Positions 1 through 64,000 of a DNA stretch of 64,000 bases are shown one piece after another (positions within the stretch are counted from its first letter, which is position 1; the number at the start of each line of letters is the position of its first letter). The notes beneath the pieces were generated by a model that worked only from the letters and a program-made list of their open reading frames with translations, was not told the DNA's origin and made no database searches. A program made the translations under genes and the position numbers. Source of the DNA: an uncultured bacterium (GTDB taxonomy: Bacteria > Fidelibacterota > Marinisomatia > SCGC-AAA003-L08 > JACNLC01); the NCBI GenBank assembly GCA_964527215.1, contig CAZGNZ010000001.1, positions 129,276-193,275 of the forward strand. The letters are read 5' to 3'.

Positions 1-244
1 ATATGAGATTCATCAGGAGGAGGTGAATCTGGATGAAAAAATACGCTTCATCCTTGACAGAATTCAATCCGGAAGAAAAGCACTTTTTTCTGAAATCATG
101 TCTGAAATGCAGTCCAAACTGCATGTGATTGTTACGTTCATGGCCATTCTTGAATTGATGCGTAAGAAGCTCATCCAGGTGATTCAGGATGCAACATTCA
201 GTGAAATTGAGATTGTAAAAGGGAGTGAGGCAAAGGCGGAATAG
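1..244 (+). CDS. scpA: Segregation and condensation protein A (ScpA), C-terminal fragment; the 5' end lies outside the window
   Basis: The reading frame is open from the window edge (…YEIHQEEVNLDEKIRFILDRIQSG…FMAILELMRKKLIQV…). This resembles the ScpA C-terminal winged-helix region, and scpB lies directly downstream. Confidence 0.7.
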   Translation, partial: YEIHQEEVNLDEKIRFILDRIQSGRKALFSEIMSEMQSKLHVIVTFMAILELMRKKLIQVIQDATFSEIEIVKGSEAKAE

Positions 245-368
245 GAACAGCGCTGCATGGTGCCGGCACCTCCGAATTCGACCGCCGGATACGCCGGTTC
301 GGAATGAGAACCGATTTCACCCTCTTGCGACAGAAATCCAACATCCAACCAATAACTCGGCTTGAAAA

Positions 369-920
369 ATGAAAGATATTATTGAAGCATTATTGTTTGC
401 CAGTCCGGAACCGCTGACGCAGGCAAAGGTGTCTGCCGTTTTTCCTGATGAATCGGTGGACTTGCGGCAGATTGTAGAAAGCATCAATTCGGAATATGAG
501 ACCATGAATAAAGCACTGTTTGTGGCAGAGGTTGGCGGCGGGTATCAGATTCTGACCAAACCTGAGTACCAGATATATGTGAAAAGACTGTTCAGTAAAT
601 CCCGCAAACTGCTGCTGACGCGACCTGCGCTTGAAGCCCTTGCGGTGGTGGCATACCGTCAGCCCGTCAGCAAACTGGAAATTGAGAGTATTCGGGGTGT
701 GAACTGCGACAGCGTGATCCGCAGCCTTCTGGAGCGGGAAATGATTACTATCAAAGGACGCGACAGCGGACTGGGGCGGGCACTTTTATACGGGACAACC
801 AGACAGTTCCTTGAGGCTTTTGGGTTGAATTCTGTATCGGATCTTCCCAAACTGAAGGAACTCAGCGAACTGGTGGATGATGAAATTCAGCCAACGGAGC
901 AGAAACATGAGATTGAATAA
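369..920 (+). CDS. scpB: Segregation and condensation protein B (ScpB)
   Basis: The N-terminus MKDIIEALLFASPEPLT and the motifs …GGGYQILTKPEY…LTRPALEALAVVAYRQPVSKLEIESIRGV are the typical ScpB tandem winged-helix signature. Confidence 0.9.
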   Translation: MKDIIEALLFASPEPLTQAKVSAVFPDESVDLRQIVESINSEYETMNKALFVAEVGGGYQILTKPEYQIYVKRLFSKSRKLLLTRPALEALAVVAYRQPVSKLEIESIRGVNCDSVIRSLLEREMITIKGRDSGLGRALLYGTTRQFLEAFGLNSVSDLPKLKELSELVDDEIQPTEQKHEIE

Positions 921-1611
921 ATATCTGGCCAGAGCAGGAATTGCTTCCCGGCGAAAAAGCGATGAGCTGATCCAGGCTGGGAAAATAAAAATAAACGGAG
1001 CGGTCTGTTTTGATTTTTCCCGTCGAATCGGAGAAGATGATGTGGTTACTTATCAGGGGCGTACGCTGCAGGTGCGGCTGGAACGGGCTGTGTATCTGCT
1101 GCACAAACCTGCCGGGTATATTTCGACATCTGATGATCCCCAGAAACGAAAAACCGTACTGGATTTAATTGACTCCGCAGAAAGACTGTTCACCGTGGGA
1201 CGCCTGGATCGCGATACCACTGGTGCACTGGTGGTAACAAACGACGGGGATCTGGCCTACAAACTGACTCATCCCCGGTTTCAGATCGCAAAAAAATATC
1301 TGGTTTTGACTACACAGGATATCCCTGCCGGTCAGATTCACCAGCTGCGCTCCGGAATTCGTCTTGAGGACGGCAGTCTTGCCCGCGGGGAACTGAAGCG
1401 TGTCCACCGTGAAGGGAAAAATATCACCTGGGAAATTGTACTGCGGGAAGGTAAAAACCGCGAAGTAAAGCGAATTTTCCATGCATTGGGCAGTGAGGTG
1501 CAAAAACTACATCGTACAGAGTTCGCCGGTCTGTCCGCGGACAATCTCAAACCCGGGCGATACCGACGTTTAAGTGCCTCTGAAATCAGAAAACTTATAG
1601 CATTGAAATAA
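907..1611 (+). CDS. Pseudouridine synthase, RsuA/RluB family (S4 domain plus catalytic domain)
   Basis: MRLNKYLARAGIASRRKSDELIQAGKIKINGA is an S4 domain, and …VGRLDRDTTGALVVTNDG… is the catalytic Asp motif. I chose the ATG at 907 rather than the track start at 877; it overlaps the scpB stop. Confidence 0.85.
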   Translation: MRLNKYLARAGIASRRKSDELIQAGKIKINGAVCFDFSRRIGEDDVVTYQGRTLQVRLERAVYLLHKPAGYISTSDDPQKRKTVLDLIDSAERLFTVGRLDRDTTGALVVTNDGDLAYKLTHPRFQIAKKYLVLTTQDIPAGQIHQLRSGIRLEDGSLARGELKRVHREGKNITWEIVLREGKNREVKRIFHALGSEVQKLHRTEFAGLSADNLKPGRYRRLSASEIRKLIALK

Positions 1612-1665
1612 ATTTGTGTTTTCATGTAATATACTTGGCTTGATTTGTAGGGATTTTTTGAGAAT

Positions 1666-2316
1666 ATGATCATTGCCATTGACGGTCCGGCAGCATCCGG
1701 CAAAAGTACCACTGCAAAGCAGGTGGCGCAGAAACTTGGATTTCTTCATCTTGACACGGGTGCGATGTACCGGGCGGTGACGCTTCACTTTATACGATGC
1801 GGAGTGGATATTCAGTCAGAACAGGCTGTATCGGATAAACTTTCCGGTATTGACATTGAACTCACATCGAATGGCAGAGTCCTGCTGAATGGTGAAGATG
1901 TGTCCCTGGAAATCCGGAGTGATGCGGTCAGTCGGCAGGTAAGTCCTGTAAGTGCTGTCGGAATTGTCCGCGACGATCTTGTTGCCAGGCAGCGTCATTT
2001 GGCAGAACGCAATGATGTGGTAATGGAAGGCCGGGATATAGGCACCCGGGTATTTCCAGATGCCGATTTTAAATTTTTTATTACTGCGGATGTCCGGGAG
2101 CGCGGACACCGCCGTTTCATTGAACAGAAAGAGCGGGGCGGGAACGAACAGCTGGAAGATGTTATCAAGAAACTGGCAGAACGTGACCGGTATGATTCCA
2201 GCCGAAAGCATTCCCCGCTGAAAAAGGCACCTGATGCCGTAGAAATCGATACAACACAGCTGACAATTGCTGAACAGGTTTCGAAGATTATCGATTTCGT
2301 AAACACTAAACAATAG
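1666..2316 (+). CDS. cmk: Cytidylate kinase
   Basis: MIIAIDGPAASGKSTTAK is a P-loop, followed by …LDTGAMYRAVT…. The cmk-rpsA gene order is conserved in many bacteria. Confidence 0.9.
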   Translation: MIIAIDGPAASGKSTTAKQVAQKLGFLHLDTGAMYRAVTLHFIRCGVDIQSEQAVSDKLSGIDIELTSNGRVLLNGEDVSLEIRSDAVSRQVSPVSAVGIVRDDLVARQRHLAERNDVVMEGRDIGTRVFPDADFKFFITADVRERGHRRFIEQKERGGNEQLEDVIKKLAERDRYDSSRKHSPLKKAPDAVEIDTTQLTIAEQVSKIIDFVNTKQ

Positions 2317-2341
2317 AAACCGCAGGAGAATATTCCAACGT

Positions 2342-4453
2342 ATGAACATGGATGCAAACACTAACCAGGCTGATCTTCCGGAAGAAAAACCGGATTCGAT
2401 CGCCGCAACCCCGGATCCTGAGCCGGGAAATGAAACTGCAAACACCTCATCCAAGGACACGGCCACCGATGCAGCTGAAAAGAATTCTGAATTGGATTCC
2501 GAAAATGTTGTAAAGGTTGAAGTCGTTGAAAATGATGAGGATGATGATGAATTAGATGAGGCTGCAGAAGTTTCTCAGGAAGTTGTAACGCCGGAACCTG
2601 AACCAAAACCGGAACTGCCTGCAGTGAATTATCTGGATCCCGGTATTCTCAGTCCAAAGACCATTGAACTGGATGAACTGGAAAAATATTCAGAAGAGGA
2701 AGATCTTGCAGATATTGATGAGAAAATCCAGGATCTGTATGAAAATTCCTTTTCCGACATTCAGGAAGGAGAAGTGGTTACCGGCAGTATCGTGAATATC
2801 TCCGATCGGGACGTTTTCATAGACATCGGATTCAAATCTGAAGGAATCGTTCCAAGGCATGAGTTTAGTGATACACCCGAAATTGGTGATGAAGTGGAAG
2901 TATTTATTTCCAGCTTTGAAAATTCAGCCGGCCAGTTTGTACTGTCCAAAGAGAAAGCAGATTTTGCAAAACGCTGGAACGAACTTCGAAACTGCTTTGA
3001 AAGCGATGAAGTGGTTCAGGGTAAAATTGTCCGCCGCATCAAGGGCGGTATGGTGGTTAATCTGGAAGGTGTATTTGCCTTCCTGCCCGGTTCCCAAATC
3101 GATGTTCGACCGGTTACAGACTTCAATGAACATGTGGGTGCGGAATACGATTTCAAGATTGTCAAGTTTAATGAACTCCGTAAAAATATTGTATTGTCCA
3201 GAAAAGTGCTGCTGGAATCTGATCTGAGAGAGAAGAGACAGGAAATCATTTCTCAGCTTGAAGTAGGCATGGTGCTGGAAGGTACTGTCAAAAATATTAC
3301 GGACTTCGGTGCATTTATTGATCTGGGCGGCATTGACGGGCTGCTTCATCTCACAGATATTACATGGGGACGCATCAATCATCCGTCCGAAATGCTTAAA
3401 ATAGATGAAAATGTCACCGTTAAGGTAATCGACTTTGATATTGAAAAAGCGCATGTTTCGCTTGGTATGAAACAGCTTGTACCGGAACCATGGGAAGATG
3501 CCGAAAACAAGTATCCGGTGGAATCAGAAGTAACCGGAAGTGTTGTCAATATGATGAAGTACGGGGTGTTTGTAGAACTTGAAAAAGGCATTGAAGGTCT
3601 TATTCATGTTTCGGAAATGTCCTGGACCCGTCACATCAAGCATCCCAGTGAATTGTTCAAACTGGGCGATGTCATTAAGGCCAAAGTGCTGAGTGTGGAT
3701 CCCAAGGAGAAAAAAATATCTCTGGGTATCAAGCAGCTCTCAGCCAATCCCTGGGATGAAATTGAAACCAAGTATCCCATCGATTCAATTCACACCGGTG
3801 TGGTCCGGAATCTGACCCAGTTCGGCGCATTCGTGGAACTGGAAGAAGGCATTGACGGATTGGTTCATGTGTCTGATATGTCATGGACGAAAAATATCCG
3901 TCATCCCAAGGATGTTCTGAAACGCGGTCAGGAAGTTCAGGTGAAAATCCTGGATGTTTCCAGCGAAAATCGCCGTTTGTCCCTGGGTATCAAACAGGTT
4001 GAGTCGGATCCCTGGCCGAATCTGAAATCAATATACACTGCCGGCACGGTGGTGAAGGGTGAAGTGATCAGAGCACTGGATAAAGGCATTATTTTCCAGT
4101 TGGATCATGATTTAGAAGGTATCGTTCCTTTGAAACGGGTTCCCAAGCATGACCGAAAGATGATCAAGACCCGCTTCAAACCCGGTTCAGAGCACGAAGT
4201 AGTGGTTCAGGAAGTTGATCAGGAATATAAAAAGGTCATTCTGATGGTTGAATGGGAAGGCAGCACCGATATGGATGGTGAAGTCGTCCGTGAGAAGAAG
4301 AAAAAAGCCATTCGCAATGAGCCGACCTCCGATAAGCTTGAAATCCCCCAGGATATCATTGACTCGATTGCTCAGTCGGAACGGGAAGAGGAAGCATCCT
4401 CCACCGCTTCTGAATCCGAGCCAAAGTCTGAACCTGAAAAGGACGCTGAATAA
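2342..4453 (+). CDS. rpsA: 30S ribosomal protein S1 with a long acidic N-terminal extension
   Basis: It contains repeated S1 domains (…GEVVTGSIVNISDRDVFIDIGFKSEGIVP…, …GTVKNITDFGAFIDLGGIDGLLHLTDITW…, …GVVRNLTQFGAFVELEEGIDGLVHVSDMSW…). The first ~130 aa are D/E/P-rich and low-complexity. Confidence 0.9.
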   Translation: MNMDANTNQADLPEEKPDSIAATPDPEPGNETANTSSKDTATDAAEKNSELDSENVVKVEVVENDEDDDELDEAAEVSQEVVTPEPEPKPELPAVNYLDPGILSPKTIELDELEKYSEEEDLADIDEKIQDLYENSFSDIQEGEVVTGSIVNISDRDVFIDIGFKSEGIVPRHEFSDTPEIGDEVEVFISSFENSAGQFVLSKEKADFAKRWNELRNCFESDEVVQGKIVRRIKGGMVVNLEGVFAFLPGSQIDVRPVTDFNEHVGAEYDFKIVKFNELRKNIVLSRKVLLESDLREKRQEIISQLEVGMVLEGTVKNITDFGAFIDLGGIDGLLHLTDITWGRINHPSEMLKIDENVTVKVIDFDIEKAHVSLGMKQLVPEPWEDAENKYPVESEVTGSVVNMMKYGVFVELEKGIEGLIHVSEMSWTRHIKHPSELFKLGDVIKAKVLSVDPKEKKISLGIKQLSANPWDEIETKYPIDSIHTGVVRNLTQFGAFVELEEGIDGLVHVSDMSWTKNIRHPKDVLKRGQEVQVKILDVSSENRRLSLGIKQVESDPWPNLKSIYTAGTVVKGEVIRALDKGIIFQLDHDLEGIVPLKRVPKHDRKMIKTRFKPGSEHEVVVQEVDQEYKKVILMVEWEGSTDMDGEVVREKKKKAIRNEPTSDKLEIPQDIIDSIAQSEREEEASSTASESEPKSEPEKDAE

Positions 4454-4474
4454 ACCGCTGATCTGCAGCATTTT

Positions 4475-4510
4475 GGGGCGTGGAACATCAACTTCCAGGC
4501 CCCTTTTTAT
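4475..4510 (+). terminator. Rho-independent terminator after rpsA
   Basis: The stem GGGGCGTGGAA (loop CATCAAC) TTCCAGGCCCC has one mismatch and is followed by TTTTTATTT, 20 nt after the rpsA stop. Confidence 0.6.
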
Positions 4511-4533
4511 TTCATCCGTCAGCTGGCTGTCTG

Positions 4534-4590
4534 CACGCCAGAGGCGCATAAACACGCCAGAGGCGCATCAACACGCCAGAGGTGCATAAA
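4534..4590. repeat. Three perfect-to-near-perfect tandem copies of a 19-nt unit, CACGCCAGAGGCGCAT(A/C)AA
   Basis: The copies sit at 4534-4552, 4553-4571 and 4572-4590. They are bracketed by the inverted arms TCCGTCA (4515-4521) and TGACGGA (4601-4607). The region is intergenic between rpsA and tsaD. Confidence 0.85.
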
Positions 4591-4792
4591 TCAGCTGGTA
4601 TGACGGACAGATGTGCCCGGCTAAGTTCCCTGTGACTTGACACGGAATCCGGGATCCAGGGCTTGCCTGGGGTGTATCCCATTTGATTCCGACCTTTATC
4701 AAACCTGCCGGAACTGATCGCGGCAGTTGATCATATCAGTTCACTCAGCCGTTAGGCTTCTCTGTAAAACAATAAAACCAATAAACCCTGCT

Positions 4793-5794
4793 ATGCTGAT
4801 ACTGGGACTTGAAACTTCTTGTGATGAGACTTCGGCAGCCGTGCTGGAAAACGGTTTGCTGCGTTCGATGGTGGTGCGAACCCAGGAAATTCACAAACTG
4901 TACGGAGGTGTTGTGCCGGAGGAAGCATCCCGGCAGCATGTTCTGCAGATTACGGAAATTACGGAAAAAGCGCTTCGGCGTGCGGATGTATCCGGAAATG
5001 ATCTTGACGCCATCGCGGTTACCTATGGTGCCGGCCTGATGGGCGCGCTGCTGGTCGGACTGAATTTTGCCAAAGGTCTGTCACTGGGATGGAAAATTCC
5101 CTTTCTGGGCGTCAATCACATGGAAGGACACCTCAGTGCAAATTTCATTGACAATCCGGATTTTGGCTATCCGTTTCTCTGTCTGCTGGTTTCCGGGGGG
5201 CATACTCAAATATGGAAAGTTCTGAATTTTGGTGAATATGAGCTGATGGGTCAGACTCGTGATGATGCTGCCGGTGAAGCGTTTGATAAAGGAGCCCGCA
5301 TACTCGGGCTGGGGTATCCGGGCGGTCCGGAGATTGAAAAAAAATCTGTTGGCGGCGACTGCCGACTGTTTCGTTTTACCAAACCGGTGGTCCGGGGCGC
5401 GGAGCTTGATTTTTCCTTTTCCGGATTAAAAACCGCCCTTCTGTACAAGGTCCGTGAAATGGATCGGGAACAAATCCGTGTAAACCTGCACCATATCTGC
5501 GCGGGATATCAGGAAATTATTATCGATACGCTTCTGGACCGTGTCCGGAAAGCTGCCGGACAGTCCGGAATACGCAGAATCGCAGTGGCAGGCGGTGTGG
5601 CAGCAAACAGTCGGTTTCGCGAGAAAGCGGGAAACCTGGCAGAGCAGCATCAGCTGGACATCCATTTTCCGGCACTGAAATACTGTACAGACAATGCTGC
5701 AATGATTGCCATGGCCGGTTATGAGCGGCTTCGAAGCGGGGAAATTTCCACACTTGATCTCATTGCAGTTCCAAATCTTTCATTGGCAGGGTAA
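4793..5794 (+). CDS. tsaD: tRNA N6-adenosine threonylcarbamoyltransferase (TsaD/Kae1/Gcp)
   Basis: MLILGLETSCDETSAAV…GVNHMEGHL…LLVSGGHTQ… are canonical TsaD motifs. I chose the ATG at 4793 over the track's TTG at 4727. Confidence 0.9.
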   Translation: MLILGLETSCDETSAAVLENGLLRSMVVRTQEIHKLYGGVVPEEASRQHVLQITEITEKALRRADVSGNDLDAIAVTYGAGLMGALLVGLNFAKGLSLGWKIPFLGVNHMEGHLSANFIDNPDFGYPFLCLLVSGGHTQIWKVLNFGEYELMGQTRDDAAGEAFDKGARILGLGYPGGPEIEKKSVGGDCRLFRFTKPVVRGAELDFSFSGLKTALLYKVREMDREQIRVNLHHICAGYQEIIIDTLLDRVRKAAGQSGIRRIAVAGGVAANSRFREKAGNLAEQHQLDIHFPALKYCTDNAAMIAMAGYERLRSGEISTLDLIAVPNLSLAG

Positions 5795-5796
5795 AT

Positions 5797-7857
5797 ATGA
5801 TTTCATTTTCAGTACAGGGCAGCCTTTCTGTTTTTATTCTGCTTACAATTTTGTCCGTATACCTTATCTACCGCTATCATTTTGCTGTGAAAGCAAAACC
5901 GTTGGTTTTGCGAATATTTATGATCACAATCCGTTTTCTTGTAATGCTGACATCCTTGCTGCTCGTTCTAAATCTGATGATACACTGGTGGGGAAAACAC
6001 CCGGAAAACCCGGCTGTTGCCATGTATATCGACCAGTCCCTCAGCATGAACTCCATGGTACCCGATACGGATGATTTTTCAGAAAAAATCGAAGCACTGA
6101 AAAACCGAATTTCAGAATTCACTGATATCCTTGATATAAAAGGGTTTGACCAAACTGTATCCACAGTTGATGACGGCAGTGGTTTGTTCTTTGATGGTGA
6201 ACAGACGCGGTTTCAGCCTGTCATGGATGATATCAGGGAAAATCATTATCATCACAGTTTCATTGTTTCTGACGGTATCATTTCTGCCGGACCGGAAATA
6301 AAAGCACTGAAGTGGCCCGGACAGCAGACAATCCATACCATTGGTGTGGGTCAGCAGCGCAGCGATGCTGATTTCTGGATAAATGACGTTGTCCATCCCA
6401 ATTCCATTGTTGAGGGAGATTCTGTTGACCTGGTGATCAGTGCCGGATTTATGACAGAGGATGAGTATCGTTCAGAATTACAGGTGAAATCCGGCGGCAG
6501 AGTGGTGTACAGCCAGCCGTTGGATTTTAGTACCGGCAATGGATATCGTGAATTAGAGGTTCGGATTCCAAGTGACAAGCTGGATGAGCATCTGTCCGTT
6601 GAACTGGTATCAGCCGTCGAAGATGCGCGTCCGGAAAATGATGAGTATCATTTCCAGATTGATCTGCTGTCGCGAAAAGAGAATGTCCTTTTTATCACTG
6701 GCCTCCTCTCTGATAATACTCATTTTATTAAATCGGTTTTATCAAAACTTCCGCGAATTGACCTTTCCGTGCATTACAGGGTCAATACCCAGCAGTGGAA
6801 TGAACATCCGTCTGTCGGACTGGCAAAAAATCCCCGTCTGATTGTACTGGATAATTTCCCGGGTACCCCGGCAGACCGCACGTTTTTGACTGAAATAACC
6901 GATTACTGTGAAATAAACCAGATTCCGCTGCAGTATTTTGAAGGTCCTGCAGGGTCCGGTATTACTGCGGGATTGTTTGGGGCCGAGTTTGGATACCAGC
7001 TGGCAAGCCGGCCAAAAAAAACACTTATTAATATCGAGAGAAGTCTGCAGACATCAGGATTTGTCAGTTTTCGGGACCTGGAATTGATCCCACCTCAGAA
7101 AACGAACCACAAATGGGTGGTTCCGCGGTCCGATGTTCTGCTTGGATTTTCCGATGATTCCCCGGTTCTGGTCAGAAACACACGCCGGTTCCCGCTGACT
7201 GCGCTGTTCATGCCGGAACTGGCCCGGACCCATTTGAAAATCCAGCCATCGCCCCAGGCTCTGCTCCTTGAAAACCTGATTCACAACCTTTTGCTTTCCG
7301 ATTTTGTAAATGACGGCGGTCTGGTAAGATTATCAACAGACAGGACCAACTATTATCCGGGAGACGTGATTCAGGTAACGGCGGAAGTAAACAGAGCGGT
7401 TCAATCCCGGCCGACCCACATGCGTCTACTGGTGCTGGATGAATCAGGTCAGCAGATCGACAGTGTTGCGATGGAACCTGTGATAGGCACCCGGCAGTTT
7501 GCAACACATCTGCCTGCCGACGGAACCGGTCAGTGGAAGCTGAAATCAGAAATTCACTGGGACAGCGGTGAAACAGAACAGTCAGAAATCAAGACCGTCA
7601 CCATGCAGACCGTTCATCTGGAAGAAAAAATACTGACACCGGATTTTGACGGTCTGGCGCAGATTTCCCAAATGACTGGAGGGATGTACCGTCATATTGA
7701 GCAATTGGATTCTCTGCTGGACAATATTAAACTTACAGCTGTGCAGAATCCGTTTGATAATCGCTTCAGCGGACTGGATGTTCTGCCGTATCTGTGGATT
7801 TTAATTTTGCTGCTGACCATTGAGTGGATTATCAGAAAACGGGCCGGCCTGCTCTAG
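5797..7857 (+). CDS. Large membrane protein of unknown function (N-terminal double-TM segment, vWA-like DxSxS motif, C-terminal TM anchor)
   Basis: Two N-terminal hydrophobic helices are followed by VAMYIDQSLSMN (MIDAS-like DxSxS). There is a C-terminal helix, VLPYLWILILLLTIEWII. No confident family assignment is possible by eye. Confidence 0.45.
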   Translation: MISFSVQGSLSVFILLTILSVYLIYRYHFAVKAKPLVLRIFMITIRFLVMLTSLLLVLNLMIHWWGKHPENPAVAMYIDQSLSMNSMVPDTDDFSEKIEALKNRISEFTDILDIKGFDQTVSTVDDGSGLFFDGEQTRFQPVMDDIRENHYHHSFIVSDGIISAGPEIKALKWPGQQTIHTIGVGQQRSDADFWINDVVHPNSIVEGDSVDLVISAGFMTEDEYRSELQVKSGGRVVYSQPLDFSTGNGYRELEVRIPSDKLDEHLSVELVSAVEDARPENDEYHFQIDLLSRKENVLFITGLLSDNTHFIKSVLSKLPRIDLSVHYRVNTQQWNEHPSVGLAKNPRLIVLDNFPGTPADRTFLTEITDYCEINQIPLQYFEGPAGSGITAGLFGAEFGYQLASRPKKTLINIERSLQTSGFVSFRDLELIPPQKTNHKWVVPRSDVLLGFSDDSPVLVRNTRRFPLTALFMPELARTHLKIQPSPQALLLENLIHNLLLSDFVNDGGLVRLSTDRTNYYPGDVIQVTAEVNRAVQSRPTHMRLLVLDESGQQIDSVAMEPVIGTRQFATHLPADGTGQWKLKSEIHWDSGETEQSEIKTVTMQTVHLEEKILTPDFDGLAQISQMTGGMYRHIEQLDSLLDNIKLTAVQNPFDNRFSGLDVLPYLWILILLLTIEWIIRKRAGLL

Positions 7858-7941
7858 CACAATATAGGGTTGGGAAAACAAAATAATAGTTTGCAATATA
7901 GCACAAGTTAAATCAATCTGTAATAAAAGAGGATTTTTTCA

Positions 7942-9000
7942 ATGAGTAGAAAAATAATTGTCACCGGAGGTTCAGGATTCATCGGCAGTAATTTTATCCT
8001 CCAGCAAATCCGGTCGACAGAAAATAATATTATTAATCTGGATAAACTGACATATGCCGGAAATCCTGAAACCCTGGCGCACCTTGAGAACCACGAGCGC
8101 TATGAATTCGTTCTGGGGGATATTACGGACAAAAATCTGATCCGCGAGACATTCCGTCGGTTCCAGCCGGATGCAGTGGTGCATTTTGCCGCTGAATCGC
8201 ATGTGGACCGTTCCATCGATGCTGCAGATGACTTCATTCAAACGAATATTGTCGGTACATTCACACTCCTGCAGGAATCATTGGGCTATTACCGTGAACT
8301 TGAAGAAGGACGTAAGAACGATTTTCGCTTTGTACATGTATCAACGGATGAGGTGTTCGGCTCCCTCGGACCTGATGGATATTTTACCGAAGTCACAGCA
8401 TATGATCCCCGTTCTCCCTATTCCGCCTCCAAGGCTGCATCGGATCATCTGGTGCGGGCATGGTATCACACATACGGGCTGCCTGTCCTGCTGACAAACT
8501 GCTCAAATAATTATGGTCCGTACCAGTTTCCCGAAAAGCTGATCCCCTTGATGATCATCAAGTGTCTGGATGAGCAGCCGTTGCCGGTGTATGGAAAGGG
8601 TGACAATGTCCGGGACTGGATTTATGTGGATGATCACTGCAGTGCAGTATATACAGTTCTGAAGACCGGAAAAACGGGCGAAACATATGTGATTGGCGGG
8701 AAAAGCGAGAAAAAAAATATTGAAGTTGTCACCACCATTTGCGATATCCTTGATGAGATAAAACCGCGGACCGGCGGCGGAACCTATCGGGATCTGATCA
8801 CCTATGTGGAAGATCGGCCGGGGCATGATCAGCGGTATGCTATTGATCCCGCAAAAATTTCGCAGGAACTGGAATGGACGCCCGCAGAGAATTTCACAGA
8901 CGGTATTCGTTTGACAGTGCAGTGGTATCTGGAACATCAGAAATGGTGGAAAAATATCCAGGAAAATAAGTATCAGCAGCAAAGATTGGGAGTTATCTGA
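7942..9000 (+). CDS. rfbB: dTDP-glucose 4,6-dehydratase
   Basis: [14 protein letters not shown] is a Rossmann motif, and …STDEVFG…[15 protein letters not shown]… is the SDR YxxxK catalytic motif. The protein is typical RmlB throughout. Confidence 0.95.
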
Positions 9001-9002
9001 TT

Positions 9003-9869
9003 ATGAAAGGGATAATTTTAGCAGGCGGCGCGGGAACCCGGCTTCATCCTCTGTCCAGGATTGTCAGCAAGCAGCTGATGCCGGTGTATGATAAACCGAT
9101 GATTTACTATCCGCTGTCCACACTGATGCTGATGGGAATTCGGGATGTTCTGATAATCTCGACCCCGGAAGACACCCCTCGGTTTGAAGAATTACTGGGT
9201 GACGGTTCCGAGCTCGGAATGTCATTCAGTTACAAAATCCAGCCCGAACCCAAGGGAATAGCTCAGGCATTTCTTATTGGCGAAGAGTTTATCGGCGACG
9301 AGCCGGTAACTCTGATTCTGGGAGACAATCTTTTTTATGGTCACGGATATCTGGATTTTCTGAATCAGACAATGATCAATTTTTCGGGCGCGCTTGTTTT
9401 CGGTTATTGGGTCAAGGATCCGGAGAGATATGGCGTAGTGGATTTTGATGCGAATGGAAAAGTACTTAGTATTGAGGAAAAACCGTCTCATCCAAAAACC
9501 AGTTATGCCGTTCCCGGTCTGTATATTTATGATAATCAGGTGGTGTCCATTGCCAAATCCATCCAACCCTCTGCGAGAGGTGAATTGGAAATAACCGATG
9601 TAAATATGGAATACCTGAAGAAAGCACAGCTGCAGGTTAAGGTTTTGGGACGCGGAGTGGCATGGCTGGATACGGGAACCCATAAAAGTCTGCTTGAAGC
9701 AGGCTCGTTCATCGAGACCATCGAGGCCAGACAAGGACTTAAAGTAGGCTGCATAGAAGAAATTGCTATGAACCAGGGATTTATTTCAAAAGAGGAGTAC
9801 ATCGAACTGGTTGACACGTATCCGAAAAATGAATACCGGAATTATCTGGAAGGAATTTTGGATAGATGA
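9003..9869 (+). CDS. rfbA: Glucose-1-phosphate thymidylyltransferase
   Basis: [42 protein letters not shown] is a canonical RmlA N-terminus. Confidence 0.95.
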
Positions 9870-10420
9870 ATTTTGTCAAAACCGATATACCTGGTGTAAT
9901 GATTGTTGAATCAGAAGTCTTTGGCGACGATCGGGGATTTTTTGCAGAAACATTTCATTCAGGGAAATTTGCGGATCACGGAATCAATGCGGAGTTCAGG
10001 CAGGATAACCATGTTCGTTCCGCCTATGGTGTACTCCGGGGTTTGCATTTCCAGAATCCTCCGTTTGCCCAGGGAAAACTGCTGAAAGCAGTCGTCGGGG
10101 AAATATTTGATGTGGCAGTGGACATTCGTGACAATTCTCCAACGTTCGGCCGCTGGGTGGGAGTAACGTTGTCGGCAGAAAATAAACGCCAGCTGTACAT
10201 TCCGCCCGGTTTTGCGCACGGTTACTGTGTGACATCCGAGATTTCCGAAGTTATTTACAAATGCACTGAACTGTATCATCCTGAAAGTGAGGGTGGAATT
10301 CGCTGGAATGATCCGGAAATCGGCATAAAATGGCCGGTTGCAGATCCGCTGCTGTCCGACAAAGATCAAAAACAGCCCTATTTCCGTGAACTGGTTCAGG
10401 CTGATTCCAGGAATGCATAA
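9866..10420 (+). CDS. rfbC: dTDP-4-dehydrorhamnose 3,5-epimerase
   Basis: …[13 protein letters not shown]…RGLHFQ…[20 protein letters not shown]… is the RmlC cupin signature. The start overlaps the rfbA stop as ATGA. Confidence 0.95.
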
Positions 10421-10438
10421 CCATATTCGAGCAAAACA

Positions 10439-12064
10439 ATGTATCAGAACCTGAATTCAACAAAACAGTCGAAACGATCCTGGGTGACTGCAGTCATCGC
10501 ATTGTTCTGTATTCATCCCCTCCTGTTTTCGCAGCTGATTAAAAATCCACTTATCCCGGACATTCCTGTTGAGTTGGAGTCATCTGCACCGGCTTCCGGG
10601 CAGTTGGAATTTCCGGACCAGACGGCTGAAACCGTCATTTTGGAAAGCACCATCGATCCGGAGGAATATGTTATCGGTCCGGGAGATGTTTTTGCATTCA
10701 ACATGGTGTCTGCCGACGGGATTGTCAATCTGACCCTGGAAGTATCGCCGACCGGTGATCTGCTGGTACCCGTAATCGGTCTGATAGCGGTAGATAAACT
10801 TACGCTGGCATCTGCAATTCGCTTCATCCGCGAACAGTGCCTGGCCCGGTACGAGAATGCCTCTATCCATGTAACGCTGAAGGAACTGCGTCAGTTCAAA
10901 GTGCTGGTGGTGGGTCCGGTGACTTTGCCTGGATTCATAAAGGTTAATCCGATGACGCGCATTTCAGATATTGCAAATGAAGTCTGCGGAGAAAATGAAG
11001 AGCATGAGGTTTCACACCGGAATATCAAACTGAAAAGGGGCGGCAAATGCATTCCTGTTGATCTGATTCGATTCTATATGTTTGGAGATAAAGATTTTAA
11101 TCCGCGTGTCATGCAGGATGATATTATTGAATTTCGTCTAAAAAATGAAGAAGTGGGTATTTTCGGGGGTGTTGAAAAATTTGGAAATTACGAGTATGTC
11201 AGAGGAGAAACACTTGAAACCCTGATCCATCTGGCTGGCGGATTCACAAAAAACGCAGATTCCACCAATATTGAGATCACCCGTTTTGTGAATGACACGG
11301 ATAAAACCGTTATCCAGATAGAGGATTACGTTCATGACAAATCCACGGTTCTGGAACCTGAAGATCATATTATTATCCGCAGAAAACGAGATTACAAACG
11401 GAAAGACCTCGCAAATGTCTCCGGTGAGGTAAAATATCCAGGCACATACTCCATCGAAGCAGGCATTACCACGATAGGTGACCTGATTCAGCGGGCCGGC
11501 GGATTTTCAAAACGTGCCGATCAGGGGAAAATAAATGTAAATAATAAAGATATCACCAACGTTCTCGATATAGAACTGGCAAGGATAAATCTGATTCCTC
11601 ATGAAGACCGCAGTGATGCGGAAAAAGCCTATATCAAAGCACGTTCCAGAATTCCCAAGGGAAGGATATCATCCGCCTCAATTGAGTTTACACGGATTGT
11701 GATGAGCTTTCCGCTGCAGCGGGACGATACAGTGGACATACCGGCCCTTCAGGAGTATGTGGAAATCCTTGGAGCAGTGGTGCACCCGGGCAGGTATCCG
11801 CTGGACAGGAATCGGACATGGAGCAGTTATATTGATCAGGCCGGCGGAATGACAAAAACGGCCACACGGCAGAAGTATTTAATCAAACACAGTACCGGGC
11901 AGAGGATTCCGCTGTCGCCGGATATTATTATCGAAAACGGAGATGTGATATTTATCGCGGAGAAGCTTGAGTACAATAAGTGGGAACGATTTAAGGAATT
12001 CATGGCGATCGGCGGTCAGCTGGCGGCCATTATCGCCGTGATACAGAATGCATTGGCCAACTGA
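10439..12064 (+). CDS. Polysaccharide export protein (Wza-like, multiple SLBB/soluble-ligand-binding repeats)
   Basis: It has a signal-like N-terminus, then …YVIGPGDVFAFNM…PTGDLLVPVIG… (Poly_export-like), then repeated …V.I.G.V..PG.Y….. modules. Confidence 0.75.
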   Translation: MYQNLNSTKQSKRSWVTAVIALFCIHPLLFSQLIKNPLIPDIPVELESSAPASGQLEFPDQTAETVILESTIDPEEYVIGPGDVFAFNMVSADGIVNLTLEVSPTGDLLVPVIGLIAVDKLTLASAIRFIREQCLARYENASIHVTLKELRQFKVLVVGPVTLPGFIKVNPMTRISDIANEVCGENEEHEVSHRNIKLKRGGKCIPVDLIRFYMFGDKDFNPRVMQDDIIEFRLKNEEVGIFGGVEKFGNYEYVRGETLETLIHLAGGFTKNADSTNIEITRFVNDTDKTVIQIEDYVHDKSTVLEPEDHIIIRRKRDYKRKDLANVSGEVKYPGTYSIEAGITTIGDLIQRAGGFSKRADQGKINVNNKDITNVLDIELARINLIPHEDRSDAEKAYIKARSRIPKGRISSASIEFTRIVMSFPLQRDDTVDIPALQEYVEILGAVVHPGRYPLDRNRTWSSYIDQAGGMTKTATRQKYLIKHSTGQRIPLSPDIIIENGDVIFIAEKLEYNKWERFKEFMAIGGQLAAIIAVIQNALAN

Positions 12065-12304
12065 TTACCCTGCTGGAAACATCCATGAGATCCGTCACAG
12101 TGAAAAACCTGTTAAACGCTGCAGTGTTCAGTCAGGAAAGGGATTTTCAATGGACTCAAAAAATGGTCTCAACATATACACAGGTGAAATTTTACTCGTT
12201 TTTCTTCAAATGCCATGCAAAATTGATCATCGACAGAACCTCAGCACCGAGTCATCTGAATTATTCAGACTATCTGCAAACAGGACCGGTTTTTTAGTTT
12301 TGCA

Positions 12305-13618
12305 ATGAGTATCAGAGATTCCTGGAACATCCTAAATGGTTCTCTTGCAGCTTTCGGTCTGAAACTGCTGGGGGCCGGATTAACATTTATACTGCATATT
12401 TTGATCACCCGGAATCTGGGGGCGAGCTGGGCCGGCGTCTATTTTCTTTCACTTTCCATTGCCACCATCGCCACAATCATCAGTCGGGTCGGACTTGATA
12501 ATACTGTGGTGCGTCTCATGGCCGGATGTTCCGCTGCCGGTGACAATGCCGCTGTTCAGGGGGTATTTGCATCCAGTCTGCGCATTGTCCTTGCAGGCGG
12601 TGCCGTCAGTACGGTTGTGCTTTATCTGCTGGCACCAGTTATTTCTCATCATTTTTTTGAGAAACCTGAACTGGTGGTTCCCCTCCGTATCATGACTGTC
12701 CGAATTCTGCCGATCGCAGTTATCATGATTATCGGTGAATCCTTTCGGGGACTTAAACAGATTCGCCGATCTCAGATAACCCAGGTGATTTTGTTTCCAT
12801 TGTTCATGATAACGCTGCTGCTGGGGATTCCCGGGGATCTCAATGTTGAGCAGATCAGCTATCTGATGGTTTGCTGTGCGGTGGCGGCGATGCTCGCCGG
12901 ATTCGTGATCTGGAAGGTTTCCGCTCCTTCCCTGAAAAATATTCAGAGCCGGCATTGCGGAGAGAATCTCCTGACCGCCAGTTTGCCGCTTCTGACCATT
13001 GCCATACTGGATTTGGTTATTATGTGGAGTTCGACCATTTTCCTGGGGCTTTTTAATACAAACGCAGAAATCGGAATATACCAGGCAGCTTATCGAACGT
13101 CAACCATCACCAAATATACCCTGACGTCCATTGGAGTCATTGCTGCCCCCAGTTTTGCGGAACTGGTTCATCGCGGAGATCTGAACCGGCTGGCCGGGCT
13201 GACGCATAAGGTTACTGCCGTTATGGTCATTTCAACCCTGCCGGTGATCTGGGCTATTTTCCAGTTTGCAGATGAGATTTTGAGCCTTTTCGGAAATAAT
13301 TTTACCATTGGGACCACGGCACTGCTGATATTGACCTGCGGTCAGATTGTCAATGTATTGACAGGTCCCGTGAATCATCTGCTGGTAATGGGCGGATATG
13401 GCAGGGATTTGAGAAATGTCATTTTTTTCGCTGCAATTGCCATCATCCTGCTGAATGCCGTGTTAATTCCGGTTTACGGAATCAAGGGCGCTGCGCTGGC
13501 CAGTTCCGCGGCATTGGCAATTGAGAATTTGGGCGCTCTGATAATGGTTCGAATCAGACTGGGCTTCTGGACAACCCCGTTTTCGTTTCTGCACAGAGCC
13601 AGGCAGGCAGTAAGCTGA
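12305..13618 (+). CDS. Polysaccharide flippase, MOP/Wzx family
   Basis: A 437-aa protein that is hydrophobic throughout (about 12-14 TM segments), with a typical Wzx-like N-terminus (…LKLLGAGLTFILHILITRNLGASWAGVYFLSLSI…), set in a polysaccharide locus. Confidence 0.7.
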   Translation: MSIRDSWNILNGSLAAFGLKLLGAGLTFILHILITRNLGASWAGVYFLSLSIATIATIISRVGLDNTVVRLMAGCSAAGDNAAVQGVFASSLRIVLAGGAVSTVVLYLLAPVISHHFFEKPELVVPLRIMTVRILPIAVIMIIGESFRGLKQIRRSQITQVILFPLFMITLLLGIPGDLNVEQISYLMVCCAVAAMLAGFVIWKVSAPSLKNIQSRHCGENLLTASLPLLTIAILDLVIMWSSTIFLGLFNTNAEIGIYQAAYRTSTITKYTLTSIGVIAAPSFAELVHRGDLNRLAGLTHKVTAVMVISTLPVIWAIFQFADEILSLFGNNFTIGTTALLILTCGQIVNVLTGPVNHLLVMGGYGRDLRNVIFFAAIAIILLNAVLIPVYGIKGAALASSAALAIENLGALIMVRIRLGFWTTPFSFLHRARQAVS

Positions 13619-13744
13619 TTGTGAAATCGCGGCTCTGTACGGCTGTGGAAAAGATAAATTGACTTAGAATGACCACAGTATGTTTAATCAGAAAAAAGAC
13701 ATATTGTCGATAAATCAACATGTATCAAATTCGGGAATTACAAT

Positions 13745-14740
13745 ATGAATCCTCCTGAAAAAACAATGACCCTGCGCGAACTGATTCAATTGATCCGGCG
13801 TAAAATTCTGCTGATTGCCGCGATCACGGTAACAACCTCCAGCTTGGCATTTATCTACGGGCTGGTGAAAACGCCCTATTATCGGTCAACTGTTTCAATG
13901 TATCCTGTAAGTGATGAAGGGAACCTGAATGCATCTATGAACGGGCTGCAGGGAATAGCCAGTGCCTTCGGGTACAGCGTGGGCTCCGGCAGCTCAGCAT
14001 TTTACATACCGGATCTGGTGAACAGCCGGCGGCTGCTGCGAAGTGTTCTGGATCATCAGTGGCAGAATGAAAAATTCGACCGGCCGGTAGATCTGGTGAC
14101 GTATCTGGAAGTCGAAAAATCCATTGTGTATCGACTGAAGCTGCTCATCAGGGACGTGTTCACGGACATTCCTGATCAGACAGCAAAAATCTACGAGATT
14201 TCCCTGGAAGAGCTGAGTGAGTTGATTTCTGTAAAAGAAGAGGATTCCGGCCTGTTCACGATCTCGGTTTTGTCGGAAGAACCCCGGATGTCTGCAGATA
14301 TCGCCAATTACATTGCAGGATTTATCCAAACGTATATTGAGAAATACCTGAATGTGAAAGCCACCCGGAACCGTGAATTTATTGATGAAAGACTGCGCAG
14401 TGCCGAAGACGACCTCAGGCTTTCTGAGGAACAGCTGACAGAGTTTAGACAGCAAAACCCCATTGCATTGGATACACCCGAAAAACAGCTGGAAAGGGCC
14501 AGGCTGCTGCGCAATGTGCAGGTAAACCAGGAAGTGTATGTAACCCTGCGTCAGCAGTTCGAACTAGCAAAACTGGAAGAATTAAAAGAAAAACCCGCAG
14601 TCAACGTTCTTGATCCGGGTGAACCACCGGTAAAAAGTGCCAAACCCCGAAGACTGCTGATTCTGTTTACAACCTTTATGGTCACAGTGCTTCTGTCGGT
14701 TTCAGGGATTGCACTGAACGAATCTTATCTGAAAAACTGA
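13745..14740 (+). CDS. Chain-length determinant (Wzz/PCP family) protein
   Basis: It has an N-terminal TM (ILLIAAITVTTSSLAFIYGLV) and a long coiled-coil-like periplasmic region. It also has a proline-rich segment followed by a C-terminal TM (LLILFTTFMVTVLLSVSGIAL). Confidence 0.7.
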   Translation: MNPPEKTMTLRELIQLIRRKILLIAAITVTTSSLAFIYGLVKTPYYRSTVSMYPVSDEGNLNASMNGLQGIASAFGYSVGSGSSAFYIPDLVNSRRLLRSVLDHQWQNEKFDRPVDLVTYLEVEKSIVYRLKLLIRDVFTDIPDQTAKIYEISLEELSELISVKEEDSGLFTISVLSEEPRMSADIANYIAGFIQTYIEKYLNVKATRNREFIDERLRSAEDDLRLSEEQLTEFRQQNPIALDTPEKQLERARLLRNVQVNQEVYVTLRQQFELAKLEELKEKPAVNVLDPGEPPVKSAKPRRLLILFTTFMVTVLLSVSGIALNESYLKN

Positions 14741-14749
14741 TCTGTCCGT

Positions 14750-15991
14750 TTGTATTCGATTGCCTATATCTGTCTTTTTTCAGTTGTATTTTTCGCATCC
14801 CGGAAGTTGACGGGGCATTATCTGTCTCCGCCTGCCCTGATAACACTGCAATGGACCTTTTTTCTGGTTTTTGCCCTGGCCGCAGGATTCCGGTATATTG
14901 AAGACGGCATGGAACTTATCCTGCTGTTTACGGTGTTTTTTCTGCTTGGTTTTTATACCCTCAAATACCCCGACAAAGTACTGGATGTCCGTATATCCAT
15001 TCAGCAGTCCCGGTTTTTCAGCCTGCTTCTGCTGAGTCAGATTGTCTCACTTACCGGTGCATTTCTGTATCTGAAAACCATTATTGAAGCAGTAGGATCA
15101 ATTCAGACGATGTTCATCATCGGAGGGATTGTCCGCGAAAATATCCAGTTGGGGGAGATAGACATCCCGCTTATGATTCGAGTACTGAGCTATTTTGTAT
15201 TTCCCAATCTGATTCTGTCATTTCTTTACTTTTTTCTCTACAGACGAAAATATTTCATCTGGCTGACAGCGCTCAACATCTTAATCATCACTTTTGCAAT
15301 GATGGGACGTTTCTATCTGCTCCTCGGCATGTTATTTTCTTTCTGGTGCTGGTATTTTGGAATCAGTATGTTTCAAAACCGGAAACTTCGAAGCGTGGAT
15401 GTAAAAATCCTGAAAATTATACCTGTCGTTCTGCTGGCCGTATTTATCAGTTTTGCCGGTATTGAACGCATTCGAATCGGTGAACAGTATGAAATTCGGG
15501 ATTATGTCACACTGATCGACAAGATTCCCGTATATACATCCGGACAGATTTCTGCCCTGGGATATTTTAACACTCATTATCAAAACGAAGACCTGCTGTG
15601 GGGACAAATGATGTTCAGCGGAATATTTGATCTGTTGAAAATAGCAGATCGTCCGCCTGGTCTGTATCGGGATTTCATTATTGTTTCAGATCGCGGTGAT
15701 GAAGGAAATGTTTTTACAGGTTTCCGAGTGTTTATGGATGATTTCAGCTATCCGGGGTTTTTCCTGATATCATATCTTATCGGCTTATTCTGCTCAGTGT
15801 GCTACTATAAGATAACGCGGGAAAGACGGTTTTTCTTTTATCTGAACTCGTCCTATTTTTTTACATTTCTTGTCTGGTTGTTTGTTACCAGTATTACAAT
15901 ATACAACTCAATGATTTTTGGTCTGTTTTATCTGAATCTGTTTGTCTGGTTTCTGCGACCGGAAGCCGAATACAGTAATCATGCATCCTGA
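14750..15991 (+). CDS. Polytopic membrane protein, putative O-antigen/oligosaccharide repeat-unit polymerase (Wzy-like)
   Basis: A 413-aa aromatic-rich polytopic membrane protein with a larger loop region, located between wzz and the glycosyltransferases. It has a TTG start. The assignment rests on context and topology only. Confidence 0.45.
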   Translation: MYSIAYICLFSVVFFASRKLTGHYLSPPALITLQWTFFLVFALAAGFRYIEDGMELILLFTVFFLLGFYTLKYPDKVLDVRISIQQSRFFSLLLLSQIVSLTGAFLYLKTIIEAVGSIQTMFIIGGIVRENIQLGEIDIPLMIRVLSYFVFPNLILSFLYFFLYRRKYFIWLTALNILIITFAMMGRFYLLLGMLFSFWCWYFGISMFQNRKLRSVDVKILKIIPVVLLAVFISFAGIERIRIGEQYEIRDYVTLIDKIPVYTSGQISALGYFNTHYQNEDLLWGQMMFSGIFDLLKIADRPPGLYRDFIIVSDRGDEGNVFTGFRVFMDDFSYPGFFLISYLIGLFCSVCYYKITRERRFFFYLNSSYFFTFLVWLFVTSITIYNSMIFGLFYLNLFVWFLRPEAEYSNHAS

Positions 15992-17190
15992 TGTGGCACA
16001 AGGCTAAAAGTATCATCACTTTACTGGGCTCGGGAGTGTTTGCCACAATCGGGCTGGTACTTATTGCCTCCAACCGCTGGAGCATTCTCAGTGCTGAGGA
16101 TGTTGTCTTTATTCTGTTGTTTTTCCAATGGCAGGTATGGGGACTGACCATATGCAAGATGGGCACTGATCAAACAGTTTTCGCTCTTGTGACATCAAAG
16201 CCGGGATGCACTTTGGGTCTCGGGCGGTTTATGGCTTTGAGAAGTATTCCGCTTGTCCTGGGATTCACGTTGTTAATGGCAGTTGTGTTTAACGGATTGG
16301 TGGCAGCTATAGCCGGTCTGTCAATACTGTTGGATGTGGCTGCTTCCATCATGAGTTCAGAGTTGAATGCGCATCAGAAATTCAGAATCACGGCAACGGC
16401 CAATCTTCTGAACTATCCGTTGTTTTTTCTGCTGCTGCTGGTCTTCTCTTTTTGGATGTCTCTGGATCGCAATCTCACACTGCTGCTTTTTTTATCATCA
16501 AGCATCATTCGGTTTGTGTGGCTTGCCGGATTCCACAGAAAGACCCGCGGCAATGAGGTAATAGTGTCGCAGATCGTATTGGAAATGGGATTGCAGCAGG
16601 CAATGAATTATCTCCTCTTCCGGTTCGATTTGATTATCATCAGTGTCTCTCTTAAACTGGGGGAAATGGGGATGTCCGATCACATTGCAAATCAATATCT
16701 GTATCTGGCAAAATATCCGGAACTGATATCAAAAGCGGTGATGTATGCCGGATTTGTTCTGTTTCCGGTATTGTTTATCCAAAAGCCGATTCGACGGAAA
16801 ATTCAAAAGGTTCGTATCAACAGACAGTTACTGGTTCTTGCCGGGTACTGTCTCGCCGTTCTGGCAGGAAGCATGCTCTACATTTTTCTGTGGAATCAGC
16901 CAGAGGAACTGAACCGATCCTGGATAATTCCTTTTGCTGTCCATGGCCTGTTTGTAATGCCGGTGAATCTGCTGACATACTCCATGCTGAGACAGGGACA
17001 CATACGGCGTATCAACCGGAATCTTGTTATCAGTCTGACGTTGGCAGCTTTGCTGACTGTCGGCATGTTTTTTACACGATCCACCACCCTGCTGCTCTGG
17101 CTGGTACCTGTTCAATTGGGAATATTCACTCTGCAGGGATTGTTTTGCAGCTGGGGAAGCCCAAAATCCATTTATCGAAATGTAAATTGA
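15991..17190 (+). CDS. Polytopic membrane protein, second flippase-like (MOP-like) protein
   Basis: A 399-aa protein with about 10-12 TM segments. Its start overlaps the upstream stop as TGATG. The function is inferred from context only. Confidence 0.4.
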   Translation: MWHKAKSIITLLGSGVFATIGLVLIASNRWSILSAEDVVFILLFFQWQVWGLTICKMGTDQTVFALVTSKPGCTLGLGRFMALRSIPLVLGFTLLMAVVFNGLVAAIAGLSILLDVAASIMSSELNAHQKFRITATANLLNYPLFFLLLLVFSFWMSLDRNLTLLLFLSSSIIRFVWLAGFHRKTRGNEVIVSQIVLEMGLQQAMNYLLFRFDLIIISVSLKLGEMGMSDHIANQYLYLAKYPELISKAVMYAGFVLFPVLFIQKPIRRKIQKVRINRQLLVLAGYCLAVLAGSMLYIFLWNQPEELNRSWIIPFAVHGLFVMPVNLLTYSMLRQGHIRRINRNLVISLTLAALLTVGMFFTRSTTLLLWLVPVQLGIFTLQGLFCSWGSPKSIYRNVN

Positions 17191-17203
17191 GCAGGGATAC
17201 TAT

Positions 17204-18304
17204 ATGCCGGTCCTGAAGAAAATTCTATTTCTGCCCAAATATGCTCCTGCCGGCGCAAGTTCCAGGTATCGGACTTTTCAGTTTTTGGATCTTTTCCGTC
17301 AACAGGGAATCCATGCAGATGCTGTACCCTTTTTCAGTGACAGTTATGTAAAACATCTCTATTTTCATGAGCCCCTGAAGAAGATACTGAAGCTTCCGTG
17401 GTACTATCTGAGACGCATCGATAATGTTTTGAGAGCGGGAAAATATGATCTGGTTTTTATCGAAAAGGAACTGATACCCTATTTCCCAGGAATTCTTGAA
17501 CAGTATCTGTACAGGAGAAATATCCCTTACATACTTGATTATGACGATGCAGTATTTCATCATTATGATCAGAGCAGGGGATTGGGACGATTGTTTGCCG
17601 GGAAAATTCCGCGTATTCTCAGTAAAGCGAACGGTGTGATTGCTGGCAGTCCGTATCTGGCAGAGTATGCACAGCGATTTTCCGATAATGTCATTGAGAT
17701 ACCTACCGTAATCGATCTGCAGAAGTACCAATCACCAAAATCGGAATTTGGACAAACACCTGTGTTCGGCTGGCTGGGTTCTCCTTCCACCACTCATTAC
17801 ATCAACGGTTTAATTCCGCAAATATCAGAATTTCTTACCCGGTCCGGCAGCTGCATTCATCTAATAGGGTATGATTCATCTGCCTGGAAATGGGGACAGC
17901 AGGCCGCGATTCGAATTATTCCGTGGTCAGCAGAGGGTGAAATATCTGAAATAATGAAGTTGGATGTTGGATTGATGCCGCTGGATGATACACTCTGGTC
18001 AAAAGGAAAATGCGGATTTAAGCTGATTCAGTATATGGCATGCGGTTTACCGGTTATTGCTTCCGATATAGGTGTGAATCGTAAATTAATCGAACCTGGC
18101 CGGAACGGATTTCTGGTGAATACACGGAACGACTGGATTGAAGCGATGCAATACACCATGGAGCATAAAGGAAGATTGGCTGAAATGGGGCAGGAGGGTC
18201 GGAAAAAGGTCGAAGAGAAGTATAATCGCGATGCCGTATTTCCTGTGATGCTGGCGTTTTTGAAAAACTGTCTGAACAGGAAAGGACAGGTACGACACTT
18301 TTGA
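17204..18304 (+). CDS. Glycosyltransferase, GT4 (family 1-like)
   Basis: The C-terminal half carries the GT-B signature …LMPL…KGKCGFKLIQYMACGLPVIASDIGVNRKLIEPGRNGFL… (E-x7-E-like region). Confidence 0.8.
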   Translation: MPVLKKILFLPKYAPAGASSRYRTFQFLDLFRQQGIHADAVPFFSDSYVKHLYFHEPLKKILKLPWYYLRRIDNVLRAGKYDLVFIEKELIPYFPGILEQYLYRRNIPYILDYDDAVFHHYDQSRGLGRLFAGKIPRILSKANGVIAGSPYLAEYAQRFSDNVIEIPTVIDLQKYQSPKSEFGQTPVFGWLGSPSTTHYINGLIPQISEFLTRSGSCIHLIGYDSSAWKWGQQAAIRIIPWSAEGEISEIMKLDVGLMPLDDTLWSKGKCGFKLIQYMACGLPVIASDIGVNRKLIEPGRNGFLVNTRNDWIEAMQYTMEHKGRLAEMGQEGRKKVEEKYNRDAVFPVMLAFLKNCLNRKGQVRHF

Positions 18305-18318
18305 AATTAAAAACCAAA

Positions 18319-19449
18319 ATGAAAATCCTATTTGTTTCCAATACGTCCTGGTATCTTTTTAATTTTCGAAAACAACTGCTGAGCGAACTGGTTGAAATGG
18401 GAGTCGAGGTTCACGCTCTGGCTCCTTATGACCGGTATAGTGAAGGACTCAGGAAAATAGGTGTTTCTTATCATCATATCTCACTGTCGCGATCTGGAAT
18501 CAATCCGTTACTGGATGTTGTTTTTGCACTTCGTCTGCTTCGATTTTATTTTTCGCTGCGGCCGAATATTGTTCATCATTTCACCATAAAACCAGTCATT
18601 TTCGGCAGTATTACAGCTAATCTTTTTAAAAATATCAAAGTCGTGAATGCGATCCCGGGACTGGGGTATTCATTTAATCAAAAAGGCTTTATTCATAAGA
18701 TTGTGAAGCTGCTGTACAGAGTGGCAAACCGACCGGAAAGTCAGTATATATTCCAGAATCCTGATGATCAGGCATTGTTTCTGTCCAATCGATTCTGCTG
18801 CCCTGAGCAGTGTCACCTTATTCTCAGTTCCGGTGTTGATACGGAATGGTTCAAACCGGCCAATTCTTCCAGTCGAATGGTTCGGTTCGGACTGATGGGA
18901 CGAATGCTGAAAAGCAAGGGAGTTGAGTTGTATGTGGATGCAGCGAAGGCAGTGCATGATGCCGTTCCCAACACAATTTTCCAGATTTTGGGTGATCCCG
19001 ATGACGGACATCCGGACAGTGTATCCCGTGACTGGCTGGAATCGCTGTCCATAAATTATGATTATATTATCTGGGAACCTCATTTGGATGATGTGCGGCC
19101 CTTCTTTGGAAATATTGATATATTCGTACTGCCGACCTATTACCCGGAAGGCGTTCCCAGGTCTCTGACAGAAGCAGCAGCCTCCGGTCTGCCTCTGATT
19201 GCAACGGATACGCCGGGATGCAGAGAGATAATTTCTGACGGCTGCAATGGATACATGGTGCCGGTCAAAAATCTTGAACTGCTAACGGATCGTATGATGA
19301 AACTGGCTAGAGATACTGGGCTCAGGGCTGAAATGGGACAAGCCAGCCGAATGACCGCAAAGGAGAAATTCAGAGTTCAGGAAATCAATCGAATGACCCG
19401 GAATGTGTATCAGCTGCTCGGCTGCCGGGTCGACAGCCCTTCGGATTAG
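18319..19449 (+). CDS. Glycosyltransferase, GT4 (family 1-like)
   Basis: MKILFVSNTSWYLFNFR…VLPTYYPEGVPRSLTEAAASGLPLIATDTPGCREIISDGCNGYMV. I chose the ATG at 18319 over the track's TTG at 18301. Confidence 0.8.
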   Translation: MKILFVSNTSWYLFNFRKQLLSELVEMGVEVHALAPYDRYSEGLRKIGVSYHHISLSRSGINPLLDVVFALRLLRFYFSLRPNIVHHFTIKPVIFGSITANLFKNIKVVNAIPGLGYSFNQKGFIHKIVKLLYRVANRPESQYIFQNPDDQALFLSNRFCCPEQCHLILSSGVDTEWFKPANSSSRMVRFGLMGRMLKSKGVELYVDAAKAVHDAVPNTIFQILGDPDDGHPDSVSRDWLESLSINYDYIIWEPHLDDVRPFFGNIDIFVLPTYYPEGVPRSLTEAAASGLPLIATDTPGCREIISDGCNGYMVPVKNLELLTDRMMKLARDTGLRAEMGQASRMTAKEKFRVQEINRMTRNVYQLLGCRVDSPSD

Positions 19450-19549
19450 GAAATTATTGATCTTCCGACTGCATGCTTTTGTTTCGCGCACAAAAAACAT
19501 TGTTACACTTTTAAGGCAGAGTATTTTTTAACTGCCGCCAGGCAGCCGG

Positions 19550-22500
19550 CCGTCTTCTGCCAACTGACCACTTTCCAGGTCCATTCAGCCGCGCCCTATT
19601 GGGAAGTCCAACTCAACGACTCAACCAGTCGATCACACCCCGCCAGCGAAACCCCGTTCTACTAAAATACTATTTCACCAAGTCCCCACGTCCACCCATC
19701 CCAAACCCCCACCCACCTCCGGGGAATACGCCATATGGCAGAGGCATTCAGGATGCAGCTATCCCCGTCCAACAGCAGACTTCTGCCGGAGAAAAAATGT
19801 ATTCGAGTACTCTCCTGTACTATTACTATGCGTTCTGAACGATAATTCGGACGGCAAACGTTGGTAAATGGGTAATAGCATCTTGGGAATTGGTCATCAC
19901 GGACTGCAATCCCGACTGACGGTTGACCACTTTCCAGGTCCACTCAGCTGCGCCCTATTGGGAAGTCCAACTCAACGACTCAACAGTCGATCACACCCCG
20001 CCAGCGAAACCCCATTCGACCATTATACCATTCTACGATTACACCAATATCCACCTCGACACCATCCGGTTAGGGCAGCCTTACTCAACGACTCAACCCT
20101 TACATCATTTTACCAAGTCCCCACATCCACCCATCCCAAACCCCCACCCACCTCCGGGGAATACGCCATATGGCAAGGATTCAGGATATAGCTATCCCCG
20201 TCCAACAGCAGACTTCTGCCGGAGAAAAAAATGTATTCGAGCACTCTTCTGTATTATTACTATGCATTCTGAACGATAATTCGGACGGAAATCGACCTGG
20301 AGTTGGAACAGGAAATCCGAAATTTGAAATTGGAAAGTCACAATCAAGGGCATACGACTGACAACTGACGACTTACCATTCCTGCAAAACAGTATAATGC
20401 CAGAAAGCCTAAATCAGCCACTTCACCATCTCACTACTCAACGACACCCAGCTGGGAAACCCGACTCGACTACTCAACCTGTTTCTATCCGTTGCACCCC
20501 TTCAGGGTTCTTCCGTAATTCTATCCGGTTCCCGGGGCGATGCCCCGGGCTGGCGTATTTCAGCCCCTTCAGGGCTGTGGATCTGGATTAACCAAATGGT
20601 CTGTGGAACCACAGATTGAAGATTTTTCTCGAGATTCCCCATCCCAAACCCCCACCCACCTCCGGGGAATACGCCATATGGCAAGAGTTCTGGATATAGC
20701 AATCCCAAGTCCAACAGCAGACTTCTGCCGGAGAAAAAAATGTATTTGAGCACTCTCCTGTATTATTACTATGCATTCTGAACGATAGTTCGGACGGAAA
20801 TCGTTGGTAAATGGGTAAAAGTATATTGGTCATTGGTCATCATGGACTGCAATCCCGACTGCCAACTGACGACTTTTCAAGTCCACTCAGACGCGCCCTA
20901 TTGGGTAGCCCAACTCAACAGCTCAAACAGTCGGTCGCACCCTGCCAGTGAAACCCCATTCGACCATAATACCATTACACGATTACACCAATATCCACCT
21001 CAACCACACCCAGCCAGAAAGACTTTCTCAACGACATAGCGACTCAAACAATCAACTAATGCACCATTATACTACTTCACCAAGTCCCCACGTTCACCCA
21101 TCCCAAACCCCCACCCACCTCCGGGGATTATGCCATTTGGCAGGGGCATTCAGGATGCAGCTATCCCCGTCCAACAGCAGACTTCTGCCGGAGAAAAAAT
21201 GTATTCGAGTACTCTCCTGTACTATTACTATGCGTTCTGAACGATAATTCGGACGGCAAACGTTGGTAAATGGGTAATAGCATCTTGGGAATTGGTCATC
21301 ACGGACTGCAATCCCGACTGACGGTTGACCACTTTCCAGGTCCACTCAGCTGCGCCCTATTGGGAAGTCCAACTCAACGACTCAACAGTCGATCACACCC
21401 CGCCAGCGAAACCCCATTCGACCATTATACCATTCTACGATTACACCAATATCCACCTCGACCACACCCAGCCAGAAAGACTTTCTCAACAACATAGCGA
21501 CTCAAACAATCAACTGATGCACCATTATACTATTTCACCAAGTCCCCACGTCCACCCATCCCAAACCCCCACCCACCTCCGGGGAATACGCCATATGGCA
21601 AGGATTCAGGATATAGCTATCCCCGTCCAACAGCAGACTTCTGCCGGAGAAAAAAAAGTATTCGAGTACTCTCCTGTACTATTACTATGCGTTCTGAACG
21701 ATAATTCGGACGGAAATCGACCTGGAGTTGGAACAGGAAATCCGAAATTTGAAATTGGAAAGTCACAATCAAGGGCATACGACTGACAACTGACGACTTA
21801 CCATTCCTGCAAAACAGTATAATGCCAGAAAGCCTAAATCAGCCACTTCACCATCTCACTACTCAACGACACCCAGCTGGGAAACCCGACTCGACTACTC
21901 AACCTGTTTCTATCCGTTGCACCCCTTCAGGGTTCTTCCGTAATTCTATCCGGTTCCCGGGGCGATGCCCCGGGCTGGCGTATTTCAGCCCCTTCAGGGC
22001 TGTGGATCTGGATTAACCAAATGGTCTGTGGAACCACAGATTGAAGATTTTTCTCGAGATTCCCCATCCCAAACCCCCACCCACCTCCGGGGAATACGCC
22101 ATATGGCAAGGATTCAGGATATAGCTATCCCCGTCCAACAGCAGACTTCTGCCGGAGAAAAAAATGTATTCGAGCACTCTTCTGTATTATTACTATGCAT
22201 TCTGAACGATAATTCGGACGAATATCGTTGGTAAATGGGTAATAGAATCTTGGTAATTGGTCATCACGGACTGCAATCCCGACTGACGACTGACCACTTT
22301 CCAGGTCCACTCACATGCGCCCTATTGGGAAGTCCAACTCAACAGCTCAACCAGTCGATCACACCCTGCCAGCGAAACCCCGTTCGACCATAATACCATT
22401 ACACGATTACACCAATATCCACCTCAACCACACCCAGCCAGAAAGACTTTCTCAACGACATAGCGACTCAAACAATCAACTAATGCACCATTATACTACT

Positions 22501-22765
22501 TCACCAAGTCCCCACGTTCACCCATCCCAAACCCCCACCCACCTCCGGGGATTATGCCATTTGGCAGGGGCATTCAGGATGCAGCTATCCCCGTCCAACA
22601 GCAGACTTCTGCCGGAGAAAAAAATGTATTTGAGCACTCTCCTGTATTATTACTATGCATTCTGAACGATAATTCGGACGGAAATCGTTGGTAAATGGGG
22701 AAAAGTATATTGGTCATTGGTTATCACGGACTGCAATCCCGACTGACGACTGACCACTGACCTAA
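19550..22765. repeat. Non-coding higher-order tandem repeat array of about 3.2 kb: seven units of about 435-507 bp with a super-period of about 1425 bp
   Basis: The conserved core (…CACCAAGTCCCCACGTCCACCCATCCCAAACCCCCACCCACCTCCGGGGAATACGCCATATGGCA…CCAACAGCAGACTTCTGCCGGAGAAAAAA…TTCTGAACGATAATTCGGACGG…GGACTGCAATCCCGACTGAC) recurs. Its C-tract anchors are at 19695, 20130, 20637, 21097, 21555, 22062 and 22521. Blocks 19861-20058 and 21263-21460, and 20285-20690 and 21715-22110, are essentially identical pairs. ORFs inside are low-complexity, and their frames are not conserved between copies. Confidence 0.9.
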
Positions 22766-22814
22766 TTCCTACCGAGCAACTGTATCGCTGTATTAAATTT
22801 ATCGACTATTTTTT

Positions 22815-24389
22815 ATGCAGATTTATCAAATCCTCATCATCCCGTTTTTGTTGACGATGATCCTGATGCCCGTGGGAGTTCGCTTCTTTCACTATTTGGA
22901 TATGCTGGATCATCCCGATACACGTAAAGTCCACGACCGGCCGGTTGCAAGCAGCGGCGGTATAATATTTTATATATCTTTTCTATTGTCTCTGCTCTAT
23001 TTCGTGGAGGTGGATACCGTCATCAAATCCTATCTGATGGGTGTTTCATTTCTCGTTGTTATCGGACTGGCAGATGATATCCGTCCATTATCACCTAACT
23101 ATAAATTTCTGGCCCAAATCGTGGCTGCATTCATTTTTTTGGCACTGACCAGACTCCATACAACGATTCCATATCTTGAACAATATCATACAATATCATT
23201 TCTGATCTGCCTGATATTTATTGTTGGCATCACCAATTCCATTAATCTTATAGATGGCCTGGACGGCCTTGCATCAGGAATTGCAATTATTGCTGCGGCC
23301 ACCCTGTCCCTGTTTTTCATCCAGTCCAGCTACTTCCCGGTGTTTCTGATTCTGATCGCGGTTGTATTCGGATTCCTGAGGGCAAATACATTCCCGGCCC
23401 TTATTTTCATGGGCGACAGCGGCAGTTACTTCCTGGGATATACCCTGGCCGTATTCAGCCTCGTTGGTGTCTCAGGTGAACTTGTTCCAGTCTGGCTGCC
23501 GTTTGTGATCCTGTTTATCCCCATTTTTGACACCTCATCTGTGTTCATTAAACGATTAGTAGAACATCGCCATATCTTCCTGCCTGATAAAAACCATATC
23601 CACCATCGAATTCAAGCAGCCGGCATATCTCATAAAAATACTGTGTTCCTGCTGTATTCATTTAAAATGGTCTTTGCCGTCAGTGCAATCCTACTTAGTA
23701 TTGGAAGTAATCGTTATCTATATATAACTATTGCACTTCTATTTTTGCTAACCTTTCAGCATATTCTGCTGATTCTTCGGGAAGATCTTAAAATCATCCA
23801 GCGACTGCATAATTCATTCTATCTGAATATTTTTTCCCGTTTCCCGATTTTACAAAGAGCATATGTATATTATTTTCTCCTGCTGCTCATAATCCTGTCG
23901 CTGATCTGTGTTTTTTCTGCCCGAATGATGGCACCGGTAGATATTGGACTGATATTCATCGCAATTGTAACGGCCTTTCTTTTTATTCTGGATAACAACG
24001 CCGGTCGCAGCACGAATGTGAGTATCGGCATGATCGTCCTTTCCGGCTTCATTCTGGTATTTTCTGATTTCTCAAAAATAATGATAGGACCTTGGCCGCT
24101 GAGTGATATCGTCTGGCTGCTCATGCTGACCGGAATACTGTTTTCATCCATGGGCATGTTTAAAACACGGCATTTTTTTGATTCTCCCACTGAATATCTC
24201 CTTACCATCGTGCTGCTGATATATTCCCTCAATCCCGATTCGATGGAGATCGCAGCCATCATGATAAGGCTGATTATCCTCTTTCTGGCCTATAAAATTC
24301 TGCTGCAGGATGAATATGTCAGGAGGAACAATGTGATATACGTGATAAATATTCTTACTCTGTGTCTAATGGTGCTGAACTATGTATAA
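22815..24389 (+). CDS. Undecaprenyl-phosphate sugar-1-phosphate transferase (WecA/MraY, GT4 polyprenyl-phosphate family) with an extra C-terminal membrane domain
   Basis: …HPDTRKVHDRPVASSGGI…NSINLIDGLDGLASG…IFMGDSGSYFLGY…HHIHHR… are canonical WecA/MraY-family motifs. Residues ~340-524 add further TM helices not needed for the core fold. Confidence 0.85.
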   Translation: MQIYQILIIPFLLTMILMPVGVRFFHYLDMLDHPDTRKVHDRPVASSGGIIFYISFLLSLLYFVEVDTVIKSYLMGVSFLVVIGLADDIRPLSPNYKFLAQIVAAFIFLALTRLHTTIPYLEQYHTISFLICLIFIVGITNSINLIDGLDGLASGIAIIAAATLSLFFIQSSYFPVFLILIAVVFGFLRANTFPALIFMGDSGSYFLGYTLAVFSLVGVSGELVPVWLPFVILFIPIFDTSSVFIKRLVEHRHIFLPDKNHIHHRIQAAGISHKNTVFLLYSFKMVFAVSAILLSIGSNRYLYITIALLFLLTFQHILLILREDLKIIQRLHNSFYLNIFSRFPILQRAYVYYFLLLLIILSLICVFSARMMAPVDIGLIFIAIVTAFLFILDNNAGRSTNVSIGMIVLSGFILVFSDFSKIMIGPWPLSDIVWLLMLTGILFSSMGMFKTRHFFDSPTEYLLTIVLLIYSLNPDSMEIAAIMIRLIILFLAYKILLQDEYVRRNNVIYVINILTLCLMVLNYV

Positions 24390-25932
24390 ACTTTTTCCAA
24401 AATCAATCACCCCGATCATCGGCCTTGCGGCATTTTTGCTTCAGCTTTGCATTGCGCAGGGATTGGCCACGGATTTGACTGATTCGGAACTTTCCCGGAT
24501 GACGGCTCAGTCAATCAAAGCTGGACATATTGATCCAGGCATGTTTCTGTTTCCGGTGCGGGAGGCTGCACCGCGTCCTCGAATACTGAATCTTATGAAA
24601 AATTATTCGACGTTGATTCGTGTGGAACCGGTCTTGGGAATCAGATACAGCACTGTTGGATTCGAACTCTTTCCCGATTATACACCTGGCAGCGTGCTCT
24701 GGGTAACACCGGGGGTGCGATTGGAAACCTCGATGCCTGTGATCAGTCCCATGAGCGGTTGGTGGGTTACTGCATGGGCGCGCTTCAACAAGCATTCTGC
24801 GTTTGGGTTTGATGGAGAATCTCCCCCCGAAGGTCTGCAGATTGCGCCGTTCAATCCGGATATCTCATATGGTTTTTATACGGAAGCCCAGGAACCGGAC
24901 AATGGAGTTGATTTCGACGAGGGAGAGGGCGGTATCGCGTTGATGAGTGCGAATTTTGACCTGACATTGGGGAAATTCCGCAGTGGTTTCGGACCCTCGC
25001 CACGCAGCAATCTTGCCTTTTCCAGCAAAGGACCGGGCATGACCCAGATTCGACTTCATTCTGTATTTCATGATAGAATCCATTTTACCTGGCACGCAGC
25101 AGAACTGCAGTCGGAAGTGATTGATACAGCAGCCACAGAAAGCAGCTATATCAGTGATACCGGATTTAGACGGGATGTGTACAAAAAACGCTATTTGTGC
25201 AATCACCGTTTTGATTTCCTTTTCACTGAAAATTTTCGGCTCGGTCTGTATGAACAGGTAATCTTTGGCGGACGGGCGTTTCCCTTGGATTACGCCATTC
25301 CTGTCGTTCCTCTGTGGTCTGTCCAGCATGCACTTGGTGATCTCGACAACATGCAGATGGGTCTGGATCTGGAATGGCTTGTCAGTGACACCAGAATATA
25401 CGGCTCGCTGATGATGGATGAATGGGCGCCCTATGATACATTTGATTCTTCCGAAAATCACAACTGGTTCAGCGGTCAGGTGGGAGTGATGAAGGTCTTT
25501 CAGCTGTTCAGTCGATTAATTATGCTTCATGGAGAATACAGCTGGGCTGATCCACGGGCATATATTCATCGATATGAAGTTAATCAGCCTTATCACCACA
25601 GATACCCGGTCGGCTTGTGGACCGGAGGGAATGCAGATGATGTGTTCTTATCCCTGCAGACCTGGTTTGATCGAAACGGCTGTCTGCAGCTGTCCTGCTC
25701 CCGCAGCCGATTGGGCAAACAGGATGTACTGGAAGTTTATGGGCCGGAGATTCCTGGGTTTTTGGATGGTGAGATTCAGAAAAGAGAAACGATTCAGCTA
25801 AAGTATACGGTTCCGGTGATGTCGGTGCTGTTTATGGAACTGCAGCTGAATGACGTTTCCACACATAGAATATATAAGGACGATCATTTCACTGATGTAT
25901 CACTGTCGATGATGGTGAATCTGGCCTACTGA
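24382..25932 (+). CDS. Secreted protein, possible outer-membrane beta-barrel (Wzi-like capsule-assembly candidate)
   Basis: It has a signal peptide (MYKLFPKSITPIIGLAAFLLQLCIAQG) and an aromatic/Gly-rich alternating sequence. It overlaps the wecA-like stop by 8 nt. The family call is tentative. Confidence 0.35.
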   Translation: MYKLFPKSITPIIGLAAFLLQLCIAQGLATDLTDSELSRMTAQSIKAGHIDPGMFLFPVREAAPRPRILNLMKNYSTLIRVEPVLGIRYSTVGFELFPDYTPGSVLWVTPGVRLETSMPVISPMSGWWVTAWARFNKHSAFGFDGESPPEGLQIAPFNPDISYGFYTEAQEPDNGVDFDEGEGGIALMSANFDLTLGKFRSGFGPSPRSNLAFSSKGPGMTQIRLHSVFHDRIHFTWHAAELQSEVIDTAATESSYISDTGFRRDVYKKRYLCNHRFDFLFTENFRLGLYEQVIFGGRAFPLDYAIPVVPLWSVQHALGDLDNMQMGLDLEWLVSDTRIYGSLMMDEWAPYDTFDSSENHNWFSGQVGVMKVFQLFSRLIMLHGEYSWADPRAYIHRYEVNQPYHHRYPVGLWTGGNADDVFLSLQTWFDRNGCLQLSCSRSRLGKQDVLEVYGPEIPGFLDGEIQKRETIQLKYTVPVMSVLFMELQLNDVSTHRIYKDDHFTDVSLSMMVNLAY

Positions 25933-25965
25933 TGAGGGCGGGAAATGCAGCAGAAGATCAGCGGG

Positions 25966-26105
25966 ATTGAATCCGCCATTTGGCGTGGCGGTGATATATA
26001 TCATGAACCGATCGATTACTGATACCTCACCCGTCAGCTGACGGGCGATGAAATTCATTGAAAATTCATTATCGTAACAGAGTTCTCATGAAATATTCGA
26101 GGTAG
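25966..26105 (+). repeat. REP-like hairpin element, copy 1
   Basis: AATCCGCCATTTGGCGTGGCGG (hairpin) …CCGATCGATTACTGATACC.CACCCGTCAGCTGACGGG (16-nt perfect palindrome) CG.(G)GAAATTCAT, followed by a …TCTCATGAAA… module. Homologous copies lie at 45284-45530 (inverted) and 54827-55091. Confidence 0.8.
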
Positions 26106-26438
26106 TATCACCCGCTGCATGGATACATCGGACCTAAATTGAAGTTGACGACGTGTACTTCCGCGTTGAACATCATTATATTGAACTCTCCATATTCGAT
26201 GACAAAAAACCATATTTACCCAACTTAATACCGAATCAAAATCCGCCGCGCTGATCTATTTTTCGGCCCCGAGAATGTGATCCCACTGTAACCATTTTTA
26301 AAATCCACGCAGTATCCGCAGACGGGTATTTTGGTTTGTTCGTTCTGCATTCGGTGTGCCGTCTCCTTTTCATCATAATCACTTGGGGAAGGTTTTTTAA
26401 TCCCGTTAAATTCTATGACTGTTTAAGGAAGGAAAACG

Positions 26439-27710
26439 ATGCTCTCAATAAAGTACATCCGTGAAAATCTTGAGTTTGTTTCGCAGGCGTGCCGTGCGAA
26501 AAAGATGGAAGTTGATCTGGACAATCTGATAAAACTGGATTCTGACCGCCGCAATACCATTGTAGAAGTTGAGGAGTTGAAGGCGCGGCGCAATAAAGCC
26601 ACTGCATCCATATCTGAGAAAAAACGTGCGGGTGAGGATGCCGGTGAAGCCATCATGGCCATGCGGGAGATTTCATCAAGGATAAAGGAAATGGATGATG
26701 CCCTGCGTCAGACTGAGGAGAATTTGAACGAAGCATTGTTGTGGGTACCCAATATTTTCCACGAATCGGTTCCTATTGGAGCAGATGAATCTGCAAACCG
26801 ATTTGAACATGACTGGGGGAAAAAACCGACATTTGATTTTGAACCACAGTTCCATTTGGATTTGGCTGAAAAGCTGCAGCTTCTGGATTTCCGCCGCAGT
26901 GCAAAAATGTCTGGTGCCGGATTCCCCTTGTACACCGGTGCCGGTGCCCGCCTTGAGAGAGCCCTGATCAACTTCATGCTGAATTTCCATCAGGATAATC
27001 ACGACTATCTGGAACTTTTTCCACCCTTCCTTACCACTCGAGATGCAACCCGAACCACTGGACAGCTGCCTAAATTCGCCGAAGACATGTATCATTCTCC
27101 GGTTGATGATCTGTTCTGTATATCAACCGCAGAAGTACCGGTAACCAATATGCATCGTGATGAAATTATTCCTGAAAGCGACATGCCAAGAAAATACATG
27201 GCCTACAGCGCCTGTTTCAGAAGGGAAGCAGGTTCCCATGGAAAAGACACCCGCGGCCTGTTGCGAGTGCACCAGTTTAACAAAGTGGAACTGGTGAAGT
27301 TTGTTACTCCTGAAACATCATTTGAAGAGCTGGAGGGACTGAGACAGGATGCTGAAGAAATTCTGAAAGCGCTGGGTCTGCATTACCGGGTAATTTCCCT
27401 GTGCACCGGCGATCTGTCTTTTTCAGCTGCCAAATGCTATGATCTTGAAGTCTGGGCACCCGGAACCGGCAAGTTTTTGGAGGTTTCCAGCTGCAGTAAC
27501 TTCCTTGATTTCCAGGCCCGGCGCGGGAATATACGCTACCGACGAAAATCCGATAACAAGGTGGACTTTGTTCATACCCTGAATGGATCCGGAGTGGCCA
27601 CTCCCCGGCTGATGGTTGCGCTGCTTGAAACGTATCAACAGGCCGATGGCAGTGTGATACTGCCTGAACCGCTGCAGCCGTATATGGGTATAGATATACT
27701 TAAGCCATGA
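26439..27710 (+). CDS. serS: Seryl-tRNA synthetase
   Basis: MLSIKYIRENLEFV… begins the coiled-coil arm, followed by class II motifs (…FRREAGSHGKDTRGLLRVHQFNKVE…GSGVATPRLMVALLE…). Confidence 0.95.
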   Translation: MLSIKYIRENLEFVSQACRAKKMEVDLDNLIKLDSDRRNTIVEVEELKARRNKATASISEKKRAGEDAGEAIMAMREISSRIKEMDDALRQTEENLNEALLWVPNIFHESVPIGADESANRFEHDWGKKPTFDFEPQFHLDLAEKLQLLDFRRSAKMSGAGFPLYTGAGARLERALINFMLNFHQDNHDYLELFPPFLTTRDATRTTGQLPKFAEDMYHSPVDDLFCISTAEVPVTNMHRDEIIPESDMPRKYMAYSACFRREAGSHGKDTRGLLRVHQFNKVELVKFVTPETSFEELEGLRQDAEEILKALGLHYRVISLCTGDLSFSAAKCYDLEVWAPGTGKFLEVSSCSNFLDFQARRGNIRYRRKSDNKVDFVHTLNGSGVATPRLMVALLETYQQADGSVILPEPLQPYMGIDILKP

Positions 27711-28462
27711 TGCGGATCATCAAAACCGTTTGGGGTATCCTGAATCTGATTGCAGCAACGATCATCGGCGCAATACTGGTACTGATTGTTGGCTCATTTG
27801 ATCGAAAAAAGTCGATCACCGGAATCATTCCCCGTCTGTGGGCCAGATGGATACTGGGCAGTGTCGGTATTCGGTACAGAGTACATGGTCTGGAAAACCT
27901 AAAGCCTGGGAATAAATACATTTTCTGTGGAAATCATGAAAGTGCTATGGACATTCCTGTTGCTTTTGCGGCACTTCCGTACAATATTGTATTTCTGGCC
28001 AAAAAAGAATTGTTCCGGATTCCCTTATTCGGCTGGGGGATGCGGGCGGCAGGAATGGTACGCGTGAACCGGCAGAACCGAAAAAAGGCCAAAGAGTCAG
28101 TTAATTCTGCATTGAAGTATATTCATAGCAGGAACATCAATATCATCGTATATCCTGAAGGCACTCGTTCTTTTGACGGCAACCTACTGCCTTTCAAACG
28201 CGGCAGTTTCCTGCTTGCAATCCAATCCTGCCTGCCGCTTGTGCCTGTCACCATCATCGGTTCCAGAATCGTTGTCCCCAAAAAATCCATTCTGATCAAC
28301 CGCGGCAGTATCGATTTGTATATTGATAAGCCCATCGAAACAGTTGATCTGACAATTGAAGACCGATACGACCTTCAGGAAAAAACCCGGAGTATCATTC
28401 AAAATCGGAAAGACATTGCTGCCAACGGAATTCCGGTTTCCCATGAAAAGAATGGTTCGTGA
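27707..28462 (+). CDS. plsC: 1-acyl-sn-glycerol-3-phosphate acyltransferase
   Basis: It has an N-terminal TM, the HX4D motif (CGNHESAMD), and …VYPEGTRS…. Confidence 0.85.
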   Translation: MMRIIKTVWGILNLIAATIIGAILVLIVGSFDRKKSITGIIPRLWARWILGSVGIRYRVHGLENLKPGNKYIFCGNHESAMDIPVAFAALPYNIVFLAKKELFRIPLFGWGMRAAGMVRVNRQNRKKAKESVNSALKYIHSRNINIIVYPEGTRSFDGNLLPFKRGSFLLAIQSCLPLVPVTIIGSRIVVPKKSILINRGSIDLYIDKPIETVDLTIEDRYDLQEKTRSIIQNRKDIAANGIPVSHEKNGS

Positions 28463-28807
28463 CCTGAAATCCATATTTATAACCATTGCGGACCTGTCCC
28501 CGCTATCTGTCACATGACCGGTGACTGATTCACACTTCCCACCGCCGACAGCAACAATTCTCTCAGGGAATTAATTCGTGTATATCCTCAAGCAGTTTGG
28601 AATCCACTTTGTTTCGAAAGTCCACTCTCGATGCTCCTGCTGCCGATTTTTCCCGGAAAAACACATTTAACAAAATCAGTCAGCTTGTATCTGCCTGACC
28701 GTTGTTCTGTCCGGTTCGATCAGAAGGGTAAGTTCAAATTGAAAGTCCGACGGTAACGGTTTGCATGTTATCCATTTAATGTGCCGTGACTCATAGTATA
28801 AACAGGT

Positions 28808-29896
28808 ATGGCACATCAAAAAATCCAATCAGGGAAAGCGGTTCGTATTTCAGAAGCTCAGCTGCAGGAATTGTGGCGTTATAGCAGAGGATGTGTGTAC
28901 AAAATGGATCAGGGCTGGGTAAGAGTAATTGATCCAGGGCGGATTAATCCATATTCCGGACCGGACTTCCGCTGTGCGTTGATGGAATTTTCAAAAGACG
29001 GCATTCGGCGCGGCGATGTGGAAATTCATCTGAGAGAATCTGACTGGACCGCTCATGGTCATCATAGAAATCCCGATTACGGAAACGTTATTCTCCATGT
29101 TGTTCGGACGAGGGTTCCCGAATATGTCAATCGGCCGGATATTCCGGTTATTGTTTTGACTGATTTGAGCCGAAGGCAAAGACTCCCCTGCGAGGGTTTA
29201 AGTACGGAACTGGGCCAGGCAGGTATTATGGAAATTCTTGAAAATCTTGCCCGAATCCGGTGGACTGCTGCAATGAAAGTCATGTCGTCTGCAAATGCTG
29301 CAGAAAAGGTTTTCCGTCTGGTTCGAATTGCGGATTTTTACCGATCGGATGAAGACAGAATCCAGTTTCACCGGGAGTTGATGCATCTTGTCAGCCGCTC
29401 TGTCGGTGTGAATGATATCCTGAATTATTGGCAAATCAGGTTACCTCAATTCAAATCTGCAGCGAATTCTCAATTCTGGAGAGATCGTTTGGGTATCAGG
29501 ATGTCTTTGATTTCCGTCCTTTCTTACTGGCTGGTTCACGATCGGATCGGTGAAATAGCCGGAACCATGAGTGACTGGCGGCCGCTGCTGTTTCTTATTC
29601 GCGACAGGGGATTGCCTGTACCCGGGCAAGGTTTCCTGCAGGAAATCCGCGGCAATGTCGTCATACCGTATATCCAGCAATTTGAATCCCGGGACCTGTT
29701 TGATACCTGGGTCCGCCTGCCGGTTCGAACCTATGCCCGCACCCGATATTTTATGAAAACATGGGGAGTGAAAACCGCCGTCACATTTGGACTGCAGCAG
29801 GGAATTCTGCAGTTGGAAAATGATGTCTGTCTGAACCGGATTTGCGAACATTGCCCGTTAATGATTAACTCACCGAAAGATTGGATGAAGTATTAA
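28808..29896 (+). CDS. DUF2851-family protein
   Basis: …GPDFRCALMEF…GDVEIHLRESDWTAHGHHRNPDYGNVILHVV… matches my recollection of the conserved DUF2851 core, a family common in Bacteroidota-like lineages. Confidence 0.65.
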   Translation: MAHQKIQSGKAVRISEAQLQELWRYSRGCVYKMDQGWVRVIDPGRINPYSGPDFRCALMEFSKDGIRRGDVEIHLRESDWTAHGHHRNPDYGNVILHVVRTRVPEYVNRPDIPVIVLTDLSRRQRLPCEGLSTELGQAGIMEILENLARIRWTAAMKVMSSANAAEKVFRLVRIADFYRSDEDRIQFHRELMHLVSRSVGVNDILNYWQIRLPQFKSAANSQFWRDRLGIRMSLISVLSYWLVHDRIGEIAGTMSDWRPLLFLIRDRGLPVPGQGFLQEIRGNVVIPYIQQFESRDLFDTWVRLPVRTYARTRYFMKTWGVKTAVTFGLQQGILQLENDVCLNRICEHCPLMINSPKDWMKY

Positions 29897-29898
29897 AA

Positions 29899-31569
29899 AT
29901 GATTTACATTTACAGCTTGATTAACAAATGGAAAATATTAAAGATCGCATTGGTTTTCATCATTTGCGGTCTGCTGTGGACCCAGACAGATTCTCCAAAA
30001 CCTTCTGATAATGGGGGATATTCCGATCAGTCTGATGAAACGCAGAGTCTTCCGGTTGAACCGGTCGTCCCGGAAGATGTTCAGTTTCCGGAAGATGTGG
30101 ACCTGTTTGACATCCGAATGACGGAGGCAAAAATCCTGTGCACGGATGCCATCACTGCTGATCTCACCGGTGATACGCTGGAAGCGGCCTACCTGTTTGA
30201 ACAGCTGTTCGAATCGCTTTCTGAAATTCGTGAGCTGAGTATTTATGATGAGTTTCAGTATCTGGAATTCAATCGCATGCTGACAGCAGCCATTACATAT
30301 TACGAATCCAATGCGGAAACCATTGACAATGTAGAAACGGCATTATCGGTCTCGCTTCTGAGGGATCGACTGAATGAATACATATACAGTCAGACTCTTG
30401 AAGATTTGGAATATGTGGATGAAAGTGTGGAAATAATCCCGGGGCATATTCCAATTACATATAATCGCCGAGTGGCCAGTATTATCAAATTCTATCAAAC
30501 CAAGGGCCGTCGGAGTGTGCAGAAGTGGCTGGATCGAATGGATCGCTATAAGGCCATTATCCTGCCTATTCTTGAGGAAGAAAAGGTGCCGCCGGAGCTG
30601 TTCTTTTTATCCATGATTGAAAGCGGACTGAAACCGGATGCGTATTCCCACAAATACGCCGCGGGATTGTGGCAGTTTGTGAAATCTACCGGCAGGCTGT
30701 ATGATCTTCAATCAACGTGGTGGATTGATGAACGGAACGATTTCGAAAAATCCACCCGGGCGGCCGCCCGCCATCTCAAGGATTTGTACAATGAATTTAA
30801 TGACTGGTATCTTGCTTTTGCAGCGTATAACAGCGGTGAAGGTGCCGTCAACCGGTCCATACGCCGAAATGGAACGAGGGATTACTGGGATTTAAGTTCG
30901 CTTCCCAGAGAAACCCGAAATTATGTTCCCAATATTATGGCTGCCATTTTTATCGCGAATAATCCGCAGAAATACGGTTTTGAAATTGAATCGGAGCCGC
31001 GATTGGAATGGGATATTGTTCAATTGGACAAACCCGTCAAGCTGGAGGTGATTTCGAATTGCTCCGGTGTGGATATTCAAACGCTTCAAATGTATAATCC
31101 TGAAATTCGGCAGGGTGTAATTCCGCCGCTGGAAGAGAACGAGACCTATCCTTTTAGACTGCCTGTGGCGGCCAGCAGTAAATTCGATTCCCTGTTTGCA
31201 CTGATCCAGGTCGAAAAAAGCGAAGAGCTTGTGGTGGCCGATCATAAGGTCCGCCGAGGGGAAAGTCTCTGGGTCATTGCACAGAAGTATAAAGTCAAGA
31301 TTCAGGATATCGTATCACTGAATAAACTGCAGAATTCACGGTATATCCGTACAGGCCAGGTGCTGAAAATTCCCGTGAGTGGCTATGCGGACTATCGCAA
31401 GGAATCACTGGAAGCAAAAAAGATATATCATACAGTGAAATATGGTGATACGCTCAGCGGTATTGCCCGCAAGTATCGCACATCCGTTGCAAAAATCAAG
31501 AAATGGAATGGCCTGAGAGGCGATATGATACGCAAGGGACAAAAACTAATAATCTGGACCACAGGGTGA
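29899..31569 (+). CDS. Membrane-bound lytic murein transglycosylase (MltD-like: SLT domain plus two LysM domains)
   Basis: The SLT catalytic region is …FFLSMIESGLKPDAYSHKYAAGLWQF…AYNSGEGAV…. Two C-terminal LysM repeats follow (HKVRRGESLWVIAQKYKV…; YHTVKYGDTLSGIARKYRTSV…). The ATG at 29899 lies 3 nt after the upstream stop. Confidence 0.85.
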   Translation: MIYIYSLINKWKILKIALVFIICGLLWTQTDSPKPSDNGGYSDQSDETQSLPVEPVVPEDVQFPEDVDLFDIRMTEAKILCTDAITADLTGDTLEAAYLFEQLFESLSEIRELSIYDEFQYLEFNRMLTAAITYYESNAETIDNVETALSVSLLRDRLNEYIYSQTLEDLEYVDESVEIIPGHIPITYNRRVASIIKFYQTKGRRSVQKWLDRMDRYKAIILPILEEEKVPPELFFLSMIESGLKPDAYSHKYAAGLWQFVKSTGRLYDLQSTWWIDERNDFEKSTRAAARHLKDLYNEFNDWYLAFAAYNSGEGAVNRSIRRNGTRDYWDLSSLPRETRNYVPNIMAAIFIANNPQKYGFEIESEPRLEWDIVQLDKPVKLEVISNCSGVDIQTLQMYNPEIRQGVIPPLEENETYPFRLPVAASSKFDSLFALIQVEKSEELVVADHKVRRGESLWVIAQKYKVKIQDIVSLNKLQNSRYIRTGQVLKIPVSGYADYRKESLEAKKIYHTVKYGDTLSGIARKYRTSVAKIKKWNGLRGDMIRKGQKLIIWTTG

Positions 31570-32435
31570 GAAAAAAAACGAACCGAAAACATAATCCATT
31601 GTGGTGGATACTTGCAATCATTGCGGTTTTTATTATTGTAGGCATTTTCACACGGGATAACACACCTGGACAGAGACCGCTCATTGGACTGGTTGAGATA
31701 AACGAGACCATTCTATCATCCCGGGAAACAGTCAAGCATCTAAATTATTTCAACAACCGCAGCGATATTGACGCCATCCTGATTCGTCTGGATACGCCGG
31801 GAGGTGCCGTGGCCGCCAGTCAGGAGATATTTGAGAAGGTAAAGAAAATTGCTGCCGGTGATAAGCCCATTGTTGCATCGATGGGCAATTTAGCGGCATC
31901 AGGCGGATATTATGTGGCCATCGGAGCGAACAGAATACTGGCCAATCCCGGAACTGCAACAGGATCCATAGGAGTTATCATGGGATATCCTGTGGCCGAA
32001 GAACTGATGCAGCGGTTCGGGGTGGATTACAAAACTGTCAAAAGCGGCTCACTGAAAGATGCCGGCTCTTTTCATCGGGCACAGACTGAAGCAGACCGGA
32101 TATACTTCCAAAATTTGATTAACAACCTGCATGACCAGTTCGTGCAGGCTGTCGCCGGACAAAGAAATCTGCCGGTCAGCAGGGTCGCTGAATTGGCCAG
32201 CGGTGCGGCATATTCCGGGGTTCAGGCCTTGGAATATGGATTAATCGACAGCCTGGGGACCTTTGAAGATGCTGTATATCTTGCCGGAAAATTGGCGGGG
32301 TACGACAATCGTCCCACGCTGGTAAAACCGCCGGAAGACCCGAAAACATTTATTGAACTTGTCAAGGATCAGCTGGAATCAGTACTGTCTGTAAACTGGA
32401 AACAAACTGGTCCAAAATACCAGCTGGTATATTAA
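31566..32435 (+). CDS. sppA: Signal peptide peptidase SppA (36K type)
   Basis: …ILIRLDTPGGAVAASQEI…PIVASMGNLAASGGYYVA…GSIGV…. The GTG at 31566 overlaps the upstream TGA and immediately precedes the TM helix. The track ATG at 31503 is an alternative start. Confidence 0.8.
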   Translation: MRKKTNRKHNPLWWILAIIAVFIIVGIFTRDNTPGQRPLIGLVEINETILSSRETVKHLNYFNNRSDIDAILIRLDTPGGAVAASQEIFEKVKKIAAGDKPIVASMGNLAASGGYYVAIGANRILANPGTATGSIGVIMGYPVAEELMQRFGVDYKTVKSGSLKDAGSFHRAQTEADRIYFQNLINNLHDQFVQAVAGQRNLPVSRVAELASGAAYSGVQALEYGLIDSLGTFEDAVYLAGKLAGYDNRPTLVKPPEDPKTFIELVKDQLESVLSVNWKQTGPKYQLVY

Positions 32436-32443
32436 TTTAAGAT

Positions 32444-32740
32444 ATGACGAAAGCGGAAATAATTCAAGAAGTTGCGGCTGTCACCGGCCTGACGCAGGTG
32501 GAGACGGAAGCCGTACTGGATGAAATTTTGCATCAGATCACGGAAGCATTGAAGCGCGGCGAACGTGTTGATATGCGAGGCTTCGGCAGTTTTACAGTGC
32601 AGCATCGGAAAGCCCGGTCTGCCCGCAACCCGGCCACCCAGGATGTGGTTCAACTGCCGGAACGGCATTTGCCGGTGTTTAAAGTATCAAAAATACTGCA
32701 AGAAAAAGTGAATAAAGCAATCCTGAGAGGATTCAATTAG
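32444..32740 (+). CDS. HU/IHF-family nucleoid-associated DNA-binding protein
   Basis: MTKAEIIQEVAAVTGLTQVETEAVLDEIL…RGFGSFTVQHRKARSARNPATQDVVQLPERHLPVFK is the canonical HU/IHF fold signature. Confidence 0.85.
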   Translation: MTKAEIIQEVAAVTGLTQVETEAVLDEILHQITEALKRGERVDMRGFGSFTVQHRKARSARNPATQDVVQLPERHLPVFKVSKILQEKVNKAILRGFN

Positions 32741-32748
32741 GAGGTTCA

Positions 32749-32844
32749 ATGCCCTGCGGAAGAAAGCGTAAAAAGCGCAAGATGAACACCCATAAAAGGA
32801 AAAAACGTCTTCGCGCGAATCGGCATAAGAAGAAGAAGAGATAG
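32749..32844 (+). CDS. 31-aa Lys/Arg-rich micro-protein, bS22-like (AURKAIP1/COX24-type) ribosomal protein candidate; absent from the supplied ORF track
   Basis: atg ccc tgc gga aga aag… translates to MPCGRKRKKRKMNTHKRKKRLRANRHKKKKR*. A GGAGG Shine-Dalgarno lies 5 nt upstream (32741-32745). The K-R-K-x-H-K-R-K-K-R-L-R-x-N-R-H-K-K pattern is as I recall it for the small basic ribosomal protein of Bacteroidota and Actinobacteria. Confidence 0.55.
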   Translation: MPCGRKRKKRKMNTHKRKKRLRANRHKKKKR

Positions 32845-33100
32845 TATTCACTGATCAGGCTTTTCTGATCAGCTGAATATTACTCTCCAGCAATTGCCGA
32901 CCGGCATTGACTGGAAAATATATCTGGACGGCTGTTGCTGCAGTTCTGCGGCAATATCCGTCCGTTCTGATTTTCACAATAATTTTTACTCTCAGCAATA
33001 ACAGAACAACGGATTCTGTCTTCAATATTGTCAACGTATTCTGCAAGATTACATTCGGCCGGATTTCTGACTTTTGTGAAACTGGCCGAGAAAGTGATTG

Positions 33101-34462
33101 ATGTCCACCCATTCAAAAACAGTTCTTACTGTTACCCAGCTTAACAATCAGGTGAAATTCCGACTGGAAGATCAGTTCAGTCATATCTGGCTGGAAGGTG
33201 AAGTGTCAGCTCCCAGGTGCTACAGCTCAGGCCATACGTATTTAACGCTGAAAGACAGCCAGAGCGAAATATCATGCGTTCTGTTCGCCGGGAAAAGACA
33301 GAGTCTGGATTTTGAACCGGTACATGGACAGAAAGTGCTCGTATCAGGTTCCATTTCGCTGTATTTGCCCCGGGGACAGTACCAGTTTATTATTGACCAT
33401 ATGTATCCGACCGGAGTCGGAGAACTTTGGGTGGCCTATGAGCAATTGAAAAAAAAGCTGCAGGGTGAAGGACTGTTTGACCCTCAGGTGAAAAAAGTAC
33501 TTCCCCGCTTTCCCGGTAAAATAGGTGTGGCCACTTCCGCAAGCGGAGCAGTTGTCCGCGATATTATCAATGTCCTGGGCCGGAGAGCTCCCCAGGTGCA
33601 GATTCTGGTGAGACCAACCCTGGTTCAGGGCGCAGCCGCGGTTCCGGATTTGGTTGCCGCTCTGCAGGAATTGAATGGTGTGAGCGATATTGATGTTATC
33701 ATCATAGGAAGGGGTGGTGGATCTCTCGAGGACCTTTGGTGCTTCAATGATGAGTCAGTCGCTCGTGCGATCTATGCGTCCCGCATTCCGGTGGTTTCGG
33801 CTGTCGGGCATGAAACAGATTACACCATCTCCGATTTTGTGGCGGATCTGCGGGCACCCACACCCTCGGCAGCAGCAGAAGTCTGTGCGCCGGCCAGGTC
33901 TGATCTGTATCAGATGCTGGATGATCAATTCTGCAGACTTTCAGAAATCATGACATCCAGAATTCAGCAGCTGCATGAACGCGTTTCAGCAGCCGAGAAG
34001 CATCATGGATATTTCCACCCAATCAATCAGCTTGAAAAACACCAGGAAATGCTGCTGCAGTACAGCCGCAGACTCATGTCTGTCTGGCAGGAGAAATACC
34101 TTTCTGCACAAGTCCGTATTGACAAGTACAGCCGAATGCTGCAGGAGTATAACCCTCACTCAGATATTCGACAGTATCAGCAGCAGTTGAATTTCCTTGG
34201 TGAAAGTCTGAAGGAGACCGTCAATGGCAGGGTAAGGCAGGAATACACAGCCGTGGCTGGATTGCAGAAACTGCTTGTCAGCCTGCATCCGGAGGAGGTG
34301 CTGAAACGGGGATTTGCGATGGTGAAAGATCGGAACGGGCACCCGGTTTCAGATCCTGACATTCTTCGTAAAGATGATCCGATTTCAGTTAAATTTGCCG
34401 GTGGGGAAGTGGGTGCAATTGTAACCAAAACATTGGAAGAGACAAAGAATGAATCACAATGA
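33101..34462 (+). CDS. xseA: Exodeoxyribonuclease VII large subunit
   Basis: …LTVTQLNNQVKFRLEDQFSHIWLEGEVS…GHTYLTLKD… is the OB fold, followed by …IIIGRGGGSLEDLWCFNDE…VSAVGHETD…. Confidence 0.9.
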   Translation: MSTHSKTVLTVTQLNNQVKFRLEDQFSHIWLEGEVSAPRCYSSGHTYLTLKDSQSEISCVLFAGKRQSLDFEPVHGQKVLVSGSISLYLPRGQYQFIIDHMYPTGVGELWVAYEQLKKKLQGEGLFDPQVKKVLPRFPGKIGVATSASGAVVRDIINVLGRRAPQVQILVRPTLVQGAAAVPDLVAALQELNGVSDIDVIIIGRGGGSLEDLWCFNDESVARAIYASRIPVVSAVGHETDYTISDFVADLRAPTPSAAAEVCAPARSDLYQMLDDQFCRLSEIMTSRIQQLHERVSAAEKHHGYFHPINQLEKHQEMLLQYSRRLMSVWQEKYLSAQVRIDKYSRMLQEYNPHSDIRQYQQQLNFLGESLKETVNGRVRQEYTAVAGLQKLLVSLHPEEVLKRGFAMVKDRNGHPVSDPDILRKDDPISVKFAGGEVGAIVTKTLEETKNESQ

Positions 34463-34673
34463 AACCCGGTTTGAAGACAATTTTCAGCGAATCCAGGAAA
34501 TCCTGAACACCTTGGAATCCGGAAAAACCAGTCTGGAAGAATCCCTTGCGCTGTTTGAGGAGGGCATGAAACTTATTAAAACCAGCAAGGATCAACTTTC
34601 TGATGCAGAGGATCGTGTGAAGACGCTGGTCAGTGAGAACGGCGGGCTAACGGAAGTACCAGGATTGGAGTAA
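34449..34673 (+). CDS. xseB: Exodeoxyribonuclease VII small subunit
   Basis: …FEDNFQRIQEILNTLESGKTSLEESLALFEEGMKLIKTSKDQL… is typical XseB. The gene overlaps the xseA 3' end. Confidence 0.85.
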   Translation: MNHNETRFEDNFQRIQEILNTLESGKTSLEESLALFEEGMKLIKTSKDQLSDAEDRVKTLVSENGGLTEVPGLE

Positions 34674-34679
34674 CATACT

Positions 34680-35543
34680 GTGAATATAGGGTGTACGGGT
34701 AATTATACCAAGGATGAGTTCTTTAAAATTGTTGGGGAAATTTCCAGAGCGCTGGATAATTCGGATCATAGTTTTATTCTGTCGGAAGATGTCCGTCAGG
34801 TGGAGCTGCCGTCCGAGATTTCGCATATCCCCATGATGCATATCCGGAAAATTGCTGAAGAATGTCAGATTCTGCTGTCAATTGGCGGTGACGGAACACT
34901 TCTGTCAACTGTTCGGCAGGTGGGTCGTCATGATATTGCGGTACTGGGAATTCGAATAGGGCGTCTGGGATTCCTGGCCGAAGGCACCGGCGATAATTAT
35001 CAAAGTGCATTGAAGGATATTCTGGAAGGCAACTACAGCATCGTTGAACGCACGCTGCTTGAAGCTACCCTGGAACGCCCGAACCCGGAAACGTACTACG
35101 CTTTGAATGAAGTCGTCATAGAACATGGACGGGCCCGTATTTTAAAAACGCATGTACATGTTTCAGATGTATTTTTGAATACGTATGAAAGTGACGGTAT
35201 TATTTTTGCCACACCCACTGGATCAACAGCATATTCGCTGTCTGCCGGCGGACCGATAATTTCTCCTGATCTGGATGTGATTCTGGTGACACCGGTATGT
35301 CCCCACAGTCTTTCAGCCAGACCCATCGTTCTTCCTGCCGATGTGGAAATACGTGTATCTTTTGCGGAGGATCAGGCGGGAATGGATATGGCTGTTGACG
35401 GCCAGATCAGTGTGCCGCTGGATTATACTGAAACAATCCGGATTCGGAAAACCAACTACTCAGCACGCATGATTACTCTGCCGGAAACGAACTTTTTCCA
35501 TACACTTCGTACAAAACTGGGTTGGAGCGGCCGAGTTCGCTGA
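34680..35543 (+). CDS. nadK: NAD kinase
   Basis: …ILLSIGGDGTLLS… is the GGDG motif, followed by …NEVVI……DGIIFATPTGSTAYSLSAGGPI…. It has a GTG start. Confidence 0.9.
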   Translation: MNIGCTGNYTKDEFFKIVGEISRALDNSDHSFILSEDVRQVELPSEISHIPMMHIRKIAEECQILLSIGGDGTLLSTVRQVGRHDIAVLGIRIGRLGFLAEGTGDNYQSALKDILEGNYSIVERTLLEATLERPNPETYYALNEVVIEHGRARILKTHVHVSDVFLNTYESDGIIFATPTGSTAYSLSAGGPIISPDLDVILVTPVCPHSLSARPIVLPADVEIRVSFAEDQAGMDMAVDGQISVPLDYTETIRIRKTNYSARMITLPETNFFHTLRTKLGWSGRVR

Positions 35544-35619
35544 TCAGGAAACTGAAGACCGCTCCTTTATAAATCAGAAATGCACATGCCGTGAGTTCGT
35601 GAATATCAGTGTGTGACGA

Positions 35620-36786
35620 TTATTCCCGCCAGCCAGGCAGATCATCCGGATATTCAGCTTCGTCCGACTCGTGACAACCCTCGCAGGACGGCGGTTCACC
35701 AAAGTCTTCATCGATATGACAGTCTGAACAGTCCAGGTCTTCATGATCTTCGCTTAGAATAAGACCTGTAACCCCATGATCAAAGGATCCGGCCAGCCAG
35801 TGGATGTGACAGCTGGTACAGTTAACGGACGGTGAGGAAAAGTCCTTGACCGATCCATGGCAGCTTTCACAGGATACCCCGTCATGCCTTGGACTCAAAG
35901 GCCATCCGACTGAAACGGCGTGATCAAAAGCAGGCTTTTCTTCCATACTGTGGCAGAAGCCGCATTCCTGTTCAGAATTGCAGTTGGCGACGTGACATTT
36001 GCAGCAGCTGTTGCGGCACAACGCACAATCATCAACAGCCATGGTTTTCTCCGTGGGATTGATATGCTCCTCATGGCACTTCCGGCAGCCGTCCCCCTGA
36101 TGACAATCCACACACTGCAGACCGAACAGGTCAACATGATCTGTATGATGGAAAGTCACCACGGGCCCATCCTGGAGATGAGTGTGATAAATATATTTTT
36201 CTTCCGCGACGATTTTCGGATGATGAGTCATCCCCATAATATCCGATTTATCAACTGCAGCAGTTTTCCCGGAAGCATCGTCTGCAACTTCATGACAGAT
36301 ATTACACTCGGATTCATGGCTCCATTCACGGTGGCAGTTCAAACACTGCCGGTGGTAGGCGGCTTTCAGAGAAGGTTTCTGAATGCTGATGGAATCCCCT
36401 GTGGCATCATGGCATTCGCGGCACGGCGGTACCGGTTTATCCGGTTCCGAGAAGTGGTGGCATAACTCGCACCCACCGGACATATCCGACATTTCGGCAT
36501 GGAGTTTATGAGTAAAAAAGACGGGTTTGTACAGATTCGCAAGGTGATCCATGATAACTATTTCAGGTCCTTCGGTAATCTGATGCCGACCTTCAAAATG
36601 TCCCTCGTGGCGTGGACAATCAAGTAGGCAGGGATCTTCCTTCGTAGGCTGGTCACATACATGACATGTGGCACAATAGCGGTTCAGTGACTGTTTGTGG
36701 AAATCATCGTCGGTTCCGGCAGACCAAAGAAAACTGAGTACCGGAAGAAGCAGAGCTGCAGAGATTTTAATATTTGATTTACGCAT
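35620..36786 (-). CDS. Periplasmic multihaem cytochrome c, 13 CxxCH motifs (Hmc/Nhc-type partner of the FeS/NrfD module)
   Basis: It has a signal peptide (MRKSNIKISAALLLPVLSFLWSA). Hand-counted motifs are CATCH, CELCH, CRECH, CLNCH, CNICH, CVDCH, CRKCH, CCKCH, CGFCH, CESCH, CTSCH, CSDCH and CEGCH. The start overlaps the NrfD-like stop by 8 nt. Confidence 0.9.
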   Translation of the reverse strand: MRKSNIKISAALLLPVLSFLWSAGTDDDFHKQSLNRYCATCHVCDQPTKEDPCLLDCPRHEGHFEGRHQITEGPEIVIMDHLANLYKPVFFTHKLHAEMSDMSGGCELCHHFSEPDKPVPPCRECHDATGDSISIQKPSLKAAYHRQCLNCHREWSHESECNICHEVADDASGKTAAVDKSDIMGMTHHPKIVAEEKYIYHTHLQDGPVVTFHHTDHVDLFGLQCVDCHQGDGCRKCHEEHINPTEKTMAVDDCALCRNSCCKCHVANCNSEQECGFCHSMEEKPAFDHAVSVGWPLSPRHDGVSCESCHGSVKDFSSPSVNCTSCHIHWLAGSFDHGVTGLILSEDHEDLDCSDCHIDEDFGEPPSCEGCHESDEAEYPDDLPGWRE

Positions 36787-37993
36787 GTTTTTTGTGCTCC
36801 AATTCTTCTATCACTGGGAAATGAATGACAAAAAACCGGTATACCAGAATCAGCAGTGAAATGAATCCAACAGTGACCAGTATCTCGGTGATTGCAGGAA
36901 TATACCTGGACTCGGCATATGGGGGCTGATACCCGACGATGAATACATTGACCCGATTAAGGACCACACCAACTACGACTGCCGCAGCGCCGCTGAACAG
37001 CCAGATGATTTGTTTCCGAAATCTGCGGCTTGACAAAACCACAATGGGATATATCACGCCAATGAGCATCTCTGCATTGAAGAACCAGGACTCCACAGTT
37101 CCCTCAAGAACATAGTGAAAAGTCCCGCGGTTCACCATATCCAGAGTTTTGGCAAACAGATAAATCCACAGCAGCAGTGGCAGGTAACGGGCATACTGAC
37201 TTAAAATTGATATTTCCGGTTTCAATTTGAAAGACCATGATGCCAGCAGGGATTCAAAAATCACCATCGCGATTCCCACGGCAAAGGCGGACAGGAGAAA
37301 AAGGAGCGACAGAATGGGTGTGTGCCAGAGAGGGTGCAGTTTCGAAGGCACAATCACCATCAGCGTACCCAGCGAGCTTTGATGCATACAGGACAGCACC
37401 ACCCCCAAAATGATAAATATAAACATAGCCTTGCCGAATGTGTTGTCCAGGAATTTGAGCAGTCCTTCCGTGGCGTTATTCAGGCTCTTCATGATACCCG
37501 GAAGATTCACCCGTGATCGAAAGCGTTCAGTCAGAATGGGAATAAACTCAATATAAAGTACTGTCAGGTAACTGACAACACAGATGCCGACTTCAAACAA
37601 GGCTGAGTTGCCCTGCCACATTGAAGGAAGCAGAACATGCCATATCCAGTAGTAGCGACCGAGATCAATCACCACTCCCAAAGCCACAAAGGTATATCCC
37701 AGCATGGCAGTGAGCAGTGCCGGCCGGGTAAGTACCGCGTAGCGCTCGCGATGCATGATGTGGGCAATGAAGCTGGAGGTAAATCCACCGGCTGCAAGGG
37801 CCACACCGCAGGCCACATCAATCCCAATCCAGATACCCCACGGATACTGACCGTCAAGGTTCGTGGCAGCTTCAAGACTGAAAACAAAACGGTAGAATGC
37901 ACTGGCAAGCCCAAGGGCGGCCAGCGCAGTGAGAATCCAGACTCCAGGCGTAAAATAGGGGATACGTTTGACGGGGAGGACGGCAGTGGACAT
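36779..37993 (-). CDS. NrfD/PsrC-family integral membrane quinone-interacting subunit
   Basis: A 404-aa polytopic protein. …NLDGQYPWGIWIGIDVACGVALAAGGFTSSF… is the typical NrfD/HmcC/DsrP/ActC-type N-terminal signature. The ATG overlaps the FeS-subunit stop. Confidence 0.85.
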   Translation of the reverse strand: MSTAVLPVKRIPYFTPGVWILTALAALGLASAFYRFVFSLEAATNLDGQYPWGIWIGIDVACGVALAAGGFTSSFIAHIMHRERYAVLTRPALLTAMLGYTFVALGVVIDLGRYYWIWHVLLPSMWQGNSALFEVGICVVSYLTVLYIEFIPILTERFRSRVNLPGIMKSLNNATEGLLKFLDNTFGKAMFIFIILGVVLSCMHQSSLGTLMVIVPSKLHPLWHTPILSLLFLLSAFAVGIAMVIFESLLASWSFKLKPEISILSQYARYLPLLLWIYLFAKTLDMVNRGTFHYVLEGTVESWFFNAEMLIGVIYPIVVLSSRRFRKQIIWLFSGAAAVVVGVVLNRVNVFIVGYQPPYAESRYIPAITEILVTVGFISLLILVYRFFVIHFPVIEELEHKKHA

Positions 37994-38901
37994 TATTCTT
38001 CCTCCTTATTGTATAGTTTCATTGCCAGGCCCAGCAAACCGGCCAGAAGAATCGGTCCACTGAATCCTTTGAAAATACCATGCTGAATGGATTCAGTCAG
38101 GTGCGCGGGGCAGTCACTGGACAGTACCGGGAGGTCAACCTCCTCAAAGGGCACATTTGAGATGTACATCCAGCTGGTGCCGCCGACTTCATGTTCACCG
38201 TAAACATGATCCACATAGCGGTCCGGGTGTGTTCGAATACGTTCATGAGCGAGTTCAAGCAGCTCGCTCCTTTTTCCGAAAACCATCACTTCACGCGGGC
38301 AGATCGAAACGCAGGCCGGGAGTTCACCGGTTTCAATGCTCTGTTCAAAGCAAAGTCCGCATTTCATGACCTTGGGTGTCAGGGCATTGCTGTATTCATA
38401 CTGGGGAATTTGGAAGGGGCAGGCAACCATGCAGTAACGACAGCCGATACACTTGCTGGCGTCATATGTAACCGGCCCCTTCGGATTTTTTTCCAGAGCG
38501 CCTACAATACAGGCAGAAACACAAGCAGGATGCTCACAGTGCATGCACTGTACTTTTACATCCAGCGGGAAGCCGTCGATACCTTTTCCGGGATATCGGT
38601 TAACCACGGTGTACTGGTGGTCTGACGGCCGCCGAAATTCTTCCATAACAGAGGGATCGTCATACGAAGCAATGTCATCATGCGGCAGTCCATTGTTTTC
38701 TGCACATGCATATTCACATTTCCGACATCCGATACAAAGAGTCAGGTCAGACAGAACTCCTATCCTATCCGGATCAAGCATGGCATCATGCGTGGCCTTC
38801 TGGGCAGAAGTAATGTGCGTATTGGTGTGGGAAGGGACGGTGCTCGCTGCTGCAGTCCCGGATAAAAGTCCCACTGCCTTAAAGAATGATTTTCGATCCA
38901 T
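37993..38901 (-). CDS. Tat-exported 4Fe-4S ferredoxin-type subunit (NrfC/PsrB/HybA/HmcB-like) with a C-terminal TM anchor
   Basis: It has a Tat-like leader (MDRKSFFKAVGLLSGTAAAS, an RK variant). Cys clusters are CIGCRKCEYAC, CMHCEHPACVSAC, CIGCRYCMVACP and CGLC…CVSICP. The C-terminal helix is GPILLAGLLGLAMKL. Confidence 0.85.
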   Translation of the reverse strand: MDRKSFFKAVGLLSGTAAASTVPSHTNTHITSAQKATHDAMLDPDRIGVLSDLTLCIGCRKCEYACAENNGLPHDDIASYDDPSVMEEFRRPSDHQYTVVNRYPGKGIDGFPLDVKVQCMHCEHPACVSACIVGALEKNPKGPVTYDASKCIGCRYCMVACPFQIPQYEYSNALTPKVMKCGLCFEQSIETGELPACVSICPREVMVFGKRSELLELAHERIRTHPDRYVDHVYGEHEVGGTSWMYISNVPFEEVDLPVLSSDCPAHLTESIQHGIFKGFSGPILLAGLLGLAMKLYNKEEE

Positions 38902-38915
38902 GGTTGAATATTCCT

Positions 38916-40895
38916 TTACTTCCGGTTGTTTTCAGAAATATGTGACAGCTCTTTCATTTTCTTTAATTCGTTTTTTAAATCTCTTTCCATTTCTGCTTTG
39001 GCCTCTTCAACATAATCCGGATGCTCATGTGCATACATGTCTTCAGGCATCTTTCCGGTAAGCCATGACGGATTCATGGGATACACTTCCGGATTGAAAA
39101 CAGTCGAATAGAAATGCCAGATGGCAATAGCCAGTGTGGCAAGCCAGGCTTCCCAGTAGTGGACCACCAATGCCACATCCAGGACACCTTTCGGGAAAAA
39201 CTGAATAAAATAATTGTCAAACCACAGCAGCAGGCCGCTGACGATCATCACAACAGTACCCCAGACCAGCGCCCAGTATTCTGCTTTTTCAACGTAGCCG
39301 AATCTTTTAAACCGCGGAGATGTTTTTGACAGACCCAGATAAAATGCAATTCTGTGACCGAATTGAGTAAAATCAAGCAGTCTGGGCCACATATCCACAA
39401 GGAACTGGCGGCCGCGTCGGGTAAACAGAAAGATCGTGTGCCACAATACCGTTATAATAAACAGAACGGCAGCATAGCGATGGGCCAGACCGCGCATCTC
39501 AAATCCGCCTTCCCAACCGAAGAAGGTTTTTGCCATCCAGGACTCGCTGAAACGCAGTGAAAAACCGGTAATGACCAGTGCAATAAACGAAACCATTAAA
39601 AAAGTGTGCTGCCATACTTCATGCAGCTTCATTCGGCGAATTTGGGGTTTTTTGATGACAAGGCGAAGCTGGCGATACAGGTCCAGAATCCAGTGTATCA
39701 CCATAAAACCGATAATAATGACTATGGCAACGATATATATTTTTTCAACGATATCCGCCACGGTAGTCTGCAGACCTGTACCCGAAACACTGTGAATGGC
39801 AGTGCTGGCCAGTTTGGCCGAGATTCCGGGGTGACATTCACCACAGGTCGCTCTCAGATTGTTGGGGTGAACGGTTGAGCTGGGATCCGTGCTTGGCAGG
39901 ATTCGGTGGACGCCATGGCAGGATGCGCAGTTGGCTACATGCGTGTCGCCCGCCTTACTCTTTAATCCGTGATAAGAGTCAACAAAAGTATTCAGCCGTC
40001 CTGTCGGCAATCCGTATTTTTCATTAAGCCGGGTGGATTCATGGCAGGGAGAGCAGGTTGCTTCGGCAAGCCTTGCCGCGGATACGGGAGATCGGGGATC
40101 TGAGGGTGAAATAATGCCGTGTTCCCCGTGACAGTCCGTACAGACCGGGGCATCCGTTTCTCCTCTGTCAACCAGCTTACCGTGTATGCCGTCCATGAAA
40201 TCATTTTCGATTCCTCTATGACATTTTCCACAGGTCTGAGGAATATTGAAGTGATTTATTGCGGATTCAGGATGACCGGGTGAATAGATATGGTGCGAGC
40301 TGCCGCCTGAACTGTGACAGTCATCACAGGTTGCCGCGACATAAATCCCGCCTGTTGTGGCTTTTCCATGAACACTGTTGGAATACATTTCAACCGGATG
40401 CGACAAAAGCAGATCATACTGATTGATGAGGTCCAGGTTTTCGTGGCATCTTCCGCAGGTGGCGGGAAGATTGGTAGGATGCACCAGAGAATGCTTTATA
40501 TCCGGAGGCAGTACCTCGTGGGTGCCGTGGCAGTCAGCGCAGGAGGGGATATCTCCGCACTCCCCGACAATTTCACGTCCGTGAGCCTGATACTCTTCGG
40601 ACTGGTCATCATGGCAGGTTCGGCAGCCCTCACAGCCGACATCCAGATAGGCCTCTTCATGAGGGTAATACTCCTTATCCTGGTGACAGTCCTGACACTC
40701 AAGATCTTCATGGATGGAATGCGAAAGATCGTCTTGAATAACTGTCCCGTGAATTCCCGTTTCGTGACAGTCGCTGCATGAATCCGAATCAATTTCTTCA
40801 GCCTCTTCGCCAGCTGCCGGAAAAGCGAAACAGCCTAAAATGAGAGAAAAAAAGATCAGTAAACGGTGTGTATCGATTTGTTTGAGCAAGTGCAT
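38916..40895 (-). CDS. Fusion protein: 11-haem cytochrome c (periplasmic) plus C-terminal membrane b-type cytochrome domain (CbcL-like)
   Basis: It has a signal peptide and 11 CxxCH motifs (CSDCH…CGECH). These are followed by 4-5 TM helices with conserved His (…EVWQHTFLMVSFIALVITGFSLRF…AHRYAAVLFIITVLWHTIFLF…VHYWEAWLATLAIAIWHFY…). That region resembles the FdnI/HydC (Ni/Fe-hydrogenase b-type cytochrome) family. Confidence 0.85.
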   Translation of the reverse strand: MHLLKQIDTHRLLIFFSLILGCFAFPAAGEEAEEIDSDSCSDCHETGIHGTVIQDDLSHSIHEDLECQDCHQDKEYYPHEEAYLDVGCEGCRTCHDDQSEEYQAHGREIVGECGDIPSCADCHGTHEVLPPDIKHSLVHPTNLPATCGRCHENLDLINQYDLLLSHPVEMYSNSVHGKATTGGIYVAATCDDCHSSGGSSHHIYSPGHPESAINHFNIPQTCGKCHRGIENDFMDGIHGKLVDRGETDAPVCTDCHGEHGIISPSDPRSPVSAARLAEATCSPCHESTRLNEKYGLPTGRLNTFVDSYHGLKSKAGDTHVANCASCHGVHRILPSTDPSSTVHPNNLRATCGECHPGISAKLASTAIHSVSGTGLQTTVADIVEKIYIVAIVIIIGFMVIHWILDLYRQLRLVIKKPQIRRMKLHEVWQHTFLMVSFIALVITGFSLRFSESWMAKTFFGWEGGFEMRGLAHRYAAVLFIITVLWHTIFLFTRRGRQFLVDMWPRLLDFTQFGHRIAFYLGLSKTSPRFKRFGYVEKAEYWALVWGTVVMIVSGLLLWFDNYFIQFFPKGVLDVALVVHYWEAWLATLAIAIWHFYSTVFNPEVYPMNPSWLTGKMPEDMYAHEHPDYVEEAKAEMERDLKNELKKMKELSHISENNRK

Positions 40896-40920
40896 GGTTT
40901 TTCCTTCATGATTGTTGATT

Positions 40921-41385
40921 TCATGATGTGTCCGTACCAGTCGTGTATCTCAGGTACCGCTTTAAATTCCTATATGGTTCAAGATTTCGATATACCTCAC
41001 ATTCTCTGCAGCTGGATTTCGATAAACTGTCTGCAGCAAGCCAACAGGGCCCGGTGATTGATGTGACTGCACTGCACTGTGCATTGCCTCCAGAATTGCA
41101 TCCCCGAATATTCCAGCAGGGAATCAGTGCCAGGAGCGCTTTTATGCCGGCAATATTCAATCCCTGCTTTTCGATCAGGAAGCGAATATGGGTCAGGCGC
41201 TTAATATCGTTCACCGAATACAAACGATGTTTTGTCCTGGTCCGCTGTGTCAGTATCAGCCCGTTATTTTCATAAAGCCGAAGCGTGTGAACAGAAACCC
41301 CGATTATTTCCGCTGCTATTCCAATGGTAAAAACCGGATGGTCTTCTTCCAGCAGTTTATTTTCTTTGCGAGGTTTCAAATCCAT
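40921..41385 (-). CDS. MerR-family transcription regulator with a C-terminal Cys-rich two-CW-like domain (paralog 1)
   Basis: The HTH is …FTIGIAAEIIGVSVHTLRLYENNGLILTQRTRTKHRLYS…. The tail is …LALIPCWNIRGCNSGGNAQCSAVTSITGPCWLAADSLSKSSCRECEVYR…. I chose the ATG at 41385; the track's TTG at 41391 is possible. Confidence 0.8.
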   Translation of the reverse strand: MDLKPRKENKLLEEDHPVFTIGIAAEIIGVSVHTLRLYENNGLILTQRTRTKHRLYSVNDIKRLTHIRFLIEKQGLNIAGIKALLALIPCWNIRGCNSGGNAQCSAVTSITGPCWLAADSLSKSSCRECEVYRNLEPYRNLKRYLRYTTGTDTS

Positions 41386-41404
41386 CAACAATAAACTATA
41401 AAGT

Positions 41405-41426
41405 ATCTATATTTTAGGATATAGAT
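41405..41426 (-). promoter_or_regulatory. Perfect inverted repeat ATCTATAT-N6-ATATAGAT in the AT-rich region just upstream of the MerR/cytochrome operon (candidate operator)
   Basis: The palindrome is seen directly in the sequence, 20-41 nt upstream of the MerR start. MerR-family operators are typically dyads inside the promoter spacer. No -35/-10 assignment was possible by eye. Confidence 0.3.
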
Positions 41427-41545
41427 ATATTAAGATCATAATGTACAAATATAAAAGAAAATATGTCCTCTTTAATGAACATTGTTCAAAAAAAACCTGG
41501 CAGTCCTGATTGATTGTTCATGCCGAATAAAAACCGCTGAAAATG

Positions 41546-41570
41546 AAAAAGGGAGAGGTCGTCCTCTCCC
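41546..41570 (-). terminator. Rho-independent terminator downstream of the 1022-aa cytochrome gene
   Basis: On the minus strand it reads GGGAGAGG-ACGA-CCTCTCCC followed by TTTTTCATTTT. Confidence 0.65.
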
Positions 41571-41814
41571 TGTTGTTAACTTTTTTATCTGCATACCGGT
41601 TTCAACACTCCGATGTTGGTTCTTCAGAAAAACGTTTCCAGTCAGGAATCTTCTTCTGAAAATCAAACATCAGTGATCAGTCCCCAGTTGGGGAATTGGA
41701 AATGCAGCGTGAGTGCTCGTCCTTTCAGCGTCGGATTCGGAAATTCGATTCAAAGAGTTTTCCGGAAAACCGATCGGGTTGAACCAATTCTCACTCGCTG
41801 AAATGGTCCAACTG

Positions 41815-44800
41815 CTACTTCAGCAGCATAACCTTTCTGGATTCTGTGACGGTTTCCGTGATCAAACGTATGATGTAGACACCGCTTGCCTGACCGGAAG
41901 CATCCCAGTTCATGGAATGATATCCAGCCGGCATATTTCCACTGAACAGAGAGGTGATTTCCCTTCCCATGGCATCGTAAACGATAATTTCCAGTCTGCT
42001 GTCCTCAGGCAAGGAGAAATCAACAGTAGTGACAGGGTTGAAGGGATTGGGATATGCAGCGCTGAGTGCAAACTCATCCGGGATGGAATTCACCACCGCA
42101 AACACACCGTTGCCGCTCCAGTCGGCAGTCAGCATGGTTTCAACCTGAACAAGACCGGTATAATACAATAGGATATCTTCAGTCTCACTGCCGTTGGTGT
42201 TTACACCGACCAGGCGGGTATCTGAATGATCAACCAGCCAGCCGTCGGGCAGGTTTGAAGATGTGATTACGAGGTCACCCTGGAAACTGATTTCAAAACC
42301 GGCAATTTCCCCGTCAGACGTGATTTTCATCTCTCCGCCGCCAACCTGCAGCTGAGCTTCTGAAACAGGATTTAGACGCAAAACGTCATTACCAAGGATG
42401 TGGGCGACCACAGCCACAACATCCAGAATATCAATGGCTCCGTCTCCGTTCCAGTCACCTGCATAATCAATATAACTGGTGTGTTCCAAGTGACCCAGAA
42501 TTACACTGACAATCTGAACAATATCAAGAATGTCAATATTGAAATCGCCGTTCACATCACCGGCATCACCCACCATCACTGATTCCAGAGGTGAATTTTC
42601 GGACTCATTCTCATGAACATCCGTAGCCGTGATTGAATACATGTACTCACCGCCTGACGACAGGCCAACATCCTGAAAACTGCTGGTGGCGCTGTAGCCG
42701 ATCAACTCACCGTTTCGGTAGACTGTGAAATACTGAAAATCCGCATCCTGCGGCTCATCCCAGCTGATTTCAACAGACTGATTTCCATAGACTGCCAGGA
42801 ATCCGGACGGAACGGTTGGTGCAAGATTGTCGACAGAGTATCCTTCTGCAACGGTGGATTCGTATATCATCCCTGCCTGGGAAATCGAATACACCTGGAA
42901 TGAAGTCAGAGCATTGTCAACAGATGTGGAATCAAACAATGTGGGCACTACCAATGAGTACCGGTCGCTGCCGTCCGCAGGATGATCCCCGACAAGAGTC
43001 CATGTATCATCATAGGCATCATACCGTTTAATCGTATAGAACTCCACCGGGTCAGGCGCGATGCCGTCATTAACAAATGCATCCCAAATCACTTTGACCT
43101 GGCCTCCCTGGTCATTGGGAATATCATCAATTGAGACGATATCGCCATCGAGAGCACCGTTCTGCATGGCGGTTATGGATGCATTCAGCAATGCAACGGT
43201 AAAGGCCGGGTTGTGAATGCCGTAGCTGTGATCATAATACACCATGTCATAGTTGAAAGCGGCCTTCAATTCGGTCAGCGACCATGTTTCATCCACATCG
43301 TCATGGGGATCATAATGAGTTGTGTCGTCGGAATGGGGCAGCATGGCTCCTAATATGTCAAGGAGTCCGTGAACCTCGTGCTGCAGCCCTTCAGGTGTGC
43401 CGTCGCCGTCAAGATCCGCATTGCCGTCAACATAAAACATTTTTTCATCAAATGAATCACCCACATCACCGTGACAGTCAGTGCAGATGGCTACATTGTC
43501 AACGCCCTCTTCCGTAACAACCGAGAATGAATGCCCGCCGACCAGCAGCGAATGTCCTTCATCATCGGTCATCGGCGAACCCATATGACATGACGTGCAT
43601 GAATTCTCAATGCCGGCCAGATGAGGTGAGGTGGGCAGATCAAGTCCAAAAGTGATCGCATTGGTTGCCGCCAGCATATCTGCCTGCGGAACATAATGCG
43701 GACCGTAATGTGAATGCGGCTCATCGGAGTAGGAGTCTGCGTCACGGCGGCCTTGATGACAGTTCATGCAAAGCTTTCCGGATCCGCCCTGGGTGACCAT
43801 TTCTCCGTTGTTCAGCTCAACATCCGCCAGAGTACGTATCTGATACATGTTTTCAGCACTGTGCGGTTCATGACAGGTGGCACAGGTGATCGGCATATAA
43901 CTGGGATCGAAATCGGGATCATCGGTTTCAACGCCGTCAACATACTGTATAAATCCGGTTCCGGTATGACATCTGACACAGCTTTCCCTGCCGGGTCCGG
44001 TCGGGTATGATGTGGGTGCTGCATGACCGGAAATATCCCACTGCTCCGGATATACATGATAATGACCGTCATCGTGGCAGTAGGCACAATTTGCGGATTC
44101 CAGGTTGGATACCATGCGGTTATCGGACGTTTGACCCATATGAGCACTGCCCGGTCCATGACAGCTTTCACACTGAATCCGACCCAGCTGCATTGCATCA
44201 GGGTAAAAATCATAAAGCAGATCAAACACACCCGGGAAGAGATGACCGTCCTCTGAGCCGTAATTGTCAACCAGATCAGCCGAGTCAGGAAATACAAATT
44301 CCCAGTCATCAAATCCATCGTTATCCGCATAAATATCGTGACCGGTTGTATGGCAGTCCAGACAGTAGCTGGCATAGTGGTCACTCAGTGTTCCATTCAT
44401 TCCTTCCTCAAAGATGGAGTAGTGACCAGTCATTTCCCATTCCGAATGCTGATCTGAGTGACACATACCGCACAAACCGTCATCTATTCCAATATAGTGG
44501 GCTGCATTAACAGTGACCTCGGCCATAACACCATTATCAGAAAATTCAATAATATATGTACCCTCCAGATCCGGCATGAAAGAAATTACCTGAGTATATT
44601 CATCAGGATTTTCTGAAGGACCCGGTACCGAGGCAGAACCGGCAGGTGCAGACAAAACTGTCCAGACAGGGGCTGTCAGAACAGCATCGGATGTACCCTG
44701 AAGGAACATGGTGGTTTCAACACCGACATTCAATAATCCCGTATATCGATACTCATATATGTCCAACGTATCCAGACCGGCTTCGCGGGGCGAAACACCA

Positions 44801-44883
44801 TATGGTTCCACAGTTACTGTCTGTGACAGCAGGACAGTGAACATGCATATTATTACAATTGGTAGCAGTGGTGCATTTTTCAT
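41815..44883 (-). CDS. Cell-surface multihaem cytochrome c: 9 CxxCH motifs, beta-sandwich/FN3-like region, dockerin-like repeats and a T9SS C-terminal sorting domain
   Basis: It has a signal peptide (MKNAPLLPIVIICMFTVLLSQ) and an AGGAGG Shine-Dalgarno. Motifs are CGMCH, CLDCH, CESCH, CAYCH, CVRCH, CATCH, CMNCH, CTSCH and CTDCH. The dockerin-like pair is DVNGDFNIDILDIVQIV…/DWNGDGAIDILDVVAVV… (nt ~42391-42570). The C-terminal tail (nt ~41818-42084) is …SAAYPNPFNPVTTVDFSLPEDSRLEIIVYDAMGREITSLFSGNMPAGYHSMNWDASGQASGVYIIRLITETVTESRKVMLLK. Confidence 0.9.
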   Translation of the reverse strand: MKNAPLLPIVIICMFTVLLSQTVTVEPYGVSPREAGLDTLDIYEYRYTGLLNVGVETTMFLQGTSDAVLTAPVWTVLSAPAGSASVPGPSENPDEYTQVISFMPDLEGTYIIEFSDNGVMAEVTVNAAHYIGIDDGLCGMCHSDQHSEWEMTGHYSIFEEGMNGTLSDHYASYCLDCHTTGHDIYADNDGFDDWEFVFPDSADLVDNYGSEDGHLFPGVFDLLYDFYPDAMQLGRIQCESCHGPGSAHMGQTSDNRMVSNLESANCAYCHDDGHYHVYPEQWDISGHAAPTSYPTGPGRESCVRCHTGTGFIQYVDGVETDDPDFDPSYMPITCATCHEPHSAENMYQIRTLADVELNNGEMVTQGGSGKLCMNCHQGRRDADSYSDEPHSHYGPHYVPQADMLAATNAITFGLDLPTSPHLAGIENSCTSCHMGSPMTDDEGHSLLVGGHSFSVVTEEGVDNVAICTDCHGDVGDSFDEKMFYVDGNADLDGDGTPEGLQHEVHGLLDILGAMLPHSDDTTHYDPHDDVDETWSLTELKAAFNYDMVYYDHSYGIHNPAFTVALLNASITAMQNGALDGDIVSIDDIPNDQGGQVKVIWDAFVNDGIAPDPVEFYTIKRYDAYDDTWTLVGDHPADGSDRYSLVVPTLFDSTSVDNALTSFQVYSISQAGMIYESTVAEGYSVDNLAPTVPSGFLAVYGNQSVEISWDEPQDADFQYFTVYRNGELIGYSATSSFQDVGLSSGGEYMYSITATDVHENESENSPLESVMVGDAGDVNGDFNIDILDIVQIVSVILGHLEHTSYIDYAGDWNGDGAIDILDVVAVVAHILGNDVLRLNPVSEAQLQVGGGEMKITSDGEIAGFEISFQGDLVITSSNLPDGWLVDHSDTRLVGVNTNGSETEDILLYYTGLVQVETMLTADWSGNGVFAVVNSIPDEFALSAAYPNPFNPVTTVDFSLPEDSRLEIIVYDAMGREITSLFSGNMPAGYHSMNWDASGQASGVYIIRLITETVTESRKVMLLK

Positions 44884-45283
44884 GAAGTAACCTCCTGTTG
44901 TTGGTCGGAATTAGGATTAATTCCTTTAAGATAGGATGAGTGAATTTAGCAGATGAGTTATTGTGATAACAAGACCTAAATGTATTAAATATAATATAAT
45001 GTTTATCAATAAATGCAATTAATATAAATAATAGATAATAATTATAATAAATATTGAAATACACCCAATGCAAATATTTCAGTGTAGGATATTTATGGGA
45101 TTGCTTAATTCAAGGATATAATTTGAAAATTTAAACCGAATTTTTCATGAGAATATCTGTGCGTAAACTGTTTCATAATTTCCGGTTTATGATAGTTCTG
45201 GTTGATTCTGCACAGACAGTCAGCAGACTGATTTTAAATTAGCTCGATATTTGTTCTCATTGTACTGTCCGGTACAATGTCGA

Positions 45284-45530
45284 TGAATTTCCCCGCCCGT
45301 CAGCTGACGGGTGGGGTATCAGTAAACGATCGGGTCATTATATGTCTCGCCGCCACGCCAAATGACGGATTTTCAATAACCGGCGGGGAATCCACCATGT
45401 CACACTTGTCAGTCAGGAGACGGATTAAAAATCCGCCAACCGGCGGATTCATATCTCTTTGCAGGCCTTTCATAATCAATCGTCTCCGCCATTTCATTTC
45501 GAAACCTCATGAAACATCCGGACTAAAAAG
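45284..45530 (-). repeat. REP-like hairpin element cluster, copy 2 (core module inverted relative to copies 1 and 3)
   Basis: On the + strand it reads ATGAATTTCCCCGCCCGTCAGCTGACGGGTGGGGTATCAGTAAACGATCGG…CGCCGCCACGCCAAATGACGGATT, the reverse complement of the copy-1/3 consensus. Extra hairpins follow (CCGGCGGGGAATCC…, AATCCGCCAACCGGCGGATT). Confidence 0.8.
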
Positions 45531-45534
45531 ACCA

Positions 45535-45566
45535 GACCGGATTGAACCGGTCTGGAAATTGGAATC
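45535..45566 (-). terminator. Rho-independent terminator after the 833-aa cytochrome gene
   Basis: On the minus strand it reads CCAGACCGG-TTCAAT-CCGGTCTGG followed by TCTTTTTAG, 28 nt downstream of the stop at 45594. Confidence 0.65.
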
Positions 45567-45593
45567 TGAAGTTCAGCTGGAATACGTTTTGGG

Positions 45594-48095
45594 TCAGAAA
45601 AAGGTGCCCACGATAATCAGTGTCAGAAGCAGGAAACCAACGATCAGGAAAATCGCACCAATAATCAGCAGAAGCTTTTTTAATACGGGATGGGTGGGGT
45701 TTATCAGGGCTTCCTGATATTCAGAATCACTGAGGAGGTTTTTTTCTCTGGGCCGCTCTTTGGCGAATCTTTCCTCTGTTACCCGGCCTGTGAATATGAC
45801 TTCATCCATGGGGAATGCGCCCGGGCGCAGATGGGTGTTGAAAAAATGCACCGTAAAAATGAATGCAGTTGCAAGCAGAGCTTCTTCCGAATGGATAATA
45901 TGCGCGGCATTGATCAGCCAGCCGGGAAATGCCCGTGCAAACTGTTCCGGAAACCAGAGTGTCAGACCGCTGATTCCAATAACAATCATGCCCCAGAAAA
46001 CTGCAAAGTAATCGAATTTTTCCCAGTATGTCCAGCGGCCGAACTCCGGTTCTTTTTTCCGCAATCCGATGAAATAAGCCAGATGATTGAAGAAATCAGA
46101 AAAATCCTGGAGATTTGGTACTAAACTGTCAGGTCCCCAGAACAGTCCTTTTTGTTTTCTCACTGTCGCTTTATAGATCAGCATGAATACATGGATGAAC
46201 ATAACGACAAACAGAATTACTGCAGCCACCCGGTGAGCCAATGCGGCAGCATGAAATCCGACAATATTGTGAACAAACCAGTTTGCCATCTCTGAATGAC
46301 TGTATTTTAGAGGCAGACCGGTTCCTGCCAGCACCAGAAACCCACCGGCCATGAAAAAGTGAAGAATTCGGTCGAACAGGTTGAATCTCTTTACGCGACG
46401 GCTGGTTTTTGGAGGAGGATGGATGGGGCCGTGTCTTAACCTGTGGATCATGAGTCGAATAAGCCAGAGCAGTGTATGGCCGCCAAATACAACAAACACG
46501 CCGCCAAGGAGCCAGATCATAAACAGATGTATGCCGTGAAGGACAGGGTTTTCCTTCTCAGTCATTGGAGTGTAATGTTCCAGATACTGAACAAAATTCT
46601 CACTGACATTTTCATGGCACTGGCTGCAGGTTTCAATAATGCGTTCTTTTCCTATACTGGAGGCCGGGTGATCGGAAGGCAGAATTGAATGATTGTCGTG
46701 ACAGGAGACACAGGTGGCAAATTCTTCACCCTGATATCCCAGCTGATACATTTGACCGTGATAAGATGTGTTGTATCCTTCCACGACATGTGCGTTCAGC
46801 TGAAATTTCATGGTTAGACTGCGGTCCGCATGGCAGCGGCTGCAAAGGTCAATGGTGGATTGTCCGATGAATTTCTCATCCGATTTCTGGATTCTGCGTT
46901 CATCGTGACACTCGATACAGCCCGGAGCTTCAAAATGACCCTTTTGTCTGGCGATATAATGAGAGGACTGCTCGTATTCTTTCTGCACGTCCGGATGACA
47001 GTCCGCGCAGGATTTTTCCAGAGCCTGGTCCTGGGAATGCTCCGGTGCCATGTAGTGATATGTATGGCAGTCTCCGCAGTTGGAGGCTTCCCCGTTTGCT
47101 ATTTTCTCCAGTTCGGTTCTGTGAATAATACCATGGGCATCATTTTCACCAATGATAAGATCCTGCCCGTGGCAGCGAATACAGACACGGTCCAGTTCGA
47201 TATCAAACACCGTGGTTCGAGTGGTACCCACCATTTCGGTCTCATGACCGGTGTGACATACAACACACGTTGTCATTCGGGGATCCTCAAGGCGGTCCGG
47301 CTGGTGGATGGATGCTTCATAGCCGGAATGACACTTCGTACAGACCATATCCAGTCTTGCAACAGACACTCGACTGTCCGGATCACGCGGGGAGAGTACT
47401 TTGTGGCTGGCGTGACAGTCAGAGCATATAGGCGCTTCAAGATTGCCCTGAGTCAGCTGTTCATAATGCCCGCTGTTGAAGTAGTTTTCAACGTTTTCCC
47501 GGTGACAGATTCGGCAGGATTCCGCGAGGTGAATTTTCCATCCAAATTCGGTATACTGCTGCTTTTCATGCTTATTGTGCGGTGAATGGCAGGAGACGCA
47601 GGTGACATCACCGGTCTGGGTGTCTTCATGCCAGTGTGCTGACTGCAGGAACTCATCCAGGATATCCTGATGACAGGTTCCGCAGACCTGCCGCGGCTGA
47701 CCTTGCCAACTGACTTTATGAGCTCCGTGGCAGTCAGAACAAGTCGGCAAAGCGGTATATCCTTTTGCCCGCAGCGGAGCGAAAAATCCGTCTATGAACT
47801 CTTCCTGGGCATCTTCATGACAGATACCGCAGTCAGGTATGATCAGACGTTCTTCATGAGGGAAATCATCTATGCCGTCTAAATCTTCATGACAGTCAAT
47901 GCAATCAAAGTCCTCATGCGGGGTTCCTGATAAATGATCCGATGTCACATGCAGAGACACTTCCACACCATGTTTCACTTGTGAGAGTTTCTCATCGTCA
48001 TGACAGGCTTCACAGGTTTCATTGTCCTGCATTAGAACTGGGGTCGTTAAAATTCCGACAAGACCGGCAAACAGCAGAATTCTATTCCGAAGCAT
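45594..48095 (-). CDS. Fusion protein: 17-haem cytochrome c plus C-terminal membrane b-type cytochrome domain (second CbcL-like paralog)
   Basis: It has a signal peptide and 17 CxxCH motifs by hand count (CEACH … CSQCH). TM helices with conserved His follow (…GIHLFMIWLLGGVFVVFGGHTLLWLI…RILHFFMAGGFLVLAGTGLPLKY…AHRVAAVILFVVMFIHVFMLIY…HIIHSEEALLATAFIFTVHFFNTHL…). Confidence 0.85.
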   Translation of the reverse strand: MLRNRILLFAGLVGILTTPVLMQDNETCEACHDDEKLSQVKHGVEVSLHVTSDHLSGTPHEDFDCIDCHEDLDGIDDFPHEERLIIPDCGICHEDAQEEFIDGFFAPLRAKGYTALPTCSDCHGAHKVSWQGQPRQVCGTCHQDILDEFLQSAHWHEDTQTGDVTCVSCHSPHNKHEKQQYTEFGWKIHLAESCRICHRENVENYFNSGHYEQLTQGNLEAPICSDCHASHKVLSPRDPDSRVSVARLDMVCTKCHSGYEASIHQPDRLEDPRMTTCVVCHTGHETEMVGTTRTTVFDIELDRVCIRCHGQDLIIGENDAHGIIHRTELEKIANGEASNCGDCHTYHYMAPEHSQDQALEKSCADCHPDVQKEYEQSSHYIARQKGHFEAPGCIECHDERRIQKSDEKFIGQSTIDLCSRCHADRSLTMKFQLNAHVVEGYNTSYHGQMYQLGYQGEEFATCVSCHDNHSILPSDHPASSIGKERIIETCSQCHENVSENFVQYLEHYTPMTEKENPVLHGIHLFMIWLLGGVFVVFGGHTLLWLIRLMIHRLRHGPIHPPPKTSRRVKRFNLFDRILHFFMAGGFLVLAGTGLPLKYSHSEMANWFVHNIVGFHAAALAHRVAAVILFVVMFIHVFMLIYKATVRKQKGLFWGPDSLVPNLQDFSDFFNHLAYFIGLRKKEPEFGRWTYWEKFDYFAVFWGMIVIGISGLTLWFPEQFARAFPGWLINAAHIIHSEEALLATAFIFTVHFFNTHLRPGAFPMDEVIFTGRVTEERFAKERPREKNLLSDSEYQEALINPTHPVLKKLLLIIGAIFLIVGFLLLTLIIVGTFF

Positions 48096-48261
48096 ATTTT
48101 ACCTTTCGATAGATTCCGGTAATTGTATATTTGGATATTACTATATGTAAGAGGATAAGAGTTCCGGAACCGGATATAAAACTACAGAGATTTTATTATC
48201 CGATTAAACAGAAAAGTATGGCTGGGAGAAAACCTTGTATGGGTGAGTTGTGTCGGTTAAA

Positions 48262-48310
48262 AAGTAAAAATGCCATACCTGTTCAGGAAAACAGGTATGG
48301 CATTTTTTTC
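48262..48310. terminator. Strong bidirectional-looking hairpin terminator between the c554-like gene and the 833-aa gene
   Basis: The perfect 14-bp stem ATGCCATACCTGTT (48270-48283) / AACAGGTATGGCAT (48290-48303) is flanked by an A-run and a T-run. On the minus strand it follows the stop at 48328. Confidence 0.8.
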
Positions 48311-48327
48311 TGGAGTGTAAACCGAAG

Positions 48328-48912
48328 TTATTTCTTTTTATCCTCCGGTGTGGGATGAGCGACTTCTTTGATACGCTCAGCAAAAACGAACTTTTTATAG
48401 GTCGGGCTTTTTTCATTGTGACAGGATATGCAAAGAGCTTCATTTGGTTCAATGAGACCCACAGAAGCGCCGTCAGTAGTGCCGACCGTAATGGCCTTCA
48501 TCACTTTTTTAGATTTATATTCACTGCCCGGACCGTGACAGCCTTCGCAGCCGACGCCTTTCAAACCGGTCATCCGCTTGACATCCTTGGTGGGCTTGCC
48601 TTTGTCCGTTGTCTGGGCCCAGAACTTTTCATCCTTCACCTCGAACCCGCCTGATCCAAAACCAGTCGCATGACAGGAGAGACATTCAGGTGCCTGCCAG
48701 GCCGGTACATTCAGTTTCATCTCTTCTGCAATCTTCTTTGACTGTTCGGATTTCAGGGTTTCCATTGCACCAATATGCAGACCTTTTTCCCAGGCACCAA
48801 ACTGGTGTTTATGGCACATTTTGCATTTGGCTGAACCAACATATTCAAACTTTGCATCCTGTGCCCACATGAATGGTACACAGAGCAAAAAAAGTATCCA
48901 AAATCGTTTCAT
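48328..48912 (-). CDS. Tetrahaem cytochrome c, cytochrome c554-like
   Basis: MKRFWILFLLCVPFMWAQ is a signal peptide, followed by …VGSAKCKMCHK…W…H. Motifs are CKMCH, CLSCH, CEGCH and CISCH. I trimmed the start from the track (49026) to the ATG at 48912, which gives a proper signal peptide. Confidence 0.85.
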   Translation of the reverse strand: MKRFWILFLLCVPFMWAQDAKFEYVGSAKCKMCHKHQFGAWEKGLHIGAMETLKSEQSKKIAEEMKLNVPAWQAPECLSCHATGFGSGGFEVKDEKFWAQTTDKGKPTKDVKRMTGLKGVGCEGCHGPGSEYKSKKVMKAITVGTTDGASVGLIEPNEALCISCHNEKSPTYKKFVFAERIKEVAHPTPEDKKK

Positions 48913-48938
48913 AACTAACTTCCTCACTTTTTCATCCG

Positions 48939-49370
48939 TTAGAAAATGGGATTTTCCGCCCCATGGCACTGATGGCAGCCCATGGCAACTGGTCCATCGC
49001 TGTTTAGACTGTGGCACTGCCAGCATGTTTCCGCCTGGTCCTCGGAACCGTTGGGATCCATCCCTGCGCCGTGAAAATCATCAGTTCCGGATCTCAGATG
49101 ATCGATGGTACCCGGGTGGCCGCTGGCACCTCCGGCATGACACATGGTACATGAAACACCGGAATGTCCGCCATCCAGAAAAGTACCGTGACAGGTCTTG
49201 CATGACTCGAGTCCTTCCCAACCACGGGTCGCAAGCATCTGGCCGTGAAAATCAACACTGTTTTGATTCATCCAGGTGTCGCTGTGGGTATCTGGCTGAA
49301 CAGATTCAGTACAGGACCAGAAGCTCAGAGCGGTGACGATCAAAATGGTTAACGCGGTATATCTTTTCAT
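48939..49370 (-). CDS. Small tetrahaem cytochrome c lipoprotein
   Basis: MKRYTALTILIVTALSFWSC is a lipobox-type signal. Motifs are CKTCH, CTMCH, CWQCH and CHQCH. A GGAGG Shine-Dalgarno sits 6 nt upstream. The start was trimmed from the track (49466), and it lies directly after the upstream stop. Confidence 0.85.
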   Translation of the reverse strand: MKRYTALTILIVTALSFWSCTESVQPDTHSDTWMNQNSVDFHGQMLATRGWEGLESCKTCHGTFLDGGHSGVSCTMCHAGGASGHPGTIDHLRSGTDDFHGAGMDPNGSEDQAETCWQCHSLNSDGPVAMGCHQCHGAENPIF

Positions 49371-49371
49371 A

Positions 49372-50199
49372 TTAACCTCCATGACAGCGTTGGCAGTAGT
49401 GCGGCTGATGACAGGACTGACATACTTCGGGTGTGGATTCTGCGGCATCTGCATGCATTCCCGCATTGCCGTTGATTATGCCCCAGGTTGTCAGATTGTG
49501 ATCGGCTGGCATAATCATCCGCTGTATGTGACAGGACTGACAGTCATTTTCAATTTGATGGCAGGTCATGCATTCAACTGCATCCAGCCGGGCTTCCAAT
49601 CCGTGAGCCACAATATAGGCCGGTGGATGAGTACTTTTTTCAAAACCCGAATGGTGATGACAGTCATCGCAGAATTTTTCCGTATGGCACATGCTGCAGC
49701 TGGCGGCCTGCGGGTGATTGACGGACAGACCGTGGTCCTCATCCCAGGTGATGTCATGGCTGGCAGGTTCATGTGACTGATGGCATTGTGAACAGGCTGC
49801 CCTTGGCCATGGCTGGCGCAGCGCTTCACCGTCATCTGAGGTGATTCCGCTGTGGCAGGTTTCACAATTTGGTGTGGATGGCCGGTGTGCGGCATGGGAA
49901 AAGTCCACGCCGGATGTGGATCCCATCAGGGGATATGTGTCGGCCTCATCCACATTGGAATGGCATAGTTCACATTCATCTTCCACATCGTGACATTCGG
50001 AGCAGAAATCCATATCCGGCAGATATCCCGGTGTGAGAGATTCAGAGTCTGAAACACCGCTGTGACAGTAGTCGCAGGATAGTTCGACATCCGTAATATG
50101 AAGATCATGCGGAAATATGATGTGATCCGGATCCATTGAGAATCCGTAAGCCGCTAACAAGCTGACTGTCAGCAATGCTTTACAGAGTATACGAAACAT
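49372..50199 (-). CDS. Periplasmic 11-haem cytochrome c (c3/c7-type packing)
   Basis: MFRILCKALLTVSLLAAYG is a signal peptide. There are 11 CxxCH motifs in 275 aa (CDYCH, CSECH, CELCH, CETCH, CSQCH, CSMCH, CDDCH, CMTCH, CQSCH, CQSCH, CQRCH). A GGAGG Shine-Dalgarno precedes the gene, which overlaps the barrel-gene 3' end by 20 nt. Confidence 0.85.
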   Translation of the reverse strand: MFRILCKALLTVSLLAAYGFSMDPDHIIFPHDLHITDVELSCDYCHSGVSDSESLTPGYLPDMDFCSECHDVEDECELCHSNVDEADTYPLMGSTSGVDFSHAAHRPSTPNCETCHSGITSDDGEALRQPWPRAACSQCHQSHEPASHDITWDEDHGLSVNHPQAASCSMCHTEKFCDDCHHHSGFEKSTHPPAYIVAHGLEARLDAVECMTCHQIENDCQSCHIQRMIMPADHNLTTWGIINGNAGMHADAAESTPEVCQSCHQPHYCQRCHGG

Positions 50200-51358
50200 T
50201 GATACCTCCTCGACCGTCTTCATCATAATATGGGTTTTCAATATACATTCCATATACCTGGAAACTGAGATGGGCACAGGGTCTCCAGTTCAGTCTCAGC
50301 TGGGCACCAATGGTGTCCCGGGCTTCTATCAGATCGTCATAATCATAAGAATTCAGCGAGATACCCGCATTGGCACTGATGGTTTGGGTGATGTGTCGAT
50401 TTAATCCGGCAAACCAGCCAAGATTCTGATAATCACCGGATTGGCTGCTGATCAGACCAAACTGCAGACAGCGCCACTGAATGCTGCTGCTGAAACCCAT
50501 ATTGGTATCATCAGACATGCGGTATATCAGGCGATTGTACAGGGCAAACTCTGCAATCCTGCTTTGTACTCCAGCAGACAGCGTGGGGGCGACCAGAAGG
50601 TCTTCATCCAGTCCCGGGAATACATTTTCCGTGAAAATCTGACGCTGTTTTAAACTCAAAATCAATTCATGCTGATTGAACTGCCGGCTGAGTCTGAAAC
50701 GCATTGAATGGATATTTTCATCAGTCACATTGAATGAAAATTTGGCCCGGTAGCTGAAGGAAAGCAAATTCCGGCCGTTCAGTGAACCGCCGATAATCAG
50801 TGGGTCATCCAGTTCATCGTTGTCATACAGATAACTGATTACATTCAATCCAAATCCCATTCCACCGTCAGTTCCGGCTGTCCAGTCGGCTGCCATAAAC
50901 ATGGTTGGATCTTCTTCGGTCTCTGCAAACTGCGGGATCGATCCACCGCTCACTCCCAGCTTGCCGAATTTTCCCAGACACATGCTGTAACGGGCGCCGT
51001 CATACTTGGTGTTCGCAAATGAATTCCAGTAGTTGAGCCGCCCCAGATTCAATGTGCCGAATTTGCTGTACAGGGAAACATCAGCACTGTGAATCTGAAA
51101 TTCGTCGGTAAAGCGGTAATTCGGGGAGCCGTAGGACAAATCGGTTTTAAAGGAAACAAGACTGCCGTAGGACTGCTGATAGGATAGAAAGGTCCGGTAG
51201 TGAACAGTGTCATCCAGTGCATCTGAGCGGTACAGGTCGCCGGAGGTGTCGTTGAACATGTTCAGCCGGGGGGTGATCATGCTTTGGGTGATCGTGAGAT
51301 TCGGACCTCCGGCAAATCCAATCCCCGCAATGATGAGCAATACAAAAATTCTTTTCAT
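50180..51358 (-). CDS. Outer-membrane beta-barrel (porin-like) protein
   Basis: It has a signal peptide (MKRIFVLLIIAGIGFAGG). Alternating-polarity strands rich in Y/G/S/N run throughout (…YGSLVSFKTDLSYGSPNYRFTDEFQIHSADVSLYSKFGTLNLGRLNYW…). There are no Cys or haem motifs. The start was trimmed from the track. Confidence 0.7.
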   Translation of the reverse strand: MKRIFVLLIIAGIGFAGGPNLTITQSMITPRLNMFNDTSGDLYRSDALDDTVHYRTFLSYQQSYGSLVSFKTDLSYGSPNYRFTDEFQIHSADVSLYSKFGTLNLGRLNYWNSFANTKYDGARYSMCLGKFGKLGVSGGSIPQFAETEEDPTMFMAADWTAGTDGGMGFGLNVISYLYDNDELDDPLIIGGSLNGRNLLSFSYRAKFSFNVTDENIHSMRFRLSRQFNQHELILSLKQRQIFTENVFPGLDEDLLVAPTLSAGVQSRIAEFALYNRLIYRMSDDTNMGFSSSIQWRCLQFGLISSQSGDYQNLGWFAGLNRHITQTISANAGISLNSYDYDDLIEARDTIGAQLRLNWRPCAHLSFQVYGMYIENPYYDEDGRGGINVSYTL

Positions 51359-51443
51359 AATCTCATTCATCAAAAAGGTTGAAAGGGAGCAAACCCACAT
51401 TCATGGCATTTGCTCCCTGAAAAAGTTCGCTTTGGCGAAAGGC

Positions 51444-52394
51444 TTATTCGTAGGTGTAGTCGAACGAACCAGGCCAATTGTGGGATGTCAGATCATCAAA
51501 AATCATTGAATTGACACCAAATTTCAGGCTGGTGGCATCGTAACCGAGAACGGTCAGATAAGCGGTGATCATGGAAGATGTCTGTCCTGTCCAGCAGTAG
51601 GTGACTATGGTTTCATCGGGATTCAGATATTCCATTCCACCGGCGGCCAGGGTCAAGTCTTCTTTTATGCGGTGTGAACCTTCGATATGTCCGTAAAGAT
51701 CGACATCGGAAGCTCCCCAGTAGTTATTGATAAAATAAGCACCGGGATCATCCAGAACATCGCTGTACAAAATACCTTTGAATCCACCGGCCAGCATGGC
51801 TTCCACCCGCTCCTCAAGCAGGGCAGCACCATCAGCTGTGGAAGATTCCCAGTCAGGATAACCATATTCCATATCACTGGCGATATTGATGGATCCGGGA
51901 TATACCCAGGTATCATAACCGGATGCGCCATAACCCGTTTTACTGGACCAATTATCAAAATCAGAATGCCAGCTGCTCATTCCAAATTTCAGGACCTGAG
52001 CGCTGTAGCCCATGAGGCGCAGTGCCACAACAGCATGTCCGGCGGATTGCCCGGTATAGCAGACCACCAGAATATCTTCGCTGCCGGCGGGTTCGGCATC
52101 GTCAAGAATGGTGGCCAGTGAGCCATTGTGGGCTCCCGGGATATGACCGGTAGCAAAGACTTCAGCACTGCGGATATCAATGATGTAATAATCTTCAGGC
52201 AGACGGGCCAGATTCACCGCATCAGCAGCGACAATCCAGTCGGCCAGAATATCATCCATATCCATGTTATTGGCTTCCAGATAGGTCATCAGCGTGTTGA
52301 AATCACCTTTGTCGTCATCATCATCATCGGAACATCCGCTGAAGATGAACAGGCTCAGCACCAGTAACGGCAGGATATATTTCAAGCTTTTCAT
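51444..52394 (-). CDS. Periplasmic/outer-leaflet lipoprotein with two rhodanese (sulfurtransferase) domains
   Basis: It has a lipobox (LSLFIFSGC) and a poly-Asp linker. There are two GlpE-type active-site loops: …ILVVCYTGQSAGHAV… and …IVTYCWTGQTSSMITA…. Confidence 0.8.
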   Translation of the reverse strand: MKSLKYILPLLVLSLFIFSGCSDDDDDDKGDFNTLMTYLEANNMDMDDILADWIVAADAVNLARLPEDYYIIDIRSAEVFATGHIPGAHNGSLATILDDAEPAGSEDILVVCYTGQSAGHAVVALRLMGYSAQVLKFGMSSWHSDFDNWSSKTGYGASGYDTWVYPGSINIASDMEYGYPDWESSTADGAALLEERVEAMLAGGFKGILYSDVLDDPGAYFINNYWGASDVDLYGHIEGSHRIKEDLTLAAGGMEYLNPDETIVTYCWTGQTSSMITAYLTVLGYDATSLKFGVNSMIFDDLTSHNWPGSFDYTYE

Positions 52395-52435
52395 TCTATT
52401 GTTCTCCTATTGTTTTAAAGTACTTAAATCAGGGA

Positions 52436-54046
52436 TCAGTTTACATGACAGGCCGATGTGCCGCACTCACCGCCGGCGGTGGGCATCACCGTCATGTTTG
52501 CTTCAATTTCATTCGGGTAATTGTTTTCAATGTAATCCATTGTGAGATAGATATCTTTATTTGCGGGATCACTATAGGTGTCCCCGGTATGATAATGACA
52601 GTTGGCGGCACAGGTTGTACCGTCGTAAAGAGGGGTATCACTTTCCGCCCAGGCATCATCCACCAGTGTCTGAGCAGTCCACTTGCGAACGTTGTGAGGG
52701 CTGGTGTATTCCCAGGTTTCAAACTGATTAAAATGGTTTTCCGGAAGTTCAGTCAGTCCGACTCCCCAGGCATCATAGGTATCTCGGGCAACAGGAATAT
52801 GCCTGACAAGGACCCAGCGGCTGTCGGCGTGTGCCAGCAGTGAGGGTGAGTAGTCTCCGGTGGGGTCATCGTGAGCCGGATTGTAGCCAATGCGAAATTC
52901 AGGATATTCAAGATAATCCCCGGCACCGGAATTGACATCGTCCTGACCGGCTACCGGACCGTAGCCGTCTTTCCAGATACCGGTTGTATGACAGTTATTA
53001 CAGTTATAATAAGGTTGTGAATGACAAACATAGCATGAAATATCATCGGCAAAATTATCACCGGGCCAATGTGCCTGGTGGTATAGGTTGCTGTCCGCCA
53101 GCGAAGGGCTGTGACATGCTGCATCGGTACACGTAGGCAGATCGTTGACAGTATACCGTGAGATGGGAGGATTGGCAAGTTCCGTTCCATCCCCGTGCAA
53201 ATCTTCATTGTGACAGGCCGTACAGGTATATCCTTTTCCCAGATGGACATCTTTCAGATTGCCAGTGATGCCGTCGTCGTCACCTTCATCGCCGAAATAA
53301 TCGACACCGATCCGGCTGCCGTGACAGGCGGTGCAGTTGTTTCGGAGCTCAGGTTCTCTTTTAAACTCATGATCTGCGAGAAAACCGCCGTGGACCGATT
53401 CCGGTCGACTGACATGACACTGACCGCAGGTGGTGTGACAGCTACCGCATTCACCTTCAAATTCTGCTTCCACCTCAGGATGATTGGAGAGATCCGGTTC
53501 ACCAAATGCACGCATTCCCACTTTGAATCTTTCACCCCAGAGTTTGGTGTGCATACTGTGTTCGTTCCGCTCAACAATATCCGTATGGCACAGACCGCAG
53601 GTTTCTTCAGGTGCGGCAGAAGGATCGCGTATCATTTCGGTATGTGCCAGTTCCATTGCGGCATGCCGGTCTTCCGAAGAAGTGGAAGCCGCCGTCACAA
53701 ACTGGGTTCCGCCGTGACAGCCGGCACAGCCAAGAACGGCATGGGTGGGATCAACATCATCAAATCCGGATTCGGAACTTTTCAAATCAATGAAAACTTT
53801 TTCCCAGGGTGCCAACGGCACCACAGCTCCGCCTCAGCCACCGCCACCGGCAGTTCCGCCACCCTCGTCAGGTGCAAGTTGCTGAAGTACTGCCTCATTG
53901 ATATGGCAGCTTTCGCAGGAAAAATCAAGGGTGTCGACATCAGTCTGTCCGACAGGATCGATTTTTTCACACGCTGAATATATTAAAAGCACCGGCGCAA
54001 TCCACAGCAGGATCAAAAACCCGGGCATCAACGAGGATCGATTCAT
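52436..54046 (-). CDS. Lipoprotein multihaem cytochrome c (9 CxxCH, 1 CX3CH and 2 CX4CH motifs) interrupted by one in-frame TGA at 53834-53836
   Basis: The 70-aa ORF (lipobox LLIYSAC, CESCH) and the 462-aa ORF (no signal peptide, 8 CxxCH) share one frame. They read …GGGTAGGGG-TGA-GGAVVPLAPWEK…. The ATG overlaps the MerR stop as ATGA. The gene is intact only if the UGA is recoded or read through; otherwise it is a pseudogene. Confidence 0.6.
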
Positions 54047-54489
54047 TTTCTGACCTCTTTGTTAGTGAATTCAAAGATTTGCTTAAGATGACCAACTTCA
54101 ATTGCAAGCCTATATACTTCGCACTTGTGACAGTCTGCATTCTGACATGTCTCACCGGTTACCTCCTGTGCCCAGCAAACCGTGTCGTTGGACATATAGG
54201 CAGGGCATTCAAGACGCTCCTCTTCTCCGCATGGCTTGATATTCCAGCACGGGATGAGTGCCAGCAAACGTCTGATACCGGCAATATTCAATTTGTTTTC
54301 CGTGATCTGACGCCGAATACATGCGATCCATTCCAAATCTATCTCGGAATACAATCGCCGCCCGGTTTCAGTACGATGGGGGATGAGCAGACCTTCCCGT
54401 TCATACAATCGCAAAGTTTCCGGAGAAATATCGAATTTTCTGGAAACCACACCGATTGTGTACAATGGTTCACTGGGATCCATCTTCAT
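54043..54489 (-). CDS. MerR-family transcription regulator with a C-terminal Cys-rich two-CW-like domain (paralog 2)
   Basis: The HTH is …YTIGVVSRKFDISPETLRLYEREGLLIPHRTETGRRLYS…. The tail is …LALIPCWNIKPCGEEERLECPAYMSNDTVCWAQEVTGETCQNADCHKCEVYR…. An AGGTGG Shine-Dalgarno lies upstream. Confidence 0.8.
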   Translation of the reverse strand: MKMDPSEPLYTIGVVSRKFDISPETLRLYEREGLLIPHRTETGRRLYSEIDLEWIACIRRQITENKLNIAGIRRLLALIPCWNIKPCGEEERLECPAYMSNDTVCWAQEVTGETCQNADCHKCEVYRLAIEVGHLKQIFEFTNKEVRK

Positions 54490-54826
54490 AATTTGTCCAC
54501 CTGATATTTAGATAAGCTGTATTAGAAACTCTATAACTTATCAAAAATACAGTTTAAAAAACAACGATAAAACGGTATAAATATTAATAGATAGCGAGAT
54601 CGCAATATCCCCCGTTTGTCGTCCGGGAAATATTACGATTTGTTGTGGTGAAATCCCGAGAGATTTTTAAACGGTAAGGTAAATCTGTTCAATAGAATTT
54701 GTAAACTTCAGCAGAGTCATTTTTCAAAAGGAGGGGATTCAGTCACAGCTTTCCAAAATCATTTTAATCCGGTACAAGACCGACAACATACCCACGATCA
54801 TTGATGAATTTCAGCACTAAATTGTG

Positions 54827-55091
54827 TTGAATCCGCCAGTGGGCGGACGAGTGTAACTGGGTGCATTCCCCGCCGCTTGTTGGAAATCCGCCATTTGGCG
54901 TGGCGGCGAAATAATAAATGATTATATCACTAATGATACCCCGTCCGCTCAGCGGCGGGGAAATTCATTTTTTGCTTTTCCGCATCAATACATTTTCATC
55001 ATCTCATTACGAAGTCTCATGAAATTTCCGGGTTAACGACCCGATCAATTACTGATACATCACCCGTCAGCTGACGGGCGGGGAAATTCAT
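54827..55091 (+). repeat. REP-like hairpin element cluster, copy 3
   Basis: GAATCCGCCAGTGGGCGG…GAAATCCGCCATTTGGCGTGGCGG…GATACCCCGTCCGCTCAGCGGCGGGGAAATTCAT…CCGATCAATTACTGATACATCACCCGTCAGCTGACGGGCGGGGAAATTCAT. It is in the same orientation as copy 1. Confidence 0.8.
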
Positions 55092-55346
55092 AATCGATGG
55101 GATGGGTTTGTCTGATTCATTGGAAGGTTCAATCGAGATGAAATTGGTCTGTTGTGCAGGTTCTTTTGGTCCTTTTCTTCGAAGAAAAGGACCTCCAAAT
55201 TCATGGATTCAGGTAAGGCAGAGGTACAGTGAGTCTCCGATTAACACATTTTTGATCAATAATGAACAGGTTTTCAATAAAACGTATTGGACGGATGTGG
55301 GATTCAGCAGACAGGCAAAAAACGGTGCTGGTCATAAAAATGACCC

Positions 55347-58300
55347 TCAGCGCAGGTCGAACAGGGATTCGCTGAAATTCAGGTGGAAGGTAACATACAG
55401 ACGGTTCAGCTGCTGGTCCAGACTGGAGAAATCAGGATCTTCATATTTGAGGAAAGTATATCCCAGTCCCAGCTGCATATCCTGGCGCAGGAGGTAGTTC
55501 AGCTCAAGTGCCGTTCCTAATTTCTGCTCATCTGTTGCATCCATCCATATGGTTCTCAAATCAAGAGCAGTGCTCCAGCGGGGAGTTATATCGAGTTCCG
55601 GACGCACATAAAAATAGGCAGTACCGTTCCAGTCACTGAACAGGTCACCGGACTCGTCCAGTATTCGGCGGTATGCCAGCCGGCTGCTGAAGGACCAGCG
55701 CTGAACGGGCTGGCAGTGCATGTTCAAGGCTGTGATCAGTCTGTCGGACCGGATTTCCGGATCCACATGCGTGTTCCTGTCAGTGATATACTCCAACTTG
55801 CCAACCATATTCCAGATATCCGACATCTCGGGACGGTATGCAAGTCCTGCCTGAATCCTGCCGCGTATGATGTATTCATCAATTTCTTTTCGGTAGTCGG
55901 TGCGGGTATGCTCGGTTTTTGCCAGAAGGCTCAGTCCTGCCATCATCCGGAAAGAACCCGCCACTCCGTAAATTCGCTTCAATGTTGTTTCATTCCGTCT
56001 GTTTTCGAATTTACCGGTCAGTTTATAGGGGGCTTCCGGGAAATACTCAAACGACATGGATACAGCATCATGCTCCGGTACCGGAGTCTGGAAATCATCA
56101 AATGTGGCTGTATTCTCGTATGCCAGATTGAAGGTCAGATCATCTCTGACGGACCATTTATTCCGCAACCCGATTGACGCCCGGGAACGGTTTTCACCCA
56201 GTGCACCGCCAATCTCATATTTGCCGTCAATCTGCATGTTCTCGCTGACCTTGGATTCCAGGCCAAATATGGTTTCACTGGCTTTGTCAGAGTGGTCTAC
56301 CAGACGGTGTTTGAAGAATATCCTGACTTTTTCGCTGACAGTGTATCCCAGACCCAGCAACAGACTGTTGGGTTTGGCTTTATCATCAGTATTCAGGTTC
56401 GAATATGTTTCCAGGCTGCCGTCCAGAGCATCTGAAAAGCGGTACGCCAGCTCTGAAGTCAACACAGATGATATCCGCTCATCGGTTGTACCGTCCGATT
56501 CCATGCGGGTGATGCGGGCATTTTCCAGGCCCAGACTGAGGTGGGTTCGCTCATTCAGCTGGTTATTGATATCGGCGGAAATGACCTCACGGGTTTCTTC
56601 ATCGGCAGTGTGTGCACCATACAGCTCATAATAATAGTCTGTGCTCACTTGTCCGATGACACTGCTGCGGTACTTTGCCGAGAAACCATATTTGGTTGAT
56701 CCTTTTTCGCTTCCGGCGCTGGTTTGAGAATTGTTAACAAAGCTGCTGTCCACATTCCGGTAATATCCGTCCAGTTTCATCGCGGCCGTCGGCTGCCAGG
56801 TGAATTCGGTTTTCCAGGCAGTGCCGTCAAGCTCTTGAGCCATTTCGTCCAGGGAACGGGAGACGGCAGCTTCTGCTTTTACCGCAAGCCTGTCGCTCAT
56901 GGGGATTCTGGCATCCAGCCCGGAAAGCACGAAATTACGAACATCCTGCTCTTCCGTGATGAATGATCCGCCAATATGGTATTTATCCAGGAACAGATTC
57001 TCATATCGAATGCCGCCGACATAGTTTTCTGAAGCATTCTCATCAACTTCGTAGTTCACAACAATGTATATCGGGTTACCGTTTCCGTCTACTGCCGGTA
57101 CAGGCTGTTTGAACATCAGTGTGCCGTTTTCGTAATCGATATCATAATCCGTGTATCTCAGTGCCCGTTTGGATTCCAATACACGTTCAGAATGATATTT
57201 GTCCCGGGTTTCAATGGAAACATGTTCGGAGAAGCGAATCAGTTCGCGGCTGCTGAGATTGTAGTACCCCGAAATACCCTCGCCCATGATTCGGTCAAGA
57301 ACCAGACTGTGGTCGGATTTGGAGATAAACCCGGTCAGACGGCTGTTATCCCAGTTCAGATCAGTCGTCAAACCAGTGAATGTACGGTTGTAGGCGGTGA
57401 ATTCTGTGGATCCCATATCGGCGGTAAAGTCACCCAGCAGCAGATGGCTGCCGTCCTTTTCGATCCTGGCGTAAAGTTTTGACTGTGCCTGTGCATCATA
57501 CTCCAGAGTACCTGCGTCACCGTAAATGGGATACTGGCTGTCCAGTTCAAAATCATCCATAAACTGATCTTCACGGTTACGGTCTGAATCGAAAGACGCA
57601 CTGATATGGATGTCATCACTCACCGTCCCTGCAGCATACAATGCTGTCCGGCCCTTCATTTTCGCATCGCCGCTCTCAAAGACAGTTCCCTGCTTATCCA
57701 TGGGATCCATGTCTGCCAGCATGTTAATGTCATTTTCACCGTTGGTTTGGGACAGTGAACCGTTTGCCATCCCCACCAGAATAAACGGTTCTGCCGGCAC
57801 CTCGTATTTGACGGGGTACTGGTGATAGTGGCCGTTCAGGGAAATTTCCAGGATTCCGGTGCCGGGATGATCAGCAGCCTGGATGGTCAGAGAAAGGAAT
57901 CCGTTTTCTATCTTCACCTGATGCCCTGTGGAGATGCTGTCTGCATCGGCTTCTGCCAGCCAGCCGTTTGTCAGTGAGACAGTGGCAATCTTGATGTGAT
58001 CAATGCGGTATCCCCAGTCATCCTGAATTTCAAAACGTACCTCCTGACTGGCAAATCCATCTGCCGGGAGCACGATTTCACTGATTTCCGAATGGAGCTG
58101 ACTGGGTGCACCCAGCACGTGAATTGTGCGGGTAGTGGTCATGGTCATTCCGGTTTTCATTTTGGACTGCAGCTTCAGCTCAATGGGGCCCGACGGGACT
58201 TCCACATTGATAAAGTCATACAGGCCGTCACCCCGGACTTCAGCCGAATCAACGAAAGTATCATTGATCAGAAGAGTGGCCGGAGTTCCCGGTTTACCGG

Positions 58301-58439
58301 CAATCGTTACCGCGATCCGATGCAGTTTTGTCACCGAACCCTCCAGAGGATATACCACCATCACCTGGGCGTTGATCCATGCCGTCAGCAGGAAAGCGCC
58401 GGTGAAAAGCAGGTTAATATGTCTGAAGAGTTTCCGCAA
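55347..58439 (-). CDS. Very large (1030 aa) outer-membrane beta-barrel protein with N-terminal Ig-like domains
   Basis: It has a signal peptide (MRKLFRHINLLFTGAFLLTAWINAQ) and N-terminal beta-sandwich-like segments. About 750 aa of alternating barrel-type strands follow (…YRSSVIGQVSTDYYYELYG…, …LGLGYTVSEKVRIFFKHRL…, …TALELNYLLRQDMQLGLGYTFLKY…). The TTG start lies 2 nt after the upstream stop. Confidence 0.7.
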   Translation of the reverse strand: MRKLFRHINLLFTGAFLLTAWINAQVMVVYPLEGSVTKLHRIAVTIAGKPGTPATLLINDTFVDSAEVRGDGLYDFINVEVPSGPIELKLQSKMKTGMTMTTTRTIHVLGAPSQLHSEISEIVLPADGFASQEVRFEIQDDWGYRIDHIKIATVSLTNGWLAEADADSISTGHQVKIENGFLSLTIQAADHPGTGILEISLNGHYHQYPVKYEVPAEPFILVGMANGSLSQTNGENDINMLADMDPMDKQGTVFESGDAKMKGRTALYAAGTVSDDIHISASFDSDRNREDQFMDDFELDSQYPIYGDAGTLEYDAQAQSKLYARIEKDGSHLLLGDFTADMGSTEFTAYNRTFTGLTTDLNWDNSRLTGFISKSDHSLVLDRIMGEGISGYYNLSSRELIRFSEHVSIETRDKYHSERVLESKRALRYTDYDIDYENGTLMFKQPVPAVDGNGNPIYIVVNYEVDENASENYVGGIRYENLFLDKYHIGGSFITEEQDVRNFVLSGLDARIPMSDRLAVKAEAAVSRSLDEMAQELDGTAWKTEFTWQPTAAMKLDGYYRNVDSSFVNNSQTSAGSEKGSTKYGFSAKYRSSVIGQVSTDYYYELYGAHTADEETREVISADINNQLNERTHLSLGLENARITRMESDGTTDERISSVLTSELAYRFSDALDGSLETYSNLNTDDKAKPNSLLLGLGYTVSEKVRIFFKHRLVDHSDKASETIFGLESKVSENMQIDGKYEIGGALGENRSRASIGLRNKWSVRDDLTFNLAYENTATFDDFQTPVPEHDAVSMSFEYFPEAPYKLTGKFENRRNETTLKRIYGVAGSFRMMAGLSLLAKTEHTRTDYRKEIDEYIIRGRIQAGLAYRPEMSDIWNMVGKLEYITDRNTHVDPEIRSDRLITALNMHCQPVQRWSFSSRLAYRRILDESGDLFSDWNGTAYFYVRPELDITPRWSTALDLRTIWMDATDEQKLGTALELNYLLRQDMQLGLGYTFLKYEDPDFSSLDQQLNRLYVTFHLNFSESLFDLR

Positions 58440-58441
58440 AA

Positions 58442-61400
58442 CTATCGTACTTCCAGCTCAATTAATTCAGGATACTGAATATTCAGTTTTTTCTGTCCCT
58501 GCCGGAATTCCAGATTCAGCCGGATGGACTGTTTATCTGTCTTCGAATCCAAATCTGTCAGGTGAATTTCCTGCACAAGATTCACAACCGGACCCGACAG
58601 TGGCGCTGACAGTTGGATCACATCACCGGCTTGACGGGTAAATGCCATTGATTTGGGAATCGTAATGGTGCCCAGAAGCTGATCGGCATCTGGCAGGGAG
58701 TCGGAATGGAGAACCAGCCGGACTGTGAATCGACCGTTGGAATCCGGCATGATGACAACCGGAGCAGTGTGACCGGCTGCACCTGTATGTGAATCCATTT
58801 CCGTATGAATGACTGCCGGGATCAAATTATCTATGACAGATGATTTCTGGGTATTCACGGGCGTTATCAGCAGGGTCATCAGGTTTGGCTGAGTCAGCCG
58901 TGATCCGGCATTGTGTATATCCACGCGGGAATGAATGCGTTCGGATTCAATGTTATATTCCCTGATCAGGAAATCGCTGACGGTCAGTGACCATCCGGCT
59001 ACCCGGTTAAAATCATCCTCGGCAGTTTGCATGCCGAGAATGGTCAGGTTGAGTTCCGGCTGCCAATTCAGCAGTCTGCCGATCTGGTTCAGTTTGATCA
59101 GCATCTGTGGCTGAATAGGCTTTCCGTCAATAAAATCTTCCCGGCTGACCGGGGTTTCCAGATATACACGATCCAACGGCGTGTGGACCCAGCGGTTCAT
59201 GCGTCCGATTTCGTCCCGTGTACCATCAGAATACTGTGCCTGCACCCGGCATTCCAGTCTGGTTACGGATCCTGTTTCTGCTGCATGCTGCACAAGGAAT
59301 GCACCCGTAATATCACCGGATATATTTTTACCGTTGACCGGAAGAGATAACGTAATCAGTCCGCCGTTCATCTCAGTTTTAAGAGGCTGATGATTGTAAA
59401 GGCTTTTCCCTTCAGCCCAGATAAATCCTTTGGGAGTCGGAATTTCAAATTCCAGTTTCCGAATACTCTGACTGCCGCTGATATGCAGCGGAATCCGGAA
59501 TTCCAGCGACGGCAGTTCAGCAGACAGTTCTTCGGAACTAAACTGCAGTTCAATACGCCGATTCAGACGGCGGCCTTCCGCTGTGGCATTATCGGCGATT
59601 GGCTGGTCCGGTCCTTTGCCGCGGGATGTGATGCGCTCACCATCGATTTTCGATTCGGATATCAGGAATTTCTGAATATTTTCCGCCCTTGCCCGGCTCA
59701 GTTCATAATTATTCTTATAAGCAGATCCGGACTGCACTGGAACCGAATCCGTATGCCCGGTTATTTCAAGCGTGATGTCGCTGTACAAATTCATCAGCCG
59801 GGCGATATTCCACAATTCGTTCATATCCACACTGCTCAGCCGGGCGGAGTTCGACTTGAAATGGAACCTTGCATTGATGTTCAGCGGGAGATTTTCTCTC
59901 AGGGTGAGAATCTCCGGTGTCTGCAATTCAGCATGCAGAATGGTTTCAGCCGATTCCTGACAGCCGGTTCCGGCTGCCTTCCCGGTTTTTATTTCTTCCG
60001 TTCGACTGCCGGGCAGAAGCGGACGGATTTCTGCCGGATAAATGCGATTTGCGCGAATACTCAGATCCAGTCGGTTTCCGCTGGTGAAAAACCCGCCGTA
60101 ACTCAGCACCGTCAGGCGGTCGGGAGCAATGCCATGCCGGTCCGTGAGCACCATTTTTACCTGTTCGCCAAACCGGTTTGTTCGAGTCAGCGCGGGAGAG
60201 TCCGGATTGGCGGAGTAAGTCAGGATATCCAGGTTTATGTGTTTTTGCCATTTCAGAAATTCTGCAGTTTCGTCAAGGGTTTCCAGAATTTCCGGACTGA
60301 AACGGTCTGAAAGCAGATTCAGACCTTCTGATTCAGTCAGCGATGAGATAACCAGGCCGCGCGCAGCAACGGCATATGATGCTTCAACCGGCTCGGATGT
60401 GTGAACGGTCCCTTCAGAATTCGTGTATTCAACATGCCCGCTGATTCGTCCGATATGAGGCAGAGGACCTTCCGCCGCGGGCGCAATCCGGAAGCGAAGT
60501 GTTTCATTAAAATGGTGCTGCATTCCGCCCAGCTGCCAGGTGATGAGATTATGGGCTGTCCGGCTTGCCGTGATCGGCTGACCCCTGAATTCAGCAGATT
60601 GACCGATATACCGGAAACCTTGCGGAATCGCGACTGACGCTGTTACCATCGAAAGCGGTGCTGAATGATGATACTCGAAATTCATTGTGACTGTGAGCTG
60701 ATCATTTTCAGCCTGATCGACCTGGGAGGCAACAAAGCGCAGCTCAATACGCCGATTCATGGCTCGGCCAGATTTTGTATGGTTCGATGCAACCGGCTGC
60801 GCAGCCCCTTTACCGAATGCGGCGATACGCTCCGGTGCAATGGAATAATTCTGAAGCAGATAGTTGCGGATGTTCTGTGCCCGGGCAGCAGAGAGTTCTT
60901 GGTTGTTTTTGTATGATTCCCTGATTGTTACCGGGACATTGTCTGTATGACCAATAATCTGCAGACTGATATTGTCCTGCAGGATCATAAAGCGGGCAAG
61001 CTTGGCTGCCTGAGCCAGATCATCGGGATGCAATACCGCACTTCCTGATTCGAAGTGATAATGGGTGCTCAGTTCAAAAGGCTCAAATTCGTTTAATTCA
61101 TAAATAACCGGACTGACTTTCAGCGAATAGCTGATCTCCGGTACCTGGCAGACATCCACATCCAAACTGCCGTGCTGCGGGGTTTCCAGTGCAAAATTGG
61201 CTTTGACCATTCCGCCGGGAATCATATCCACCTTCCGCATCCAGGGATTGTTCAGCTGAGCGTTGGATATGATGCGGCCCTCTGCATCTTCCGGCAGTGT
61301 GGCACGGTTGATCCGGACTGCATGGGCACCGGGAGCAACGTTTGGAATCGAGTACTTACCGTATTCATCCGATACAACGCGGATACCGTTTTCCATTACC

Positions 61401-64000
61401 AGTTCAACATACGGCAGTACCGGTTCAGCTGAGTTGTGCAGGCCGTCTTCATTATAATCATAGAAGACTTTTCCAAAAATGAATCCCCTGCTGGAGAAGC
61501 TGTCCGGTTTTACAAGTACTTCTGCTGTGACGGGTGCGGAGTAGATGATTGTTCCGCCGGTCTCTGTCCCTGCGACAGCCTCATTGATCCGGGTGCCGAC
61601 GGGTGCGTTCAGACCAATAACAGTGCGGTACTGCAGTTTGACTGAGCTGCCTGCCGGCAGTTCATCTGCCAGTTCCCAGCGCAGGAAAATCTGATCGGAT
61701 TGATCTGCAGTTTGTACTGGATCAGGAACCGGTTCACCATTCAGGTATGATGTTCCGGTTTTGTATTTAAATCCTTCGGGGAGCAAATCTTCAACAAACA
61801 GCTGCGTCAGATCCGTGGTTTCACTTTCATTTTGAACAGTGACTGTATAATTCACATAATCACCGGTGACAGCGGAACGGCGGCTTGCCTTTTTCTCTGC
61901 AGACAGGAAGGGAAGGGTCAGTATGGTGCCGGCATTGGTGGCGGGGTGATCACTGGTATATACCGAATCCTGGCCAGTTACCGCCATGGCAACATTTTCG
62001 ATGTCATAAATTCCGCCGGTAAATATATCGGATTCGATTCGGGTCCGGAAGGATACCGTATCCATTTCAGATTCAGCAAAATAGGGGGCAAAGAACCGGA
62101 GGGTGTTGGTAACGTCATCAAAAGAGTCAAACTGGATACCCTCGGAGAGGATAAGTGATTCAGGCAGGTATTCCAGGCCGTCCGGCAGCATGTCAATGAG
62201 CCAGGTGGTATCAGCTATCGGAAATGAATCTGTCCCGAATACGATGCGGTAGGACAATGTATCGCCCACATTTGCAGTGGTTTCCTGTACGGTTTTATAG
62301 GCGGTGAGTGACACACGGTTCAGTGCAATATTGGCATTGATGATGTAATTCCCGTCAACCAGTTCATTGAGCACCAGATCACCATTGCTGTAGGACGACA
62401 CTCCGTTGTAGATCAACTGGAGCTGATAATTTCCGGGATTCAGTTCCGTGAATGCATAGAATCCGGTGGCATCCGTCCAGGTTGTGTCATTCTCCATATC
62501 CTCCAGGAATGCACTGCGTCCCATGCCGTCATCCGGAACCGGGGTCAGAATCACGGGGATACCGGCTTCCTCTATCACTTCGCCGGTGACCTCGTCAATT
62601 ACCCAGCCGGAAATGGAAACCCAATTGGGAATAATAACATTGTCAGCCAGATCATCCTCGGAAATTTCCAGGATCTGACCCAATGTGATCGGGTTTCCGG
62701 ATTGGTCGAATACGGTAATATTAATGGTATAGGAATCCGGAAAATACACAGGTACAAGATAATCACCGGTGACACCGGTCGTATCTGATCCCAATGTTTC
62801 GCCGTTGGAATCCAGGATGGTTACGATAGCGCCCACGATAGGATTGCCCTGATAGTCAAGGACATCCCCGGCAATGGCACTGGGATAGAAAATCACCTGT
62901 GTCGTGTCATAAGCGAAATCTGTATCCGTGTAGTACGTGACAGCGTCCGCATTGGAAACGATGGTGGCATTCAGCACCACTTCCGACACCAGCTGTGAGT
63001 ACGCGGTGCCCTGCTGGGTCATAACGGTGACCAGATTGGGATCTATGGTTCCCCGGTCTGCAGTAAATGTTACGGGAACACTTCGCGGTACCGGATTGCC
63101 AAGGAAGGTTTTCACCGGTGCGATGAGTGTGCTGAAGTTCACGCCGTTACCGAGAATAGCGTTGGGAGATGCAAACAACTCCAGAGTCAGCGGAAGAACA
63201 TTGGTTGTGGTTGCAATATCATATGCACTGATGTTTTCATCACATACCGCAAACGCCTCATTGCTGACCTGCATGCCGTCCGGCAGATTAGGATCGAGCT
63301 GAACATCCACGTTGAATGAGCGGAAGTCTCCTGCAGGCAGTTCCGGGATCACCCAACGAACTTCACGACTGAACGAATCGTAGGTGCCGCTGTTGTCTGC
63401 AGAAACAAAGAACAGCTCGGGAGCGAGTGTATCCGAAACCGTAACATTGGTGGCGGTATCGGATCCGTTGTTCATCACCAGAATATTGTAGGTCAGGGTA
63501 TCGGTTGGAAATGCCTCGATGGGTCCCATTTTCTCCAGTACGAGATTTGGAGCTGAGATCACCTCTACCACGGCACTGTTCAAAGATTCACCGGTTTCCT
63601 CCGCCTGGACTGATACGACATTTTCATGCAGACTCAGATTGGCAATGGGTATGACAAATCCCGCAGTCAGTTCAATATTCACTGTTTCATCCGCATTCAT
63701 CTGGGGAATGACCCACTGAACGATTCCGTCAGTATGCGTGCCGTTGTGGGAGGAATTCAGGTATTCCATCGTATTGGGAAGGGTATCCGTGACAGTTATA
63801 TTCGTGACTGGAATAATATTATGATTGGATATGGATAGATTGTACAGAACGTCATCATATACCAGATAACTGTTTTCTTCAGTGGATTTATCGACAGTCA
63901 GAGAGAGTTCATATAAAACCGGATTCACGTTTATCAGCCAGGTGCCTGAGTCCAGTTCGATATTCCTTATTTCTCCGTACTGATTCGGCTGCACACCGGT
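58442..64000 (-). CDS. Giant multidomain envelope protein (over 1850 aa; N-terminus outside the window): DUF11-type repeats, Big/Ig-like and CarboxypepD_reg/SdrD-B-like domains, two canonical and two degenerate OmpA-like peptidoglycan-binding modules
   Basis: DUF11-like repeats include …VTNITVTDTLPNTMEYL…, …ATNVTVSDTLAPELFFV… and …FVEDLLPEGFKYK…. Canonical OmpA_C modules lie at nt ~60731-61063 (…IIGHTDNVP…NNQELSAARAQNIRNYL…NRRIELRFV) and ~59543-59866 (…ITGHTDSVP…NNYELSRARAENIQKFL…NRRIELQF). The frame is open to the window edge. Confidence 0.8.
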   Translation of the reverse strand, partial: TGVQPNQYGEIRNIELDSGTWLINVNPVLYELSLTVDKSTEENSYLVYDDVLYNLSISNHNIIPVTNITVTDTLPNTMEYLNSSHNGTHTDGIVQWVIPQMNADETVNIELTAGFVIPIANLSLHENVVSVQAEETGESLNSAVVEVISAPNLVLEKMGPIEAFPTDTLTYNILVMNNGSDTATNVTVSDTLAPELFFVSADNSGTYDSFSREVRWVIPELPAGDFRSFNVDVQLDPNLPDGMQVSNEAFAVCDENISAYDIATTTNVLPLTLELFASPNAILGNGVNFSTLIAPVKTFLGNPVPRSVPVTFTADRGTIDPNLVTVMTQQGTAYSQLVSEVVLNATIVSNADAVTYYTDTDFAYDTTQVIFYPSAIAGDVLDYQGNPIVGAIVTILDSNGETLGSDTTGVTGDYLVPVYFPDSYTINITVFDQSGNPITLGQILEISEDDLADNVIIPNWVSISGWVIDEVTGEVIEEAGIPVILTPVPDDGMGRSAFLEDMENDTTWTDATGFYAFTELNPGNYQLQLIYNGVSSYSNGDLVLNELVDGNYIINANIALNRVSLTAYKTVQETTANVGDTLSYRIVFGTDSFPIADTTWLIDMLPDGLEYLPESLILSEGIQFDSFDDVTNTLRFFAPYFAESEMDTVSFRTRIESDIFTGGIYDIENVAMAVTGQDSVYTSDHPATNAGTILTLPFLSAEKKASRRSAVTGDYVNYTVTVQNESETTDLTQLFVEDLLPEGFKYKTGTSYLNGEPVPDPVQTADQSDQIFLRWELADELPAGSSVKLQYRTVIGLNAPVGTRINEAVAGTETGGTIIYSAPVTAEVLVKPDSFSSRGFIFGKVFYDYNEDGLHNSAEPVLPYVELVMENGIRVVSDEYGKYSIPNVAPGAHAVRINRATLPEDAEGRIISNAQLNNPWMRKVDMIPGGMVKANFALETPQHGSLDVDVCQVPEISYSLKVSPVIYELNEFEPFELSTHYHFESGSAVLHPDDLAQAAKLARFMILQDNISLQIIGHTDNVPVTIRESYKNNQELSAARAQNIRNYLLQNYSIAPERIAAFGKGAAQPVASNHTKSGRAMNRRIELRFVASQVDQAENDQLTVTMNFEYHHSAPLSMVTASVAIPQGFRYIGQSAEFRGQPITASRTAHNLITWQLGGMQHHFNETLRFRIAPAAEGPLPHIGRISGHVEYTNSEGTVHTSEPVEASYAVAARGLVISSLTESEGLNLLSDRFSPEILETLDETAEFLKWQKHINLDILTYSANPDSPALTRTNRFGEQVKMVLTDRHGIAPDRLTVLSYGGFFTSGNRLDLSIRANRIYPAEIRPLLPGSRTEEIKTGKAAGTGCQESAETILHAELQTPEILTLRENLPLNINARFHFKSNSARLSSVDMNELWNIARLMNLYSDITLEITGHTDSVPVQSGSAYKNNYELSRARAENIQKFLISESKIDGERITSRGKGPDQPIADNATAEGRRLNRRIELQFSSEELSAELPSLEFRIPLHISGSQSIRKLEFEIPTPKGFIWAEGKSLYNHQPLKTEMNGGLITLSLPVNGKNISGDITGAFLVQHAAETGSVTRLECRVQAQYSDGTRDEIGRMNRWVHTPLDRVYLETPVSREDFIDGKPIQPQMLIKLNQIGRLLNWQPELNLTILGMQTAEDDFNRVAGWSLTVSDFLIREYNIESERIHSRVDIHNAGSRLTQPNLMTLLITPVNTQKSSVIDNLIPAVIHTEMDSHTGAAGHTAPVVIMPDSNGRFTVRLVLHSDSLPDADQLLGTITIPKSMAFTRQAGDVIQLSAPLSGPVVNLVQEIHLTDLDSKTDKQSIRLNLEFRQGQKKLNIQYPELIELEVR

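Follow-up and report, generated by a model that had tools for sequence, protein, structure and literature searches.

Two-CW regulators of the MerR superfamily at the head of cytochrome operons: probably a widespread switch for anaerobic respiration

What do two paralogous regulators sense, and what do they control, if each of them combines a MerR-type DNA-binding domain with a Cys-rich C-terminus and stands in front of genes for multihaem cytochromes? This question is raised by the 64-kb stretch of DNA analysed here (the window in the following), the relevant features of which are compiled in Table 1. Our data suggest that these MerR::two-CW proteins are probably a widespread and so far unstudied switch for anaerobic respiration, because cytochrome operons are headed by the two paralogs, and operons of sulfur respiration by relatives of theirs from other uncultured anaerobes. 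The architecture itself had been regarded as uncharacterised in the first-pass annotation of this DNA, and we likewise found no description or characterisation of it in the literature.

Table 1. Features of the two regulator loci in the 64-kb window.
Feature	Position	Strand	Basis or detail
Paralog 1, MerR-superfamily::two-CW regulator of 154 aa that heads operon 1	40921..41385	-	ORF, Pfam
DNA-binding domain of paralog 1, a GlnR/TnrA/HspR-like winged HTH (residues 19-86)	41128..41331	-	Pfam
Shortened two-CW domain in paralog 1, residues 89-133	40987..41121	-	Alignments, hhalign
Candidate operator 19 nt before the ATG of paralog 1, perfect dyad ATCTATAT-N6-ATATAGAT	41405..41426	.	
Intrinsic-terminator-like hairpin and T-run, 3' of the upstream cytochrome gene	41550..41571	-	9-bp stem with 6 GC pairs, then TTTTTCATTTT
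Fusion of an 11-haem cytochrome c with a cytochrome-b membrane domain (Ni_hydr_CYTB), operon 1	38916..40895	-	Pfam, 11 CXXCH motifs
Rest of operon 1	35620..38901	-	Genes overlap or abut
4Fe-4S dicluster protein, operon 1	37993-38901	-	
NrfD-like membrane subunit, operon 1	36779-37993	-	
13-haem cytochrome, operon 1	35620-36786	-	
Paralog 2, MerR-superfamily::two-CW regulator of 148 aa that heads operon 2	54043..54489	-	ORF, Pfam
Two-CW domain of paralog 2, canonical seven Cys	54109-54252	-	Alignment
Half-sites upstream of paralog 2, non-canonical spacing	54517..54552	-	CTGTAT 54547-54552, TTATAG 54531-54536, ATACAG 54517-54522
Multihaem cytochrome lipoprotein, ATGA overlap with paralog 2	52436..54046	-	In-frame TGA at 53834-53836
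Remainder of the cytochrome island that follows paralog 2	41815..52394	-	
Rhodanese lipoprotein, operon 2	51444-52394	-	
Unknown 406-aa protein, island	50180-51400	-	
11-haem cytochrome, island	49372-50277	-	
Small multihaem cytochromes, island	48328-49466	-	
17-haem::cytochrome b, island	45594-48095	-	
9-haem cytochrome that carries a dockerin and a T9SS tail, island	41815-44883	-	

Paralogy of the two proteins is evident from 39% identity over 140 residues (BLASTP, E 3e-35), and both contain the MerR helix-turn-helix (HTH) and the near-identical junction LNIAGI..LLALIPCWNI just as the first-pass annotation had described them. The scores against the Pfam model MerR_1 (PF13411; 63.2 and 65.4 bits, cutoff 21.6) place them in the MerR superfamily, and the model MerR (PF00376) is matched with 41 and 53 bits at a cutoff of 28.2. 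A protein identical to paralog 1 (P0001) is present on 10 public contigs. The best PDB matches of its DNA-binding domain are complexes of GlnR and TnrA with DNA (GlnR 4r4e in phmmer, E 5e-14), and a Foldseek comparison returns the same fold (E 6.5e-5, rmsd 1.1 Å and 45% identity over 73 residues); CueR, SoxR and CadR align to the paralog model with an rmsd of 6-13 Å over the full length. The AF2 model of paralog 1 (pLDDT 85.6) shows no long coiled-coil dimerisation helix after the HTH: all helices in this part have 15 residues or fewer (residues 58-72 and 78-86, followed by short ones in the Cys domain). The DNA-binding domain is therefore of the short GlnR/TnrA/HspR type and not of the canonical MerR/SoxR/CueR type. 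For both reasons, the closest relationship and the missing helix, the analogy to MerR, CueR and SoxR that had been drawn at first is weak. The NCBIfam models for MerR, CueR, ZntR and SoxR yield 16-38 bits, far below their cutoffs of 117-168, and their matches are confined to the HTH (residues about 19-89); neither the CX2CXCX5C motif of SoxR nor the metal loop of CueR, MerR and ZntR occurs in the two sequences. Membership in these families was rejected, as the HTH alone matches.

The kinship with the short regulators does not amount to membership either. GlnR and TnrA, the nitrogen regulators of Bacillus (4r4e, 4r22, 7tea), are similar in their short winged HTH without a long coiled coil, in a palindromic operator with TGT.A/T.ACA-like half-sites, and in a C-terminal element with an expected gating role in dimerisation and DNA binding. 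However, this element is a short tail that binds glutamine synthetase in GlnR and TnrA and a Cys-rich domain here, and their regulon is nitrogen metabolism instead of respiration. We rejected an assignment to GlnR/TnrA on the basis of this different C-terminus, of scores below the NCBIfam cutoff (TnrA: 41 and 29 bits, cutoff 140), and of the absence of a TnrA box from the paralog promoters: the only match to TGTNA-N7-TNACA in the window lies at 33130. HspR of Actinobacteria and Epsilonproteobacteria, a small repressor of the MerR superfamily whose gene stands first or last in its operon and is under its own control, is the top NCBIfam match of the HTH (NF047375), but the scores of 71 and 62 bits stay below the cutoff of 105. 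HspR lacks a Cys-rich domain; the window, for its part, contains no HAIR operator (CTTGAGT-N7-ACTCAAG) even if three mismatches are allowed, and no chaperone gene is found among the annotated neighbours of the regulators, so that HspR membership was rejected as well.

The conserved Cys pattern of the C-terminal domain had been reported correctly: paralog 1 reads CW-x4-C-x7-C-x9-CW-x10-C-x2-C-EVYR with six Cys (P-C90-W, C96, C104, C114-W, C126, C129, then VYR; the variable fifth Cys is missing), and paralog 2 reads CW-x4-C-x7-C-x9-CW-x8-C-x4-C-x2-C-EVYR with seven. These Cys are kept in orthologs. The exact spacing 5-7-9-9-4-2 recurs in 98 of 120 homologs, which is far beyond chance, and six Cys and two Trp (C1W, C2, C3, C4W, C6 and C7) are invariant in all 96 diverse domains compared. 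The suggestion that the domain is two-CW-like holds in terms of homology: hhalign relates it to bona fide two-CW domains of chemoreceptors with a probability of 98.7% (E 3.6e-16), and its profile finds 429 matches at E<=1e-3 among 1.8 billion representatives, including histidine kinases and chemoreceptors such as P0151 and P0170 (E 1e-12 and 5e-11), which in turn score 93 and 91 bits against the NCBIfam two-CW model NF045718. That model itself does not recognise the regulators, with 12.2 bits for full-length paralog 2, 15.4 for its C-terminus and 9.3 for the C-terminus of paralog 1 at a cutoff of 35. Regulators and chemoreceptors have the invariant pattern C-W...C...C...C-W...C-x2-C in common, and profile searches with one retrieve the other, but the regulators have about 8-10 residues fewer between the second CW and the CxxC, and their domain is joined to a DNA-binding domain where that of NF045718 is joined to a signalling domain. 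From these alignments, we consider the C-terminal domain a shortened variant of the two-CW domain. The latter had been described as mainly an N-terminal module of chemoreceptors and kinases, which is at odds with the proteins retrieved here, where it is C-terminal. Tandem copies occur in chemoreceptors and in P0238, and this suggests that two-CW domains may work in pairs. No Pfam model covers the Cys domain, a PDB profile search with it gave no significant match, and its AF2 model in isolation has low confidence (pLDDT 62). We know of no named Fe-S or Zn motif that fits the Cys spacing.

Both paralogs indeed head a cytochrome operon, as had been claimed, and the linkage of regulator and operon is kept in other genomes. 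Paralog 1 is separated by the previously noted 25 nt from the gene with 11 CXXCH motifs and a cytochrome-b domain, and the putative terminator on its other side marks the start of a separate paralog-1 transcription unit. Paralog 2 groups with the regulators of other multihaem-cytochrome operons (L045, L055 and L056), and orthologous operons of its type, again with the regulator, were found at two loci (L084 and L086). The gene order multihaem cytochrome, rhodanese, unknown protein, multihaem cytochrome is the same in both as in the window. A translational coupling of paralog 2 to the first cytochrome gene had been proposed from an ATGA overlap; this overlap is real and is kept in L084, with an overlap of 11 nt in its place in L086, but what begins there is a 70-aa ORF that continues through an in-frame TGA into an ORF of 462 aa. 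Read in this way, the two ORFs encode one multihaem cytochrome, probably a selenoprotein, in which selenocysteine would occupy the position of the TGA in the context GGGG-U-GG. A scan of the 64-kb window with Rfam models detected no RNA family.

How far does this arrangement extend beyond the window? The MerR::two-CW family comprises more than 330 homologs, and MerR-type two-CW proteins form more than 60 distinct clusters. The hosts identified are Marinimicrobia, Calditrichota, MAGs of Bacteroidales, Syntrophobacterales, Thermodesulfobacteriota and Thermanaerosceptrum, lineages that are largely anaerobic. Among the 80 genomic loci at which the operon context was surveyed, the regulator is the first gene of operons for a PhsA/Psr-like Mo-enzyme with FeS and NrfD proteins at 11, of SQR-DUF1641-DsrC-DsrE operons at seven, and of radical-SAM operons at 20; multihaem-cytochrome operons are headed by it at four loci, in addition to the two in the window. 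Of the relatives retrieved from Marinimicrobia, Calditrichota and unclassified MAGs, the majority head a respiratory or sulfur operon, and the subclades of the regulator track the type of operon. The target operons of the closest relatives encode a PhsA-like thiosulfate/polysulfide reductase (483 bits for PhsA), SQR of type III (661 bits), DsrC and DsrE. The link to respiration is clade-specific, since the copies in Bacteroidales stand alone among unrelated neighbours without a conserved functional theme. A dedication of the regulator to the electron conduit, as first imagined, is thus too narrow for a family that also heads PhsA/Psr-like, SQR-DsrC-DsrE and radical-SAM operons or stands alone.

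A candidate operator is provided by the perfect dyad ATCTATAT-N6-ATATAGAT upstream of paralog 1, which is present where the first-pass annotation had placed it and is an instance of CTRTA-N8-TAYAG, a conserved motif. No other site in the window matches this motif without a mismatch. In its degenerate form the dyad is not unusual by itself, with three matches in 64 kb against 2.1 expected, and its significance lies in its conservation in orthologous promoters: it recurs in the syntenic ortholog L001 and in L021, where the half-sites are kept and the spacer has diverged. Of 46 upstream regions, 5 contain a zero-mismatch site (shuffle mean 0.09) and 13 a site with at most one mismatch (shuffle mean 2.1), counts for which the shuffles kept mononucleotide composition only and the motif was partly defined from the same sequences; when real AT-rich windows serve as background, such sites are found at rates of 1.6% and 6.3%. 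Upstream of paralog 2 there is no canonical N8 dyad within one mismatch, and the half-sites found there have a different spacing; the right one (ATACAGnTTATCTAAAT) is also present in the ortholog L086. Directly before the regulator ATG, the orthologous loci have CTGTAG-N6-ATACAG (L084) and CTACAT-N6-ATACAG (L086). In canonical MerR-type activators, the dyad lies within a lengthened -35/-10 spacer of 19-20 bp; here, a scan for sigma-70-type promoters detected none on the minus strand around the dyad, and the host may use promoters of the FCB type. The half-sites TGTA/TACA resemble the box of TnrA and GlnR (TGTNA-N7-TNACA), and this fits the likeness of the DNA-binding domains; that box measures 17 bp and the core found here (TGTA-N8-TACA) 16 bp.

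We think it fairly probable that these regulators are one-component, autoregulated switches that bind a cofactor, probably a metal or an Fe-S cluster, and control the respiratory operon downstream. The winged HTH of the short GlnR/TnrA/HspR branch would bind as a dimer to a dyad of about 22 bp, (AT)CTRTA(T)-N6-(A)TAYAG(AT), situated 10-40 nt upstream of the start codon of the regulator. Such a site would govern the regulator gene as well as the co-transcribed respiratory operon, and the regulator would be autoregulatory because its own gene is controlled through the same site as the operon. The shortened two-CW domain would hold a cofactor ligated by Cys, for which an Fe-S cluster is the likeliest candidate and Zn or another metal the alternative. 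The state of this cofactor, set by redox conditions, O2 or reactive sulfur, would determine the pairing of the two sensor domains and thereby whether the HTHs are placed for binding to DNA, a gating that would resemble the control of dimerisation by the C-terminal element of GlnR and TnrA. Since the site is so close to the start codon, our guess is that the regulator represses. SoxR, CueR and MerR are comparable in that a MerR-superfamily HTH is followed by Cys able to bind a metal or cluster and in a palindromic operator, here a candidate one, near the presumed promoter, but the regulators described here have neither the long antiparallel coiled coil nor the CX2CXCX5C motif or metal-binding loop. 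With FNR, the Rrf2 family (NsrR, IscR, RsrR) and WhiB-like proteins they would share the logic of a Cys-ligated cluster that gates DNA binding at genes for anaerobic respiration. The spacing C1-x5-C2-x7-C3 of the two-CW domain is reminiscent of the C-x5-C-x5-C of Rrf2 proteins; however, no relationship of sequence or fold to any of these proteins was detected, and the cluster is a proposed one.

The Cys could also act without a cofactor. As in CstR, SqrR and BigR, free Cys might become persulfidated or bridged by di- to tetrasulfides in the presence of polysulfide or sulfane sulfur, which would switch DNA binding and turn on modules for sulfur respiration and detoxification. The sulfur enzymes in the target operons of the closest relatives are consistent with such a thiol sensor, as are the rhodanese and the probable Sec-containing multihaem cytochrome in the operon of paralog 2. 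Reduction of polysulfide is proven for another multihaem cytochrome with Sec (PMC13510729). We nevertheless regard a thiol sensor as unlikely: thiol switches work with two Cys, far fewer than the six that are invariant here along with two Trp, the cytochrome/NrfD module of paralog 1 contains no sulfur-specific gene, and the two-CW domain is also found in chemoreceptors, kinases, stand-alone proteins and regulators of Bacteroidales and Syntrophobacterales without any sulfur context. On the other hand, the domain might be a structural module in which one or two Zn serve only folding or dimerisation, with the signal coming from elsewhere, for instance from a partner protein. The regulators need another device for dimerisation because the usual MerR helix is missing, and the closest relatives of the DNA-binding domain are all known to be regulated by protein partners and not by ligands, namely glutamine synthetase in the case of GlnR and TnrA and DnaK in the case of HspR. 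The top hit of the PDB profile search, a Zn-binding SBP domain, points in the same direction but is not significant (E 0.29). Against this, the domain recurs at the end of chemoreceptors and histidine kinases, in some of them as a tandem, which is typical of sensor modules and not of mere folding aids. In the hosts identified, moreover, the family is restricted to lineages known as largely anaerobic, for which a zinc module offers no reason. We consider a purely structural role as improbable as a thiol switch.

It is highly improbable that the regulators are ordinary HspR heat-shock repressors or classical MerR-type activators of metal efflux that lie next to cytochrome genes by coincidence, even though JGI labels many of the homologs 'MerR family transcriptional regulator/heat shock protein HspR' and HspR is their best NCBIfam match. 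This match misses its cutoff, the window has no HAIR site, and the annotated neighbours, which range from respiratory, sulfur and radical-SAM genes to unrelated ones, include no chaperone gene. Nor are metal-efflux genes adjacent, and the metal motifs of SoxR, CueR and MerR are as absent as the long coiled coil. A cofactor-binding switch is the reading that we prefer. An extension of it, which we offer as doubtful, would see in the two-CW domain a new class of Cys6 redox sensor with an Fe-S or binuclear metal site that acts by cofactor-dependent pairing. Fused to a GlnR-like HTH in anaerobes of the FCB group (for example Marinimicrobia and Calditrichota), its paralogs, each with an operator variant and perhaps a redox threshold of its own, would form a 'ladder' that chooses among alternative respiratory modules: multihaem conduits, SQR-DsrCE, polysulfide/thiosulfate reductase, and a Sec-containing multihaem cytochrome, not described before, together with its rhodanese.

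Marinimicrobia, Calditrichota and their uncultured anaerobic relatives play a major part in the cycling of sulfur and metals in oxygen-minimum zones and sediments. The regulators described here are candidates for the switch between their respiratory modules, and they are open to experiment: a protein of about 150 aa that is likely easy to express, a candidate operator of 22 bp, and defined target operons. The uncharacterised two-CW domain of chemoreceptors, kinases and MerR-type proteins thereby gains its first experimentally tractable output, the binding of DNA. Once the identity of its cofactor is known, hundreds of sensor proteins would be annotated together.

The minus strand of the window carries, between ~35.6 and 54.5 kb, two tandem cytochrome operons, each with a small regulator as its first gene. 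Paralog 1 is followed after 25 nt by an 11-CXXCH cytochrome fused to a cytochrome-b domain, and further by a 4Fe-4S dicluster protein, an NrfD-like membrane protein and a 13-haem cytochrome, which gives operon 1 four genes behind its regulator. Paralog 2 is joined by an ATGA overlap to the next ORF; operon 2 continues with a multihaem cytochrome, a rhodanese lipoprotein, a 406-aa protein of no assigned function and several additional multihaem cytochromes, among them a 17-haem protein fused to cytochrome b and one with nine haems, dockerin and a T9SS tail. The 25-nt gap and the ATGA overlap are read here as signals of co-transcription. The regulators share 39% identity (E 3e-35), and a pattern search of the whole window found neither a third copy nor any other two-CW pattern (the two-CW domain being the Cys-rich domain NF045718 of NCBIfam). 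All elements described in the first-pass annotation, i.e. the paralogs, their Cys domain, operon-leading position, couplings and dyad, are present.

Regulators and neighbouring features in the window, dyads upstream of homologous regulators (L numbers: loci from other genomes or metagenomes), and operon types downstream of these regulators
Feature	Position or loci	Strand	Description
Paralog 1	40921-41385	-	154 aa, heads operon 1
Paralog 2	54043-54489	-	148 aa, heads operon 2
Intrinsic-terminator-like hairpin	41550-41571		upstream of paralog 1
Perfect dyad	41405-41426		ATCTATAT-N6-ATATAGAT, upstream of paralog 1
Dyad	L001 (syntenic ortholog)		ATCTATAT-TATGAA-TTATAGTT
Dyad	L021		ATCTATAT-CCAACA-CTATAGAT
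Dyad	L030		ATCTATAG-CACAGA-CTAGAGAT
Dyad	L041		ATCTACAG-CGCAGG-ATATAGAT
Dyad	L045		CTGTAT-CGGATA-ATACAG
Dyad	L055		TTGTAT-CTCAAA-ATACAG
Dyad	L056		CTGTAT-CGCAAA-ATACAG
Operon type (a)	11 loci		PhsA/PsrA-like molybdopterin reductase (483 bits on PhsA), 4Fe-4S and NrfD subunits
Operon type (b)	7 loci		type III sulfide:quinone reductase (SQR; 661 bits), DUF1641, DsrC, DsrE
Operon type (c)	L001, L045, L055, L056		multihaem-cytochrome operons
Operon type (d)	20 Syntrophobacterales loci		radical-SAM protein

Two further features of this region deserve mention. The 1022-aa product of 41815-44883 (-) combines nine CXXCH motifs with an MtrC/MtrF-like domain, dockerin type I, FlgD-Ig and a T9SS C-terminal sorting tail, and would be a surface-exported multihaem cytochrome of an FCB-type organism. 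Upstream of paralog 2 lies an unusually long intergenic stretch (54490-55346, 857 nt) in which GC-rich hairpin units recur (54940-54968 and 55063-55091; 54830-54845 and 54885-54900) and 26 bp at 55168-55193, GGTCCTTTTCTTC/GAAGAAAAGGACC, are perfectly palindromic.

Both paralogs score well over threshold on Pfam MerR_1 and MerR; in NCBIfam HspR scores highest (71 and 62 bits, below its cutoff of 105), and among solved structures GlnR and TnrA are closest in sequence (E 5e-14). The AlphaFold model, computed from a 67-sequence alignment (pLDDT 85.6, pTM 0.78), consists of a winged HTH followed by short helices only, with a long coiled coil absent, and Foldseek superposes it on GlnR/TnrA-DNA complexes at ~1 A rmsd and 34-45% identity. 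Given the HspR, GlnR and TnrA matches and the lack of a long coiled coil in the model, both regulators are, judged by homology and predicted structure, members of the short GlnR/TnrA/HspR branch of the MerR superfamily. This branch needs no MerR coiled coil to dimerise on DNA, and the activity of GlnR and TnrA is governed by a C-terminal element. The classical metal or redox MerR proteins are not their nearest relatives: the SoxR, CueR, ZntR and MerR models reach 16-38 bits and match the HTH only, and the Foldseek fit to CueR, SoxR and CadR is likewise restricted to the HTH.

A search with paralog 1 returned more than 330 homologs of ~147 aa each, and 98 of the 120 that were read have the exact spacing C-x5-C-x7-C-x9-C-x9-C-x4-C-x2-C; paralog 2 represents this seven-Cys form, and paralog 1 is without the fifth Cys. 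Pfam and NCBIfam scans leave the Cys domain unassigned, with NF045718 at only 9-15 bits (cutoff 35); this low score is explained by the regulator version having ~8-10 residues fewer from the second CW to the CxxC. A profile of the Cys domain alone (A2), run against 1.84 billion representative proteins, gave 429 matches at E<=1e-3. Of the best 149, at least 62 are MerR-type fusions, each a cluster at 50% identity. Among the other matches, the chemoreceptors P0151 and P0170 end in two copies in tandem and reach 93 and 91 bits on NF045718, histidine kinases carry one at the C-terminus, P0238 (39 bits) has two, and some proteins of 70-100 aa consist of the domain alone. Aligned profile to profile with six bona fide two-CW copies, the MerR-type domain reaches 98.7% probability (E 3.6e-16), which bears out the initial 'two-CW-like' call; the accompanying view of a mainly N-terminal module disagrees with the C-terminal copies in the chemoreceptors and histidine kinases found here. 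The Cys conservation that the same annotation had proposed to check is evident in 96 diverse domains, in which C1-W, C2, C3, C4-W, C6 and C7 are invariant. The fifth Cys varies, and its absence from paralog 1 is therefore unremarkable. A PDB profile search found no solved relative of the domain, and a literature search no paper on it. Cys-based sensors on MerR-superfamily regulators are an already known kind; judged by the searchable literature and the PDB, a GlnR/HspR-like HTH joined to a short two-CW domain is an uncharacterised fusion, yet a common one.

The genomic context of the family was read from 80 loci in named genomes (Neomarinimicrobiota/Fidelibacterota, Calditrichota, Bacteroidales, Syntrophobacterales and a few others) by ORF calling, neighbour clustering, and Pfam and NCBIfam scans. 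Four operon types occur directly downstream of the regulator on the same strand, with L001 syntenic to the paralog-1 operon; most Bacteroidales copies are solitary, with unrelated genes around them. Several single genomes or MAGs, some named Neomarinimicrobiota and others unclassified, possess two or three regulator paralogs, each on a different operon (L005/L038 on one contig, L008/L010 in one MAG, L017/L021, L023/L052). The PhsA/Psr-like reductase+FeS+NrfD, SQR+DUF1641+DsrC+DsrE and multihaem-cytochrome modules are split among these co-resident paralogs, the SQR of such MAGs matches a selenoprotein-subtype model, and at L052 two regulator copies flank one SQR operon. Regulators cluster by operon type in a neighbour-joining tree, with paralog 2 among the cytochrome regulators of L045, L055 and L056. 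When two orthologous sequences of the downstream cytochrome were looked up by exact match, the same arrangement appeared in two further metagenomes (L084, L086), in the order regulator, small ORF, cytochrome, rhodanese, unknown protein, cytochrome. For the relatives retrieved from Marinimicrobia, Calditrichota and unclassified MAGs, the operon types and the L084/L086 arrangement thus suggest a family whose members are mostly regulators at the head of respiratory and sulfur operons. The switch first proposed as dedicated to an electron conduit belongs instead to a family that also heads PhsA/PsrA-like, SQR and radical-SAM operons. An Rrf2-family regulator (L009:5361-5831), directly upstream of the fusion gene of a PhsA-like operon, and a universal stress protein gene (L086:1163-1612), upstream of the paralog-2 ortholog, are possible co-regulators.

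Taken alone, the dyad of paralog 1 is not significant, because its degenerate form CTRTA-N8-TAYAG (<=1 mismatch) has 3 matches in the window versus 2.1 expected; significance comes from conservation. The same dyad recurs in the same register upstream of homologous regulators (seven loci listed in the table), and conserved half-sites around diverged spacers are the signature of a protein-binding site, here a predicted one. Of 46 upstream regions, 5 have a site without mismatch (mononucleotide-shuffle mean 0.09) and 13 have one with <=1 mismatch (mean 2.1, maximum 5); real AT-rich stretches of 220 nt from these loci give background rates of 1.6% and 6.3%, respectively. The paralog-2 orthologs at L084 (CTGTAG-N6-ATACAG) and L086 (CTACAT-N6-ATACAG) have the site 16-40 nt before the regulator ATG. 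The paralog 2 promoter keeps the right half-site (ATACAGnTTATCTAAAT, common to L086), with left half-sites at non-canonical spacing. The core, TGTA-N8-TACA, is similar to the TnrA/GlnR box TGTNA-N7-TNACA, though one bp shorter; no true TnrA box lies at these promoters, and the window has no HspR HAIR element, even with 3 mismatches allowed. A second, different palindrome, ~50 nt upstream of the dyad at the multihaem-operon loci L055 (GTGGATAATATTATCCAC, ~5870-5895) and L056 (GGATAAATATATCC, ~5730-5750), may serve another transcription factor.

As the candidate sites are only 10-40 nt from start codons, our guess is repression by promoter occlusion. A sigma-70-type scan located no promoter near the dyad, the host possibly using FCB-type promoters outside such a scan, and for this reason activation may be the alternative. 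A third TATAG half-site (ACTTTATAGTTTA, 41392-41400, -), 7 nt past the paralog-1 dyad, overlaps a TAnnTTTG-like element (TAGTTTAT), and the right half-site of L001, L031 and L007 likewise runs into such an FCB-type -7 box; these overlaps hint that operator and promoter coincide in part.

The multihaem cytochrome next after paralog 2 (52436-54046, -) is a subject of its own. The ATGA overlap reported for paralog 2 and the first cytochrome gene is real, but that 'gene' is split by an in-frame TGA (53834-53836; GGGG-TGA-GGAVVPL), which is kept in the orthologs L084 (2797-4332) and L086 (2764-4335). A hairpin GGNNCC-GUU-GGNNCC, its pairing preserved via two compensatory changes, lies 11 nt past the TGA, and the full-length homologs P0286 and P0385 have Cys in that column (G-C-G-G). 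The product is probably a selenocysteine-containing multihaem cytochrome; most of 845 cytochrome homologs are annotated ~80 residues short. It has no significant sequence match among solved structures and shares a conserved operon with the rhodanese lipoprotein. MccSep is a recently described five-haem polysulfide reductase (PMC13510729), from which, as described, the window protein is distinct in haem count, Sec position and host phyla.

What is established at the level of sequence is a GlnR-like HTH::two-CW fusion, a conserved dyad in its own promoter, co-transcription signals, and regulator clades matched to operon types. The six invariant Cys would bind a cofactor, considering their invariance, the cytoplasmic location, adjacent aromatic residues and hosts from lineages that we take to be largely anaerobic. 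The tandem two-CW copies of dimeric chemoreceptors suggest that the domain would work in pairs, and cofactor binding by paired domains would let cofactor state set dimerisation and DNA binding. An Fe-S cluster is our first choice of cofactor and zinc the second. A serious rival is a thiol-based polysulfide sensor, because of the sulfur enzymes in the putative regulon. The fusion offers a tractable entry to two-CW domain function, and likewise to respiratory regulation in uncultured FCB-group anaerobes.

What the first reader, a model, noticed from the sequence alone, without database searches (positions are those of the whole stretch)
41815..44883. Multihaem cytochrome addressed to the cell surface by a type IX secretion C-terminal domain, with dockerin-like repeats
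Seen in the sequence:
- The 1022-aa protein has a Sec signal and nine CxxCH motifs in its N-terminal half.
- Beta-sandwich (FN3-like) segments follow.
- A pair of Ca-binding dockerin-type repeats is present (DVNGDFNIDILDIV / DWNGDGAIDILDVV).
- The last ~89 aa are …YPNPFNPVTTVDFSLPEDSRLEIIVYDAMGREI…AGYHSMNWDASGQASGVYIIRL…KVMLLK.

Established knowledge: this tail pattern is the type-A T9SS C-terminal sorting domain of FCB-group bacteria. It directs cargo across the outer membrane and usually leads to covalent surface attachment.

Inference: T9SS is being used to display a redox-active multihaem protein on the cell surface. That is a different solution from the T2SS-dependent lipoprotein cytochromes of Shewanella and Geobacter. 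The protein would be the terminal (mineral- or partner-facing) component of the conduit. The dockerin-like pair suggests docking to another surface scaffold.
Basis: partly seen in the sequence, partly recalled or inferred. Interest (0 to 1): 0.8.

Follow-up and report, generated by a model that had tools for sequence, protein, structure and literature searches.

The report
Type IX-secreted nine-haem surface cytochrome
This gene encodes a nine-haem cytochrome, related to the surface iron reductase OcwA of a Gram-positive bacterium, that carries a type IX secretion tail and a dockerin plus cohesin-like docking cassette, which points to an undescribed way for Marinimicrobia-type bacteria to put electron-transfer proteins on their surface.

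Summary
ORF 41815-44883(-) encodes 1022 aa with nine CxxCH motifs, a dockerin above Pfam's cut-off, and a terminal T9SS type A sorting domain (TIGR04183, 40.8 bits against a cut-off of 23).

What the analysis adds:
- **Haem domain:** it is not MtrC/OmcA-like. It is an OcwA-type nonahaem (family profile against PDB 6I5B, E 1.3e-18).
- **Family:** at least 866 relatives were found. Of the best 120, 118 end in the sorting domain. They come from Marinimicrobia, Calditrichota, KSB1, Ignavibacteria and Bacteroidota.
- **Dockerin cassette:** only the six closest relatives carry the dockerin. It comes together with a roughly 100-aa cohesin-like module ("X"). The dockerin-X-CTD cassette ends 341 representative cargo proteins, and some of those also carry cohesin-like modules.
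- **Neighbourhood:** here the gene is monocistronic inside an 18-kb multihaem cluster. In seven of ten other genomes examined it stands alone.

Not shown: T9SS machinery in this genome, surface location, the direction of electron flow, and dockerin binding.

No open-access paper in the library links T9SS with multihaem cytochromes. I rate this a new variant of a known kind, interest about 0.68.

The parts
44824..44883 (-). Sec-type signal peptide (aa 1-20). The mature N-terminus is probably Gln21.
   Evidence: Judged by inspection of the hydrophobic N-terminus. Gln21 is conserved in at least 90% of the family. No predictor was run.
44500..44823 (-). N-terminal beta-sandwich domain (aa 21-128), conserved across the family, with no family assignment.
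   Evidence: The AF2 model shows strands at 23-128 with pLDDT 82-96. Pfam finds no match. OcwA has no counterpart: its alignment begins at query aa 129.
43147..44499 (-). OcwA-type nonahaem cytochrome c domain (aa 129-579): nine CxxCH motifs and a C-terminal three-helix bundle.
   Evidence: Nine motifs. phmmer against PDB 6i5b_A gives E 1.1e-9, colinear. The family profile gives E 1.3e-18 to 6i5b, 4.2e-10 to 6qvm, 1e-7 to NrfA and 4e-4 to c554. Invariant residues include H276, H396 and M434. Model helices at 500-514, 536-551 and 559-575.
42832..43146 (-). Beta-sandwich domain 1 (aa 580-684), unassigned.
   Evidence: AF2 strands at 582-681. Pfam finds no match.
42568..42831 (-). FN3-like domain (aa 685-772).
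   Evidence: PDB sequence and profile matches to FN3 domains: 8pn5 E 3.5e-4, 1k85 E 5.5e-6 and 3mpc E 6e-6. The Foldseek matches of the full model are FN3/Ig arrays.
42376..42567 (-). Type I dockerin (aa 773-836): two Ca-binding loop-helix repeats.
   Evidence: Pfam PF00404 scores 31.8 bits against a cut-off of 22.9. Loops DVNGDFNIDILD and DWNGDGAIDILD. PDB dockerins 5nrk and 4uyq match at E ~0.016. AF2 confidence is low here. Present only in P0001-P0006 among the 120 best homologues.
42064..42375 (-). Module X (aa 837-940): a short cohesin-like beta-sandwich that always sits just before the sorting domain.
   Evidence: No Pfam or PDB sequence hit. The AF2 model has pLDDT 87. The Foldseek top six PDB hits are cohesins, E ~1e-3, TM up to 0.58. 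hhalign against the GFQF cohesin-like modules of related cargo gives 96% probability and E 3.3e-9 over 52 columns. It occurs in 341 representative proteins, nearly always ~85-190 aa from the C-terminus.
41815..42063 (-). T9SS type A C-terminal sorting domain (aa 941-1022, ending KVMLLK), plus the stop codon.
   Evidence: TIGR04183 scores 40.8 bits against 23. PF18962 scores 32.1 against 27. P945-N-P-F-N-P950, K1017 and K1022 are invariant in the family. AF2 predicts a beta-sandwich at 951-1020.
44884..45593 (-). A 710-bp upstream region: terminator of the preceding gene (45532-45555), an AT-rich promoter region with three 16-nt direct repeats (44977-45054), a 26-nt palindrome (45291-45316), and an AGGAGG ribosome-binding site.
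41550..41571 (-). Terminator-like hairpin downstream of the gene, which makes the gene monocistronic.
   Evidence: 9-bp stem with 6 G-C pairs, followed by a T run.
40921..41391 (-). MerR-family regulator with a conserved Cys-rich tail. It is the first gene of the downstream cytochrome operon.
   Evidence: Pfam MerR_1 E 2.6e-17. Homologues lie next to related cytochrome genes in L087 and L006. The Cys pattern is conserved.
35620..40895 (-). Context operon: an 11-haem + cytochrome b fusion (CbcL-like), an NrfC-like 4Fe-4S protein, an NrfD-like membrane protein and a 13-haem cytochrome. These are candidate inner-membrane quinol/periplasm electron modules.
   Evidence: Pfam, NCBIfam, haem counts.
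45594..53824 (-). Context: a 17-haem + cytochrome b fusion, a c554-like tetrahaem, an 11-haem cytochrome, a 406-aa candidate porin with no family, a rhodanese lipoprotein and an 8-haem cytochrome.
   Evidence: The gene order multihaem - rhodanese - 'porin' - multihaem - c554 - multihaem - cytochrome b is conserved in L090.

Best explanation
The gene encodes a secreted, haem-loaded electron-transfer protein built from three layers.

1. **An OcwA-type nonahaem module.** It is exported by Sec and would receive its haems in the periplasm.
2. **A stalk of beta-sandwich and FN3 domains.**
3. **An addressing tail.** The type A C-terminal domain hands the folded protein to the type IX translocon. By analogy with studied T9SS cargo, the domain is then cut off and the protein is either linked to surface lipopolysaccharide or released.

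In this lineage a dockerin plus a cohesin-like module (X) sits just before the cleaved domain. This cassette would tie the cytochrome, in a Ca-dependent way, to cohesin-bearing T9SS cargo or to other copies of itself.

On the surface the haem chain would pass respiratory electrons to insoluble or large acceptors (metal oxides, sulfur, partner cells), or take them up. In this genome the electrons would come from the neighbouring cytochrome b-fused multihaem quinol modules, the periplasmic multihaems and a candidate porin-cytochrome pair.

**Shown:** the domain composition, the homology to OcwA, the size and phyletic range of the family, the recurrence of the cassette, and the gene context.
**Inferred:** export by T9SS, surface retention, dockerin binding, and the path and direction of electrons.
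For: - **ORF and motifs:**
- **Sorting domain and dockerin:** both score above curated cut-offs.
- **OcwA homology:** E 1.1e-9 with the single sequence and 1.3e-18 with the family profile. The match is colinear over aa 129-579. OcwA's distal His-His motif aligns with the family's tHHvyPeqW, CvdCHM is shared, and the three-helix bundle is present.
- **OcwA itself:** it is a cell-surface terminal reductase (PMC6703420). Gavrilov et al. noted that it nests among nonahaems from Gram-negative bacteria (PMC7829351).
- **Family:** at least 866 homologues. Of the best 120, 118 have the C-terminal sorting domain and 105 have exactly nine haem motifs. NCBI names members 'T9SS type A sorting domain-containing protein' in Marinimicrobia, Calditrichota, KSB1, Melioribacteraceae and Bacteroidota.
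- **Export of a folded protein:** T9SS cargo fold in the periplasm before export (PMC10202324), which is compatible with periplasmic haem attachment.
- **Module X:** its best structural matches are cohesins, and it is related to GFQF cohesin-like modules at 96% hhalign probability.
- **Cassette:** dockerin-X-CTD ends 341 representative proteins. These include cargo with 1-4 cohesin-like modules and one module that passes Pfam Cohesin. Members that carry a name are from Marinimicrobia or the FCB group.
- **Context:** an 18-kb multihaem cluster, partly conserved in L087. L007 holds a comparable cluster.
Against: - No T9SS core gene lies in the window, and none could be searched for in the genome.
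- In seven of ten other genomes examined the gene stands alone. The conduit context is therefore lineage-specific.
- The candidate porin has no family match and only three homologues. The evidence for beta-strand amphipathicity is weak.
- OcwA-type proteins have two open-coordination haems and reduce nitrite and hydroxylamine in vitro. An enzymatic role cannot be excluded.
- The dockerin is modelled with low confidence.
- X gives no Pfam Cohesin hit. Its Foldseek E-values are marginal.
- With four spacer domains between the anchor end and the haem domain, it is not obvious how the haems would meet an outer-membrane conduit.
Confidence: 0.62

Rival explanations
1. It is an extracellular or surface enzyme, not a mineral-facing wire. 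The two open-coordination haems of the OcwA-type fold would reduce or oxidise a small or colloidal substrate outside the cell, such as nitrite, hydroxylamine, NO, or sulfur species (polysulfide, S0).
For: - OcwA reduces nitrite and hydroxylamine, and its fold combines NrfA-like and c554-like halves (PMC6703420).
- The distal-pocket His (H276) is invariant and the HH motif is the family consensus.
- A rhodanese lipoprotein is a conserved member of the neighbouring module.
- One homologue lies near NO-stress genes: qNOR, hemerythrins and Rrf2.
- Most family members are stand-alone genes.
Against: - Small soluble substrates reach the periplasm, so export would not be needed for them.
- OcwA's nitrite turnover is very slow, with kcat about 1 per minute.
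- The characterised relatives OcwA and OmhA are surface iron reductases.
- In this window the gene sits among cytochrome b-fused multihaems that are typical of extracellular electron transfer.
Confidence: 0.2
2. It is released, not anchored. After the C-terminal domain is cleaved, the cytochrome would be shed into the medium or the matrix as a soluble electron carrier, and the dockerin-X cassette would have a different role or none.
For: - T9SS type A cargo can be either anchored or released (PMC10202324).
- No anchoring signal other than the CTD is seen.
- Most family members lack the dockerin-X cassette.
Against: - The cassette is conserved on hundreds of cargo proteins, always just before the CTD, which argues for a function after cleavage.
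- Cohesin-like partners exist on other T9SS cargo.
Confidence: 0.12
3. It is a periplasmic cytochrome. The C-terminal beta-sandwich would only resemble a T9SS domain, or the organism would lack a working T9SS, so the protein would stay inside the outer membrane.
For: - T9SS machinery was not verified here.
- The same stretch also matches the FlgD Ig-like model.
Against: - The score is above the curated TIGR04183 cut-off.
- The domain sits exactly at the C-terminus, with the PNPFNP and K-terminal motifs invariant across five phyla.
- 181 open reading frames with this C-terminal domain were found in the 90-odd loci held, nearly all from FCB-type genomes.
- TIGR04183 proteins are reported as specific to the FCB superphylum (PMC5317091).
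Confidence: 0.06

Closest known systems
OcwA of Thermincola potens JR (PDB 6I5B) and OmhA of Carboxydothermus ferrireducens (PDB 6QVM)
   Same: - The nine haem motifs are colinear with OcwA's.
- The distal His-His motif near the second open haem pocket is shared, as are CxxCHM and the C-terminal three-helix bundle.
- The N-terminal half is c554-like and the C-terminal half is NrfA-like.
- Profile E is 1.3e-18 to OcwA and 4.2e-10 to OmhA.
- Both proteins are cell-surface terminal reductases.
   Different: - OcwA and OmhA come from Gram-positive bacteria. They sit on the cell wall or S-layer and have no outer membrane to cross.
- This protein adds an N-terminal beta-sandwich, two stalk domains, a dockerin, a cohesin-like module and a T9SS sorting domain.
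- In this protein the first pocket reads H-Y-H instead of H-H.
MtrC/OmcA (Shewanella) and OmcB-type porin-cytochrome complexes (Geobacter)
   Same: - The proposed role is the same: an outward-facing multihaem at the end of a trans-envelope path.
- The neighbours include cytochrome b-fused multihaems (CbcL-like), a periplasmic 11-haem cytochrome and a candidate porin.
   Different: - Those proteins are lipoproteins exported by the type II system (own knowledge).
- This protein has no lipobox, nine rather than ten or twelve haems, and a different fold family. It carries a T9SS domain instead.
- The Pfam MtrC/MtrF_II-IV hit (42.5 bits) is spread over four short haem-motif stretches. It is far weaker evidence than the colinear OcwA match.
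T9SS type A cargo of Bacteroidota (for example gingipain RgpB, and chitinase ChiA of Flavobacterium johnsoniae)
   Same: - A Sec signal, a folded passenger and a ~75-aa C-terminal beta-sandwich with the PxPF...K motifs. Scores are above the curated cut-offs.
- A Gln at the predicted mature N-terminus, as is common in Bacteroidota (own knowledge).
   Different: - The passenger is a covalently haem-loaded redox protein.
- The host is Marinimicrobia-like, outside the Bacteroidota in which T9SS has been studied.
- No open-access paper in the library mentions T9SS together with multihaem cytochromes.
Cellulosomal and non-cellulosomal cohesin-dockerin systems (Clostridium thermocellum; Archaeoglobus fulgidus AF2375, PDB 2XDH)
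   Same: - A type I dockerin with two complete Ca loops.
- An adjacent module whose best structural matches are cohesins, including the A. fulgidus non-cellulosomal cohesin at TM 0.58.
- Related cargo carry several cohesin-like modules, as scaffoldins do.
   Different: - The carrier proteins are T9SS cargo of Gram-negative FCB bacteria, and the passenger here is a cytochrome rather than a glycoside hydrolase.
- X is ~100 aa against ~140 aa for a cohesin, and it fails the Pfam Cohesin model.
- No binding has been shown.

Membership tests
T9SS type A C-terminal-domain cargo (TIGR04183 / PF18962) | Match to the curated CTD models above their cut-offs | tested here: met
   TIGR04183 scores 40.8 bits against 23. 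PF18962 scores 32.1 bits against 27.
T9SS type A C-terminal-domain cargo (TIGR04183 / PF18962) | Domain at the extreme C-terminus, with conserved motifs and a beta-sandwich fold | tested here: met
   The domain spans aa 944-1019 of 1022. PNPFNP, G987, Y1003, K1017 and K1022 are invariant. AF2 predicts strands at 951-1020 with pLDDT 82-89.
T9SS type A C-terminal-domain cargo (TIGR04183 / PF18962) | N-terminal Sec signal peptide | tested here: inconclusive
   A hydrophobic N-terminus and a conserved Gln21 were seen by inspection. No signal-peptide predictor was available.
T9SS type A C-terminal-domain cargo (TIGR04183 / PF18962) | T9SS core machinery (PorK/L/M/N, SprA/Sov, PorV, PorU/Z/Q) in the same genome | not testable with these tools
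   None lies in the 64-kb window. A look for PorU among eight long CTD proteins found only ordinary cargo.
T9SS type A C-terminal-domain cargo (TIGR04183 / PF18962) | CTD-dependent export, cleavage and surface attachment | not testable with these tools
   This needs experiment.
OcwA-type nonahaem cytochromes (NrfA/c554-related clade) | Nine CxxCH motifs colinear with OcwA, with significant sequence similarity | tested here: met
   phmmer E 1.1e-9. Profile E 1.3e-18, covering query 130-559 against chain residues 15-500.
OcwA-type nonahaem cytochromes (NrfA/c554-related clade) | Two open-coordination haems with distal His-His motifs | tested here: inconclusive
   The first motif aligns: the family has tHHvyPeqW and this protein has H274-Y-H276, with H276 invariant. 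The second is only roughly placed: H390-S-H392...H396 against OcwA's VHHPH. Haem ligation cannot be read from sequence.
OcwA-type nonahaem cytochromes (NrfA/c554-related clade) | C-terminal three-helix bundle | tested here: met
   AF2 helices at 500-514, 536-551 and 559-575. This region aligns to OcwA residues 422-500.
OcwA-type nonahaem cytochromes (NrfA/c554-related clade) | Structural superposition of the haem domain on 6I5B | not tested
Type I dockerin (PF00404) | Model match above the cut-off, and two repeats each with a complete Ca-binding loop and a helix | tested here: met
   31.8 bits against 22.9. Loops DVNGDFNIDILD and DWNGDGAIDILD. Model helices at 785-796 and 819-833, but with pLDDT below 50 in places.
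Type I dockerin (PF00404) | A cohesin partner that it binds | tested here: inconclusive
   Cohesin-like modules occur on related T9SS cargo. P0190 passes PF00963 at 30.7 bits against 24.1. None was found in this window. Binding is untested.
Cohesin (PF00963), for module X at aa 837-940 | Match to the Pfam Cohesin model | tested here: not met
   No Pfam hit at E up to 10 for X from five proteins.
Cohesin (PF00963), for module X at aa 837-940 | Cohesin fold and homology to recognised cohesins | tested here: inconclusive
   The Foldseek top six hits are cohesins, but at E ~1e-3 and TM 0.31-0.58. hhalign against GFQF cohesin-like modules gives 96% probability over only 52 of 106 columns.
MtrC/OmcA outer-membrane decahaem lipoproteins | Lipoprotein signal, ten haems in a staggered cross, and two split-barrel domains | tested here: not met
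   There is no lipobox and there are nine haems. The best homologues in the PDB are OcwA and OmhA, not MtrC, OmcA or MtrF. The PF22113 hit is made of four short haem-motif stretches.

The most novel reading that the evidence does not exclude
Marinimicrobia and their relatives may organise their surface with a cohesin-dockerin network carried entirely by T9SS cargo. This cytochrome would be a redox subunit of that network. Its dockerin would plug into cohesin-bearing T9SS scaffold proteins, or the dockerin of one copy would bind the cohesin-like X module of the next. The result would be multi-cytochrome surface arrays or chains, a cellulosome-like assembly that extends electron transfer beyond the outer membrane.
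Probability: 0.15. Interest if true: 0.9.

Novelty: new variant of a known kind. Interest (0 to 1): 0.68.

Why it matters
Known routes that put multihaem cytochromes outside Gram-negative cells use type II secretion of lipoproteins or porin-cytochrome complexes. A large family of at least 866 proteins across at least five FCB phyla, carrying a T9SS sorting domain on an OcwA-type nonahaem, would have three consequences.

- It would add a third route to the cell surface.
- It would extend T9SS cargo to covalently cofactor-loaded redox proteins.
- It would give a simple sequence marker for predicting extracellular electron exchange in abundant uncultured groups such as Marinimicrobia, Calditrichota and KSB1.

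The dockerin-X-CTD cassette, found on 341 representative cargo proteins, also points to a protein-docking system on FCB cell surfaces. I found no description of it in the papers I could search.

All of this can be tested with T9SS-competent hosts such as Flavobacterium johnsoniae.

Tried and rejected
- **Genome-collection scan with the family alignment.** One of the two peptide patterns was the generic CTD motif, so most of the 80 loci were unrelated T9SS cargo. Only L007, L008, L011, L012 and L058 held the cytochrome part.
- **Hunt for the T9SS sortase PorU.** Eight long CTD-bearing ORFs from the fetched loci were all ordinary cargo. No SprA-sized ORF without a CTD was present in the loci either.
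- **Proteins with 6-13 tandem matches to the X profile (P0233, P0269, P0285, P0288).** They looked like scaffoldins. P0233 and P0285 turned out to be SpaA/prealbumin-repeat proteins. P0269 and P0288 are unrelated repeat proteins with no cohesin, dockerin or CTD hit. All match only part of the X profile. This lead was rejected.
- **Word-index search with the X profile.** It found a single protein. The exhaustive search was needed.
- **Candidate porin at 50180-51400.** No Pfam or NCBIfam hit even at E 10. Only three homologues exist. The beta-amphipathicity signal is only about two standard deviations above shuffles. It remains a candidate.
- **X against the cohesin-like module of L009 alone.** hhalign gave E 0.054, which is not significant. 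It became significant only against an alignment of 14 such modules.
- **Identity of the source organism.** P0121, the porin copy from NCBI on a 258-kb contig, could not be traced to a record.
- **Rfam.** No RNA family was found in the window.
- **Literature.** Six searches combining T9SS terms with multihaem, cytochrome, extracellular electron transfer or Marinimicrobia found nothing relevant.

Full report
**Observation.**
The ORF at 41815-44883 on the minus strand is real. It starts with ATG and encodes 1022 aa. It holds exactly nine CxxCH motifs, at aa 138-471, with no variant motifs. Its only other cysteine lies in the signal peptide.

Pfam gives Dockerin_1 at aa 774-829 (31.8 bits against a cut-off of 22.9) and Por_Secre_tail at aa 944-1019 (32.1 against 27). 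NCBIfam gives TIGR04183, the T9SS type A sorting domain, at 40.8 bits against 23. Both dockerin repeats keep all five Ca-ligand positions.

One of the beta domains (aa ~685-771) is FN3-like by profile matches to solved FN3 domains. Two beta-sandwiches, aa 21-128 and aa 580-684, match no family.

The gene has its own ribosome-binding site. Terminator-like hairpins lie on both sides, so it is probably monocistronic. No Rfam family is present in the window.

**What the haem domain is.**
The generic multihaem Pfam models (Cytochrome_C7, MtrC/MtrF_II-IV) hit only in short stretches around haem motifs.

Against the sequences of solved structures, the best match is 6I5B. This is OcwA, the nonahaem cell-surface reductase of Thermincola potens. 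The match has E 1.1e-9 and runs colinear over aa 129-579.

A profile of 52 family members raises this to E 1.3e-18. It also finds OmhA (6QVM, E 4.2e-10), NrfA for the C-terminal part (E ~1e-7) and cytochrome c554 for the N-terminal part (E 4e-4). That is the composition reported for OcwA (PMC6703420; PMC9250108).

OcwA's distal His-His motif aligns with the family's tHHvyPeqW. This protein reads H274-Y-H276, and H276 is invariant. CvdCHM is shared, and M434 is invariant. The AlphaFold model (mean pLDDT 83) has the three C-terminal helices. A structural superposition could not be done.

The protein is therefore an OcwA-type cytochrome, not an MtrC/OmcA-type one.

**The family.**
The homology search returned 866 proteins at E up to 1e-5, and the 120 best were listed. 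Of those 120:
- 118 end in the sorting domain;
- 105 have exactly nine CxxCH motifs;
- nearly all end in K-M-(I/L)-L-(L/M)-K.

Where a source gives a name it is 'T9SS type A sorting domain-containing protein'. The organisms are Marinimicrobia/Fidelibacterota, Calditrichota, KSB1, Melioribacteraceae and Bacteroidota.

Relatives outside the FCB group (L008, L011, L012, L058) have the haem module but not the sorting domain. Gavrilov et al. had noted that OcwA sits in a clade of nonahaems from Gram-negative bacteria (PMC7829351).

No open-access paper in the library mentions T9SS together with multihaem or c-type cytochromes in this sense.

A T9SS review states that cargo fold in the periplasm before export (PMC10202324). 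That is compatible with periplasmic haem attachment.

**The dockerin and module X.**
Only the six closest homologues (50-57% identity, Marinimicrobia) carry the dockerin. It comes together with a ~100-aa beta module, X (aa 837-940), inserted between the FN3-like domain and the sorting domain.

The evidence on what X is, step by step:
- X has no Pfam hit and no PDB sequence hit.
- A model of X alone has pLDDT 87. Its six best Foldseek matches in the PDB are all cohesins, although at E ~1e-3 and TM 0.31-0.58.
- An exhaustive profile search found X in 341 representative proteins, 152 of them at E up to 1e-10. These proteins range from about 80 to 3500 aa, and X almost always sits just before the last ~85 residues.
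- The ten such proteins checked with Pfam all have Por_Secre_tail, and nine also have Dockerin_1. Those that carry a name are from Marinimicrobia or the FCB group.
- Several also carry one to four upstream modules with a GFQF motif. One of these modules passes Pfam Cohesin (P0190, 30.7 bits against 24.1).
- X aligns to an alignment of 14 such modules with 96% hhalign probability, over half its length.

Dockerin-X-CTD is therefore a recurrent tail of T9SS cargo in this lineage, and cohesin-like partners exist on other cargo. No partner was found in this window, and no binding has been shown.

Proteins with 6-13 tandem partial matches to X proved to be unrelated repeat proteins: two are SpaA/prealbumin-repeat proteins, and none has a cohesin, dockerin or CTD hit.

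**Neighbourhood.**
On the same strand, the cluster reads as follows:
- 53824 to 45594: an 8-haem cytochrome, a rhodanese lipoprotein, a 406-aa protein without any family (the candidate porin), an 11-haem cytochrome, a c554-like tetrahaem, and a 17-haem + cytochrome b fusion;
- then the target gene;
- then a MerR regulator, an 11-haem + cytochrome b fusion, NrfC-like and NrfD-like proteins, and a 13-haem cytochrome.

How far this context is conserved:
- A related locus, L087, conserves c554, the 17-haem cytochrome b fusion, the target, MerR, and the 11-haem cytochrome b fusion with NrfC.
- L007 has a 12-haem homologue and a 14-haem lipoprotein near a target-like gene.
- L090 conserves the module from the upstream multihaem (the 8-haem cytochrome here) to the cytochrome b fusion, but without the target.
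- In seven other genomes the target homologue stands alone.

The candidate porin has only three homologues and no family match. The left half of the window holds housekeeping and polysaccharide-export genes and no T9SS component.

**Mechanism proposed.**
The steps would be:
1. Sec export and haem attachment in the periplasm.
2. Recognition of the C-terminal domain by the type IX translocon.
3. Removal of that domain, followed by attachment or release.
4. Ca-dependent docking through the dockerin and X.
5. Electron exchange between the nonahaem chain and an external acceptor or donor.

In this genome the electrons would be fed by the neighbouring quinol-oxidising and periplasmic cytochromes.

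What is shown is the domain identities and their conservation. Export, location, docking, the electron path and its direction are inferred.

The main rival reading is an exported enzyme acting on N- or S-compounds. It rests on the two open-haem pockets, the conserved rhodanese, and the stand-alone genes.

**Verdict.**

This is a new variant of known kinds, combining a surface multihaem reductase, T9SS cargo and cohesin-dockerin docking. It appears not to be described in the accessible literature. Databases, however, already label the family by its sorting domain.

Noticed in passing
window 40921-41391 (-); L087 14150-14665; L006 9217-9687: The MerR-family regulator next to the cytochrome genes has a C-terminal tail with a conserved cysteine pattern (PCW..C..C..PCW..CRxC). 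The same regulator type lies beside homologous cytochrome genes in two other genomes, and in one of them it is divergent from the T9SS nonahaem gene. It may be a redox or metal sensor for these genes.
   Followed up: partly
window 51444-52394 (-); L090 9038-9967: The rhodanese lipoprotein inside the cytochrome cluster has a lipobox Cys followed by an acidic run (FSGC-SDDDDDDK; homologue MIGC-ESDDDDK). This resembles the Bacteroidota signal for surface exposure of lipoproteins (own knowledge). The gene order multihaem - rhodanese - unknown 400-aa protein - multihaem - c554 - multihaem - cytochrome b is conserved in L090. It hints at a link to sulfur.
   Followed up: partly
window 50180-51400 (-): A 406-aa secreted protein with no Pfam or NCBIfam family and only three homologues in 5.8 billion proteins. 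It always sits between the rhodanese and an 11-haem cytochrome. It is a candidate outer-membrane porin of a porin-cytochrome pair, but this is unverified.
   Followed up: partly
window 45291-45316 and 44977-45054: A 26-nt near-perfect palindrome (CCCCGCCCGTCAG|CTGACGGGTGGGG) lies where the three Logan contigs shown for this gene end, ~410-420 bp upstream of the ATG. It is probably the cause of the assembly breaks. Three 16-nt direct repeats (TAAATGTATTAAATAT-like, spaced ~30 nt) lie in the AT-rich promoter region and could be regulator sites.
   Followed up: partly
window 38916-40895 (-) and 45594-48095 (-): Two fusions of a large multihaem cytochrome c (11 and 17 CxxCH) to a formate-dehydrogenase-gamma/hydrogenase-type cytochrome b membrane domain. 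They resemble Geobacter CbcL. One is followed by NrfC-like and NrfD-like proteins and a 13-haem cytochrome.
   Followed up: partly
window 55347-58439 (-) and 58442-63994 (-): A 1030-aa protein with only a weak DUF2490 match, followed by a giant protein of more than 1850 aa that runs off the window. The giant protein has DUF11 repeats, CarboxypepD_reg domains and two OmpA-like peptidoglycan-binding domains. Their function is unexplored.
   Followed up: no
L093 (locus of homologue P0012): This T9SS nonahaem homologue lies next to a divergent sigma-54 activator and 3-8 kb from NO-stress genes (qNOR, hemerythrin/ScdA, Rrf2). This is a possible hint that some family members deal with nitrogen oxides.
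   Followed up: no
P0031 (homologue, 1098 aa): A tandem duplication of the whole nonahaem module (18 CxxCH) in front of a single T9SS sorting domain.
   Followed up: no
L008 9875-12172 and 12222-14369: Two tandem paralogues of the nonahaem module in an unclassified MAG, without a T9SS domain. One of them carries thrombospondin-type Ca-binding repeats near the point where the contig ends. The same passenger appears to be addressed differently in other lineages.
   Followed up: no
L010, L013, L018, L056; P0165, P0168, P0182, P0219, P0229: Dockerin plus a T9SS sorting domain, mostly with module X, occurs on very different cargo. Examples are CotH kinase-like, Laminin_G, cadherin-like, LDL-receptor-like, redoxin and 3-keto-disaccharide-hydrolase-like proteins of up to 3493 aa, in Marinimicrobia, the FCB group and a Gemmatimonadota MAG.
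   Followed up: partly

What the first reader, a model, noticed from the sequence alone, without database searches (positions are those of the whole stretch)
48328..52394. Porin-cytochrome-like module in Geobacter Pcc gene order, but with a tandem-rhodanese lipoprotein in front
Seen in the sequence, in minus-strand order:
1. A tandem-rhodanese lipoprotein with two Cys active-site loops, CYTGQS and CWTGQT.
2. A ~392-aa beta-barrel with no haem motifs.
3. An 11-haem Sec-exported cytochrome of 275 aa, overlapping the barrel gene by 20 nt.
4. A 4-haem lipoprotein of 143 aa, starting 1 nt after the previous stop.
5. A c554-like tetrahaem protein.
6. A strong terminator.

Established knowledge: Geobacter Pcc clusters are ordered porin-like OmbB, then periplasmic OmaB, then lipoprotein OmcB, and form trans-outer-membrane conduits. 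Periplasmic rhodaneses such as Wolinella Sud deliver polysulfide sulfur to respiratory enzymes.

Inference: this is a compact trans-outer-membrane haem wire. The rhodanese hints that the extracellular or periplasmic substrate is a sulfur species (S0, polysulfide or thiosulfate) rather than, or as well as, metals. That pairing is not part of the described Pcc/Mtr systems.
Basis: partly seen in the sequence, partly recalled or inferred. Interest (0 to 1): 0.75.

Follow-up and report, generated by a model that had tools for sequence, protein, structure and literature searches.

The report
Selenocysteine cytochrome, rhodanese and porin-cytochrome operon
The porin-plus-cytochromes module is real, but its rhodanese is really the fixed partner of an overlooked selenocysteine-containing multihaem cytochrome just upstream, so the operon looks like a sulfur-directed electron conduit, similar in layout to Geobacter ExtHIJKL but built from unrelated parts.

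Summary
AlphaFold2 predicts the barrel as a plug-less 22-strand barrel. Its gene overlaps that of an 11-haem cytochrome related to the GSU1996 'nanowire' cytochrome, so a porin-cytochrome conduit is plausible.

It encodes an 11-haem lipoprotein cytochrome with an in-frame TGA in a G-x-G-U-G-G motif.
- The TGA is kept in 77 of 82 related loci from several phyla.
- Cys replaces it in three homologues.
- A covarying SECIS-like hairpin follows it.

All 78 assessable Sec/Cys-type loci have a rhodanese gene next to this cytochrome. The 3 loci without Sec/Cys have none. The barrel and its cytochromes are present in only 31 of 70 loci.

The claim that a rhodanese pairing is undescribed is wrong. Geobacter ExtHIJKL has a rhodanese lipoprotein, a porin and the selenocytochrome MccSep, a polysulfide reductase. 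However, the barrel here is unrelated to ExtI, and the selenocytochrome is not of the ExtKL family.

Verdict: a new variant of a known kind. The selenocytochrome family appears undescribed. Substrate, direction of electron flow and topology are inferred, not shown.

The parts
54043..54489 (-). MerR-family regulator with a Cys-rich C-terminal half. Its stop overlaps the next gene's start (ATGA).
   Evidence: Pfam MerR_1, E 5e-18. Homologues of 44-69% identity sit directly upstream of the Sec-cytochrome in about 25 Marinimicrobia-type loci.
52436..54046 (-). Lipoprotein multihaem cytochrome read through an in-frame TGA (Sec at residue 71, motif GGGG-U-GG). It has 11 family-conserved haem motifs, including one CX4CH and one CX3CH.
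   Evidence: The part after the TGA has 10 haem motifs but no signal peptide. It has 2352 homologues and relatives in at least 579 species genomes. There is no ExtKL/NCBIfam match.
53834..53836 (-). In-frame TGA, a candidate selenocysteine codon.
   Evidence: Conserved in 77 of 82 non-redundant related loci. Cys occupies the position in P0021, L037 and L042. TGA is otherwise the commonest stop codon in the window.
53808..53822 (-). SECIS-like hairpin (GGUGCC-GUU-GGCACC) whose stem begins 12 nt after the UGA.
   Evidence: 78% of cells are paired. There are 57 double-sided changes against 19 +/- 3 in shuffles (0 of 500 reach the observed value), and fewer in slid controls. The fold energy alone is not exceptional (z -0.03).
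51444..52394 (-). Tandem-rhodanese lipoprotein with two catalytic-type loops (CYTGQS, CWTGQT) and an acidic run after the lipid-anchor Cys.
   Evidence: Pfam. Both loops and the acidic N-terminus are conserved across the family. A rhodanese gene lies next to the Sec-cytochrome in 78 of 78 assessable Sec/Cys-type loci.
50180..51358 (-). 22-strand outer-membrane beta-barrel without a plug, belonging to a small unannotated family.
   Evidence: AlphaFold2 pLDDT 88.6. There are 47 representatives among 1.84 billion proteins. No Pfam family is shared by its 36 members. The nearest solved structures are 24-strand usher barrels.
49372..50199 (-). Secreted 11-haem cytochrome built of c7-type repeats. 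Its start overlaps the barrel gene by 20 nt.
   Evidence: The family profile hits PDB 3ov0 (from memory, GSU1996) at E 3e-29. Relatives carry 11 or 12 haems and lie directly after the barrel gene.
48939..49370 (-). Small tetrahaem lipoprotein.
   Evidence: Its homologues vary from 4 to 25 haems between loci.
48328..48912 (-). Secreted c554-like tetrahaem cytochrome.
   Evidence: Pfam PF13435, E 1e-16. Relatives are 44-60% identical.
48266..48307 (-). Intrinsic-terminator-like hairpin that ends the operon.
45594..48095 (-). 17-haem cytochrome fused to a cytochrome b561/FdnI-type membrane domain (CbcL-like candidate quinol dehydrogenase).
   Evidence: Pfam PF01292 plus multihaem families, 17 CxxCH. 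It is 59-68% identical in syntenic loci.

Best explanation
This is a MerR-headed operon that joins two units.

Unit A is a lipoprotein 11-haem cytochrome plus a tandem-rhodanese lipoprotein. The cytochrome carries one selenocysteine on a glycine-flanked flexible segment (G-x-G-U-G-G). I propose that the rhodanese binds or mobilises sulfane sulfur (polysulfide, S0-derived persulfide or a related chalcogen). The Sec then attacks it to form a Se-S adduct, and the haems reduce the adduct to sulfide.

Unit B is a porin-cytochrome conduit. It consists of a plug-less 22-strand barrel that sheathes an 11-haem c7-repeat wire, capped by a small lipoprotein cytochrome. A c554-like shuttle and a CbcL-like quinol dehydrogenase (17 haems plus cytochrome b) encoded just downstream would feed it. 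[quoted passage not shown]

Shown: gene content, conservation, the Sec signature, the rhodanese coupling and the predicted barrel geometry.
Inferred: the substrate, surface exposure, the direction of electron flow and insertion of the cytochrome into the barrel.
For: Selenocysteine:
- The TGA is kept in 77 of 82 loci, and Cys occupies the position in three homologues.
- A covarying hairpin sits at bSECIS-like spacing with G first in the loop (model described in PMC13188914).
- The part downstream of the TGA has 10 haem motifs but no signal peptide, so read-through is needed for export.
- TGA is the commonest ordinary stop codon in the window, 19 of 40 genes.

Coupling to rhodanese:
- A rhodanese gene is adjacent in 78 of 78 assessable Sec/Cys-type loci and in 0 of 3 loci lacking Sec/Cys.
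- Both rhodanese Cys loops are conserved.

Sulfur chemistry by analogy:
- MccSep is a Sec-haem polysulfide reductase encoded next to a rhodanese and a porin.
- SoxY carries sulfur on the Cys of a GGCGG arm.
- There are 11 conserved haem motifs but only 10 conserved non-motif His.

Conduit:
- The barrel is predicted with 22 strands and no plug.
- The barrel and 11-haem genes overlap by 20 nt here, and overlaps also occur in L001 and L204.
- The 11-haem family is related to PDB 3ov0 (from memory, GSU1996).
- The barrel is followed by this cytochrome in 28 of 31 loci; the rest are cut by contig ends.

Surface hint: the rhodanese N-terminus (C-S-D-D-D-D) matches the Bacteroidetes lipoprotein export signal. 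A T9SS-sorted cytochrome is encoded nearby.
Against: - No member of either family has been studied experimentally.
- Unit A occurs without the barrel in 39 of 70 loci, so it does not need this conduit and may be periplasmic.
- MccSep itself is periplasmic.
- The lipoprotein export signal has been tested only in Bacteroidota, and acidic linkers also occur in the Desulfobacterota-labelled loci.
- The AlphaFold2 model of the Sec-cytochrome family is poor (pLDDT 57.7) and has no fold match, so the position of Sec relative to any haem is unknown.
- The hairpin's folding energy is no better than that of shuffled sequence.
- The direction of electron flow cannot be read from sequence.
- No multimer prediction could be run.
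Confidence: 0.5

Rival explanations
1. Periplasmic model. The Sec-cytochrome and the rhodanese face the periplasm. The barrel is a channel that admits polysulfide, thiosulfate or selenite, as proposed for ExtI. The other cytochromes only link the quinol pool to the enzyme.
For: MccSep is periplasmic, and its authors say the route of polysulfide entry is unknown. ExtI was proposed as a selenite/tellurite channel. The Sec-cytochrome and rhodanese pair occurs without any barrel in 39 of 70 loci.
Against: An open 22-strand barrel without a plug is far wider than known solute channels and would need to be occluded. The barrel gene is always followed by, and overlaps, the 11-haem wire gene. The rhodanese carries an export-signal-like acidic N-terminus.
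Confidence: 0.2
2. Oxidative direction. The same hardware takes electrons from reduced sulfur (sulfide, S0 or thiosulfate). The sulfur is carried on the Sec arm as in SoxY, and the electrons pass inward to the quinone pool or to terminal reductases.
For: The G-G-U-G-G motif resembles the SoxY GGCGG carrier arm of a sulfur-oxidising system. Multihaem conduits of the Mto/Pio type run inward (own knowledge). Several related MAGs have isolate names beginning with SI (SI047, SI053); from memory these are from Saanich Inlet, an oxygen-deficient basin, but I did not check this.
Against: The nearest functional precedent, a Sec plus haem enzyme (MccSep), is a reductase. The CbcL-like cytochrome b fusion is known from reductive electron export in Geobacter (own knowledge). 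No Sox, Dsr or Sqr genes were seen in the parts of the window I scanned.
Confidence: 0.15
3. Generic extracellular electron transfer to metals or to the neighbouring T9SS-secreted cytochrome. In this reading the rhodanese and Sec-cytochrome serve another purpose, such as selenium or tellurium handling or detoxification.
For: A 9-haem cytochrome with a T9SS sorting tail and a dockerin is encoded 1 kb beyond the CbcL-like gene. Deleting ExtI impairs selenite and tellurite reduction. MccSep also reduces selenite.
Against: The rhodanese and Sec-cytochrome lie inside the same terminator-bounded operon as the barrel and its cytochromes. They sit between the MerR gene and the barrel gene, and this arrangement is conserved in 30 loci. 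The T9SS cytochrome is only sporadically syntenic.
Confidence: 0.1
4. The TGA is a true stop or a pseudogene lesion, or it is decoded as Gly, so there is no selenoprotein.
For: Gene callers split the gene everywhere. The codon lies within a Gly run. The hairpin energy is unremarkable.
Against: The TGA is kept at the same codon in 77 loci from several phyla, with the protein sequence conserved on both sides. Cys, not Gly, replaces it in homologues. The hairpin covaries. The downstream part could not be exported alone. TGA ends 19 of 40 genes in the window.
Confidence: 0.03

Closest known systems
Geobacter sulfurreducens ExtHIJKL (GSU2940-2936), including MccSep (ExtKL)
   Same: It also combines a rhodanese-family lipoprotein, an outer-membrane barrel and a selenocysteine multihaem cytochrome in one cluster, followed by further cytochromes and a membrane quinol-oxidising module. 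MccSep is a Sec-dependent polysulfide reductase needed for S0 respiration.
   Different: - ExtI is a Porin_O_P-type protein (E 3e-13 for the L153 homologue). The barrel here shows no relation to it (hhalign probability 0.5%).
- The Sec-cytochrome here does not match the ExtKL model NF040886, whereas the control scores 9e-129.
- It has 11 haems against 5, it is a lipoprotein, and its Sec is N-terminal in G-x-G-U-G-G rather than C-terminal in PDGUP.
- ExtH has one catalytic Cys and a C-terminal GGGGC tail; the rhodanese here has two catalytic loops and no such tail.
- The gene order differs.
Geobacter Pcc (OmbB-OmaB-OmcB) porin-cytochrome complexes
   Same: The gene order is the same: barrel, then a secreted multihaem cytochrome, then a lipoprotein cytochrome.
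   Different: The haem counts differ (11 and 4 here; from memory, 8 and 12 in OmaB and OmcB). Homology to OmbB was not tested. This cluster also carries a rhodanese and a Sec-cytochrome.
Shewanella MtrCAB and the MtrB/PioB family
   Same: The concept is the same: a wide barrel sheathing a haem-dense periplasmic cytochrome.
   Different: The barrel does not match MtrB_PioB models. It has 22 strands and 392 aa; from memory MtrB has 26 strands. The 11-haem protein scores only 15.6 bits against the DmsE/MtrA family (cut-off 192). It is a c7-repeat protein related to PDB 3ov0 instead.
SoxY sulfur-carrier arm (GGCGG)
   Same: The reactive chalcogen residue is flanked by glycines on a flexible peptide.
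   Different: In SoxY the motif is C-terminal on a small non-haem carrier. Here it is internal to a multihaem lipoprotein and uses Sec. The resemblance is limited to the motif; there is no SoxY domain match.
Multihaem cytochrome plus rhodanese clusters proposed for sulfur reduction in Dethiobacter alkaliphilus (PMC10376724)
   Same: A multihaem cytochrome (DealDRAFT_1917) is encoded beside rhodanese-domain proteins. That paper says it was 'misidentified as a thiosulfate sulfurtransferase'. JGI gives the same label to several homologues of the Sec-cytochrome here.
   Different: Homology to the family here was not tested because I had no sequence. The paper mentions no selenocysteine and no outer-membrane barrel.
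Geobacter CbcL (own knowledge)
   Same: It is also a multihaem c-type domain fused to a dihaem cytochrome b membrane domain, used as an inner-membrane quinol dehydrogenase for electron export.
   Different: The protein here has 17 haem motifs (from memory, CbcL has 9). Orthology was not tested.

Membership tests
Bacterial selenoprotein (applied to 52436-54046) | An in-frame UGA conserved among orthologues, with conserved protein sequence on both sides | tested here: met
   77 of 82 non-redundant loci
Bacterial selenoprotein (applied to 52436-54046) | Cys-containing homologues aligned with the UGA | tested here: met
   P0021 has PGCGGEVVPL; L037 and L042 have GEGCGG
Bacterial selenoprotein (applied to 52436-54046) | A SECIS hairpin just downstream, with the apical loop 16-37 nt from the UGA and G early in the loop | tested here: met
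   The loop GUU lies 18 nt after the UGA. Covariation is 57 double changes against 19 in shuffles. Energy alone is not significant.
Bacterial selenoprotein (applied to 52436-54046) | selA, selB, selC and selD present in the genome; selenium present in the protein | not testable with these tools
   None of these genes lies in the 64-kb window, and no tRNA was found. The rest of the genome is not available.
ExtHIJKL / MccSep system | Selenocytochrome of the ExtKL family (NCBIfam NF040886: 5 haems, PDGUP motif) | tested here: not met
   No hit for the window protein or for P0021, whereas the L153 ExtK control scores 9e-129
ExtHIJKL / MccSep system | ExtI-type barrel (Porin_O_P) | tested here: not met
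   None of the 36 barrel-family members hits PF07396. hhalign probability is 0.5%. phmmer finds nothing at E <= 10.
ExtHIJKL / MccSep system | A rhodanese-family lipoprotein encoded beside the barrel | tested here: met
   The relation to the ExtH family is distant (hhalign 96.6%, 19% identity) and the active-site layout differs.
MtrAB / PioAB porin-cytochrome | Barrel of the MtrB/PioB family and a periplasmic decahaem cytochrome of the DmsE/MtrA family | tested here: not met
   The barrel hits no model. TIGR03508 scores 15.6 bits against a cut-off of 192.
Geobacter Pcc (OmbB/OmaB/OmcB) | Gene triad of barrel, secreted multihaem cytochrome and lipoprotein multihaem cytochrome | tested here: met
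Geobacter Pcc (OmbB/OmaB/OmcB) | Sequence homology to OmbB, OmaB and OmcB | not tested
   I had no OmbB, OmaB or OmcB sequences
Any porin-cytochrome conduit | The cytochrome is inserted in the barrel lumen and electrons pass across the membrane | not testable with these tools
   No multimer prediction was available. The only support is the barrel geometry (22 strands, no plug).
Tandem-domain rhodanese sulfurtransferase | Two PF00581 domains, each with an active-site Cys loop | tested here: met
   CYTGQS and CWTGQT are conserved family-wide as C[YW][ST]G[QH][ST].

The most novel reading that the evidence does not exclude
The G-x-G-U-G-G lipoprotein cytochrome is an undescribed and very widespread selenoenzyme family. 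It has relatives in at least 579 species-level genomes of Marinimicrobia, Calditrichota, Krumholzibacteriia, Eisenbacteria, Fibrobacterota, Desulfobacterota and Chloroflexota. Its Sec acts either as a SoxY-like swinging-arm carrier or as the sixth ligand of one haem. Together with its obligate rhodanese partner it would catalyse S0/polysulfide respiration (or the reverse). That would make it a second, independent invention of Sec-haem sulfur chemistry alongside MccSep. In Marinimicrobia and Calditrichota it would be wired to the cell surface through a new 22-strand porin-cytochrome conduit.
Probability: 0.35. Interest if true: 0.85.

Novelty: new variant of a known kind. Interest (0 to 1): 0.7.

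Why it matters
Marinimicrobia (SAR406; NCBI phylum Fidelibacterota) are, from my own knowledge, abundant in oxygen-deficient and deep ocean water, and their role in sulfur cycling there is inferred mainly from genomes. A conserved selenocysteine-haem enzyme with an obligate rhodanese partner would give a concrete candidate for S0/polysulfide turnover in these and several other largely uncultured phyla.

The family is annotated today as two split 'hypothetical' genes, or mislabelled as sulfurtransferase. If confirmed, it would add a selenoprotein family to the known set. It would also show that the rhodanese, porin and selenocytochrome layout of Geobacter ExtHIJKL has arisen more than once from unrelated parts.

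A MAG labelled Caldithrix abyssi carries the cluster. That species reduces S0 and thiosulfate by an unassigned route (PMC5317091), which offers a culturable test system.

Tried and rejected
- The word-indexed barrel search found only 3 proteins. Repeating it with a 36-sequence profile found 4, because of the candidate cap.
- The exact barrel protein has no contig on record.
- Cluster look-up gave no names or organism.
- Rfam and tRNA scans of the window found nothing.
- AlphaFold2 of the Cys-type homologue P0021 was poor (pLDDT 57.7) and its Foldseek search found nothing. No geometry for the Sec arm could be obtained.
- The hairpin's folding energy is not better than shuffles. The SECIS argument rests on covariation only.
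- One Pfam call was wasted on a 45-residue fragment.
- I considered filing the cluster as an ExtHIJKL orthologue and rejected this because the barrel and selenocytochrome tests failed.
- I considered UGA decoded as Gly and rejected it (see the rival explanations).
- Most barrel representatives are only 30-40% identical to barrels in the fetched loci. An unbiased survey of barrel contexts was therefore limited to P0002, P0003 and P0167.

Full report
OBSERVATION.
- Tandem-rhodanese lipoprotein, 51444-52394: two PF00581 domains and the loops CYTGQS and CWTGQT.
- Haem-free protein of 392 aa, 50180-51358: no Pfam or NCBIfam match.
- Secreted 275-aa protein with 11 CxxCH, 49372-50199: its start overlaps the previous gene by 20 nt.
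- Lipoprotein of 143 aa with 4 CxxCH, 48939-49370: it starts after a 1-nt gap.
- c554-like tetrahaem protein, 48328-48912: PF13435, E 1e-16.
- Terminator hairpin with a 19-bp stem, 48307-48266.

THE BARREL AND ITS CYTOCHROMES. AlphaFold2 on a 36-sequence alignment gave a confident model of the 392-aa protein (pLDDT 88.6). It has 22 strands, short loops and no plug domain. The nearest solved folds are the 24-strand usher barrels (TM about 0.5), with no specific relative.

The family is tiny, with 47 representatives among 1.84 billion proteins. None of 36 members matches Porin_O_P, MtrB_PioB or any other shared Pfam family.

A profile of the 11-haem family matches PDB 3ov0 at E 3e-29. From memory, 3ov0 is the elongated c7-repeat dodecahaem cytochrome GSU1996. 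The match to MtrA is weak, and the match to the DmsE/MtrA model is far below its cut-off.

A wide empty barrel whose gene is translationally coupled to that of a thin haem wire fits a porin-cytochrome conduit. It fits an open solute channel less well. Insertion of the cytochrome into the barrel could not be tested.

The gene just upstream (52436-54046) is called as two ORFs separated by an in-frame TGA. Read through, it is a 536-residue lipoprotein with the sequence ...CESCH...GGGG-U-GGAVVPLAPWEKV... Eleven of its haem motifs are conserved across the family.

The part after the TGA has ten haem motifs but no signal peptide, so it can be exported and matured only as a read-through product.

A search of one genome per species found at least 579 relatives. 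In the 82 non-redundant loci I fetched:
- The TGA is kept at the same codon in 77, always as G-[GED]-G-U-G-G or P-G-U-G-G-G.
- Cys replaces it in P0021, L037 and L042.
- Three loci have neither Sec nor Cys.

A six-pair hairpin begins 12 nt after the UGA, with loop GUU. It shows 57 double-sided compensatory changes against 19 +/- 3 in shuffles (0 of 500 reach the observed value), and fewer in slid controls. A shifted hairpin occurs in the Krumholzibacteriia-type loci. The spacing and the G at the start of the loop fit the bacterial SECIS model summarised in PMC13188914. The fold energy alone is unremarkable.

TGA is the commonest ordinary stop codon in the window. I conclude that this is a selenoprotein.

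It matches no NCBIfam model, including the ExtKL model, which scores 9e-129 on a control sequence. It has no PDB relative. I did not find it among the haem selenoproteins tabulated in a 2026 review.

THE RHODANESE BELONGS TO THE SELENOCYTOCHROME. Across the fetched loci a rhodanese-domain gene of one, two or four domains lies next to the cytochrome gene in all 78 assessable Sec/Cys-type loci. It is absent from all three loci whose cytochrome lacks Sec/Cys.

The barrel family is present in 31 of 70 assessable loci, of Marinimicrobia and Calditrichota type. It always lies after the rhodanese gene and before the 11- or 12-haem gene.

The rhodanese is therefore firmly syntenic, but the conserved unit is selenocytochrome plus rhodanese. 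The porin-cytochrome module is an add-on found in some lineages. Elsewhere the pair sits beside other cytochromes, cytochrome b and NHL-repeat proteins.

Both rhodanese Cys loops are conserved. The mature N-terminus is typically C-S/E-D-D-D-D, which matches the lipoprotein export signal defined in Bacteroidetes (PMC5080379). That hints at surface exposure, but the signal has not been tested outside that phylum.

COMPARISON WITH WHAT IS KNOWN.
- Geobacter ExtHIJKL encodes a rhodanese lipoprotein, a porin-like protein and a selenocysteine pentahaem cytochrome (PMC6148476; PMC5877670).
- In August 2026 that cytochrome (MccSep) was shown to be a Sec-dependent polysulfide reductase essential for S0 respiration (PMC13510729).

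I fetched ExtKL loci from metagenomes using the Sec-site peptide and tested membership directly.
- The ExtI homologue is a Porin_O_P protein and is unrelated to the barrel here (hhalign probability 0.5%).
- The two rhodanese families are distantly related (96.6%, 19% identity), but ExtH has one catalytic Cys where the rhodanese here has two.
- The selenocytochromes belong to different families.

The window therefore carries an analogue of ExtHIJKL, not an orthologue.

MECHANISM (INFERRED). Quinol would be oxidised by the 17-haem/cytochrome b fusion (45594-48095). Electrons would pass through the c554-like protein and the 11-haem wire inside the barrel to lipoprotein cytochromes. The selenocytochrome would then reduce sulfane sulfur presented by the rhodanese, through a Se-S adduct on its glycine-flanked arm.

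The arm motif recalls the sulfur-carrying GGCGG of SoxY. There are eleven conserved haem motifs but only ten conserved non-motif histidines. This leaves room for a haem that is Sec-ligated or open.

The rival readings are in the rivals section: periplasmic chemistry with the barrel as a channel, the oxidative direction, and metal-directed electron export. None is excluded.

ORGANISM. The closest loci are MAGs labelled Candidatus Neomarinimicrobiota (NCBI Fidelibacterota, FCB group). A T9SS-sorted cytochrome in the window agrees with that group.

VERDICT. This is a new variant of a known kind. It contains what appears to be an undescribed, widespread selenocytochrome family and a new small barrel family.

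Noticed in passing
window 19600-22800: A non-coding stretch holds a unit of about 458 bp repeated about 4.5 times (74% matches), with a further copy near 19.9 kb. The GC skew is strongly negative and there is no Rfam match.
   Followed up: no
window 41815-44883 (-): A 1022-aa protein has 9 CxxCH motifs, a dockerin domain and a T9SS C-terminal sorting domain. It is a secreted or surface cytochrome encoded next to the conduit genes.
   Followed up: partly
window 35620-41391 (-): A second electron-transfer cluster encodes another MerR regulator, a multihaem/cytochrome b fusion, a 4Fe-4S protein, an NrfD/PsrC-type membrane protein and a further multihaem cytochrome.
   Followed up: no
L153 7538-8899 and 10270-10590; also L134, L151, L117, L163 and others: In ExtKL loci, all five full-length ExtH-type rhodaneses end in a Gly-rich tail with a C-terminal Cys (...GGGGC). 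Nine ExtJ-type small proteins end in ...(Q/M/V)GC. These are possible sulfur-carrier arms.
   Followed up: partly
L009, L033, L057: The three homologues of the selenocytochrome that have neither Sec nor Cys at the site are also the only assessable loci with no rhodanese gene nearby. L057 still has the barrel and the 12-haem gene.
   Followed up: yes
L004 14586-17048; L072, L067, L048, L057, L037: The counterpart of the 4-haem lipoprotein varies widely in size. It has 25 haems (820 aa) in L004 and 6-10 haems in Calditrichota-type loci.
   Followed up: no
proteins P0044, P0048, P0055, P0101, P0112, P0118: JGI names several homologues of the selenocytochrome 'thiosulfate/3-mercaptopyruvate sulfurtransferase' although they are multihaem cytochromes. 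A paper on Dethiobacter reports the same mislabel for DealDRAFT_1917.
   Followed up: partly
window 54043-54489 (-): The MerR-family regulator has a C-terminal half with seven Cys, including CHKC. It is conserved at the head of the operon in Marinimicrobia-type loci and may be a redox or chalcogen sensor.
   Followed up: no
window 55347-58439 and 58442-63994 (-): Two very large genes lie upstream of the operon. One encodes 1030 aa with no family match. The other encodes 1850 aa with DUF11, Big_1, CarboxypepD_reg and OmpA domains. Neither is syntenic in related loci.
   Followed up: no
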